In this document: positions 1 to 64,000 of the stretch, in pieces
How positions within the stretch are numbered: the first letter of the stretch is position 1
Layout of the letters: every line of letters starts with the position of its first letter
From: Piromyces finnis finn
Taxonomy: Eukaryota > Fungi > Neocallimastigomycota
DNA length: 64,000 bases
NCBI GenBank assembly: GCA_002104945.1
Contig: MCFH01000081.1
Coordinates: 126,598 to 190,597, forward strand
Reading direction: 5' to 3'
Program-made: the position numbers and the translations under genes
The notes under the pieces: model-generated
Told to the model about the DNA's origin: nothing
The model's input: the letters and a program-made list of their open reading frames with translations, nothing else
The model's database searches: none

Positions 1-87
1 ATAGTAATAACAAAAAGAACCATAATGAATGAACAAACTCTAATCAAGTTTCTTAAAAAAAGTAAAAATGATAAAGCAAAGAATTGA
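1..87 (+). CDS. Possible 3' terminal exon of a gene entering from the left edge
   Basis: AG at 3-4 followed by a short open frame (ITKRTIMNEQTLIKFLKKSKNDKAKN*) that is less AT-rich than the flank; no homology recognised. Confidence 0.25.
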   Translation: MVITKRTIMNEQTLIKFLKKSKNDKAKN

Positions 88-1143
88 ATTCTTTTAATTT
101 TAATTGTGTAAATGTTTTTAATAATTATATTTTATTTATATATAGAAAATACATATCACAATAGAATAACTATTTGAACAATTATTAAAAAAAAAAAAAA
201 AAAAAAACATTTTATTATAATTATTTTTTTAATATGTATTTTTGATGTAATTTTAAAATTTTCATTTATTTATCAATATCATCATCATACCACTTTTTTT
301 TTTTTTTCATTTACATATCATAAAATATTAATATATATTCTTTATTATTTAAATACAATAGTAATACAATTATACATTTAATTTTTAAAACTTTGAAATA
401 ATAAAAATTATTTATAATAAAATATAGAAGAATTAAAAATAGAATATTTGATTTATTTGTGATTGTCTTTAGTAAACTTTAAAAATTTATACGATAGATA
501 GGAAAAAAAAAAAAAAAAAAAAAAATTACATATTATGTATTTTTAAATATAATAGTAAAAAAATAAAATAAAATATATATGTACCTCTTTAAAATTTATA
601 TATTTTTTTTTTCTTTTCTTCTTCTTTTTACTCTTAAAATAAAATAATAATAAAAATAGAATAAAATATAATAAAAAAAAAAAAGTCATTACATCTCAAA
701 TGATTTTAATTTTTTAGATAGTGCTAAATTTATTATTCTATTTTTTTTTTTTTTCGTTTTTTTTTTTTTTGGTTTTTTTTTTTGAATAGTTATTTTGTTC
801 AATATAATCATAATATATATAACAAAATTTCAGTTTAAACTGCTTATTATTATTTTTTTATAATGATTATGAATATACGATGATTAAAATATATAAATAT
901 ATATATTTTTTATTAATTATCATTATATATATAATGATATATAAAAAACTATATATATATGTATTTTTGCCTTCTTTTTTTCATTTTATTATTATTATTA
1001 TTATTTTATTTTTTATATTTCTAATCCTTGAGTTATTTGATTATCTATTAATAGTATTGATGATTATTATCTTTATTTTTTTTTGGATTATTCTTTATAA
1101 AATAATAAAAACATTTTTTTTTTTTTTTTTATAATTATCCAAC

Positions 1144-2713
1144 TTAAAAGTATTCGTACGACTTTTTCCTCAATTCTAAAGTTCTACAATAGATTAATGA
1201 AAATATGAATGCTATTGGTGATGATATAGATAATAACCAACAAAATATACAAAGTCTAGATAAAGATTTTTCAACTCTTGTTGTTATTTCTGTACTACAA
1301 CCACCTGGTATGTTATTTACAACATCTTTTCTCCTTTTTAAATTATTCTCTTTTGGATAATTTGAACCTCTATCAATATTATTTTCATTATCTATATCAA
1401 TATCAATCCCTATATCTTTCATCGCACTTTTATTATTTTCATCATTAATAGATGGCTTTTTACTTTTAATATCCACCTGCTTTATTTTACTCAAATCTTC
1501 CTTTGTAAAATAATCTTCAGGAAAAGATTTACTAAATGTTTTATTAAATTTTTTCTTCTGATCTACAACTGGAATTGGTCCTATGGTTTCAATTTTAACT
1601 TTTTTATGTACAAGTGCTTCAGGACAAATATCGTTTGGTACAGCATTGTCGGTATAGTCTAAAAAACCACAACAATTAAACTATTATAAATTAAATAACA
1701 TATAATTTATATACAAAAATCATAATTTTATTATTAAAATTCAATTTTATAGTTATTTTATTATTAATTTTTTCAATGCCATTTTTTTTTTTTCTTACCT
1801 CGTTCTCAAATTTGTTTATTATATCTTCTGTATATACATCCCACCAAACAAATGACATATCTCTTTCAGCATTAACAGATATATTGTGAATTTGTTTTAT
1901 GGAATAATATTGAAAACTTGATGATATAATGTTTGTTACTAAATATAATACAAGCATAGGCTTAAATTTAAATCGAACACCAATTAATCCAAGTGAAGCT
2001 GAAAGTCCCAAGAAAAAGGATGTAAATATTAATGCTCTATTTGTATAATTATTTACATCATGCATATTCATCATAGTGAAGCCATCTATGAAAAATATAT
2101 ACAACGTTATTAATAGATATAAAAATGCTGTACCTAATATACTTAACAAACTTATTAAACAATTTTTTCTTGTTTCTTTTTCATAGGTATTATATCTCTT
2201 AGTTGATCTCAATATTGCTTTTATAAATATTTTACTAAAACTACTCCATAAATTTACAAAAGGTATTTCATCTTGATTCATTAAATAATAGTCATTATCT
2301 GATAAATTATCATTTAATTCATCGTCAATAGTTTCTTCATCACTTTCTTGGTAAGTAGTTGGTACTCTAGAGTAATTATTATATGTTTCATCATCATCAT
2401 CATTTATTAATAATTCATTTAAATCATCGTAATCACTTGTAGTATTGGCACGTCTTGTTCTTCTTTTCTTTTTTTTTGTTCTTATTTTAGGTAGTTTGAA
2501 AGGTGATTTTAATATTCCTTCATATTTAAAATTAAAATCATCTCTATCATCTTGTTTATCAAGTAAATTGTAATTCAATTCAGAATTTGAATTTCCAGTG
2601 GGTTCAATACTTATATAATCATCATCTTGCATAAAGTAATCATCATCATCAATTACATCTAATTCTATACCAGTTGTATTGGAATTTTTTGGTTTTGAAT
2701 TTATTTTATCCAT
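1144..2713 (-). CDS. Tetraspanin-family protein, 2 exons (2713-1799, 1680-1144), about 483 aa
   Basis: GT-AG intron 1798-1681 joins KFENE to FNCCGFLDY (tetraspanin CCG motif); four hydrophobic helices (three before, one after the large loop); further loop cysteines in DICP and GGCST. Confidence 0.85.
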
Positions 2714-2960
2714 TAATTTGTATATTTATTTAATTTAATAGTATGAAAAGAGTAAATAATACAATAGTAAAGAGGAGATAAAAAACTTTGTTCTGGATAT
2801 ATTATTTATAGTCATACAAGTAGAAATAATACTTATATATCTATTTTAAAATGGTTATAAATAAATAAAAATATTCTGAAGTTTTATTAAATTATTATAA
2901 TTACAATTTCTATATAATAAAAAAGGATTATTTTATTAATATTTATTTTTGAATTTTACT

Positions 2961-2991
<31 letters not shown>

Positions 2992-4295
2992 TATAATCTC
3001 TGATATTTATTACTTAAATTATATTCTATTTTCTTTAATATTAATTAATACTACTTTCCAATTCTATAAATTAAATTTTTATTTAATTATATTAGCTATT
3101 GTTTATTATAATTTTATTTTTGTAATAAAAAAATAAAAAAAAAAAAAATATTAAATTAGTTATTATTTCTTATTATAATTAGTTTATGTATTTTATAATA
3201 TTGCTTGTTTTCTTTTATTTTAATCTTATTATCAATTTTTTCTTTCTTTTTTTTTTTTTTTTTTCACTTTTTTTTTTTTTTTTTTATTATTCTTTTTTTT
3301 TTTATGTATATATATTTTTATTATTATTTATTTCTATAAACAAATTATTACATCTTAAAAGCTATTATATTATTTTTTATTGTTATTTTTTTTTTATTTG
3401 ATTATCTATTAATCCTTTAATTATTACTTCTACCTATTTATTGTAATAATTAAAATTAAATCAATTTGTTACTCTATTTATTTACTAAATGGAAAAAGAA
3501 AAAATTGAAATACTTCTTTTATATCAATCCGATGGTAATATAATATAAATCTATATTGAATTAATTTATTTTAATATATATCGATATATAAAATTATTTT
3601 CCTAATATTAATATTTTTAATATTTAATAAAAATAAATTAAACTTTTTTTTTGCTTGCTTAGTTAAGGTACTAATAAAACCATAATTGCTTTTGTAGATA
3701 CATTAAATATTACATAATGTAATAATGTAATAATGTTATAATTTAGTTAAAAATTAATTACAATAATTTATATAATAATTGAAAATTTATTTGTAGAATA
3801 ATGGCTTTAAATATACTTGTAAGTAATTGTAAATGTCAAAGAAATATAAAATCATATTTAAATTCATCTATACCTCTCAAGCCACTATAATATTTATTAT
3901 TATTTTATTATTTTATGTATTTTTAACATTCATTGGGTAAATCACAATACAAATTATATGATATATTCGTGATTTCTAAAATTTTTTAATCTATAATAAT
4001 TTATGATAATAACTCAAGAAAAAATTATTAATTAAATCGATATATATATAATAATTAAATGAATTATATTTTTTTCTTTTTATTTGTTTATAAACTATTT
4101 TTATAACAATTTGTTAGGTAAAATAAAGATATAAAAGTATACTTTTAATACTAATTAATAATTAGATATAATTATTTGTATCAATAAATTAATCTAAAAT
4201 GTAATACGTTTTCTAATATTAAAAATTTATAAATAAAAAATGGTTTAAATTCAAAATGTTAATTAAATAATTCAAAAAAGTAAATATAAAGATAA

Positions 4296-5343
4296 ATGGA
4301 TTCAAAGGAACAAACAGAAGAAAAGGCTTTTGCCTGCTTAAGGGATGCTGAAAAGAAAAAAAATTACAAGGGTTGGTTTGGAAGGTATAATTTAATAAAT
4401 ATATATTTTTTTGTTTTAATAATTATTTTAATTGTGAATAATTTATTATTAATAATAATATAATAATATTGTTCAAATGAACATTTATCATTTTGGTTTC
4501 CATTTCCTCAATATACATATATATATATATAATTATTTATGAAATGAATTACAAAATAGAAATAAATTAGATGAAGCTGCTGAACAATTTCAAAATGCAG
4601 GAAATTATTTCAAATGTATTAAAAAATGGAAAGAAGCTGGTGATGCTTACTATCAAGCTGCCGGTTGTTTAATTGTAATTCAAGAAAACGATGAAGCCAC
4701 TACTTCATTTATTAATGCTTCAAAGTGTTACAAAAAATCAAGTCCAATAGAAGCTGTTAATTCATTAAAACAAGCAATACAATTTTTAATAGAAAAAGGT
4801 AAATTAAATCAAGCTGCTAATCATCAAAAAACAATTGCTGAAATATATGAAACTGATTTAATGGATACAGAAAAGGCCTTAGAAGCCTATGAAAATGCAG
4901 CTGATTGGTACTCAACTGAAAACTCACCAGTTCTTTCCAGTCAATGTTCACTTAAAGTTGCTCACCTTTGTGGTGAATTAGAACAATATGAGAAAGCATA
5001 CGGATTATTTGAAAAGGTTGCTTCTAATAGTGTTGATAACGATTTAGCAAAATGGTCAGTAAAAGAATATTTACTTAAAGCTGGACTTTGTCATTTAGCT
5101 AATAAGGCTAATGAAGGAGGTTTCTTGACCTTTTTAGATACATTTGATGAAATTGATGGTACTTTCAGAGATACTCGTGAATATAAATTTTTAGAAAATT
5201 TAGTTACTTTTTCTGAAGAAAAAAGAGTTGATGACTTTGTTAAATGTATTAGTGAATATGATTCGTTAACTAGACTTGATCCATGGAAAACTAAAATTTT
5301 ATTAAAAATAAAGAAGGATATGGAAGAAGTTTCAATTCTCTAA
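4296..5343 (+). CDS. SEC17: Alpha-SNAP / Sec17 vesicle fusion protein, 2 exons (4296-4384, 4560-5343), 290 aa
   Basis: Spliced protein MDSKEQTEEKAFACLRDAEKKK...GWFGRNKLDEAAEQFQNAGNYFK...KWSVKEYLLKAGLCHLA...YDSLTRLDPWKTKILLKIKK is a typical alpha-SNAP. Confidence 0.95.
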
Positions 5344-5599
5344 GCAAATATACTTTTATTCATAATATCTTCTAATAATATTATAAGATTTTAATAAATA
5401 ACTAAAATTATCAGTTTAAAATACTTTTTCTTAAAATAATGATGCATAAGAATATATATAAATTAAAGTAAATGTTTAATATGATATTCATAAGCATTAT
5501 TATTATATAAATCACAATAATATGATAATTGAAATATTGATAGATACTTTATACATAATAACAAATAATAACAATAACAGCAACAATAAATTATTAAAC

Positions 5600-5632
<33 letters not shown>

Positions 5633-5740
5633 ATCTTATAATAAAGAAATAATAACAAAACGTTTTATCGAAATAATTGATATAAAATCTTTTTTATATA
5701 AATAAATTAAATATAGATACTGTTATAAAAAAGATCAAAC

Positions 5741-5817
<77 letters not shown>
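5741..5817. repeat. (AAT)n microsatellite
   Basis: Uninterrupted TAA/AAT run, roughly 25 units. Confidence 0.95.
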
Positions 5818-5821
<4 letters not shown>

Positions 5822-6193
5822 TCAAGACATTTAAATAAAAACTTTTTATTTTTTAGTTACTTTTTATTAACAGTTGTGATGTATATGAAGTTTAATAGTA
5901 TTAATTAATTATTAATTAAGATTCTCTTATTCCTTGTTATTAGAAAAGTAAATCTAAAAATTAGTAGACTTAAACTATTATTAGTATATATATATATATT
6001 TTAGATACTGTAATAATCACAATTTTGTTTTAGATTTGATGTATACTCGAACAATTTTTTTTATAAAGAAATATTATTATATTTTTTTTATTTATTTATA
6101 TTCTTTATGTAGAAAAAATTAATAAAAATTTAATATTTAAAATTTATTAAATTTTAAAAATATTCTTTCCATTATAAAAAAATAATATTAAAT

Positions 6194-8009
6194 ATGAGAA
6201 AAAGACAAAGAATATCTCTAGAATTTAATGTACGAAAACCAAAATTGCAAATAAATCATTCAATATCGAAAAATGTTAATAGAATAAAAGGTTCCTATAT
6301 AATAGTAAAATATTATATATATTCCATTAATTTTTTTTTTAATATATTAAATTCTTTTTAAATTATAAAATAAAGATGATATAAATGTCGTTAATAACCC
6401 ATATTTAGCACATACTTTGGAAACTTCTTCTTCTTCTCAATCTAATTCAATATCACCCCCACCACCACCATCTCCACCACCTCTACCACCACCACCACCA
6501 ATTATAACTGATACTAGTAGTTCGTTAAATTATTTATTAAATTATGAAGATAGTTCTTCAGAATCAGAAACAGAAAATAACATTGTAGAAAATGAATCTG
6601 AAAAGGAAAATAATAAAGATAAAGAAAATGAAATTAAAATTCCAGTGAATGAAAGTAATAATATTAAAATCTTCATTTTTACAATATGTAAAAATAAAAA
6701 ATTAACATATTTTCTTCTATAATTGAATTTATAAAGACAAAAAGAATTTAGATTTAATGAATTCATTTGAAACATTTTTATCTGAAATTAACGAATTAGA
6801 AAGTAATAGTAATACCAATTCAGAAATTCCAACAAATACAGAGAACACTTCAATAAATAATAATAAAAACGAGCCAACTTTGACAATAGTAAAAAATGGC
6901 ACAATTTTTAAAAATGAAAATAATACCATTAAAAATAATACAGCTGAAAATTCCTATCATGAATCTTCAATAATGATTATTAATAAATTAGCATATTTAG
7001 CTTCAGATAAATCAATTATATATACTACAACTTCTCCACAAGATTATCAATATCATCAGATTGAATTTTCAACAAGATATAAGGATTGGTCTGTTGGTGC
7101 ACTTAATTTTGATTATTTTAAAAATTATCATAATGAAATAAATAATTTACTTATTCAAATTGAAGGTAATGAATAATATAATTATTAATTTAAATTTAAT
7201 AATTAAAATTAAAGATTTCATAAATCTTAAAAATGAATTATAATAAAAATAATAATAAATAATGATGAAATAAAAACAAAATTAAAAGGGGGAAAAAAAA
7301 ATAATATAGTGAATAAATAAAATAATTAATAACAATAATAATTAAATAAAAGTATAAAATATAAATTTTTAATATTATGTAGGAATATAAGATGGTAAAT
7401 ATATAAAAGATTAATGTATGCTACTATGCAAAAATGTTATAAAGAAATTTTTATATATGTATTTTTTATATATGTAATTAATTATTTCTTTCTTTTTTCT
7501 TTTAAATATATATAAAGATTATTTTTCACCGCCTGGTTGGATAATTAAATGGGATTCTAATAATTTACTGTATTATTATGAAAATAAAAAATCTGTATGT
7601 AATGAGAATAACATTTTTAAATATTATTTAGAAGTTATTAAATATCTATATATTTTTTTAAAAAAAAGAAAATAATATCTCATGAATATCCCAAAGTAAC
7701 TGAAATAGAACAACCAAATCAAATATATAAAAGTGATGATAATGATGAAGGTATAATTAATTCATAGTGTAATCGATTAATTTTATATTTATTATAAACA
7801 AAATAAAATTAAACCAACAATATTATTAAATTTCTACATAAAGAAAATATGGAACTTGAATCTGATAATGAAACTACATATACAAAAATATCGAAATCCG
7901 AGTCTTTAAAAAATAAAAATAAAGAAGAAAAACCACGCAAACATAAAACCAAAAAAGCTACAACTATTAAAGATAAAAATATGGTAAATTTTAATATTAT
8001 ATAATTTTC

Positions 8010-8060
<51 letters not shown>

Positions 8061-8368
8061 CCATTTTTAAAATTTTCAAGTTAAAATTGATGCAGAAATG
8101 GAAAGAAGTTGAAGATTCACTTAATAGCGATGATTCAAATGATGAAGATGAAAAAATAAGTAAATGGGCTGAAGAGCAAAGAAATAAGTAATGTTAAATA
8201 AATAAGTAGTCTTATATATGCATATATTCTTATTGTTTGACATTAATTATTAAATAATTTTTTTATTAATAAAGGGTTGACTCTAATGAAAATCCGAATT
8301 TCGAACCTATCAGTAGTAATTGGAGAGAAAAAATATTAAAACGTAATGAATTAGAAAATAATTCATAA
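6194..8368 (+). CDS. FNBP4-like (formin-binding protein 4) WW-domain protein, multi-exon
   Basis: Splicing 7165^7518 gives EFSTRYKDWSVGALNFDYFK...IEDYFSPPGWIIKWDSNNLLYYYENKKS, matching the remembered FNBP4 ETRIADWREGALN...PKGWSCHWD segment; the C-terminus MQKWKEVEDSL...NPNFEPISSNWREKILKR matches the FNBP4 tail; a poly-Pro tract is present. Confidence 0.75.
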
Positions 8369-8691
8369 GGCTATTATTTATTATTTCAAGATGATTTTAT
8401 TTATTTGTATAATAATAGTTAATATAAATAAATTATATAACATTTTTAAATAATTATTTTTAAAAATTTTTATAAAAGGCTGAAATTACAAATTGAAATA
8501 TTCTATTAATATAATTAAAAAATAAAATTAAATTGTTGATAGAGATTCTATTGTATATATTTGAATTGAATTAATAGCATACAATGGTTCCTAAATGATA
8601 ATAAGTAATGAAAAAAAAAAAAATTTTGAATTCCCTATTTTTCGATTTTCGATAATTTAAATAATGTAATAAATGTAATGATTATTTTATT

Positions 8692-9499
8692 TTATTTTGT
8701 TTCTTCTTCTTCTTCTTCGGCGTCTTCTTCATCGTCGAAATCATCAAAATCATCGAAATCATCAAAATCATCAAAATCATCGAATTTTGGATTCTTTGGT
8801 TCTGGTATATTATCTTTATCTAATTCACCTCTTTCAATCTTTCTTAAAACTGTTCTACGTTCTCTTTCCTTTAATCTATTAAGTTTATTTTCAAATTCTT
8901 GTTCTTCTTTTCTTATTTCTTGAGTGGATTTTGTATTGCTTTATAATTTATATACACAGTAGTACAGTATTATATATTCGAATTTTATTATACAAAATAA
9001 ATTTTAATTTTTGATTTTAATAATAAAAAAAAAAAATATATATTTTAAAAAAAAAAAAAAGCATACTTAATCTTTTCTTCAGAAGGTTGAAGACATTTAG
9101 CACAAACATTCTTTTCTTCAGAACATTTTTTACAAATAACATGGTATGCCTCTCTAACAGCTTTTTGTGAACACCATACACTAATTATAATTTATATTTA
9201 TATAAAAAATAATATTCAATTAATATTTTTATTTTTGGAATATTATATTATTTAGTTATTTAGTTCATTGCTATAAATAATATTTATATGCACCATTTCT
9301 TTGGAGCTGATATTGGCTTATATTTTCTGAAACGTTTTCTCCATTCTATCATTTCATGACATTTTGGACATAAGTGTGTGTTTGGTAAAGCAAGAATTTT
9401 TCTTGTAGTTCTTGAACCAGGGTTATGTTTATATGCTACAACATTTTGGTGTTTTTGGCCTCCTTTTTTTTTTCCTGATGTTGAAACTTTTTGAGGCAT
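8692..9499 (-). CDS. C9orf85/DUF2039-family zinc-binding protein, 3 exons, acidic tail
   Basis: QKHQNVVAYKHN...LCPKCHEMIEWRKRFRKYKP, second exon CGSQKAVREAYHVICKKCSEEKNVCAKC; the family pattern is recognisable. Confidence 0.85.
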
Positions 9500-10017
9500 T
9501 TCGTTTTTAAAATTATATTAATAATAAAAATCTAATGGATTTAAAGTTTAATAATAATTTTTTTACATACTATTCTAAAATTCTAAACTATAAAAATTTT
9601 CATTAGTAATAAATCACTACCAATCATTATAAAAAATAATATAATATACATTATAGTTTTATATATATAAATATTTATTATTTTTTAATATAAATATATA
9701 TTATCATTTTAAATATTAAATTAATAATTTTTGGTATTTTCAATATGAATTCTGTAATAATTAATTTTAAATATATAAATTTATAATAATCATAGCAATA
9801 ATAAAAAAACAGATAAAAGCAACAAAAAATACTCTTTTTGTTTTTATTCCCGAAATAAAATAAAAATATATAATAGCATAATAGTATATTATATATAAAT
9901 AAATAATATTATTATTAATAAAAAAGGTTATTTTATACAACAAGAATAAACATCTTATACCGTACTTTTATTTTTTAAGAAAAAATACCTTTTATATAAT
10001 TTTAAATAATAATAAAT

Positions 10018-10449
10018 ATGAGCAGTAACAAAGATGAAATTAAAAAGCAAAATAAAAAGGCAATTAAAAATGTCTTAAAAACTGTTGCAGGAATTGGTTT
10101 AGCTACTGTTGCTACCGTTGGTATTTTATCAAGTATTCAAAAAGATAAAATTATTGAAGACCAACAACAAACCATTGAAGAAAGAGATGAAGAAATTAAT
10201 TATTTACAAAAAAGAAGAGAAGCTGAGGAAGAAGATGCCTTCAAAGGCAAGGGAAAAGAACTAGTAAATGAAAATGGTGAAAATGTTTGTTCCGTTTGTC
10301 TTTTGGGAAAAGTTACAAAAGTATTGGTGCCATGTGGTCATTATGCTGTATGCTCTGCATGTATTACAAAATTAAAGGCATATAATGATTCAAGATGTCC
10401 AATTTGTAGAAGAAAATTTGAAAAAGCTATTATGGTCTATGTTAATTAA
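10018..10449 (+). CDS. Small intronless RING-HC (C3HC4) E3 ligase-like protein with N-terminal hydrophobic segment
   Basis: CSVC...LVPCGHYAVCSAC...CPICR RING; VAGIGLATVATVGILSSI hydrophobic stretch followed by a coiled coil. Confidence 0.85.
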   Translation: MSSNKDEIKKQNKKAIKNVLKTVAGIGLATVATVGILSSIQKDKIIEDQQQTIEERDEEINYLQKRREAEEEDAFKGKGKELVNENGENVCSVCLLGKVTKVLVPCGHYAVCSACITKLKAYNDSRCPICRRKFEKAIMVYVN

Positions 10450-10951
10450 TATATTTTAATGTAATATTTAATAATGTCAATTCCAGATTAACCTTCCGAA
10501 ATATAAAAATATAAATAATAATTTAATAAATTATTATTTAAGGCAAAATAAATAATAATGTAAATGCAAATATATATTGTACTGAAATAATACGTATTTA
10601 TACTTTAATAATTTTTTAAATCATTTTTTCTTATATTTTATCGCTTTTCCAATATTGTACATAAAAATTGTTTAATAATAATAAAAAATAAAATAAAATA
10701 AATAAAAAAAGTAAAATAATATGATTTAGAAATCAACAAATTAAAAATATTATGAAATTTACAATTGAAATATATTTTTTAAATATTAATCATATTGCGA
10801 ATATGCTATTTTTTGTTTTATTATATTGTTAATTGCATAAATAGTTCACTTAATGTAATTTCTATATAGGATAATATAAAGACTGAAAAATAGTGGATAT
10901 GAAAAAATAATTAATTTTTATAAATAATTTTGGTAAAGTCATTATGAAAAA

Positions 10952-13109
10952 TTAATAATTAATATGGCATTTGTTTTTATAATCATTAATTGTTGTTTTT
11001 AAAACATCTTTGTATAATTGTTTAAATTGACTTAATAAACAAATGCTATGATATTTTGTTTTTGCCCTAGTTTGTAAATCCACAATTTCAATGGGAGAAC
11101 AACCTGGTATAACTACTTCTTGTTCATTTAATAATACTCTAATAACAAAAGTAGTGGATTTATTATTTGAATCAAAAAGTTTTTCTTTATCTTTAATTTT
11201 TTCTAGGATTTTTGTTACACCTTGGTTACCGAATGGATTATCAACATAGATCATATCTTTTTTAGGATTATAATCGATTATATATTTAGTCTCTATTTCA
11301 TATAATTCAAACCAGAAGTTTGAAGCAAATGGCGAAATTTCAGCAGACCTAAATTTATAATTGCTATTTGGTGGCGAATCTTTTAATGTCAAATGTTTTT
11401 TATCCTTATATAACCCCTTAAAAAATTAAATTTAAATTAAAAATAAAAAATTAAAATTAATCAAATCTGTCAATTTATAATAAATGAATCTATTAATTAT
11501 CAATAAATACTATATTATTATATTTTATTTTATATATTATATGGGAATAAAAATAACTTACTAGTAATGTTACAAGAGGAAAAATAGTTTCTGCATGTGC
11601 AAATCTTAGTACAATATTTGTATTAAATTTATTTTCTTTTATTAATGGAATCTTTTGCTTTAATAATTCCCTATCTATATCATTAACGATTTCCTTTAGT
11701 AATGGTGTTGCTAACCATTTATTTACGCCATTATAATATCCTTTAATATGATAATTTTTATAATCTTCATAAAAGCCATAATCTTCGAAAGAAGTTTTCT
11801 GATTGAATAAATAAAAAAAAAAAAGATAATATTAATTACTGCTAATTGTAGATCTAACATTTATTATTAACTTATTATTATTACTTACATCAATTAAATT
11901 ACAAAATTTATTTCTTGTATTATTTAAAGCAACCTCAAATATACATATACTCATAATACTCTCACTTACAATATTTGGAATATTTTTTAAATTTAAAAAA
12001 TTTTCCACATTATTAGTAACATCTTGAATATATTTATTTTCTAATATTTTTATATTATCTTTTATTTCATTTCTATCTTCTCCATTGACCTCTTCGTTAA
12101 ATAATGGGCATGCAATATGTGGTGATAAAATAATATCCTCACTACGGTTTTTATATATGTTGATATATTTTAATAAATCACCCTTTTGGAAAAAATTGTA
12201 ATCATTTTTATAATTTTTTAAATCAGATTCTAATTGTATTTTAATTTTACTTTCACTAAATTCCATATTTCTTTTATGAATAGTTAATAATTCTCCGTTA
12301 TCTTGTTCAGTTATTTTATTTTTATTGGGTATAAAATTCCTTCTATCTAATAACAATGTTTCCATCTCAGCTTGTTCAGTTGCTTCTATATTTTGATTTT
12401 CTTTTTTATCATTAACAGTTGCATTATTATTTTTAACCTCTACCTCTTTGATTTCATCTAAATGAGTTTTAAATGCAGAAATAAATGCAGCTGCACTATC
12501 AACCACTCTTGTAACATTAGTAGAGTAAATATGTATTTTTGATAAATCATCTATAGTATTTGTTATATTTCTATATCTATGAATAGCACGTATTGCTAAA
12601 TTTTGCATATCTTTAATACCTTGAATGTTAAGTAAGCCATATTCTGTAACATTATAGGGGTTTTCAAAAAACAATAAAAATGGAAAATGTTTTGGTAGAG
12701 AACCTATATTAGAAAATAAATATTCTTGTAGGTATTCAATTTTTTCATTATAATTTTTTGTTCCTGTTGGGTATCTTGTTCCATGTCGACATACCTTTAT
12801 ATAAATATGAATAAAATAATCTTAATTTACAACAAAAATTTATTTTATAACTAGCTTTATAATTTATCCTATACTTACTAATTGAACTTGTCGAAGTTGA
12901 AATTTCGAATCAATATTTAAATTTTCTCCTGAAATTTCAGATTTAATAGGATATCTACTTTTTGTACCGAAATATTTATCAATACTATCGTCATTGTATA
13001 AGATTTCAAAATTTTTTACTGAAACATTATTATATATTATGTGGATAGTGGTTAATGTTGATACTATTATAAATATTATTAATAATTGTCTTTTAGTCCT
13101 TCTTAACAT
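10952..13109 (-). CDS. Histidine acid phosphatase (clade 2), MINPP1/phytase-like, 4 exons
   Basis: Spliced catalytic motif VCRHGTRYPT (about 12795-12765), LRFAHAETIFPL (about 11615-11575) and FRSAEISPFASNFWFELY; N-terminal signal anchor. Confidence 0.88.
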
Positions 13110-13761
13110 TTAATAGCAATATATTAATAAAAACTGAATTAAGTATATTTATATTTTTTTTTCTTTTTCTTTGTTTTTATTATATTTTATTTTAAAATGT
13201 TATTAAAATTATTTTTATTATTTATTTATAGATATGTATTTTCTTTTTTATTGTTTTCTATTTATTTTTCATAATTTTTTTCTTTTAGTCTTTGTTTACA
13301 TTTATTTTTATTGTTTTTGAATTATAATTATATTTGACTATTAGTCTTTTTATTGTTATTATTATTGTAATTTAAATTTGATATACTTTTTAATATTTTG
13401 CATAATTAATTATATTAGATTTTAAAAGGTTTTTTATCTTATGGGAATTTCGTTTATATATATATATATATATATTTTTTTTTTTATTATTATTATAAAT
13501 TTTCATACTTTTATATTCATAATAATAAAATTTCAATATTTAATAAATAAATGAAATATTTTTTTTAAAGTATCATTAAATTAATTTTTGATTGTATTTA
13601 CATTTTATGTATTATATATTCAATTAAAATTTTAAAATTTTAATTTATACACAAAAATATTGGAAATAAACTTTAAATAATAATGTTTAAAATAAGAACT
13701 TTAATTAATAGTAAAATTTATGGAGATTAATTGGTATAGAGACAAAATAAAAATTTATATT

Positions 13762-13782
13762 TTATTATTATTATTATTATTA

Positions 13783-13834
<52 letters not shown>

Positions 13835-13836
13835 TA

Positions 13837-13923
<87 letters not shown>
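13762..13923. repeat. (ATT)n microsatellite, imperfect
   Basis: Long ATT run with two small interruptions; it explains the spurious poly-Ile ORF. Confidence 0.95.
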
Positions 13924-14034
13924 TTCTCAATAAAAACAATACAATTTATTTTAAAATATTTCTAATTTATATATAATAGACGACTTATAAATAATATTTC
14001 CTTTTACTTTCCCGGTTTATATTATATTTGCACT

Positions 14035-14400
14035 TCATTTTAATTGAAAATCGGATAGTAATATATTTTTTAATTTTGAAAAATCGATGTAATTATTACC
14101 AACAAATGTTTCTTGAATTATCTCAAAGAGATTATTTAATAGAATAATTAAATCGTTATTTTTATATATACATTTATCATTGATAATATTAATAAAAATC
14201 AATTTAATTATTCTTAAAATTCTTTTTTCCTGAATTTTTATAAAATCATCCATTGTGGGAATTTTATTCACTTCTAACGATAGTTTATGATCGACATCTC
14301 CAGATATTTTATCTATATCAAAATCATTATTTAAATATATATCATCATTTTTAATAATACCATTATTAATATTATCATATTCATTATCTTTTATATTAGA

Positions 14401-14432
<32 letters not shown>

Positions 14433-16390
14433 GGTGGTGATGATGATGATGATGTCTTTTTTTATTATATACTTTATGATAATAATCTAATAAAAATTCA
14501 TTAACCCTGTTTCTAAAAAGGTATGTTGGTCGTACTTTCCATTCATATGGATCATTACATTTTCGTTTATAGTTTTCATCAACGTTAATAAAATATTCAT
14601 GCACTGTAGATGTATAATTATTGTAATGTGGAATATTTTTGTTTCTTTTTTCTATTCTATCGTTCATTGCTAAAAAACTAAGAAAATGATTTTCATTCAT
14701 AAAATTATCTTTATTTTTAATATTACTCATAACTGAATGTAGTAATGTATTTGTATAATTTTTACGATTTAATAAATAGTATAAATAAGCTTCATCATCA
14801 TATTTTAATTTTTTTTCATTAAAATGAATAGGTTTGATTGATTCATTGTTAGAATAAGTTAGCTCTTCGATATCTTCAAAATATTCATTTTTTTCGTTTT
14901 CGGTATATAGATTACTTTGTTCTTCATTATCAATACTAGCATTCACTTCTATATTTATAATTTCATTATTATTATCATCGCCAATATTTCCAATATTAGT
15001 ATCATCAATATTTATATTATTAATATTGGTATTATCATTATTGAAATTATCATTTTGTTGATTTATTCTTTCATTAAATTTATTTAAAACTTCATCTATA
15101 TTCACATATTTATTTATATATTCTTTCAATTCTTCTATTGTATAAAATTGTTCCTACAAAAATGGAAAGGAAGTTTATAAAAATTAATTTAATATATATT
15201 AAAGTTTCAATATAATATTTACATTTAATTATATAATACGATAATACAAATACTTTTGAATTATATCCATGGTTATGTTCATCAAAGGATATATTTTCTT
15301 TATGGTCTATATTTCCATTTCCTGATAAAGGTAGTTTTTCATTGGAAAGTTTGTCATGATCCGGAATATTAGAACGGACAATATTTAATTTTGAATTTAT
15401 TGGTTTCCTTTGATCTAAAGTATTGGAATGAACACTTAACATACTATTTAATTTGGAATTAACTGATTTCATTTGATCTGAGTTATTTGAATTAACACTT
15501 AACATACTATTTAATCTTGAATTGGCTGGTTTCTTTTGACCTAAAACATTGGAATGAACACTTAACATACTATCTAATTTTGTGTTATTTAATTTCTTCT
15601 GATCTATAGCATTGGAATGAACACTTAACATACTATTTAGTTTAGAATTGACTGATTTCATTTGATCTGAGTTATTTGAATTAACACTTAACATACTATT
15701 TAATCTTGAATTGGCTGGTTTTTTTTGATCTAAAACATTGGAATGAACACTTAACATACTATCTAATTTTGTGTTATTTAATTTCTTCTGATCTATAGCA
15801 TTGGAATAAACACTTAACATACTATTTAATTTGGAATTGACTGATTTCATTTGATCTGATTTATTTGAATTAACACTTAACATACTATTTAGTTTAGAAT
15901 TGACTGATTTCATTTGATCTGAAGTATTTGAATGAACACTCAATGTACTATTTAGTTTGGAACTAGTTGGTCTTTTTTGATATGACATTCCTGAATTCAT
16001 ACTTAATTCTGAATTTGATTTGTAATTAGAATTTTCTTTTTGAATATCCTTATAAGTATCGTATTCTAAATTTATTTCATCAATGTTATCTCTTTTTTGT
16101 AAATTTAATACACTTTTTTTGTCATTTAGTTGATATTTATAATTATGGATTGGTTTTTCCTTTTTTTCTTCAATTATATATATACCACTTTCTAAATATT
16201 CACTTTCATTTATATCGAATTTTCTTTTTCTTTGGTTTAATTGATTATTTTCTATAGATAAATATTTAAATATTTCATAATCACCATTCAATGGTATGTT
16301 TATTATTTTATAAATAGTTTTAATTGATAAATTATTTGATCGAAAAGGACCATATGTGTTTGATTTAAATTTTATTATTATATATTTCAT
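14035..16390 (-). CDS. Orphan protein with internal 21-aa tandem repeats and an 18-His tract, probably 2 exons
   Basis: Two long ORFs can be joined by a GT-AG intron (about 15253-15155; YNSK^EQFYTIEELKEYINKY); no family recognised. Confidence 0.65.
15383..15961 (-). repeat. Coding 63-nt tandem repeat, about 9 copies with 189-nt higher-order periodicity
   Basis: Units of the type SKLNSMLSVxSNxxDQxKxxN; variants recur as an A-B-C pattern. Confidence 0.92.
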
Positions 16391-16677
16391 ATTATTATTA
16401 CAAAATATTCTTCCATATGTATATATTATATAAATATTATATATATTTACTTCAATACTTTCACTCGGGGAAAAAAAACATCAAACTATAATTATCTTTT
16501 TTATAATTAAATTTTAAAAGATCAATTATCTAAATTTTAATTTATTTTAAGAATTTAAAATCCAATAAAATTTTTAAATTTTTATTTTACATTATGTATT
16601 TATGTAATATTAGTTTATAAAAGATTCAACTTTTATTTTTTCCAGTTTATATATATAAAAGTATAATAGTATAAAAA

Positions 16678-17382
16678 ATGGTATGTAAATATAAATATTT
16701 TTATTATAGTTTAATGAGAAGTAAAAATAGGACCAGAATAAACTAATAATAACAAAAAACTTTTTCTATTATCAAATTTTAAAATAAATTAATAAAAGAC
16801 ATTAGACTTAATAATATATATAATTAAATATTGATTCATTTAAAATGAATCAATTATATTAAATTAATGTTATTATGATTATTAAAAAAAAAAAAAAAAA
16901 AAAAAAAAGAATAAAAGTGGTTTTAGTTATAATTCGTTTTAAGTATTTAAAATAGTTATTAATTAACTGTTTTTATTTTTCATCTTTTAATCTTTTTAAT
17001 TGCATAGCTTTTTTATTCCTTTTTCAATACTCTAATTGGTCATTCTGTAACTGTTGAATTAAAAAACGATCTAACAATCACAGGAAAACTCGTTTCTGTA
17101 GATCAATTTTTAAACATTAAATTAAATGATATCAGTGTATTAGATCACCAAAAATACCCACATATGGTATAATAAAATTAATACTTTAAATTCTAATAAT
17201 AATAATAGTAATATAAATTCAATTAATTAATGTAAAAATCATTATCATTAATCAAATAGGATTCAGTAAAAAGTTGTTTTATTCGTGGTTCAGTAGTTCG
17301 TTATGTTAGTTTATCAAAAGATTTAGTAGATACTGCATTACTTCAAGATGCAACTAGAAGAGAAGCACAACAACCAAAATAA
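16678..17382 (+). CDS. LSM2: U6 snRNA-associated Sm-like protein LSm2, 3 exons (ATG-only first exon)
   Basis: ATG^GTATGT at 16678-16686, acceptor at 17007; LFYSFFNTLIGHSVTVELKNDL...VDQFLNIKL...YPHM^DSVKSCFIRGSVVRYV...LLQDATRREA. Confidence 0.93.
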
Positions 17383-17677
17383 AAATAAATGGATTATTAA
17401 TCAAAATCATAATTTATAATATTTTTTGTAAAGAAATCAAATACTAATTAATTTAATATGTCAAAAAAAAAAAAAAAAAAAAAAAAGTACAAATTTGCAT
17501 TCATTACAATAATAACTTATTTTTAAATTTTTTTTAAAAAATGTTTCTAAAAAATACACATTAAGAAATAGTGTATAAATAAAATGATAACAATCATTCT
17601 TTAAATATATATGTTTATAATTAATATACATAAATTACTTTATTTATAAATAAAAAATTAAATACAAAAAAATGTCA

Positions 17678-19750
<2,073 letters not shown>

Positions 19751-20231
19751 ATAATGGGTGAGTTGATTTTTCAATTCTTGTTACTTTAATTACACTTGTA
19801 ACAAAAAAAAAGTTTTAATTTTTAAATTTATAATTTTCAAAAATTTTGTTTTTATTAAATAATGTTGAACATTCTGTGTTTAAAATTATTTAGATTTAGT
19901 GTAACTATTTTAAATATTAAATTGAAAAAAAAAAAATCAAATTCACGTATAAACGTACAATTAATGATATTTATGTACATATATCTAAATTTAATTACTT
20001 TAAAAATATCATTTAACTATTAAATAAATATACTTTATTAAAAATGGTTAAAAATAGATTAGTATGTAAAATAAGAAAACCAAATGAATATATGTTCATT
20101 TATTATAAAAAAGGAAAATGAAATTAAAATAATATTTTATTTATAATATTTTCATTTTAATTCTATTTTTTTTTTTTTTTTTTTTTTTTTTTACTGAAAA
20201 TTTAATACTATATAACTAATACCATTATACC

Positions 20232-22910
20232 ATGTCGGAGACATCTATTAAAAATCCAACATTAATTCAAAATAATTCCAACAATGTTTCTTTTAAAAAT
20301 AATATTCAGGAATCATCAACTAATAATAATTCACCATTAGTATCTAGTAATAATAATAATAATAATAATTCGAATAATAATGGACCGAAGCATCATTTTA
20401 GACATCATAATATAATTAGTCATAATCAGTTTATAAAACAAGATGTTAAAGAAGTTTCATTATTAGATTCATTAAAATCTAGTATTGTTGATGATAGTCC
20501 AATTAGAAAAAGTAATTATGTTCCTGAAAAAGTTTACGTTAGAACTGATCTATGTTTATTAACTGGAGATCAACAAGAAATTTTAAAAGAGAAAGAAAGA
20601 AGAAAAAAGGTATATTATATTTATCTAGTGTCGAATTAATTTTTTTTCAATGTTAATAATTTAAATCATTACATGAAACAGAATATAATGGAATGTGGTT
20701 TTTCATCAGTATTTAAAGAACCTTATAAACCTTTAGGTATAAACTATATAAAAAAAATTATTTTATAAATTTATCATATTTTAATGTCTGAAAAAAATAT
20801 TATAGGTGTTCCTATAATTGATACTAATGCATTAATTATTGATTGCTTGAAAATAAACCCATCTTCTTTTCAAAAGTATACATTTATAATAAAAGTTTAT
20901 ATTAACCTAAATAATAATTAAAATTTACTAAAATTATTTTTTATTATAGATCAACCCATAATAAAATTTCAAAAATGAACAATTTAAAGCATGAATTAAA
21001 TCATGTCAATAGAAAAATTCCAGTTTGTATGAATTATTTATAAATTAAAACAAATATATGAGTAATATAGAACTTATTGATATTAATGAAATTATAATAT
21101 ACAAAATGAAGTGGAACTAACGGGAAGACAAACTGGATATAAATTATTAAAATCAGCTTTAAAAGAATCTACAACAAGAATGCACTCGGTTAAAGTAAAT
21201 TAACTTATAAAAATCAGTTAATATATAAATATTATATTTTATTAATTCTAGAATTTTATTTTCTTTTTTTTATACATATAAATCAAAAGTATGGAGTTCC
21301 ATTTTTTGAAACAATGAAAAACCAAGATAAATATAATTATTACAAAGAATCTGATAAAAATGATCGTGACTTAAATAGTAATATTAATTTTAGAATTCTA
21401 ATAAAATTAATAAAATATTCTAGAATTTAATACTAATTAAATTTAAATGTATATTATAGCTATTGATTATAAACATCTTGTGTTTGATACAGACAAACAG
21501 AATTACTTTACGCATTTAGTAAATATAAGAAAAAAAGGTAATTAAGTAAACAAATAATTATAATGTTAATATAAAATAGATACTTATTGATTAAAATAAA
21601 TTAAAAATAGAATTATACAACGAATCTTTACAATCATATAGTGAAAAACTAAAAAATAATAACGAAAAAAAGAAAAAGTCTAAAAAAGAGGATAATGGTA
21701 CCGAAGAAATAATTAAAAAAAAATTTAAAAAACTTAAAAATTATACTTTATTAATGTATATTAAAATTTTATCAATATAACATATAAAAGATGAACTTAA
21801 TTTAAAAAATATTCATTTGAAAAAATTAGAAGAATCACTGCAATTTAAACAAAATCCAAATATTAATCCTATTGGAAAGGTAAGTAATTAATAGTAAGAT
21901 TATAAAATAATATATTACAAGATATTAAATTAGCAAAATATAAAATTTATTATATACATATATGTTTAAATAGTTTTATGAAACAAGAGATGGTTATTAT
22001 GAACAACGTCAACGATTAAATAATATACTAGAAGAGGATCTAAACAGGTATTTCTATAAAAATAATATTATATTAAAGAAAAAATATACGAAATATATAT
22101 AACAATTAATAATTATATTATTATAAATATATATAGATTAGAATTTAATAGAAGTAAAATATTTAGAAAGAAATTTTGCGCTCTTACAATTAGCAAAGTA
22201 AATATATAAATAATTTTTTTTTAAAAAAATTAATAATAATATCGTTATAATATTCATTTAATTAAAATTTATACATAATGATAATAAAATAAAGAATAAT
22301 GGATTTGCTGATGATGATCTTAAACGTATGAGAAGTATCGTTAATAAAGAATTACGAATCGAGCGTGAAAAAGTTATTAATAGACATCCATGGTATAATG
22401 ATATGGTTAATAAAATGATATATACAACTGGAACAGCAAGGCAGTTGACTGAAACAGAAAATATTTTATTTAAACAAATAAAAAAGTATAAAGTTTTAAC
22501 AAAATAATTTTAATTATATTGCAATTAAAATACATTTATTAATATTAAAAAATTCTTTTTATTTAATAAGCATAATAGAAGATGGTATTCCATTCTCAAG
22601 ACTTACATATATAAATATATTGAAGATTATACCCCCATCAGAATTTATGACTGAGAATATTCAAAGAATGCTTCGTTTTATTAAGCAGCATGAACCAATT
22701 GCAGAAAGAGATTATATGGAAGCTGTAGAAGCTTCAGGGCATTCAATGAAAATTAATAATCCAAATGATGATGATAATGAAGATAATGAAAATAATAGTA
22801 GTGAAAATGGCAATGATGAAGAAAATGAAAATAATAATAGAAACAATAATAATGATGATAATAATATTAATAATGAAAATTTAAATATAGTCAAAGAACC
22901 TTCTGAATAA
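20232..22910 (+). CDS. Uncharacterised multi-exon protein (more than 10 short exons)
   Basis: Chain of in-frame GT-AG-bounded exons (NIMECGFSSVFKEPYKPLG; FYETRDGYYEQRQRLNNILEEDLNR; RHPWYNDMVNK; KIIPPSEFMTENIQRMLRFIK); family not recognised. Confidence 0.7.
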
Positions 22911-23213
22911 TTGAATCTTTATTTTTATATAATTTATTTTTAATAACTAATGAATAAATAATTTTCAATCCAAATATAAATTATTAATATTATCATACAT
23001 TTTTACATTTTAATGATAATGATTAATTAATATTTTCTTTCTATAGTAATTGTAATTAGTATATTCATCAATTAAGATATATATCTATTGTTTAATAATA
23101 CACTACTCTTTTTTTTATATCACTATACCAATAAATTATTAATAATAAAATTAAAATTGAAAAAACTAATATTTAATATTTTAAATTAGTAATATAGTGA
23201 TTTTAATATACAT

Positions 23214-23439
23214 TTATGAAACTTCAACAATAACTTCATTTGAACTTTCTGCATTTAAGTTTTGTTGTTTTTGTGCAATTCTTATTGATTTTTTGTATCC
23301 CTCAATATCAAATATGAATGGTTCCTGACCAAAATTAACCTTCATTTCAGAACCTGTATATAAGCCAATACATACAAAAATTGGTTGATCTGGAATTGCT
23401 ATGCCAGTCATACCTTAATTATCATTAATAATAATAATG

Positions 23440-23487
<48 letters not shown>

Positions 23488-25931
23488 TATAAATATATTA
23501 TAAATATATTAATTTTTATAACAAACAATTAATATAATTAAATGTTAAAAATTATAAAATGATTTGGGATAATATAATAATAATAATACCTAAATTCTTT
23601 CCATTTTTAGTATAAAATACTTTTTTATCTATAAAATTGATACAACATCCAACAACATCTCCAACTTCATAAGAGGGACCATAATGAGTCCAATTTCCAT
23701 GTTCATAATGATCACCAGTATAATTACAATAGCCACTACTATTCTTAGAATAACCTTTTAAATAATAATATTTTTAAAATGTATCAAAATTATAACAATA
23801 CAATAATAATAAAAATAATAATATCAATAAAATAAGTATATATTCCTTTTTACATAATATATTTATATTATATTTAACCTGGTCTATTTGATAATTCCAT
23901 ATGTCTTGTACAATATCCAATAGCACCAAAATTAGGCCTAATAATATATAAATTAGACATTAAATTCATTCAATTAATAAAAATATATTGAATATTACCA
24001 TTCAGATCTTCTAAACATAATTTTAACTTCGTAATAATAAACTTGATGTCTATTAGGTATAGGCATATTTGATCTTACAGATGCCCAACATTCATTATCA
24101 ATTAAACCTTTTTATTTAAATAAAGTTTTATAAAAAGATATTTCAATATTATTATTATCGTTATTATTGTTTTCTTTTGTTATATATTATATTTATATTA
24201 TTTTATATTAATACCGATATGCTTAGCATAAGTATTATTTTCATGTAACTCTAATTGAACTGCTTTATCATTTGGATCTAAACTTAATGTTGTCAAAACT
24301 ATTATATATAATAATATATTGTTATTGTTATTATTTTATTAACTTATATATAATTAAATAAAGATTCAAAAAAATAATTGCTCTACCATAATATTTATGT
24401 TTTAGCAAATTAATGGTTTCTATTTTTTTTATATATATGCACATATATAATTAATAATTGATTAATTAACATTTCGGTTTTATAATAAACACATATAGTT
24501 CTTTTCTTATTACCTTCAAGTTTTTCGATTTTTTGAAGTTGCTCCTTACTTTTTACTAAAATAAAAACAATAAATATTATCTATTTAATAAAAAATATCT
24601 TATATTTTATTTTAAATTAAAATTTATTTTAGGTTTACTTTCTAATTCTTTTATTTCTTTTTTATGATTTAATTCAATATATTTATGTTTTTTAATAACC
24701 CAATCCAAGCTTTTTTCGTTAAATTCGCATTTCCAAATATGGTTCTTTAAAATATAAAAAGTATAGTAATAATTATTATATATCATTTCTCTTTAATTTA
24801 TTATTGTTTTATTTTAGTGTCATTTATTAAAATTCTATATATGATATTTACTTTATATTCATTTAATGATATATGCGTTAAAGGACAACCTTTATAAACA
24901 TTAATACATGAAATATACTTCATTTGATCTTTATTTTTATCAATTAGATTTCCTATTGATTTAAGTTCATTTCCTTCGGATATTGATGATGCCGAATTAT
25001 TAACTGATAAATCATTTAAATTCCCAATTGAAGTTAATGATACAATACTTTGTCTTTTTTTAAAAACACTTTCACATTTTTTTTCATGATTACTTCGTTG
25101 ACTTGCTCTCAATGCATATTTACAATAATTACAAATATATATACTTTCACATTCCATTAAATGTTTTCTTAATTTATTTCTTGGACCATACCAATAACAT
25201 ATCTCACTTACTGAAGAATCATCAGAATCATTTTCATAATTATTTAAACTTAAATTTGATTGAATATTATTTTTATTATTAGGACTTTTACTGTTTTCAT
25301 TTCCTAAACAAAATACTTCTAATGTATCAACAATTTTTGAAATATTTTCATCAAAAGGAAGAATAATTCTTATTGGATGTTCATTATTTCCTTGATTAAA
25401 ATCATCAATTTCTGTTTTTAATTGTGTTATTTGACCACACTTTGGACAAGTTATATTAATATATTCTTGAATTTGACCTATTGAATCCAAAGACTGAATT
25501 GATATTGTCAATTGGTCTTGAACTGAATACATTATACTATGTCTTCTACTATTGGTTATATTATCGTTATTTATTTTTTCATTGTCAATGTCCTTATCCT
25601 TCTCATTTATAAAACAATTCTTATTTTCATTTATATTAAGATTTGACGAAATATTATGTTCATCATCACCATCCTGCTTTTTTTTTATTTCGTTTATGTT
25701 TATTGAATAGTCTTCTGGATTTTGAAGGTATTGTCTTTTGAGTTCATGAATAATATGATCTTTACAAAAAATATGTTCACAACTTAATCTTACAACAGAA
25801 GGTGCCGGTACTTTATTACATAAAGCGCACTTAAATATTGATATTATAGGGTTTTCTTTATATACAAGTTGATCATAGTATATTCTAGGTACTTCTTCAT
25901 TTTTTAATTTAAAAGTTGAACCTGTCGCCAT
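23214..25931 (-). CDS. RING + TRAF-type zinc fingers + coiled coil + SPRY domain protein (putative E3 ligase), multi-exon
   Basis: CALC...CEHIFCKDH...CPKC RING; CYWYGPRNKLRKHLMEC and CINVYKGC TRAF-like fingers; SPRY motifs YYYEVKI, YGPSYEVGDVVGCCINFIDKKVFYTKNGKNLG, VNFGQEPFIFDI. Confidence 0.8.
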
Positions 25932-26330
25932 TTAATATCTTTACAGATTTAAATAAAAAATGTTTGGGAAAGAAAGAAAAAAAAAATGTATTGAAAAATG
26001 TTTATTATTTAACTGAAAATAATTCAAAGTTTATAAATTTTAAATTTTTCAAATATATATATAAATTGTATAAATGTAATAAATTTATACAATTTATATT
26101 AAATCAAATTATAATTATTATTATTATTATTTTAAATATAACTTTATATTATTAAAACTTTTTTCCTCAAAAATGATTTTATTACATCAAATTTAATTTG
26201 TATTTCTTAATTTTTTTATTATTTCAAATAATAGCAATAAAATATTAATATATAAAAAGAAATATAGTGATATTAAATACAAATAAATATATATAATATA
26301 AATTCATTTAATTAATTTCCAATAAAAAAA

Positions 26331-29300
26331 ATGGAATCATTTGAAATTTCAGAAAGAGATCTTGAAGAGGAAAATGAATTATTCAATGATCCAGAATCAA
26401 GAAGAAAACGTAAAAGATTTACAAAAGAAGATGCAATTTATGGTATTTTTAAAGGAAGCGATAGTGAAGATGAAGTAGATTACAAATCAAATAATATTTA
26501 TTCCAAAAATAAATATAATACAGGAATATCATTTGTCAAAGGACAACTTACAAATAATATTAGTAATAAAAGCCCATCAAATAGTAGTAGTGATGATGAA
26601 AATTATAGTAGAAATAGTGATAGTGATAGTGATAATAATAGTAATAGTAGTAATTCAGATACAGAAAACGAAAATGATAATATGGAAGAAGATATAAATA
26701 ATGAATCATCAATAAGTGGAAACCAAGGTTTAGGTTTTGGTAATTCTGCAGGTCAAGGCCTTGGTTTTGGTAATTCTGCAGGTCAAGGTCTTGGTTTTGG
26801 TAATTCTGCAGGTCAAGGTCTTGGTTTTGGTAATTCTGCAGGTCAAGGTCTTGGTTTTTCAAATAATAATGATAATATAAATGTACCAACAGAATTTTCA
26901 TCTTCCAAAAATAAAAAAGAAAAAAAGAAAAAAGAAAAATCAAATTATCCAACATCAACTTATAAATCTAAATTGAAAGTAGATAAGAATTTTGGTAAAT
27001 TTGAAGAGCATACAAAAGGTATCGGTTTAAAACTTTTAATGAAGCAAGGTTATGTACCTGGTGAAGGTTTAGGTGTTAATAAAGATGGTATTACAGCACC
27101 AATTGATGTTAAATTAAGACCAAAAGGTCAAGGTCTTTCATTTAATAATTTTGATGAAATGACAGAAAATGACAAAATACAACAAAAAGAATATAAAAAA
27201 AAATATGCAACAGAATTGAAAGCAAAAGGTATTAAAATGGATATTGGTTTAGATGAAATCGATGAAAATTTAATGGAAGAAGAAGAAAATGAATTAGAAG
27301 CAAGACCAAAAACAGAAGCATGGAAAAAGGGAAAAAAGAATAGAAAAAAGATTACTTTATATAAAACAGTAGATGAAATTATACGAGAAGAATCTGAAAT
27401 TGTAGAAAAAAATTTAAATGTCCCACAACCACTAAAAATTATAGACATGACTAAAAAAGAAGTCAGAATTTTATCTGATTCAAGTCAATTATCATCAGAT
27501 AATAAAATAAGTATGGACAAATACTTTGAAATTAATGAGCATTTGCCTGAATTACGACACAATATTAAATTAATTACTGATTTAACCCAAACTGATTTGA
27601 TGTATATATTAAAACAACTAAAAGTTGAAGAAACAAAAAGAAAAGGTTTAGAAGAAAAATACTCCAAAAAATCAGAAGAAATAAAATCAGAAAAAGTAAG
27701 AATTGAAAAAGTTAAAAAAATAGATTCTATAATAAAAGAAGTTAAGCAAATATCTCAAGATATAACTAAAGAATTTAAACTTTTGGAAAAAAGAAAAGTA
27801 CTTTCTCAATATCAAACTGATCAACCAATAAATAAAAATGATATGACTGAAGTTCAAGCTATTTTTACTAATATAAAAGACAATATATTCACAGCAAATG
27901 ATGGGAACAAATTATTTTCATTATTAGATAAAAAATTTTTACAATTGGAATCGGATTATGACTTATTCTTAGAATTTAAACTTGATAGATTACTAGTAAC
28001 CGTAATAGCACCAATATTCAAAAAAATGATAGCAAATTGGAACCCATTGGAAGATCGATATTTATGTCTAGAATATTTTATAAAATGGAAAAAGTTATTA
28101 CTTGTAAAATCATCAGAAAATAATAATGAAAATGATTCATCTTATCTTTTTATTATGACATCTCAAAAAGGAATGACCTGTTTTGAATCTTTATTATATT
28201 CTTCATGGTTACCTAAAATTAGACAATTAGTAAAGTAAGTAATTATAATACAAATACATATTAATATTAATGTTATTTTCAGTATTATAATAGTATTAAA
28301 TTTAATGAACAAAAAAAAGTTAAGTAAATAAAAATAAAATAAAATAATAGATAGATAGTAATATAATTTTTAATTTCCTTTATACCCAAATATTTTTATT
28401 ATTTACTATAATAGTAATGATTGGGATCCAAGAAATCCAGAATCTTTAATTAAATTATTAGAAGAATGGGAAATTATTTTACCACAATGGCTTAAGAATA
28501 ATATAATAGAACAATTAATTATACCAAAACTTAAACTTGAAGTTAATAATTGGATGCCTCAAATTTACTTCAAAAATCCAGAATCAAATAATACTATTCC
28601 TCTTCATTCTTATTTATTACCTTGGTTAGTTGTTATTGATGAAGAAAGAATGCATTTACATTTATTTGAGACTGTAAAGAATAAATTAATTGTCTTTTTA
28701 CATAATAGACCCTTTTTGGAAAATGAAAAAGATGGTGGCAAATTTATATTACAAAATCTCTGTTCATGGCTAGAGGTATGTTTATTTTGCCATTATATTT
28801 ATATAAAATATTTATTAATAATTTTTCTTTTTCACTTTTAGGTATTAACAAAAGAAGACTTTATGGATATCTTAACTCAATGTGTACTTCCAGAATTAGT
28901 AAGACATTTAAGATATAACTTCTTTATTAATCCAGCAAAACAAGATATTAAACCTTTAATGCAAGTTTTGGCATGGTCAGAATTTGTTCCAGAAATGTTA
29001 ATGACAAAGGTAGTTTCAACTGAATTTTTCCCAAAATGGTATAAAATTTTAGCAATGTGGCTTAAATCAGGTGAGGAAAATGGAAATGAACCAAACTACA
29101 ATGAAATTGTTGCATGGTATAAATCATGGAAAGATACCTTAAAAGATATCAAAGGATTAGATGATTATTGGAAACTAGGTTTAGATATGATGAACGAAGG
29201 TGCAAATTGTAAAATACCGACGATTAATTCATTATCTGATGATCAACCATTACTATCGAATATTAAAGGTATGTCTAATTAAACAATATATATATACAAA

Positions 29301-29696
29301 GAAATAGTTTTATCTTTTTTAAGAGATAAAAATAAAATGAAATACTAATAATATTTATTTTTATTACTATAAATATGAATAGTTTCTCAATTAATGGACA
29401 ATAATACCCAAGAAAAACAAAAAACTAAGTCTAAACCACAATTATCATTAAAGGAATATTTAGAAAAGGAGCTCGAAAAAGAGGACTGTCTATTAGAACC
29501 TTCTCGTATAATACATGAAAGTGGAAAAACACTTTATAATATTATTAAAGTCTATTATGAACCTGTTTCTAAAAAGAAAACTATATATAATTTATATATT
29601 GATGATGGTGTTTTATTTGTTAGATTAGTTAAATCAGAATCAAATAATTATATACCTATTGGTATAAATGAATTAATAGAAAAGATTAAAAAATGA
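26331..29696 (+). CDS. TFIP11: Tuftelin-interacting protein 11 / Spp382-Ntr1 (G-patch + GCFC), 4 exons
   Basis: N-terminal KEDAIYGIF; G-patch FEEHTKGIGLKLLMKQGYVPGEGLG...GITAPIDVKLRPKGQGL; LPELRHNI; FFPKWYKILAMWL. Confidence 0.93.
26724..26858 (+). repeat. Coding 30-nt tandem repeat (GQGLGFGNSA), about 4.5 copies
   Basis: Near-identical caaggtcttggttttggtaattctgcaggt units. Confidence 0.95.
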
Positions 29697-29940
29697 AAGT
29701 ACATATTTATTGATTAAATACTGAAAATAAAAAAAAAAAAAAATATCATTGTAAAAACATTAAATTTATATATTTATAAAATAGCAAGTAGTAATAATAA
29801 TAAGTTATTTAATAAAAAAAATAAAAAAAAATAGCATTCAATATTATATTTTTATAAGCACACTTTTTTTTTTTTTTTTTTTTTCAATATCCTTTTATTA
29901 AACTTTTATTAAATCATTACCAAATTTATTTAAATAAATA

Positions 29941-29979
<39 letters not shown>

Positions 29980-30075
29980 GCTATTGTAATGAATTCTATT
30001 AAAAAAATATGAAGGAAATTTCTACTAGAATACTATTTAGTTGAGTTGAATTAAAATCAAATATTACTACTTTTT

Positions 30076-30158
<83 letters not shown>

Positions 30159-30562
30159 ATTATTTATGTGTAACATTTTTTTTTAAATTATTAACTTTTT
30201 AATATACTAAAAATTGACCATCTCAATTAAGATCTATATATTTATTAATTTATTTTTCATATATAAAAAATAAATATATAACTTTTTATTTATACAAATA
30301 GATATATTTGTTTTATTTTTTAATATCTTTTTATTATTATGATGATGATAATGAATAAATTAAATACTTTAAATTATATATATACTACTCTAATCTAATA
30401 AATTAAATTAATTTATATTTTATAATTAATATTTATGATAATTATAATTAAATAATTATAATTCCTTTTTTGATTTTATATATTAATTTTAATCATTAAA
30501 AAATTATAATTAATGATATCATTATAATTATTTGTTTCTTTGTATTATAGTTTTGATAGCTA

Positions 30563-32416
30563 TTAATTCGAAGTCCTTGTTTGTAAAAATCTTGGATAAT
30601 TAGTCCATCGTAAAAGTTCATATACTTCTTTAAGAACTGGCTTGAATAAAATTATATTAACTTGATCATTTTCATTTATCTTTTGTTCAACTGATTTTAC
30701 CAAGTCACTAGTTAAATTTAATTGGTATTCTGAGCCTTCCGGTACAAACTTTTCAAAAATATTTATTAAATGATTTTTAATTTCTTGAGACTCATTTATA
30801 ATGGCAGTTTCATATAATCTTTCATAGTATGGGATTTCACTCATATCCATACTGTCATTGCTTTGGGTATTTAATAAACTATTTTGATCATCATAATTTG
30901 GATTTTCAGCTAATTTCTTTAAATTCCATGATGCATTATTATTACTACTACTTGATATAATCTTGTTTTGGCATTTTAATAATATATTAATCATAGCTTC
31001 ATAGAATAATAAATTTTCAATGCAAACTTCACCTACTAAGAATCTCTTAAATTCTTTATAAATAGAATTTTTTGGGTTTAATACTTGTTCAAATGTTTTT
31101 ATTTCCATTTCATTAACTTCATCATTAATTTTAACTTTAGCAATACTATGTCTTCTATATTTTTCATGTAATAATTCAACCTTATTTTGATAAATATGTA
31201 CAGCAAATACTGGTCTTACAACAATAATAGTATGATATAAGATAAAGAATAAAACAAACCATATAGAAACAGGAACACCTTTAAATCTTATAGATAAAAA
31301 TCTAAAAACTATATATCCTAAACTACATAATAATGAAATTATGATAATACTGTAAATTTCATTTTGAATACCAATTGTTTCTTTATAATTTCTAAGTTTG
31401 TATTTTTTATACAGAGCATAAAACATACTAATAAATATTGTTATTAAAATAGCAGTATGGCATTTTTCACTAACGTATTTGTTTTTATATAATACACCAT
31501 TTTTAAATGTATGCATTATTAAAACAATTACAGTGATGACACCAATTAATCCAATGACAGCTATATTTGACCATTTTTCAAAAAATTTAAATTGAATAAC
31601 ATTTATGTGGAGCTTATCATTTTCACTAAAAATGATAAAATATAATATATTAACATATATAAATTATTACTTTCAAAAATTTTAAACTATATACTTCACT
31701 TACATTAATACACTTTCACCTCGAACTATTTTTGTATTATGAATAATAAATAATATTAAATAAAGATTAGTTATATTCTTTAAAAAGTATTTTTTATTTT
31801 TATATAATATAATTTATCAATATACTTGAATTATTTAATCTTGCATTTTGAATTTTGAATCTAAATTCCATTTTCTTAACTCTAATAATACTTGTAAACA
31901 TCCATAATGGGATTGCATATAAACTAGTATGTTTTTATATTATAGAATAGAATAAGTTTTGTTAATATTTTCTATAATGCATATATTCATTTTTTTTCTC
32001 TTTATCTATAGTATTTACCATATTATAATATATATTATACTTGGAATTTTAAATTTTTTATGTTCACTTGGAGTATCTGAATCCTCAGTAAATGCAGCTT
32101 CAAAAAGTAAAAGTAATGTTAATAATATTACAGCTGTAGTATTATAAATATATATATTAATATCACGAATCATCATCAATTTTGATTTTTTACATAGAAT
32201 AAATAATATTAATGAAGTGATAATATATAAGAGTGATACTAATAATAGTGGTATATATATAATGAAATAATAATCAGTATATTTTTCAACTTGTTCATCT
32301 AATATTATTGAAGTTTGATTATTGAAAATATCTTGATTAGAATATGATATATCCTGTCCTTCATTAAAATTGTCTTGGTTAGAATAGGATATATCTTGAC
32401 CTTTGAATGGTGCCAT
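30563..32416 (-). CDS. Seven-transmembrane protein with C-terminal RGS domain (GprK-like), about 4 exons
   Basis: About 7 hydrophobic helices across exons, KETIGIQNEI loop, then RGS motifs FKRFLVGEVCIENLLFYE, IFEKFVPEGSEYQLNL and EVYELLRWTNYPRFL. Confidence 0.8.
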
Positions 32417-33392
32417 TATAATTATTTTTTATTACTTTATATGTTATTAAAAGATACTTTTTCTTTTTAACTTTAATTATTCATTATTTATGTCAAATAA
32501 ATAATGGATATTGAAATATTATTATTATTATTATTTTTATTATTATTATTGAATAATATTTTACTAAATTATTATTAATAAAATATGTATATGTATATAT
32601 TTATATAATAGAATATTATTGTGACTCTTCTTTATATAAATATATTCTTTATTATGACTTTTTTTTTATTATATTCACGAAATAATAAATAAATAATAAA
32701 GAAAAGCTTTGAATAATAAACAATATCAAATAAAATAAAAAGAAAAAAAAGTAAAAATTCTTTAAAAAAAAAAGGAATTTCTTGTTATTTAAATGATTTC
32801 CTTTTTTTTTTAACTATCTTTATTTCAAATTTTCAACCTATGATTCATATAAATTTAATATAAAATGATTTATTTATTTTATTAAAAAAATATTAATATT
32901 ATATATTACACGTTTTTTAAATAACTTTAAGTAATATAGAAATTAATATTTTTGTGTTTACTTGTTATTTTATAATTATATATTATTATTATTGATTTAT
33001 TTACCTTTTAATTAAACTTATCATTAGGTAACACAAAATTAAAGTTTATTAAAAATATACCAATAATTGATTAAATACTAAAAATATAAAAAATATAAAG
33101 TGAGTTTATTTAATTTATAAATAAATTAATAAAAAATTCCTTTTATTATTATTATGATATAAAATAGTTAATTAAAAATTTTAGATTAAAAAAATAATAT
33201 TTTTATAGTTCATTTTTTCATAACTTCTACTACTACTACTAGTAGTATGATAAATAAAAGAAAAAATAATAAAATAGACTAAATATTATAATTTTACAAA
33301 AACAATAATTAAAAGAATGTCCGATAGTTATTTTATATAATAGTTTAAAAAATGGGAAAACCATTTATATATGATACATAAGGTATTTGATA

Positions 33393-35219
33393 TTATTTAA
33401 AAAAAGATGAAGCAAGATTTAATAATTCATTTCTTTTTTCATCATATTCTTCTTTACTTGCATCATGATGATTGGAAATCCATTCAATTGTGGTAGTAAT
33501 AATATTTCTTAATTTTTCTTCATCCTCTATTTTAATTTTGTATCTATCCTTTTCATTATTAAGACGTTTAAGAAGTTGACGAGCATAATCATCAAGTTTA
33601 TTCATAGATTGAATTCTTTCTCTGGCTTTCCTATCTTCTTCTCGATACATTTCAGCTTCACTAATTAAACGTTCAATCTCTTCTTGAGATAATTCATTAT
33701 TTAATATGGTAATCTCTCTAGAAAGACCAGTACCTAACTCAACAGCAGACACGTGAATAATACCATTGATATCTACTTTATAAGTTAATTCAACTTTTGT
33801 TTCACTACGTGGAGCTGATGTAATACCTTCTAATACAACTTCACCTAGGACAGTATTATCTTTTACTAATTCACGTTCACCTTGTACAACTCTAAATCTT
33901 ATGACTGTTTGTCCATCATGACATGTAATACGAATATCTTTACCTTCTGCTGGAATATGTGTATTACGTTTAATGAGAGTATCTACTGTTGTTCCTCTAT
34001 TATCAACACCTAATGAAAGAGAAATAACATCGTATAAATTTAAATTTTTAATAGATTCTGATTGATCACCTAAAATATTTGCTGCTTGAATAGCTGCACC
34101 ACATGCAACAGCTTCATCCGGATTAACAGTTTTTCTTAATTCTTTTCCATCAAAATAGGAGGAAACTAATTTTTGAATTTTAGGAATTCTGGTGGATCCA
34201 CCAACTAATACAATTTCATTAATATCCGATTTGTCTAAATCGGCATCAATAAGAACTCGTTCAATGGGTTCAAGTATCTTTTCAAATAAATCTGAATTTA
34301 ATTCTTCAAATTGAGCACGTGTTATACTACTGTAAAAATCTATACCATCAAATAAATATTCAATTTCAATAGAAGCATAAAAAGAAGATGATAGAATACA
34401 TTTAGCACGTTCACATGCTCTTCTTAATCTATTTAATGATCTTAAATTAGTAGAAATATCTTTGTCATACTTTCTTTTAAATTCTTCAACAAAATAGTCT
34501 AAAAGTTGATTTGTAAAATCTTCGCCAGCTAAGTGTGCATTACCTGCTGTAGCTTTAACTGTAAATGTACCATTATTAATAGATAAAAGAGAAACATCTG
34601 TTGTACCTCCACCAATGTCGACAATTAAAACATTTTCTTCACCCTTTATTGTTTTGTTAAGACCATAGGCAAGAGCAGCAGCAGTTGGTTCATTTATAAT
34701 TTGTAAAACATTTAAACCAGCAATTCTACCGGCATCTTTTGTAGCTCGACGTTGAGCATCATTAAAATAAGCAGGAACGGTGATAACAACATCTTTTACA
34801 ACATTTTCACTTCCTAAGTAATCTTGAGCATAATCTTTTAATTTAGAAAGAATCATGGCAGATATTTCTTCTGGCATAAAATCCTTGATTTCATTTTTAT
34901 ATTCAACCTGAACATATGGTTTTCCTTGCTTATTAACAACTTTGAAAGGCCAGTACCTTAAATCAGATTGAACTTCCATATCATTAAAATTACGACCTAT
35001 TAATCGTTTAACATCAGAGACTACGTTTTTAAAATCAATTCCATTTTTCTGTCGAGCTTCATCACCAACTAATCTTTCAGTAGAAGTAAATACAACCAAA
35101 GAAGGTGTTGTACGATTGCCTTGTTCATTAGCAATAACTTCTACATGACCATTTCTCCAAACAGCAATACATGAATAAGTAGTACCTAAGTCAATACCAA
35201 TGATTATAAATTCCCCCAT
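33393..35219 (-). CDS. Atypical Hsp70 copy 1 (608 aa, intronless, no EEVD)
   Basis: GIDLGTTYS, TVPAYFND, INEPTAAA, VLVGGSTRIPK Hsp70 signatures; ends LASSFFK. Confidence 0.95.
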   Translation of the reverse strand: MGEFIIIGIDLGTTYSCIAVWRNGHVEVIANEQGNRTTPSLVVFTSTERLVGDEARQKNGIDFKNVVSDVKRLIGRNFNDMEVQSDLRYWPFKVVNKQGKPYVQVEYKNEIKDFMPEEISAMILSKLKDYAQDYLGSENVVKDVVITVPAYFNDAQRRATKDAGRIAGLNVLQIINEPTAAALAYGLNKTIKGEENVLIVDIGGGTTDVSLLSINNGTFTVKATAGNAHLAGEDFTNQLLDYFVEEFKRKYDKDISTNLRSLNRLRRACERAKCILSSSFYASIEIEYLFDGIDFYSSITRAQFEELNSDLFEKILEPIERVLIDADLDKSDINEIVLVGGSTRIPKIQKLVSSYFDGKELRKTVNPDEAVACGAAIQAANILGDQSESIKNLNLYDVISLSLGVDNRGTTVDTLIKRNTHIPAEGKDIRITCHDGQTVIRFRVVQGERELVKDNTVLGEVVLEGITSAPRSETKVELTYKVDINGIIHVSAVELGTGLSREITILNNELSQEEIERLISEAEMYREEDRKARERIQSMNKLDDYARQLLKRLNNEKDRYKIKIEDEEKLRNIITTTIEWISNHHDASKEEYDEKRNELLNLASSFFK

Positions 35220-35602
35220 TTTTAATTAATATATTAATAAAAATGAAAAATAAAAAAAAATTTAAAGAAAAATTTTCTTTTTATATTAATTTATAAAATA
35301 TAAATATGTCTAATTATTTAATTAATATAATTTTATTAATAAAATGATCAACTATAATATATTAAATATTTTTTATAATAATAAAATGGACTTTAAAAAA
35401 TGGAAATGAAAATGAAAATGATAAGCTTCTTTAATATGAAAAATAAAGAATTATATTTTAGTATAATTCCTGTATCCAGTATTATATTAGAAAATCTTAT
35501 AAAAAAATAATTATATTTATTAATATTTATTAATATTTTTTTGTTATTATATATATATAAAATAATAAAAAATAAAAAGTTCTTTATTTTTATATGATTA
35601 TG

Positions 35603-35682
<80 letters not shown>

Positions 35683-35808
35683 AAATGGAAAAAAGAAAAA
35701 TACTAAACATGAATTTTAATAATTTTATATTAGATAGTTATATTGATAATGATTAAATAGAGAAAAATATTAACAGATAATGTTTTTTGTAAGATATTTA
35801 AAAAAATA

Positions 35809-37626
35809 TTAAATATTAAAGATAAGAGAGGCAAATCTTCGTAATTTATTTTCTCTATTTATACATTCTTCTTTACTAGCATCATAATTATTTTTAACCC
35901 ATTCAATTGTATTATTAATTTCTCTAGCAAGTTTTTCTTCATCGTCTTTACTAATTTTATATTTGTCTTTTTTATTATTGAGACGCTTTCGTATATTGTA
36001 TGCACATTTTTCAAGACTATTCAAAGATTCAATTCTTTCTTTTGCTTTTCTGTCTTCTTCTTCATACATTTTGGCTTCCTTTATTAATCTTTCAACTTCA
36101 TCTTGATATAATCTTCCTTTATCATTCGAAATAGTAATAGCTTTAAAAGTAGTTGTACCTTTTTCAACAGCTGAAACATTCAAAATACCATTACTATCAA
36201 TATCAAAAGTAACATCTATTTTTACTTCACCACACGGAGCTGGTGTAATACCTTCTAATATAAATCTATCCAATAGAAAATTATCTTTTGCTAAAGAACG
36301 CTCACCTTGTAATACTCGAACATCTACAGTAGTTTGATTATCTTCAGCTGTAATATATGTATGAGTTTTCCTTATTGGAATAAGTGTATTATTTTTAATG
36401 ACAATGTTCATTAATCCTCCTTTAATTTCTATGCCAAGAGACAATGGAGTAACATCTTTGAATTTTAATTTTTTTATTGATTCTGATTGGTCACCAGAAA
36501 GACTAGCTGCATGAATAGCGGCACCACAAGCTACCGCTTCATCTGGATTAATATTTCTTCTTATTTTTCTCTCATGAAAATAGGATGAAACCATTTCTTC
36601 AACCATTGGTATACGAGAAGATCCACCAACTAATATAACTTCATTAATATCAGATTTGGTTAAATGAGCTTCTTCAATTGCCTTTTCTATTAGAGTAATG
36701 GCCTCTTCAAGTAAATCCGAAATTAATTCTTCAAATTGAACACGAGTAATACCAGTGAAGAAATCTATACCATCAAATAAACATTCAATTTCAATGGAAG
36801 CATAATCAGAAAAAGATAGATTACATTTAGCACGTTCACATACTATTCTTAATCTATTTAATGATCTTGAATTAGTAGAAAGATCTCTATCATATTTATT
36901 TTTAAATTCTTTAACAAAATAGTCTACAAGACGATTTGTAAAATCTTCACCACCTAAGTGTGCATTACCTGCTGTAGCTTTAACTGTAAATGTATTATTA
37001 TTAATGTTTAAAATAGAGATATCAAATGTACCACCCCCGAGATCGAAAATTAGAATATTTTCTTCACCCTTTATGGTTTTATTAAGACCGTAGGCAAGAG
37101 CAGCAGCTGTTGGTTCATTTATAATTTGTAAAACGTTTAAGCCAGCAATTTTTCCAGCATCTCTAGTTGCTCGACGTTGAGCATCATTAAAATAAGCAGG
37201 AACAGTAATGACAGCATCTTTTACTGGACAACCTATATAATCTTGAGCATTATTTTTTAATTTTGAAAGAATCATGGCAGATATTTCTTCTGGCATAAAA
37301 TCCTTGATTTCATTTTTATATTCAACACGAATATAAGGTTTTCCACTCTTCTCAACAACTTTGAAAGGCCAATGTTTTAAATCTGATTGAATATTTGAAA
37401 ATTCTCTTCCGATTATTCGCTTTACATCAAAAAGAGAATTTTGTGGGTATCTTTCAGATTTATATTTAGCAGGATCACCAACTAAAATTTCATTATCCTT
37501 AATAAAAACATAAGAAGGTGTAGTACGTTTTCCAAGTTCATCTGTAATAATATCTACATGACCCTTATTCCATATCCCTATACATGAGTATGTAGTTCCT
37601 AAATCAATACCAATTGCATTATTCAT
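35809..37626 (-). CDS. Atypical Hsp70 copy 2 (605 aa, intronless, no EEVD)
   Basis: GIDLGTTYS, IFDLGGGTFDIS, ILVGGSSRIP; ends FASLIFNI. Confidence 0.95.
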   Translation of the reverse strand: MNNAIGIDLGTTYSCIGIWNKGHVDIITDELGKRTTPSYVFIKDNEILVGDPAKYKSERYPQNSLFDVKRIIGREFSNIQSDLKHWPFKVVEKSGKPYIRVEYKNEIKDFMPEEISAMILSKLKNNAQDYIGCPVKDAVITVPAYFNDAQRRATRDAGKIAGLNVLQIINEPTAAALAYGLNKTIKGEENILIFDLGGGTFDISILNINNNTFTVKATAGNAHLGGEDFTNRLVDYFVKEFKNKYDRDLSTNSRSLNRLRIVCERAKCNLSFSDYASIEIECLFDGIDFFTGITRVQFEELISDLLEEAITLIEKAIEEAHLTKSDINEVILVGGSSRIPMVEEMVSSYFHERKIRRNINPDEAVACGAAIHAASLSGDQSESIKKLKFKDVTPLSLGIEIKGGLMNIVIKNNTLIPIRKTHTYITAEDNQTTVDVRVLQGERSLAKDNFLLDRFILEGITPAPCGEVKIDVTFDIDSNGILNVSAVEKGTTTFKAITISNDKGRLYQDEVERLIKEAKMYEEEDRKAKERIESLNSLEKCAYNIRKRLNNKKDKYKISKDDEEKLAREINNTIEWVKNNYDASKEECINRENKLRRFASLIFNI

Positions 37627-38614
37627 TTCAGTTATTTTATAATTAAATTATTTGCTTTAATACTAAGTTAATGTTTCAAAGAGATATTTATATACTAATG
37701 AATAATTAATGAATTAATTGAGGGTAATAAAAGAATTTTTTGATTATTTATATGTTTTTTTTTTTTTTATCATCATTTTATTATTATTATTATTAATTTT
37801 TATTTTTAATATTTGATGTCTATATTCCTATATATTTTATTATTTTAAAAAATGCTTTCATGACTATTAAAAAAAAATAATAATATATAAAAACTTTTTT
37901 TCGATATTTAGACATATTTTTTTTTTTTTTTTGTATATTAAATTTAAAATTCTATAAAATAAAGTTATAAAAAAAAATTACATTTTATCAAAAAATATAA
38001 TAAACTTTAAAGATCAATAAAGTTTGTATATATTATTTTAATTAAGTAATATCCAATTAAAATAAAAAATCAGGCAGATTTCGGACTTGTCCAAGCTTTT
38101 ATTTTTAATATTTTTCCCAGTTAAAATCAGGTCAAATTTGATAATCAAAAATATTATATTATAAAAAATGTTAGATTATTTATTTCATATGGAATAATAA
38201 AAAGTTTTATCTATAAAAAAGAAGAAAATAAAAAAAAAAACTATCTTTTTATTAATTGGTTTATAATTATAATATTATAATATGGATTAAAAAAATAAAA
38301 TATGAAATATTAAGTTAAATATGAAATAAATAATAATAAAGAAAAAAGGGTATTTTACACAATAACTTTTTCTAATAATTAGTATAAATGTATGATTTCC
38401 ATATTAATTTTTATAATAATTATTTTCTTTTAAACTTTTATTAAAAAAAAATAATTTTTTATTATATTTTATTAATTTAAGTAAAAAAAAAGGTATATAC
38501 AACTTTAAAGTAACTCTTTTTTTTATAGTAGAAATTTTTTTTACACACATTATTTAATTTTTATGAAAAACTTTTTTTTTTTAATAATTTTTTATTTATA
38601 ATCTTGGCATGATA

Positions 38615-40493
38615 TTAGCATAATTTTTTAATAAATTTAGCGACTTCTTTTAATTCTTTTATTTTATCTTCATAATCTTCTTTACTAGCATTATAATGTT
38701 CATGAATCCAATTTATCATATAATTAACAGTTTTAGTTAGCTTAATTTCATCCTCTAAATTCATTGGTGTTGTTGGTGGTGTTGTTTGATATAAGTTAGG
38801 ATAAAGAAAATGATTTAATTCTATTGTTTTAAGATAATTACGAAGATTGTATAAGTAATTTTCTAGGGAAATTAAAGTTTTTATTCTTTCTTTTTTCCTT
38901 TTATCATCTTCTTTATAACTTTCTGCTTCCTTAATTAGTTTTTCAATATCCTTCTGATATAGACCTCCTTTACAATCAGAAATTGTAATTTTTTTGGAAA
39001 GATTTGTCCCTTTTGCACTTGCAGTTATATGTAAAATACCATTTTGATCAATATCATAATTTAAATTTATTTTTACTTCTCCACGCGGAGTTAGAGTAAT
39101 TCCATTCAAAGAAAATTCACCTAAAGTAATATTATCCTTTACTAGAGTACGTTCACCCTGACATATTCGAAACTTCATGGAACTTTGATTATCACGATAA
39201 GTTCTACATTTAATCGTTTTATTTATTGGAATGGGTGAATTACGTTTTATAACTTTATGCATTATATCTCCTCTAATTCTAACACCTAATGATAATGGGA
39301 TAGCATCTTGTAATTTTAAATTTTTAATGGACTCAGAAAAATCACCTAATAGGCACGCCACTTGAATAACTGCTCCACATGCGACGGCTTCATCTGGATT
39401 AACAGTTTTTCTTAATTTTTTTCCATCAAAATAAGAGGAAACCAATTTTTGAATTTTAGGAATTCGGGTGGACCCACCAACTAACACAATTTCATCAATA
39501 TCCGATTTGTCTAAATCGGCGTCAGAAAGAACTCGTTCAATGGGTTCAAGTATCTTTTCAAATAAATCTGAATTTAATTCTTCAAATTGAGCACGTGTTA
39601 TACTACTGCAAAAATCTATACCATCAAATAAATATTCAATTTCAATGGAAGCATAATCAGAAAAAGATAGAATACATTTAGCACGATCACATGCTTTTCT
39701 TAAACGATATAATGATCTTGGATTAGTAGAAAGATCTTTGTCATATTTTCTTTTAAATTCTTCAACAAAATAGTCTACAAGACGATTTGTAAAGTCTTCA
39801 CCTCCTAAATGAGTATCCCCTGCTGTAGCTTTAACCGTAAATGTATTATTATTAATGGTTAAAAGAGAAACATCAAATGTACCTCCTCCAAGATCAACAA
39901 TTAAAACATTTTCTTTACCCTTTTTAGTTTCATTAAGACCGTAGGCAAGAGCAGCTTCTGTTGGTTCATTTATAATTTGTAAAACGTTTAAGCCAGCAAT
40001 TTTACCAGCATCTCTAGTCGCTCGACGTTGAGCATCATTAAAATAAGCAGGAACGGTAATAACAGCATCTTTTACTGGGGCACCTGAATAATCTTGAGCG
40101 TTATCTTTTAATTTTGTTAAAATCATACTAGATATTTCTTCCGGAGTAAATTCTTTAAATTCATTTTTATATTCAACACGAACATAAGGTTTTTCTAATT
40201 TTTTAATGACGTTAAAACTCCATAAATCAATATCCGATTGAACATCCTCATCCCAAAAATCACGACCTATTAATCGTTTAATATTATAAATTGTATTTTT
40301 ATAATTAATTCCAGCTTTATAGAAAGCTTCATCACCAATTAATCTTTCAGTAGGAGTAAATGCAATATAAGAAGGTGTTGTACGATGACCCTTTTTTATT
40401 AGCAATAACTTCTACATGACCATTTCTCCAAGCAGCAATACATGAATAAATAGTACCTAAATCAATACCAATTGAAATATTGTAACCCATCAT
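38615..40493 (-). pseudogene. Atypical Hsp70 copy 3 with a +1 frameshift near the 5' end (pseudogene or homopolymer assembly error)
   Basis: True start [32 protein letters not shown] at 40493 is out of frame with GHRTTPS; one extra base in the A6 run (40392-40397). The rest of the ORF is open to 38615. Confidence 0.85.
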
Positions 40494-40857
40494 GTTATAA
40501 ATTATATAATAATATAATATAATAAATTATTTTATTTATTTTATACTTTTTATTTTATACTTTTTTTTTTTTCAATATAATTTCAATTTATATAGTATAT
40601 CAATCATATATCCATTTAAATAATTAAATATATAAATACATGATATTAGTAATTTTCAAATAATAAATTAAAAAAAATATATTAAATAATATAAACAATG
40701 AGACCTTTCACATCGTACATATATATTTTTTTTTTCTTATAAAAAGACATCATAAAAATTAAAAGTTTTATATAAAAAAAGAAAAATTAAAATTAAAATT
40801 TTTATATATAATTTTAGACATTAAAATTGAATTTATTATCTCTATTATTATTAATAA

Positions 40858-40904
<47 letters not shown>

Positions 40905-41109
40905 GAATTATATATACAAATATCAAAATATTATATATATTGATTTTTATATTCTAAAGTTTTAATTTGTTACTTCAAACTCTTAAAAACTCATATATAA
41001 TAAAACTAATACTGTTGTTTTTTTTTCTTCCAATTCAATTTTTTGAAGAAAGACTTTCTTATCTTCAATTCTAGCTTCTCATTATACTTTTATATATAAA
41101 AATCAAGTT

Positions 41110-41460
41110 ATTTTTTAGTCAAATAATACATTCAAATCTTTGATTGAATAAATACCTACATATTCTAGTATTTCATTTTCATATATAATAATTATGAATC
41201 CTTTTGAATAAATTTCAATATCATTTAATATTTCCTTTTTAATTTTTAATTTGTTATTATAAAATAATTGCTTATATACTTTTTATAAAATGTTATAAAT
41301 AACAATACTTGTTCTAATTTAAATAATTAAATTTAACAATATACCATCAAGTATTATTAATTTGTTATATATTATTATTCAGATAATTATGTAATTATTA
41401 GATTTAATTTTGAATTCCAAAACACAATTTTAAGTCAGGACATAAAAAATGGATATATGA
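41110..41460 (-). pseudogene. Possible decayed ORF fragments of unknown origin
   Basis: Protein-like minus-strand stretches (KEILNDIEIYSKGFIIIIYENEILEYVGIYSIKDLNVLFD*; SYIHFLCPDLKLCFGIQN*) interrupted by stops, no splice logic found. Confidence 0.2.
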
Positions 41461-41482
41461 GAAGGAATATATAATATTTTTG

Positions 41483-41516
<34 letters not shown>

Positions 41517-44175
41517 TAAAAAAATATAAGGAATAATAATTTGGAATAATTATATTTATTATATTAATGAAATATATAACATTTAAAACCTCAATAGTGT
41601 TATTTTTTTAATAATAATATGAATAATAACAAGAGTCAAATATGGATGAAAAAAGTATTTTTAAAATTTATAAAGTATAAAAGACTGTTTTAAATTTTAA
41701 TCAATTATTTAATTTGTTTTTAGAAATACTTTAAACATTAAATTTAAAATTAAGAAATGTTATTAAATAATTATTTCAAATACCTTAATTAATAATATTA
41801 ATTATATTAATATTATATTAAAAAAGCTAACAAAATATGATTGAAATTACTTTATAAAAATAAAAACTATATTATTTTTTTGTAAAATATAAATATATAT
41901 AATATATATTATGTTTACATATCATAAAAAATTTCAAATAAGTATACAAAATCATATTTTTTTAAAAAATAAGCAATATGATATATAACTCTCTTGTCTT
42001 TTTTTGCTTTTAATAGTATTATCTTTTAGATTATACTAAATATTAATACGAATTTACCATTATCATTTGAAGATTCTTTAAATGATTGATCATTACTATT
42101 TGATATATTATAAAATATACAATCACTGCATTTACTATTTAAATATGATATATATTTTTTAATAATATAAAAATTCTATTAGAATTAAGTCAAATAAATT
42201 AAATAAACTAAACATATGTAGGCTTTATTATTGTTAATTTAACTTATTGATTAAAAATATAAAAAAATATGTTTACTTTTTTTTAAATCGTTATTTTTAT
42301 AGAAACTTTGAGTTATAAGTTTCCAACATCTAATATAGTTTGGAGACAATGTAATAAATTGATTAATTTTATTTTTATATATATTTAATGGTTTTATTAT
42401 AAAGATTTTAAAAGTATTTCTTTAAGAAATATCTAGGAAAAGATGTAGAACAAAAATTAGTACGATCATCATTTAAAAAATAAATAAAATTATATCGTAT
42501 AATTTATAACCTAAAAGCTATTAATTATATGGTAAGATAAAAGTTTTCATAATAATCAGTAAATCTGTATTAATTGTAAAAAAATATATTTAATAAACAT
42601 TTATAATTATTTATTTTATTTATGTACTTTTATATTTTAAAAATATTTTCATTTTTATAAATCATTTAAAAAAATTATGATTCCAAAGTAATAACAAAAA
42701 AAGAAAACATACAAAACCAATATTATTTATTAGTGACAATAGTATTATTCTTAAACCAAGCATCTTCATAAAACTCTATTTTATAATAAATAAGAGATAA
42801 AAAAATAAATTAAAATAAAAAAAAATTGTTATAAAGAAATATTTGTATATAGGATACAGGAATAGCGCCTTCTATTAAAATAAAGCATTACTTCAAATAG
42901 TTCTTTATTATTACTTTTTGAATATAATATTTTAATTTGTTCAGAAAAAGTTTTTTGAAAGCTTGAAATACTTGCATACATTTTTAAATATTTTTAGAAG
43001 ATTTCAACTTCAATAAAAGAATCTTACATTTTAAAAGAACCAAGCTATTTATTTATATATTTATTTATTAATAAAAAATATTAAAAATATAAATAAATAA
43101 TAAAATTACAATGATATAATAATACTATAATAAAATAACATATTTAAAAAATCAAAAACTAATACTACCTATTTAATTTTAAAAAATTAAAAACAAAAAT
43201 TGTCACACATAAAATTTTCAAAAAGATTAAAGTTTATAATTTAAGTATTTGAATATACTTATTTATGAAATATGTATATATGTATATATAATTTTATTTA
43301 AATTTTGGATTATAGACTTTATAAAATAACAAAAATATTTTCATTAATGAATAATCTATATAACATATATTTCTTTGCTTTTTTTTTTTTTTTTTTTTTT
43401 TTGGGTAATAATAATATTTCAAATATAAATATGTAAATTATTATTATTATTATTATTATATTTATTATATAATCAATACTATGATATTCATTATTTATTC
43501 ATATACCAATAAAAAAATGAAAATAAATTGCTTTTTCGAAAATAAGTTTACTTCATATAAAATATTAAAAGTTTTTAAACTGTGCTTTAATTCATCGTAT
43601 AAGAAAAAAAAAATATGATGTTGAAAAATCTTAAATATTAATAAATTTTAATTATTATCTCCCATGAAATACTACTAATTATAGCACTTTTTTATTTTAA
43701 TTAAAATTTGTGTAAATTTTTTTTTATATATAGATTTTCTTTTTTTGTTCATCCACAATTCCATCTTTGTTTAACACTTTTTATGTATGAATGGTTCATA
43801 TCTAAATTTAGTTTGTTTTTTTTTAAATTACATATTTTTTATGAAAAAATGGAAACAAACTATAAATAATATTAAAAATCTATAAAAATAATTTATTACT
43901 TTTTTATTTTCTATAATATATATATTTTTTTTTATTTCATAATATTTTATTATATAAATTAAAGTTGTTTATGCTTTTGATTTTGTTTTTTTTCAGTATA
44001 ACCTATATTTATGTGGTATTATTTTTAGAAAGTAAGTCAAAATTATTTAAGAAAGATAGAAAGTAGCATTCTAAAAAAAAAAAAATAAATTTTAAAATTT
44101 GATTTTTAAATATATATAAAAAGATATCTTTTCTTAATTTTTATTTCATATTTATTCAAGAAAAAATATATAAAA

Positions 44176-44979
44176 ATGGGTTATCATGATAGATGTTTTG
44201 ACGATGTTACATATTTAGAATCAAAAGATCCATATCATAATAATAAACGTGATATATTAACTGAAAAGGCTATTAAAAGATACGCAGAAACAAATCCAGA
44301 ATACGAAAAGGTACTTAATAAATATTACATGCCAGATAAAAAATTACCAAGATCTACTATAAAAGAAACAAATGATAAAAAAAGCAAATCAACAGAAGTA
44401 AAAATGAGTAACTATACAGCTAGATTAGATTCAAATTCTTCTGAAAGACTTTGTGCAAATTGTAAACAAATTATCAACGCATCAAAAAGAAAAAATACAG
44501 AATCTAAAGTTGTTAAAAATGATGATGATTCATCTTTAATATATTGGAAAACAAAGATTGATGACAATCATGTATGTACTTTATCTTTTATAATGAAAAA
44601 TTAATTATAATTAATTATTAATTATTAATATATATTCATTATGATTAACATTCATATTAATAATGAAAAATGTTAGCCCCCAGTATTCCCACCAAAATAT
44701 CCAAATGAATGTACATCTCTTATTTTACCTGCTATGTTCACTGAAGAGGAAAAGAGATACTATCAATCAAAACAACCAAAATACCCACCTGCAGAAAAAA
44801 TTAGCTCAATAATAGAAATTAATTCGCCAATAAGATCAAAGCCAACTTGTCCATACAATATTATTACAGGTTTATATCATATATATAATATATAAATATT
44901 AAAATTAAATAAAAATAATTAATAAAAAAAAACTTTACATAAATTTGTTATAGGTGAAGAATTATATGAAACTATTTAA
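44176..44979 (+). CDS. Uncharacterised protein, 3 exons (44176-44571, 44677-44869, 44954-44979), about 205 aa
   Basis: Clean phase-compatible GT-AG introns; ends PTCPYNIITG^EELYETI*. Confidence 0.7.
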
Positions 44980-46208
44980 ACTGAAATATTTATAAATAAG
45001 ATTCAAGATTTAATTATTAATAAATTAATATAATTAAACTTTTTCTATTTATTTACACCTGAAAATGACACAACGTATAAATTATAATTTAATAATTAAT
45101 GTTGTATTATTTTTACTTTTTTTTTTTTTTTCACATATATGTATATAAATATATAAATATATATATTAATATCAATTTTTGTAACATTAAATAAATAAAA
45201 ATATATAATAAAAAAGATTATAAAAAAAAAAAAGAAGTAAAAATTACTTATTTTTTAAAATGGAAAAAAGTAATAATAATTTAAAAAAAAAAATATTTTA
45301 GTAATGTTTTTAAATTAACATTTAATTAAAACTTTATGAAAATTATAATATATTCAATTATATAGACATTATGTTTCTATAAATCTCCCTTTTTTATTCT
45401 TTTTATAAACATTAAAAAAGTAAATTTAAATTTTATAATTATTTTTTAAAATACTTCATTCTATTATCATTATCATATTAATAATTTTAATTATTACTTT
45501 CTATAAAATTAAATTATTGCAATGTATATCAAATTAACTTTAATAATGAATTAAAATTCGTTAATTTATTAATAATTCTAATAGTTATTAATACATTGAT
45601 ATCATCATAGCTAATAATGCTTATTAAAAAGATTACATAATAATTTAAATAACCGTATTAGAATTTATATATATACAGTTATATATGATTATTGTCCTTT
45701 AATGTTTTTTAGAGATATTTTTTAGATATTGATATTTTAATTACTGGTAAAAAAACATTTTATATATTATAATTATAAAAAATTTTTATCACTAAATTCA
45801 TTATTCTTTTTTTTTTTTTTTTTTTTTTTTTCTATTCTTTTTTATTTTATTTAGAAAAAAAAATACTTATATAATTATTATTATTATATATTTATTATTT
45901 TTGACATATTAAAGATATTACAAAAAAAAAAAGAAATGAGAAAGAAGAATTAAACAATTGTAAAATATCTTCATTATATTAAAACATTCATATCAAATTC
46001 TTTTAAATATATAACATTTTAAAAAAATTATAATTTTTTTAATAATTAAAAAAAAAAGCACAGATACAAATAAATATTAGTACCGGTATAAACTCAAGTA
46101 GAATAAAACTTTAATAGAAATTATTATAAAATTTAAATAACAACAACAACAAGTATAAATAAAGAAAAGAGATTAAACTGAAAAAAAAAAAAAAAAACAA
46201 TAAGAAAA

Positions 46209-49200
46209 ATGGAATTATCTAACAGAAATAGGATTTCATTAAGAAGATCTTCCGAAAATTTGTTGGGAAGAAGAAAGTCAACATTTTCGGTAAAAAATGA
46301 AAATAATTTTGTTGACATTAATAAACCCATAAGAAATTCAAGTTCATGTAACAATCATCACTAATTAATATTAGTTAATATGTTTAAAATAATGATATAA
46401 TTAGAATATAATAACTAAATTCTATGTTTTTCGTCATAATATATATATATATATATATATAAATATTATAAAATAAAAATTATTACATTAAAACTCATGA
46501 ATATATTGTTGTAAAAATAGTACTTTCAATATGTTCCAATGATTTCGATCAGTTCAAAGAAGAAATAGAAAAAAGAATACAAAAAAGAGAAGAAGAAAGA
46601 GAAAAAAATAGAAAAATAATGAAAGAAGAAATAAAAAGAGAAAAAGATCTTATAAAAAAAATGCATAATATTCAAAATGGAGAAGATGAAGAAAAAGTAA
46701 TATTTTGATTATTTCTTTAATATATATATTTATATATATTATATATATATATAACTAATCCTATATATTTTATATATTGAAATTAAAATTAAAATAACTG
46801 AAAAAAGAAAAAAATATATTTTAGTGATAAAGAATTTTATGGTGTAAATTTTGAAAAACCAGAAAAAGATGAAATTATTGATTTAAAAAAAAGAAGTAAA
46901 ACAGATACGAAAAGTAAAAAATTAACTAAAAAATTAAGAGAGCACCAAGGAGATATATTTATTAAAGCTTTAACAAAATGTATCAATAAAGATAATACAA
47001 CAATGATAATAGAAGAAAATGAGGAATCATCAGAAGATATTTCAAAAAATAAACGTCTTTCTATGCTATCTTCAAAGTCTGTTCAAATTAATAATGAGCA
47101 AACAAAAACAATGTGGGATGCAGCTGATGTTTTCCCAGTTGGTATTGGAGAAACTGAAGGTATTGATATATTTCGTATTGAAGAATTAAGTGTAGCAATG
47201 ATTGATCCAGATGAATATGGTTCATTTAGTACTGGTGATTGTTACATTATATTAAATACGTATAGAGAAGAAAAAGAATTAAAACATAAAATATTTCAAT
47301 GGATTGGTAAACAAGCTGAAAACGATAAATTATTTTGTTCTGCCATATATTCGGTTATGTTAAAAGGTTTAATTAATGAAACAGAAAACATTTTTAGAGA
47401 GGTAATACAAATAAAATAATATTAATATAATCTATAACATGTACTAAAATGAAAATTAAAAAAAAAAAAAAAACCGAATTAATGAATATATAAATAAATA
47501 AAAATTGATAGGTTGAAGGTGAAGAAAGTGACGATCTTAAAGATCTTTTTAGTACTGATATAAAATATTTAGATTATAATGAAAGCGCAGAAAGTAGATT
47601 ATCATCACCATACGAAATTCAATATCCATTAAGAATGTATAAAATTTTTGATAATGGAAAATTTCATTTGGTAAATAATTTTACATTAAATATTTCTATA
47701 AAGCATTGTTAATTAATATAAATTAAAATAATTAAATAAGTATTAACTCTCTATATACTCTATATGTATTTTTTGGTATTTAAATTTTTAATAATTTTAA
47801 TTATAAATATAGGTTGAAACTAGTCATTTAATGTTTAATACTAATAATGTATTTATTATTGATAATGGATTTGAATTATATCAATGGAATGGAAAAAAAT
47901 CAAGCATTAAAAATAGAGTATTTGGTAATATTTTATTAAAAAGAATTAATTCAAATGAAAGAAATAAAAAAGCCGAAGTTAAAGAATTTGAAGAATTTGA
48001 AGAAGATGATTCATTTTGGGAATTATTTGAAGAAGAAAGAACTGAAGAAAATGGTAAGTGTGTATTTTTGTATTGTTTTTTTTTATTTATTATATATATT
48101 TACATAAATAATAAGAAATTAAATCAATATTTTACTATTTTTATTTTTAATTAGCTGCTGAATTTGAAGAAATAGCAAATGAAAAATATGGAAAATTTTT
48201 TGAAGTTGCTAAACAACCAAGCAAATTATACAAGTATGTATTTTACTTTCTTCTTTTCTCTTTTTTCCTTAACATTATTAATAATTAAATTATTATTATA
48301 TAATATTTTAAAGGGTTCCAGATATTGAAAGTCTAGATGATATTGATTGTGAAAATTATTTAGTAGCCGAAAAATTTTTCTTTGATAAAAATTTATTGAA
48401 TTCTGAAAATTGTTATGTTATGGATTGTGGGGTTGAATTATTTTTATGGACAGGTAAAAAAGCATCTGAAAATTGTCGAGATTTAGTACAAGAATTTACA
48501 GTGGTTAGTTTATTAAAAATTTTAAATCTAAAAAAAAAAATATAATTTTTAAACTAACCCTATATTACATTTCTATAGAAATTAATTCCAAATAAATTAA
48601 GACCAAATTGGGTTGGTTTACATAGATTTAATGAGAAATCCGAAAATGAAATATTTTCTATTAGATTCTTTAATTGGGGAATGCCTGAAAATACAGATTT
48701 ATCGAAATTAATTTTACCAGGTAGTTATATAATTAATTGATGAATATTAATATATCAAAAAATATTAACATAATACATAATACATGTAGACAATTGTTAC
48801 AAAGGAGAAATAAAAATTGATGCTAATGCTTTGTTCAATACTAATCCCAAAAATATGAATTTCGAAAATGCTAAACAACTTAATAGCATTATGACGAATG
48901 CCAATGATAATTTACAAGCTATTTATGGTTTCGTATTTGATCCAATAAGTTGTAACTTTATGGAAATCACTGAATCTGAAATTGGACAATTTTATAGTAA
49001 AAATTCATATATCTTTTTGTGTATTTATAAAGTTAATAATGATACAGAAGACGGCGATAATGAAAATGATTCTGATGATTCTGATTATGAAAATGATAGC
49101 GAATTAGCACAATTTCAATCCACAAAAAGTCATACAATTATTGGTAAAAAGAAAACATTCAACCATAAAATGAATTGTGTTGTTTATTTCTGGCAGGGAA

Positions 49201-50954
49201 CCATGGCAAATAGATTTGCATGGCTATCCTTTTTATATTCTAAAAAAGATCAAATTGAAGCAGGAACTTTAGCAGCCTACAACGAACCATTACATGTTAT
49301 TATCTTAAATCAAGGAAATGAATGTCTTCCCTTCCTCTCCCATCTAAATAACTATTGTGTTTATTATAAAAATAAGAGATTAAACTATTATGACGAAGCA
49401 AATATTGTTAATCCACTGTCTTACACCTGTTCTAACGAGAATATCAATATGGAAGACGAGGACGATAAAAGTATTATTTATAAGAAGCAAACTCTAAGAA
49501 TGTTCCACATACAAACAAATCAAAAATATAAAACAACTAGAGCATGGGAAGTTGATATTAAAGCAGAATCATTAGTAACCAGAGACTGTTTTCTTGTTAT
49601 TTATAATAATTTAGATTTTATTCAACGAGATAGTGAATGTAATTCCGAATTAGATGATAATGGATCTACTAATAATGTAAATGAAGAAGAAATTAAAAAT
49701 GAGGAAATGAAAAATAATTTTAATTCTATGAAAGAAGAAGAAGAAGGAGATATATCTATAGATTTAGGACGTAAATATTCTGTGGATAGTTACGCTAGTA
49801 CTGTCACTAGTATCAATCATAGAAATGAAAAACCAGCGGGAGAAAATGGACCATTTATTTGTGATTTATGGGTTGGTAAAGGTGCAAGTAAAGATGAAGT
49901 TAGAAGAGCCATTGATATATCTAAATGGATATCTGAATTAATGGCTAGTGATGAACCTTTGAGTGTTAAAAAACCTGATAATTTTGGTTTTGATTTAAAT
50001 ACCATTCAAAATTCAAACCTTTCTATTCTTGATGGCAAATATACTCTTAATTTAATTCAAGAAGGTAGTGAAAGTGATCAATTCTGGAATAATTTAGGAG
50101 TGAATGTTAATGCAGAAAGTAATGTACTATCCACCTCTTCATCGTTTTATGGTACAGATAAGAGAAGAACTTTAATAAAGAATTATTCTTCCTCCTTCCT
50201 TTTGAACATGAAAAAAAAAAAGTTAAATATATACTACGGTAAAGGTACTGAATCATGGTATATGAAACCTCCAAGATTCTTTAAGTGTGATTGTAGTCAG
50301 GGTTATTTTTCAGCCAGAGAAATAGAAAACTTCTGTCAATATGACTTATCCGATGACTCTTGTATTATTTTGGACAGTAATTCACCTGGAAAAATTTATG
50401 TATGGATTGGACGTAATAGTAGTGATGTTGTTCGTAAACTTACTCAAAAGAGTGTAGAAGTATGGCTTACCAATATCGATGATGGTAGATGGTATGATAG
50501 TAACTTTTTAACCTTAAGTAAAAATTCAGATGAAGCACCAACAACCACCAATAATTCTATAAATAATATTAAACAGACACAAAACGAAACAGAATCAGAT
50601 AACAGCCATACTTCAAATATCCAAGAAAAGAAGGAAGATGATATTATTGAAAAGCTTAATAACTGTTTAGAAGAGGACCCATATATTAAACGTATGAGAG
50701 AAAGAAGAGAAAGAAAAACTAAGAAAGCACCAAAAAAAAGTGATGTAGTTATTGAATATCAGGGTGAAGAATCGATCGATTTTAAATCTTTCTTCTTTGG
50801 ATGGTCAGAAGAAGTTTCCAAAAATATAAATTATGATCCAGGAAATTCATACATAAAAGAAATGGCTAAGAAGAAAAAACAAAGAGAGGAATTATGTAAT
50901 ACAGCAGAATATTATGAGCCTTTGATTTATAGATTATGTAATGTTGACGAATAA
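46209..50954 (+). CDS. Flightless-I-like gelsolin/villin-repeat actin-binding protein, multi-exon, no LRR seen
   Basis: GIDIFRIEELS...GSFSTGDCYIILNT...IFQWIGKQAENDKLFCSAIY and PPRFFKCDCSQGYF...FCQYDLSDDSCIILD...YVWIG resemble FliI gelsolin repeats. Confidence 0.85.
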
Positions 50955-51418
50955 AGTTTAACACCTTCATAATTATTCAATCTGTGGTATTGAATCAATA
51001 GAAATATTAGAATTATTGTTGAAAAATATTAATCCTTTTTTCAATGATAATCAATACTTTTATTATTTTTTTTATTATATGTATACATAATAAAATATGT
51101 TTTTATTTTTCTAAAGAATTTAATATATAGTAAAGAATGAATGTGTTTATATATAGATACCATTATAATATTTATATCTATTAGTTTTTTTTTTTAAAAA
51201 AAAAAATTATTATTATTAAAAAAAATACCTAATTAAATACATAAATAAATTAAAATAAAAAATAATAAACTATATAAAATATATATATATATAAAATTAT
51301 TTTGATAGTTTGTTGAAAATATTATTTTTTTTTTCTTTAAACTTTAAGTGTTTACAAAATAATATTAAATACATAAAAAAAAAAGTCAAACAAAAACAAC
51401 AATTTTAATAATAACAAA

Positions 51419-52211
51419 ATGCTCGTTCCACCTGAACTTTTTGGTTTAGTAGAAAAAGATATCTACCGTTCCAATACATTAAAACCTGAAAATTTTCCAT
51501 TCATAAAAACTTTAAATTTAAGAACAGCTTTACTTTTATCACCTGAAATTCCTACAAGAACAGTATCTTTTTTTTTTGAAGAATCTGGAATAAAACTTGT
51601 AAATATTTTTTTTTATACAATAGGATAAAATGACTTTAGATAACAAAAAATATTATAGATATTTTTTTTTCTAATTTGAAATGTAATTTCAAATTAAAAT
51701 TATATTCAAAAACAAAACATTTTATATACATTTATTATCACCTTCTTCCCTAATTTATTTTATTACTATTATTATTATTATTAAGTAAATAAAGTTGTCT
51801 AATGAATTTTTTTTATTTTCTAATCAAATTAATTATAATATTAGGTTCATCTTGGTATAAAAACTTGGAAGCCAGATATTGAATGGAGACCAGTTAGTGA
51901 TGAATTAATAAAAGAAGGTATTGAATTTATTTTAAATGAGCAAAATCATCCAACTATAGTTATATGCACGTATGTACATTAACAAGAATAGGTTTTTAAC
52001 CTTTAATTAATGATATTAATTCAAAACTTATATTGAATAGTTACAATTATTAATTAAATTATTATAAATAATTACTAAAAAAGGTCAGGTATACATGAGA
52101 CTGGAACCTTGATTGGATGTTTTAGAAAATTACAAAAATGGAATTTTAATTCAATATTATTTGAGGTAATTCTTACAATTAAATATTAATATCATATAAA
52201 TAAAACACACA

Positions 52212-52256
<45 letters not shown>

Positions 52257-52608
52257 ATATTGCATTAAAAACTCATTATTCAAATGGAATATTTAATGGA
52301 ATATTTATATATATATAATATTTTATGTAATTATAAAATTTAGTATCGTAGTTTTGGAGGAAGTAAAAGTAGAAATGTTAATGAACAATTTATTGAATTA
52401 TTTGATACAGATTTAATTTCATTGCCAAAGAATTTACCAACATGGTTTACAGAACAACAAAAAATGATGGTACATACAAGCATAACATTTATAAATATAA
52501 TAAAATAAATATTATTATAAATATTAATAATTTAATATTCTTTTTATTAACCTTTAGATTGAAGAAGAAAAAATCCAATTAAATAAACAGAAAAAGACAT
52601 CTATCTAA
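51419..52608 (+). CDS. Oca4-like Siw14-family (Y_phosphatase2) pseudophosphatase, 5 exons
   Basis: MLVPPELFGLVEKDIYRS...WRPVSDELIKEGIEFILNEQNHPTIVICT^SGIHETGTLIGCFRKLQKWNFNSILFE^YRSFGG...EQFIELFDTDLI. Confidence 0.88.
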
Positions 52609-53255
52609 AACGTATTTTTGTCTAGTCTTAAAAAGAAAGGGAATTTTCCATTACATATCAGTAATTTAATATTTAACCATTAATATCAATTATAAATATT
52701 TTATACCAGATAATATATACGAAGAGGGCATGATAAATGAAATAATAATTGAGAAAAGAAATACCAAGAATAATACCAATAACAGTTTATAACATACTTT
52801 TTTTTAATCAAGTTATATTTTAACCATTATCATAAAACGTTATACAAAATTCAAATATCCATATTTTTTTTTTATTTTCATGGTCAACTTATTTAAAAAT
52901 TAAGGATTTTATATTTTATATCTATATAAATAGCTTAAAAAATAATGAATATAAATAAATATAAATATTATGATAAAAGTGATATACAATTCATATAATT
53001 TTTTGTTATAGTGTAAAATCTACTTTCAACTACAAATCTACAAATAATTAAAAGTAGAATAAAAATATTTTCCTTATTGTATTAATAAAGTAATTCAAAC
53101 AGTAGTAATTTTTAAACCAATGAATTTTTAATAAATAACCTTTTCATTACATCTCTATTTTTATAATTAAAAACTTAAAATTATATTTAATAATGTCTCT
53201 CTAATATTTATTATAAATAATAAAAATAAACCGAAAAACTTTAAAAGCAAAAACA

Positions 53256-53292
<37 letters not shown>

Positions 53293-56200
53293 TAATAGAA
53301 ATAAATATAATATTCTTATTTTTTTTATAGAAAAAAAAAAAAAAGATGCTTATTATTCAAACTTTTAATATATAAAAACCAAAGAATTTATTATGAATGA
53401 CACATTTTAATTACAATTATCAATTGTTAAATTTTAATTACATTTTTAAAAAAATCATGTATACAAAATTATTAGTAACAATATAAAAATGTAAACATTC
53501 CACAAATGTTTGAAAATGTTTATTTAATATTATAATATATTATAATATTTATTTTTTAGTGGCTAATTTTGATAGAGTTAATACTTTGATAAAATATGAT
53601 AAAATACAGACATACCATGAAAAAGAATTTTTTCAACTCTAGTTAAATAATTAATAATAGGAAAAATTGAATTAAAACATAAAGAATGAAATGCTATATT
53701 TTTATCTTTGTTAATGCTTAATAAAAAAGAATATTGATAGTATGTTTATAGAATTATAATTACTTATTTGAATGATTTTTATTTAACTTTTGAATACAAT
53801 TTAAGAAAAAAAAGATTTTTTTATTTGAAATAAAATTTTACAATTGAATTAACGTATTTATAATTAATTTATTTTTATATTTAGCATTATATTACACATT
53901 ATATTACCACATATAATATATAATACTCCATAGAAAAAATGGAAATTATTTCCGTTTTTGAATATAACCTCAATATTCTAATTTTATTATTATTACTATA
54001 TATAAATCTAAAATATAATTATTGTAATTATTTTAATTTCTATAAAATATTTTTTTTCCGCATCATTAATCATAAGAATATAGTTTCATAAAATAAGAAG
54101 GATCTAAATAAAAAGTTCAATATAAATTATTTTACTTCTACTACTATTTAAGTATAAATCATTATTTATACAATAAATGAAAAAAGTTAATAATATTAAA
54201 CATAGTATTAACAATAATAATAAAATAAAGAAAAGTATTGGAAAAACTGTTTAAATATAAAAAATGGGTGAAATTGAAGTCATGTAATTACCATTAATCA
54301 ATTGTAATAAAATGAAAATAGGTATTATTAACTTTAATATAACTTATTATATATGAATTTAATTTAATAAATTAAAATATATATTAGAAATTCAAAATTT
54401 AATTAAAGATATATTAAAAATATTAAAATCCGAAATAAAATAGTTAAATTTTACATCCATAAATGTATTAGATCTTTTTTAATATAACATTATTAAAAAA
54501 TCGGAAAAACAATAAAATAATAATTAAATATTAATTTTTCTTAGTAGGAAATAAACTTTATCGGAAGAACAAATACCATAGAAAAAAAAAATCAATAAGG
54601 AACAAAATTTTTAAACAGTAAATTTAAGAATTTTAATTATTAACTAATCATAAATATATAATCCTTCTTTCTTCCTCATTTTACATTTAACTTTTTATTC
54701 TTACTTAATATATACATCATAATAATATTATCTTTATTTTCCTTTATCTAGTGTGTAACAATCAATATGAATAGAAATTAACATAGAATTTATTTATAAT
54801 TTATTTAAAAAATAGCATATGATATTTGGTGTTATCATGTGAGATTTTTAAATAATTTATTATCTTTTATATATATGAATAGTAAAACAAATAAAATTTA
54901 ATTGAATAAAAACAAATAAACAATAGAAATTAATCTTTGGTTATTTCATACTATGATAATTTTTTTAATATATTAATTCTATTCATAATAAAATTAAAGT
55001 TTAATGATAAACTTTAATACATAAAATTTAAAATTTTATCCTATTTTAATTTAATATTAAAACCTTGTTTAAAAAAAATTTTTTTTTTTTTCAATTCCAT
55101 AATTATGATAGAACTTTTTATTTGTTAAAAAAAAAAAGTCAATCATTTTATTCATTCTTTCTGACTTAAACTTTGATTCGGGGGAGGGGGGTTGCCATTT
55201 TATTTTCCATATATTAACATTGATTTAATTTATTTAATAAAAAAATAAAGTTTTACAATAAAGTATATAATAAAAGTAATTTCCTTATTTTTTCTTTTTT
55301 CTTTTTTTTTTCACATTCTTTTAAGAATTCATATTTTTAAAACTTTATAAGATTTCGATATAATATAATATATTATATTATATTTAAAGAGCGTTTGATA
55401 TTATTGTACTTTGTCACTGACTTTAATGAATATATATTATATATTCATTAAATAAGGATTAATAAATAAAAAAAAAAGAGAGTAACTCCAATGAAAATTA
55501 AAATTTTATGTTAGTATATAATACTTAAAAATCAAGTAAGTATGTATTATATATATAATGTAATAGTTATTATATATTTTTATAAATATTATTATTCCAC
55601 AAATAAATTTACTATAATCAATACAATTAACTTTATATTAAAATTAAAATTCATATAAAGAAATGTAATTTAATTCAATTATATACAACTTATTTAAAAA
55701 ATTATTTAAAAAAGAAACTACATTTAGTGGTAGAAATGATAAAAAAAATAATATTCACATTTAAATAAATAGTCAAAAAAAAAAGTATATCAATAATGAT
55801 AATAAAATCTAAAATTATTAAAGAATAGTAATAATTTATAGGTTTTTTTTTATTATTATTACTATGTGAAAAATAACAAAGATAAAAATTAAAATAATAA
55901 TAATAATATAATTAATTTATAGTAAAATATAATTAAATATACTTTTCCAAATTCTTAATTAAAAAAAAAAAAGAAAAAGAATATATTAATATTATTAAAA
56001 AAAATGAATATTAAGGTTACATTAAACATGGATACTTTAATAAAAAAAAGTTATTTTCTAGCTATATATTCTCCCAAACTTTTAATTAATAGAAATAGAA
56101 TATGTTATTATTATTATGTGAGGAATTATTAAAAAATTAAATATTAGAGTTATATTAATAAAGAAAAAAATTTATTTTATAGCATATAATAAAATAATTA

Positions 56201-56672
56201 ATTTTCTATGGTGTAATAAATTAAAATGAGCTTATGTTTAAGGCTAAGTAACGTGTTAAATTTATATATCTTTAATAATAATTTAGAGAACAAAGTTTAT
56301 AAAATATAATTAAAAAAAAGATGAAATTAAAATATAGATCATATTCTTATCAATAAAGTATATAATAATTAAGATTTTTATTATATACTTAACAAATGCC
56401 ACTATTAAATATATCATTGAAATTATATAATTCTCTTTTAATTTAATAAACTTTTTATATGTAAATATAAAAAAAAATTTGTATTTTTATATATTAAGAT
56501 TATTATTTATTAATAATATATATAATTCATTAGTAAGTTAAAATTTTTTAAGGCTTAAATTATTATTGGTTATCAAAAATTGAATGTTTTTTATAAAGAA
56601 CCATTCATATTTAAAGTAAATTTAATTTATTAGAATATAAACAAATATATTAATTCTATCTTAATATATTCA

Positions 56673-56686
56673 GTCACCATGGTAAT
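56673..56686. promoter_or_regulatory. X-box (RFX/Crt1)-like palindrome GTCACCATGGTAAT upstream of the Velvet gene
   Basis: Matches GTNRCC-N2-RGYAAC except for the last base; function not demonstrated. Confidence 0.25.
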
Positions 56687-58277
56687 ATTAAAAATCAATA
56701 TTTTATTTTTATATGTAATTCTAAGGTGATAAAGAAATGTATAGAAAAAAAGAGGTACCGCGCCTAACTTTTGAATTGTTTATTATTATAAATATATTAA
56801 AGCAAAAAGAAAGTTGCTTTAATGCTATGATAAATTGATGTTATCAGTCATTCCTTTTTTTCTTTAATTATTAATTATATTAGGTTAAAAAAAAAAACTA
56901 TGATTCAAAATATAATATGACTATTTAAAATGATATGAATATATTATAGTTTATTAAATATTATTTAGTAAATTTAGGTTATATTATTTGACTATACTAT
57001 TTTTACCTTGTTTGTTATAATATATAAACTCTAATGATTAAAATATTAATTTAAATTTTGATAATTTTTATTAATCCTACCAATATTGATTTTTTACAAT
57101 ATTGGATATTATGAGATATTATGAGGGAATTGTATAAAATAAAAAAAAAATTTTTTTAGTTATTTTTTTATATCAATAATTATTTTTCATCTTTTTTTTT
57201 TTTTTAATTTTATTTTAAATATAATCAATCTAAAAGATCGATTCTGACTTTTTATTTATTTATTTTTTGTAAGTAAATTTAAAATTGTACATTGTTGAAA
57301 AATAATATGACTATGTGATTATAAGAGAAAATTAAAAGAAATGTAATTATTAGGAATTGATTATAATTTAATTCTTATAATATTAAAAAGAATAATAAAA
57401 TAAAAATTGAAATCAGTTTAAATATTAGAAAATGAGAGTATAGGAAATCACTAAATTTTTTATAACATAATAAATTGATTAAAGAAAAGCTAAAATTAGC
57501 ATCAATAGAGATTGTTCACTTTTTCAATCCCAATCGACATATTATATTATTAAAGTCAATAAAAAACAAGTTATTTATATTAGCCTCCCCAAAAAACAAA
57601 AAAAAAAAATAGAAGATAGGTACTAATAAAAATAGATGTTACATACGTTAGTGTATACAGAAAATGCATTGTAATAAAATGTACTAAGCAATTAATTTAT
57701 TAAAGGATAAAAACAAATTTATAAGATTATAAAATAAAAGGCTGGTATACAATTACCATATATTAAATATAATAAACCATATATAAATAATAAATACAAC
57801 CATAGAATTTATATAAAAAACAAAAAATAAAAAGAATTTTAAAGTTAATATATTATAAAATCTTCTTGAAATTAAAATAATCTTATATATTAAATCAGAA
57901 TAAATATAAATATAAATGAATAATAATTTTTTTTAAAATTAATATATTACAAAATACAAATAATTAATATATTTAATAATTAACTTTAAAAATCTAAAAA
58001 TTTAAATATTTCCTTACCATTATTACATAATATATTATAATATACGATACCAATATAATAGAATTGAAATTGATTTTTTATTTAGAATTTTTCTATTTAT
58101 AATTATATTAAATTTTTTATAGTAAAAAAAAATTAGTTATCTTTTAAAAAAAAAACCTTTTTTCCTTATAATGTACATTTTAGATAAATTTAATAAATTA
58201 TGTTGAATGTTTTATTCATTAATAAATTTTAAAAATTTTGATTTTTATTCATAGAAATGTAATAAAATAAATAAAAA

Positions 58278-61200
58278 ATGTCAAAGAATATAGATTATCA
58301 ACCTAACTATTACAATAATAACGAAAAGTTTATATATAAAGAACAATTAAATAATCAGAACTACTCTTTAAATAAAGATAAAGAATATAATAGTAATTAT
58401 ACAGTATCCATTAATCAAACTCAGCAATCACAAATTCAATCACAATCTCAACAGCAACAGCAACAACCAAAATCTCAATTACAAAATCAATCATCACAAC
58501 AACTTTCACAACCTCCACCTTCTAAACAACAAAGTTTACCAAATATTAATAAAATGTTAAATTATGAGCCAGATTTTCATGAAGAAAATGATAATTTGAA
58601 TAAACAGAAATTACTTAAACCCTATTATAAAATGCCTCCTTCCATACCCTATCCCATGAAAAATAAAAATTATATTCCAAGCAATGCCAGTATGAATAAC
58701 AGTAATAATATGAATGTTTTAATTAATAAATTATAATTTTAAATTAAATAAAAAAAATACTAAGATAATTTATTAATTATTTACAATACACAATATATCG
58801 ATGTATATTTATTTAAAACATCTTTTAAAAAGTAACTAACAAATTATTAAATTATTTTTAAATATATATAGTATTTACATATTTAATAATTAAATTATTA
58901 AATATAAAGTTAAAATAATTGATATTTGAAAAATAGAGTTATTAATTTTTTTTTCTATAATCTTTAAAATATATTATTGAATAATAAATTCAATGTATAA
59001 TATTAATAGTGAAGATTATCATTTAATTATAAGACAACAACCCGCCTTTGCCAGATGCTCGAATTTTAATGATAAAGGTAATAAACATTTTTAAAATTAA
59101 TTACTTTGGAGAATTATTAAATTTATATTCTTTTTTAAATTATTTTTTTTTAATAGAAAGAAGACCTATTGATCCACCTCCTATTAGTAAATATCAAAAA
59201 ATTAAATATATAAAATTACATCAAAATATTCTTTTTAGATAAAATAAAGATTTTTGTTTGATTTATTATTAAAATTTATTAATATATATTAATAGTACAA
59301 TTAATCTTTGATAATGAATATATGGATGATAATAACACAAAGTAAGTATATAAGCCACATTATTTCATTTAAAGGAAAAATTATTAAAAAAACAATACTT
59401 TAAAAACATTACATTTCTATTTATGTGAATGAAATTTACTATTCATTTGTTTTTAAATAAAGATTATAACGTATTTTTTTTTATATTATATTAGTAAAAC
59501 ACTATTACACACACCATTTTTCTTTATGAGTGCAAATCTAGTAAGAGCATCGGATAGTTCACAAAATGAAGAAGAAAACAATAATCCAAAATCATTAGAA
59601 ATTATTGATGATAATGGAAAACTTGTAAAAACTACAAATGGTTTAACTGTTGCATCTTTAACAAGAATGAAAGATTTTGATGGCAGTTACGGCGCATTCT
59701 TCATTTTCCATGTAATATATTTTTGTATTATTAAGTTAATTTCATAATTTATTCTTGTTTGATATATGTGTTATATATTAAATTATTTATGTTATTCCTT
59801 ATGTATAAATAGGATATGTCTGTGTGTGAGGAAGGAACCTATAGATTGAAATTTTCACTTTATGAAATTAACGGGTAAGAAACAACAACAACAACAAAAA
59901 AAAAAAGATATTTATTAGTAGAAATAATTACATAAAAATAAATATATATATAAATTGGGGAATTTATAAAAAAGAATAAATTGTATTATTATTTTCAATA
60001 AATATAAATTATTGTATAAACCAAATTCTAATGACCTTTTTTTTTCATCTGATTTATAATTTAGAAGTGGAAAAAGATTATTATTTAGAAAATCTATTTT
60101 GTCCGAAAATTTCAAGGTATTATCAGCTAGAGAATTTCCGGGAATGAGAGGTACAATGATAAATAATAATTATTAGATTTTTTTTTTTTTTTTTTTGAAA
60201 TTATTTTTTATAAAAAGTATAGAGTTTTTGGTTCTTAAATTTAAACTAAATTAATAACATATATTTATCTTCTTGAATTAAAATTAATATTATTAATAAT
60301 TTATAAATACCTAATATTAATAATTATAATTCATTTATTATGAATTATGACATATCATCGGAACCTATTTAAAATTAAAATTCATTATTTAAATTAATCA
60401 AAAGAATCATCACCATTAGTAAAGCTTTTTGCAGAACAAGGTTTAAAAATTAGAATACGTAAGGATAAATCAATAGGAAAACACCCATCAAAAAGAATAT
60501 TTGTTGATTTACCGGGATATGATTATTATGAAAAAAAGAAAACTACATATATATATGTAGGAAAATATCCGAGATATGGATTTAAAGAACCAGAAAGAAA
60601 CAATTCAAAGAATGAATTCTATTATGAAAATGAAAATAAGAGAGTTTTAAATCATAATCATGAAAATTACATAGAAGAGCCGAATTTTCAAAATACACAA
60701 GATAGAATGCATAATAAATATATGATAAAAAAAGAAGGTTATTATGATGAAAGTGATTACTATAATAGAGAAATGAGAGGCCCAATGAATGAAAATTATC
60801 GTGTTATAAATGAAAATAATATGATAGAAAATAGAGATAAAATGAATATGAAAAATTATCTTAACAATGAAGAAATGGGATTAACTCGTTATGATAATAA
60901 CTATAGAATAATGCCACCTGGTAATAGAAGTAATATGAATGAATCAGACATGAATAAAAAAGGTAATCTTTCCTATTTTGAAAAATCTCAATTTTCCTAT
61001 TATTCGGAGGGTAAAAAGAAAATATCTAATCAATATATGAATAATCCCCCTCCCCCATATCCAAATGACCGTCGTGATGAATATAAACCAAATAGTTATA
61101 ATAACATAATACCTTCAAGACCATATCCTAACCCTCCAATGGATCATTATATGAATAATTTTAACGATAAAAATGTATATGATGATCATAGAAGTAGATA

Positions 61201-62826
61201 TGGCTACGGCTACAACAATGAACATAAGGATGGTAATGAGCCAAATATGAATCATCCTCATCCTCCCACTTCAAATATGAATAGAAATGAATTTTACCAA
61301 CGTATGCAAGGAGGAAGAAATGAAAATAATGAAGATTATGAAAGATATAGATATGAAGATGACGTACGTCATATGCCTAATCCATTGTATGATAATAAGC
61401 CTGAAGGAAATCCACCTTATAATTATCACGATAATTTAGTAAATGGTGATTATAGGCGAAAGAGAAAATTTGATTCATTTGATGATAATTATATGATAAA
61501 TAAAAATAGTGATAATAAATATAAGCACAATGATCAAAGAAAAACTCATATGGAAGATTATGATCGAATGATGGTAAGAGAAAAAAGTAGTAATGATTTT
61601 GGTCATAAAACTTTTTATAGTGCTGAAAAAGAAGAAACAAAATCATTTATTAGAAGATATCAGTATTTTGATGATCAAAGATGTAATGATTATCCTAAAG
61701 AATCTGAAAGATTCGAAGAATGTAATTATTATAATTATAAATCTAGATCAGAAGATATAGAGTCAGGTCATCCCGACAATTACCCTATTATTCCAAATAA
61801 AAAACCATCTTATAACGATTACATTTATAGAAATAATGACAATAATTCATATGATAATGGACGTAATGGTGCACCTTTACCAACCCCACCACCACCATCT
61901 TCAATGAATAAAAGTATGATGAGATATAATAGCCAAAGAGAAAATCACCCAGCAATAAATTACAGAAGAGGTAATTTTTTAAATAATATATATATTGAAA
62001 ACTAAAACTAAAAAAATTAAAATTAAAAATATGCACTATTAACAATTCATGATCTTATTAATAATGTATAATAGATTATAATGATATGGCCAACAGGCAT
62101 GGACAATACGATTATAATCCAAGTGATTATCCAAATAATCCAAATAGTGGAAGCAGAAATGGTTCAAAATATAGCTTCTACTCTAATTATGAAGAAAAAC
62201 GTTTCAATTCAGCAAAAGAAATGAGTAGATATGAACCACCAAATAGAAATGGTAATGGTAATCCTCCAAATATGCCAAAAAAAGACATATATTATCCAGA
62301 TAATGAAAGTAATAATTATTATAATCGTGATAATAAAAATTATTATAATAATGAAAACCAAGATATATATCCACCATCCTATATTCCAATAAAAAAAGAA
62401 AGTAATGATCTAATAACAAGAAATGATAATAGAGGTGATAATACATTTAAACCTGTTATAGGAATAGATGATTACAATTATCAACAAAAAACAAATAATA
62501 ATAATAGTAATAACAAAAACAGTAATAATCATAATGTATCTTTGGTATATAATAATCAAGGACCACATAATAATCAACCATCACCACCAAATAATAATCC
62601 AGGGCCATATTATAATCAAGATAAAGATAACTATCCTTCATATTCAAACATAAACGACAATGATAAAAGAAATTTATATAATATTGAAAAAAAAGAAGAG
62701 TTAAATCGTACTGATGATAACTACAGATCTAATAATATCAATAACAAAATTAAGGATATTATAAATGATAATAATAATTTACAAAATAACACGAGAATCA
62801 ATATTCGTAATGTGATTAATGAATGA
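58278..62826 (+). CDS. Velvet-domain transcriptional regulator with long N/Y/D/P-rich C-terminus, about 9 exons
   Basis: YHLIIRQQPAFARCS; ERRPIDPPPIIQL; PFFFMSANL; GLTVASLTRMKDFDGSYGAFFIFH^DMSVCEEGTYRLKFSLYE; VLSAREFPGMR^ESSPLVKLFAEQGLKIRIRK. Confidence 0.92.
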
Positions 62827-63738
62827 ATCAAAAATATTAACAATATTAACAGAAACAATGATAAAAATAATAATTAAAAACGCAAGACGTATTTTATACC
62901 AGAATATAATATTTTAATATTAAAATATGTATAAAAAAGAAAAAGGAAAAGAAAAATTATCATTTATAATATAAATTTATTTATTGCGTTTTTATTTCTT
63001 TTTTTTTTTTTTTTTTCAATTCAATTTCAATTTTATATATACGCAACATAAAAAAAAACTATGAGCTTATTTTATGGATTAATAATTATTTATAAATATA
63101 ATTATTTATGAATTATTAATTTTTCTAAAAAGAAAAATAGAATAGCTTATTTTATCATTATTTAAATGCTACAATTAATGTTGCTTTAAATATAACATAG
63201 CATGTGATAGATGCTAAAATTTAGTGTTTATTATATATGTAATATTTTTTAATTTTTTTTTTTTTTTTATTATAAAAAAAATACAAGTTTTTTTAACTCC
63301 GATATAGAATGATATAACTAATAAAAAAATTTTTTTATTAAAGCTACAAATTTAAATTATTATTATAGATAATTTATATTAATTCAAAAAAGAAAAAAAT
63401 AAAATTTTATAGAGATCATTATATCTATAATAAAAAGTTGATATTATTATTATTAGAAAACTTTAAAATATAATATAATTTTGGGATAATAATTGCGAAG
63501 TAAATTTAAAGCAAAAATTATCAAAAAAAAAAAAGTAAATTTTTACTTTTTTTTTTTAGTATTATTATTATTTTTAGTTCCTAGTCGATTTGTATATATC
63601 ATATTAATATTTATTTATTATATTATTATCATTTGCCTTTGAAATATTCAAGTAATACAAAAACAAAATTAAAATAAATTATTGTAATATCTTGCTTTTT
63701 TTTTTTTTTATTTTTTTGAATAAATAAAAAATATAAAA

Positions 63739-63870
63739 ATGTCTCAATGGACAGAATGGCAGTTACAAAAGTTTCAAGTTTTATTTGGAAAGTATGCTAA
63801 AAAGAAGTTGGATCAAATAAACAATGAATATAGACTTTATATTAAAGAGAAATCCTTAATGGATATTACA
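63739..63870 (+). CDS. First exon of a gene continuing beyond the window
   Basis: ATG-initiated 44-codon frame (MSQWTEWQLQKFQVLFGKY...) ending at a GTAATT donor. Confidence 0.55.
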
Positions 63871-63952
63871 GTAATTTTTATTTTTTTTTTTATGAAATAT
63901 TTTTTTCTTCATTGATATAATAAAGATTTTTATTAAAATTTTACATGATTAT

Positions 63953-63989
<37 letters not shown>

Positions 63990-64000
63990 TTATTATTATT

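Follow-up and report, generated by a model that had tools for sequence, protein, structure and literature searches.

The 64,000-nucleotide stretch of a Piromyces finnis scaffold that we analysed (the window) contains three Hsp70 genes in head-to-tail order, all encoded by the minus strand. Copy 1 (P0001; 33393–35219, minus strand) and copy 2 (P0002; 35809–37626, minus strand) are each a single intact ORF encoding a tail-less Hsp70, of 608 and 605 amino acids respectively and with 64% identity to one another, and NCBI/UniRef contain the exact copy 1 protein, assigned to a P. finnis scaffold of 190,597 bp. Copy 3 is divided between a main frame (38615–40405, minus strand) of 596 codons, which has no in-frame ATG and covers Hsp70 from residue ~33 onwards, and an N-terminal frame (40347–40493, minus strand), which begins with an ATG at 40493 and stops after 48 codons. 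All three copies were matched end-to-end by the Pfam HSP70 profile (PF00012), with E-values of 2e-209, 3e-212 and 5e-195 over ~590 of 599 profile positions (copy 1: 697 bits, positions 1–591; copy 2: 706 bits), which bears out the tandem triplet of Hsp70s described in a first-pass annotation of this DNA. Residues are numbered as in human HSPA1A, with which the numbering of copy 1 coincides.

The two frames of copy 3 are one base out of register and part at an A6G3 homopolymer run, AAAAAAGGG (40389–40397, minus strand). Because of this shift D10 of copy 3 is, as assembled, not in frame with the remaining protein. The N-terminal frame holds the GIDLGT motif, with D10, G12 and T13 present, but its first phosphate loop carries T14I; the main frame has E268D. 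The NCBI model of this gene (P0013) skips the break via an unrelated upstream exon. Despite the break, the main ORF has stayed open. The P. finnis assembly is PacBio-only (PMC5622200), and the frameshift may therefore be a homopolymer indel error; failing that, copy 3 became a pseudogene only very recently.

Hsp70 is among the most conserved of proteins, and its control by J-proteins through R171 (R167 in DnaK) and a hydrophobic interdomain linker is textbook knowledge. All three copies read NVLQIINEP in place of NVLRIINEP, as had been noted before, at 34686–34712 in copy 1, 37111–37137 in copy 2 and 39962–39988 in copy 3 (all minus strand), with Gln at the R171 position encoded by CAA in each. 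The polar linkers previously described were likewise found, as NLNLYDV in copy 1 (34026–34046), KLKFKDV in copy 2 (36451–36471) and NLKLQDA in copy 3 (39302–39322; all minus strand). Here L392 is replaced by N, K and K, and L394 by Y, K and Q, in copies 1, 2 and 3; in terms of DnaK, the L390 and L392 equivalents of copy 1 are Asn and Tyr, while those of V389 and L391 are still Leu. The reported change of GEDFDN to GEDFTN (D234T) is present as EDFTN in every copy, and none has the GP-rich/EEVD tail, an N-terminal extension or HDEL, the proteins ending instead in ...SSFFK, ...LIFNI and ...IKKLC. Among 128 canonical cytosolic Hsp70s these sites are essentially invariant (R171 is Arg in 100%, L392 and L394 are 99–100% conserved, D234 is equally constant and nearly all sequences have an EEVD-type tail), and the deviations of the trio are therefore far beyond chance.

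Copies 1 and 2 keep D10, G12, T13, T14, K71, E175, D199, G201, G202, T204 and D206. The earlier statement that every copy retains the core ATPase residues thus holds for these two but not for copy 3, in which D10 is out of frame and, given T14I and E268D, the core residues are not all kept. [quoted passage not shown] Further changes, which the annotation does not mention, comprise R272C, at an Arg whose role in adenine stacking we take from PMC12756766 (AKC in copy 1, 34398–34406; copy 2, 36823–36831; copy 3, 39674–39682; all minus strand), together with E218T, Q156R, R261N/Y, D285E, S286Y/C and, in copy 2 alone, R416N at the DnaK K414 position. Q156R lies beside R155 and could compensate for R171Q. 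Within the substrate cleft A406R/K and F428R/Y/C were found, such that the cleft gains basic residues (A406R/K, F428R), and there are ~100 more changes at canonically invariant positions.

In DnaK, R167 pairs with the Asp of the HPD motif, E217 and L391 touch the J-domain, L390 and L392 face the NBD, and mutating these residues abolishes both docking and stimulation by J-proteins (PMC4595643, PMC13012618, PMC6843406). This work on R167, E217 and L390–L392 agrees with the annotated link of the linker and the Arg to J-domain action and docking. It also lends weight to the annotation's functional proposal, that the trio has lost the canonical allosteric wiring and acts as uncoupled holdases, nucleotide sensors or decoys, since R171Q is present in all three copies and the linker positions that face the NBD are polar. 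AlphaFold models point in the same direction. While the NBD of the copy 1 model matched Hsc70/Hsp72 NBDs with TM-scores of 0.93–0.96 (1.7–2.1 Å), AlphaFold2 run with the same alignment docked a canonical control in an ATP-type state (pTM 0.76; linker strand at 391–395; 2.7–6 Å from BiP-ATP/DnaK-ATP states) but left copy 1 undocked (pTM 0.61), with pLDDT <50 in the linker and first SBD strand, no resemblance to a known state and a best full-length match no better than 19 Å, a comparison in which the control is favoured by an alignment of mostly canonical sequences.

We nonetheless regard the uncoupled proposal as only a tentative possibility. The J contacts, linker and tail are indeed changed, as it holds, but most of the relay is intact (P147, R155, D395 and N483 are kept), and few of its residues vary within the wider clade to which the trio belongs. 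Having changed on exactly the surfaces that co-chaperones use, the proteins are unlikely decoys for them. The rebuilt cleft (A406R/K, F428R) casts doubt on a holdase with the usual client preference and, together with an adenine pocket weakened by R272C, suits neither a generic holdase nor an effective nucleotide sensor. It is also unlikely, in our judgement, that the proteins are still J-dependent foldases in which either a dedicated, co-evolved J-protein with an altered HPD region or Arg156 restores the contact lost with R171Q. DnaK R167A can be rescued by DnaJ D35N (PMC13012618), the other J contacts (N174, T177, V219 and the L393 equivalent) are retained, and Q156R is fixed in nine of nine clade members and older than R171Q, all of which would suit such a partnership; however, E218T/M and the linker have changed as well, and no J-domain gene was found in the window.

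The clade comprises about a dozen Hsp70s of ~605 residues, all of them from Piromyces or from related metagenome contigs. Its monophyly has 100/100 support, its very long stem measures 0.93 substitutions per site, and it is nested within the Neocallimastigomycota Ssa-type clade (support 99/100 and 98/99) in a tree rooted on animal Hsc70 and containing no Ssb sequence, so that the suggestion of a lineage-specific Hsp70 subfamily stands. When 5.8 billion clusters were searched with the clade's own profile, only the clade exceeded 1100 bits (members 1104–1170), with canonical Hsp70s of single length scoring ≤1001 bits. In a separate comparison by bit score, Hsc70 came out ahead of the other Hsp70 types (HSPA1A 709 bits, versus 626 for BiP, 596 for Ssb1 and 569–578 for Chaetomium thermophilum Ssb). 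A canonical Hsp70 (P0158) with R171, DLLLLDV and EEVD coexists in P. finnis. By this phylogeny the trio's family is a young Piromyces-lineage offshoot of ordinary cytosolic Ssa/Hsc70-type Hsp70, its direct ancestor, with which (HSPA1A, P0158) it retains 57–60% identity, the same domain order, the catalytic residues and most of the relay residues. It differs in having no GP-rich/EEVD tail, in R171Q, E218T, D234T and R272C, in a linker polar at two of four hydrophobic positions, in its basic cleft and in a roughly tenfold faster rate of evolution. Expansion of the Hsp70 family in the anaerobic-fungal phylum has been reported (PMC8778642).

Two other Hsp70 types resemble the trio in part. Fungal Ssb proteins are ribosome-associated, cytosolic, ~610 amino acids long and without EEVD, and the clade is of similar length and likewise cytosolic and lacking EEVD; identity with Ssb was rejected on bit scores (569–596 for Ssb, against 709 for HSPA1A) and on the position of the clade inside the phylum-specific Ssa group of the tree described above. 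Ssb also keeps R171 and the hydrophobic linker. Hsp110/Sse1 proteins, a separate clade of ancient origin, are enlarged by a long acidic insertion in the SBD and by a C-terminal extension. Their linkers (EFSVTD; PFKFED in yeast) and those of the trio (NLNLYD, KLKFKD, NLKLQD) share an alternating hydrophobic–polar–hydrophobic–polar pattern ending in Asp, which is routine in Hsp110s, whose linker docks (PMC6843406), a point against the uncoupled proposal, and which could suggest convergence on Hsp110-like behaviour, as a stably ATP-bound holdase or an exchange factor for canonical Hsp70. Yet the trio, at 605–608 amino acids, is colinear with HSPA1A residues 4–602 with neither the SBD insertion nor the long C-terminus, the clade is nested within the Ssa clade and AlphaFold does not dock copy 1, and we consider such convergence very unlikely.

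The whole clade shares the polar linker, GEDFTN and the absence of EEVD, but four members retain Arg at position 171 and another has Lys, R171Q having arisen later, inside P. finnis. The features arose at different times, contrary to the idea of a loss acquired as one shared package, and this too weighs against the uncoupled proposal. The clade evolves roughly 10x faster than canonical Hsp70s, has lost 21–43% of canonically invariant positions and carries 6 fixed and 24 clade-wide replacements at such sites. In a second P. finnis cluster one copy is intact, another lacks the lid and a third has an internal deletion. P0005 is chimeric, combining a copy 2-like NBD with a copy 1-like SBD, and dS is unequal between the domains of a given gene pair. 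One relative has about eight tandem lid repeats, and another lies on a transcript-sized contig.

Estimated by the NG86 method, which is crude at a genome GC of ~20%, dN/dS was 0.36–0.49, with the values for copy 3 against its siblings (0.47–0.49) not above that between copies 1 and 2, and all domain pairs except one gave values below 1. The neutral chance of a 600-codon ORF staying open at a dS of 0.5 is ~1e-10. Judging from these figures, copies 1 and 2 and the main frame of copy 3 are held open by selection. Partly relaxed, slowly dying genes can also show dN/dS of 0.4–0.7. Only between 10 and 23% of sampled words were matched in sequencing runs guessed to be RNA.

These data bear on whether the copies are simply redundant duplicates on the way to becoming pseudogenes and without a role of their own. 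The frameshift and T14I of copy 3, the truncated and internally deleted copies of the sister cluster, a dN/dS that is high for an Hsp70, the extent of loss at canonically invariant positions and the failure to find a heat-shock element in the window would all accord with decay. It is nevertheless quite improbable as the whole explanation, given three ~600-codon ORFs each still open at a dS of ~0.5 (P ~1e-10 each), the dN/dS values by domain, the relative on a transcript-sized contig, and a clade that has outlived speciation (P. finnis, Piromyces sp. E2 and metagenome relatives) and has fixed clade-specific residues.

The trio probably represents, in the explanation we favour, a tail-less offshoot shaped by duplication, recombination and decay, in which the ATPase core has been kept and the partner surfaces rebuilt to give weakly coupled accessory chaperones. 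The family would grow and shrink through tandem duplication, recombination between copies and decay. The core for ATP hydrolysis is conserved, as is most of the relay that links NBD to SBD. Lost or rebuilt are the surfaces by which outside partners control canonical Hsp70: the J-domain contact set (R171Q, E218T and the equivalents of DnaK L390/L392 in the linker), the face for exchange factors (R261, D285, S286), the adenine-stacking R272, the TPR-binding EEVD tail and the substrate cleft, which has acquired basic residues (A406R/K, F428R). Such proteins may still bind and hydrolyse ATP, in a weakly coupled cycle independent of generic J-proteins and TPR co-chaperones, and would serve an altered, probably narrower range of clients, being specialised accessory chaperones or clamps and not general foldases. 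The retention of P147, R155, D395, N174 and T177 argues, against weak coupling, that coupling still matters. The trio is a real, moderately unusual variant in which nearly every helper-protein surface is altered, and any chaperone function is putative.

A highly speculative idea is that the tail-less Hsp70s of anaerobic gut fungi are less chaperones of the usual kind than a diversifying recognition family, joining a conserved ATPase engine to fast-changing, recombining binding domains for non-self or variable targets. The basic cleft, the swapped SBDs and the relative with about eight tandem lid repeats could be understood this way, and proteins freed from generic J-protein, nucleotide exchange factor and TPR control might bind viral, bacterial or plant-derived molecules of the gut.

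Close parallels to the trio are already known in plant clusters of truncated Hsp70 (Hsp70T), in Trypanosoma brucei Hsp70.c (TbHsp70.c) and in Hsp110 linkers. Plant Hsp70T proteins of the T1 lineage likewise derive from a full-length cytosolic Hsp70, have no EEVD, diverged mainly in SBD-alpha and the C-terminus and occur in tandem clusters that include N-terminally truncated members, with transcripts that are hard to detect; loss of J-contact residues was not found in the accessible part of that work (PMC10687569). The clade differs in its separate, anaerobic-fungal origin, and because it arises inside Neocallimastigomycota its resemblance to Hsp70T in tail loss and tandem clustering is convergent. 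TbHsp70.c is also a lineage-specific cytosolic protein that lacks EEVD, has an atypical SBD and is described as an ATPase that acts as a holdase, but it is still stimulated by the J-protein Tbj2 and is a single gene of an unrelated lineage (PMC8269394, PMC3953656), whereas the clade is a recombining tandem family.

Were the copies merely decaying duplicates, the finding would be an ordinary one. Otherwise the clade constitutes a natural experiment in which selection has kept Gln at R171, Thr at E218 and Cys at R272, and two NBD-facing linker positions have become polar, yet the proline switch, R155 and D395 remain. It adds a concrete, datable case to the Hsp70 family expansion in anaerobic fungi (PMC8778642) and, if the proteins are active, would reveal which parts of the allosteric machine are dispensable or can be rerouted, as well as providing ready-made variants for tests of a J-independent Hsp70 cycle.

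Three Hsp70 open reading frames (ORFs) lie head-to-tail on the minus strand of the window, which has a GC content of ~20%. Copy 1 (33393-35219, 608 aa), copy 2 (35809-37626, 605 aa) and the main frame of copy 3 (38615-40405, 596 codons) each matched the Pfam HSP70 family from end to end, with human HSPA1A residues 4-602 colinear with copy 1 and almost identical in numbering, and a presequence, signal peptide and HDEL are absent from the trio. The feature is real and its first-pass annotation mostly right, copy 3 having been misread: NVLQIINEP and EDFTN are present in 3/3 copies, the linkers read NLNLYDV, KLKFKDV and NLKLQDA in copies 1, 2 and 3, respectively, and the GP-rich/EEVD tail is indeed absent from all of them. 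Across 128 retrieved canonical cytosolic Hsp70s, R171, L392, L394, D234 and an EEVD-type end were 99-100% invariant. The intergenic DNA separating copy 1 from copy 2 contains an AAT-repeat, poly-Asn low-complexity stretch (35393-35710). Using Pfam scans we also found ORFs for a TIP_N/G-patch/GCFC splicing-factor-like protein (26331-28238, plus strand), an RGS-domain protein (30563-31516, minus strand), a gelsolin-repeat protein (48831-50954, plus strand) and a histidine phosphatase (11832-12674, minus strand); these four neighbours are ordinary eukaryotic genes and none is a chaperone partner, while a scan of the single ORF at 24801-25931 (minus strand) gave no match at E≤0.001. Scanning the window for heat-shock elements (TTCnnGAAnnTTC) returned 0 matches against 0.8 expected, which is too few to be informative, and transcription was hinted at, weakly, by sequencing runs of presumed RNA origin, in which 10-23% of sampled words were found.

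All three copies had been credited with the full set of core ATPase residues, and this does not hold for copy 3. Here the ATG at 40493 starts a 48-codon frame containing GIDLGT that is offset by a single base from the 596-codon main frame, the shift being located in the run AAAAAAGGG (40389-40397), and the copy carries E268D as well as T14I, the latter within phosphate loop 1. In the public NCBI model of this copy (P0013, 628 aa, 38615-40493) the frameshifted N-terminus with its phosphate-1 loop is replaced by an unrelated upstream exon, and the annotated protein therefore has no D10-T14. Since PacBio reads were the sole input to the P. finnis assembly (PMC5622200), a homopolymer indel error is a live alternative to a real break.

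The proposal that the trio represents a lineage-specific Hsp70 subfamily was borne out. With a search profile built from eight members, proteins of this clade of tail-less ~605-residue Hsp70s scored 1104-1170 bits compared with ≤1001 for every single-length canonical Hsp70, to which they are 57-60% identical. Beyond the trio, two other P. finnis scaffolds contribute at least six clade genes or fragments of genes, a single gene comes from Piromyces sp. E2 and three proteins derive from metagenomes; the profile search recovered zero members from the Anaeromyces and Neocallimastix genomes. A maximum-likelihood tree, with animal Hsc70 as its sole root and built without named Ssb, Kar2, Ssc1 or Sse1 sequences, recovered the clade as monophyletic (100/100) and nested within the Neocallimastigomycota Ssa-type clade (99/100 and 98/99); the stem leading to the tail-less clade measured 0.93 substitutions per site compared with 0.01-0.1 for canonical branches. 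Bit scores fell from 709 for Hsc70 to 626 for BiP and 569-596 for Ssb; on bit scores, length and placement in this Hsc70-rooted tree, descent from Ssb or Hsp110 is rejected. P. finnis also encodes a normal Ssa-type Hsp70 (P0158) in which R171, DLLLLDV, GGEDFDN and EEVD are all present, and the trio is thus accessory and not the housekeeping chaperone. One metagenome-derived member, P0017, lies on a 1,889-bp contig (L002, JGI 3300030914) with a 59-nt leader and just 6 nt past the stop codon; a contig of this transcript-like size would fit an assembly made from mRNA, and hence expression of the clade in a putative gut sample.

The first-pass annotation had described a shared loss of allosteric wiring, and this was correct for the linker, D234T and the tail. 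All nine full-length members have a polar linker, D234T, E218T/M, Q156R, A406R/K and tail loss. However, four members retain Arg at position 171, P0006 has Lys there, and Gln occurs in a P. finnis group that includes the trio (support 99/97), which indicates a stepwise history rather than loss as a single package. Outside this group Gln171 was seen only in one aberrant metagenome relative, a 1,163-aa clade member encoded beside the P0011 gene (L003, Ga0187902_10018293, 1371-4862, minus strand). In this protein the first phosphate loop is degenerate (GIDLGTSSSRIG), GGEDFTN is present, and the divergent SBD is followed by ~8 tandem repeats of the helical-bundle segment of the C-terminal lid (unit ...NASKE(D/E)Y...). 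As it falls outside the P. finnis Q171 group in the NBD tree, its Gln may have been acquired independently.

Mapping of the substitutions gave a consistent theme, in which the engine and internal shaft are retained while the surfaces for outside regulators and clients have been replaced. Catalytic and phosphate-binding residues kept in the trio are D10, T13, K71, E175, D199, T204, D206, the glycine loops, K271, S275 and R342. Likewise, the internal relay defined in DnaK is kept at P147 (DnaK P143), Y149, F150, D152, R155, I172, N174, T177, D395, N417 and N483, with R416 retained in copies 1 and 3 and changed in copy 2. Within the substrate cleft the arch residue A406 is R/K clade-wide, F428 is R/Y/C, Y431 is C/A/Y and I440 is F. 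On lobe IIB, R261N/Y, D285E and S286Y/C alter what we take to be the Bag/Hsp110 exchange-factor face. Using residue roles drawn from PMC4595643, PMC13012618, PMC6843406 and PMC12756766, we found R272C at one of the arginine pair between which adenine is stacked (PMC12756766), R171Q at the equivalent of DnaK R167, which partners the HPD aspartate and D481, and E218T at the equivalent of DnaK E217, which contacts J-domain helix II; the linker is changed at the two positions (DnaK L390 and L392) that, with ATP bound, are turned towards the NBD, and its two outward positions are still hydrophobic, including the equivalent of DnaK L391, which is touched by the HPD histidine (PMC4595643, PMC13012618, PMC6843406). 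Such changes could be accommodated by a J-protein that has co-evolved as a dedicated partner, or be offset by Q156R, which neighbours R155, and we consider this unlikely; no J-domain gene was found in the window by Pfam scans of large ORFs or a six-frame J-domain regex.

To contrast copy 1 with a canonical Neocallimastix Hsp70, both were folded with AlphaFold from one shared 46-sequence alignment, giving pTM values of 0.61 and 0.76, respectively. The control formed a linker strand at 391-395, had an SBD-beta pLDDT of 85-90, and best matched the ATP states of BiP, DnaK and Ssb over its full length (TM 0.82-0.93, 2.7-7 Å). In copy 1 pLDDT was <50 over the linker, first SBD strand and loop (residues 396-410) and moderate in SBD-beta, and while its NBD alone fitted at 1.7-2.1 Å, the best full-length match was no better than 19 Å, with a domain arrangement corresponding to no solved state. 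The copy 1 model is a contrast with the control and not a structure, being derived from a canonical-dominated alignment by a method that does not compute free energies, and it agrees with, but does not prove, weakened docking. The first-pass idea of weakened coupling is partly supported, but retention of the relay contradicts a complete loss of wiring.

A second P. finnis locus (L001, MCFH01000054.1 148556-170372) carries Hsp70 copies at 2029-3585, 10003-11817 and 14505-15815, comprising an intact 604 aa copy, a 518 aa copy stopping before the lid and a 436 aa copy with an internal NBD deletion. The 518-aa copy has a near-identical NBD (dS 0.012), a different SBD and no lid. Between these copies lie two identical, inverted GST_N ORFs (5787-6107 and 7480-7800), which suggests a recent inverted duplication. 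The clade protein P0005 combines a copy 2-like NBD with a copy 1-like SBD, and dS varies threefold to sixfold between domains of one gene pair, and both observations point to recombination or gene conversion. Pairwise dN/dS (Nei-Gojobori) was 0.36 for copy 1 against the clade protein P0003 and 0.47-0.49 within the trio (dS ~0.5), and was highest in the SBD; these values are very high for Hsp70, yet <1. Counted over 338 positions with ≥97% invariance across canonical Hsp70s, retention by the trio was 73-79% for the NBD, 57-72% for SBD-beta and 57-61% for the lid, with six replacements fixed clade-wide. Slow decay of the duplicates would be another account of this divergence, and seems quite unlikely. 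Each gene has 270-290 one-step paths to a stop codon, and the probability of a neutral 600-codon frame staying open at dS ~0.5 is ~1e-10; selection has therefore maintained copies 1 and 2 as open frames, as it did copy 3 until very recently.

Anaerobic-fungal Hsp70 expansion has been noted at the family-count level (PMC8778642), and our literature search found no paper on this fungal clade or on a natural R171Q/E218T/R272C combination. Comparable systems include the plant Hsp70T T1 lineage, described in PMC10687569 as tail-less, divergent cytosolic Hsp70s that, as here, occur in tandem clusters, and a lineage-specific trypanosome cytosolic Hsp70 that lacks EEVD and has holdase activity (PMC8269394, PMC3953656). 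Alternating linkers like those of the clade are routine in Hsp110 (EFSVTD, PFKFED; PMC6843406), and convergence on Hsp110-like behaviour is, in our judgement, very improbable. Of the roles initially suggested, that of decoy is made unlikely by loss of the very surfaces that serve co-chaperones, and the rebuilt cleft casts doubt on a generic holdase. The best-supported reading is of accessory Hsp70s that form a fast-evolving, lineage-specific family with birth-and-death turnover, whose members would probably still turn over ATP, would probably have lost most of their connection to generic J-proteins, exchange factors and TPR co-chaperones, and have probably changed their client preference.
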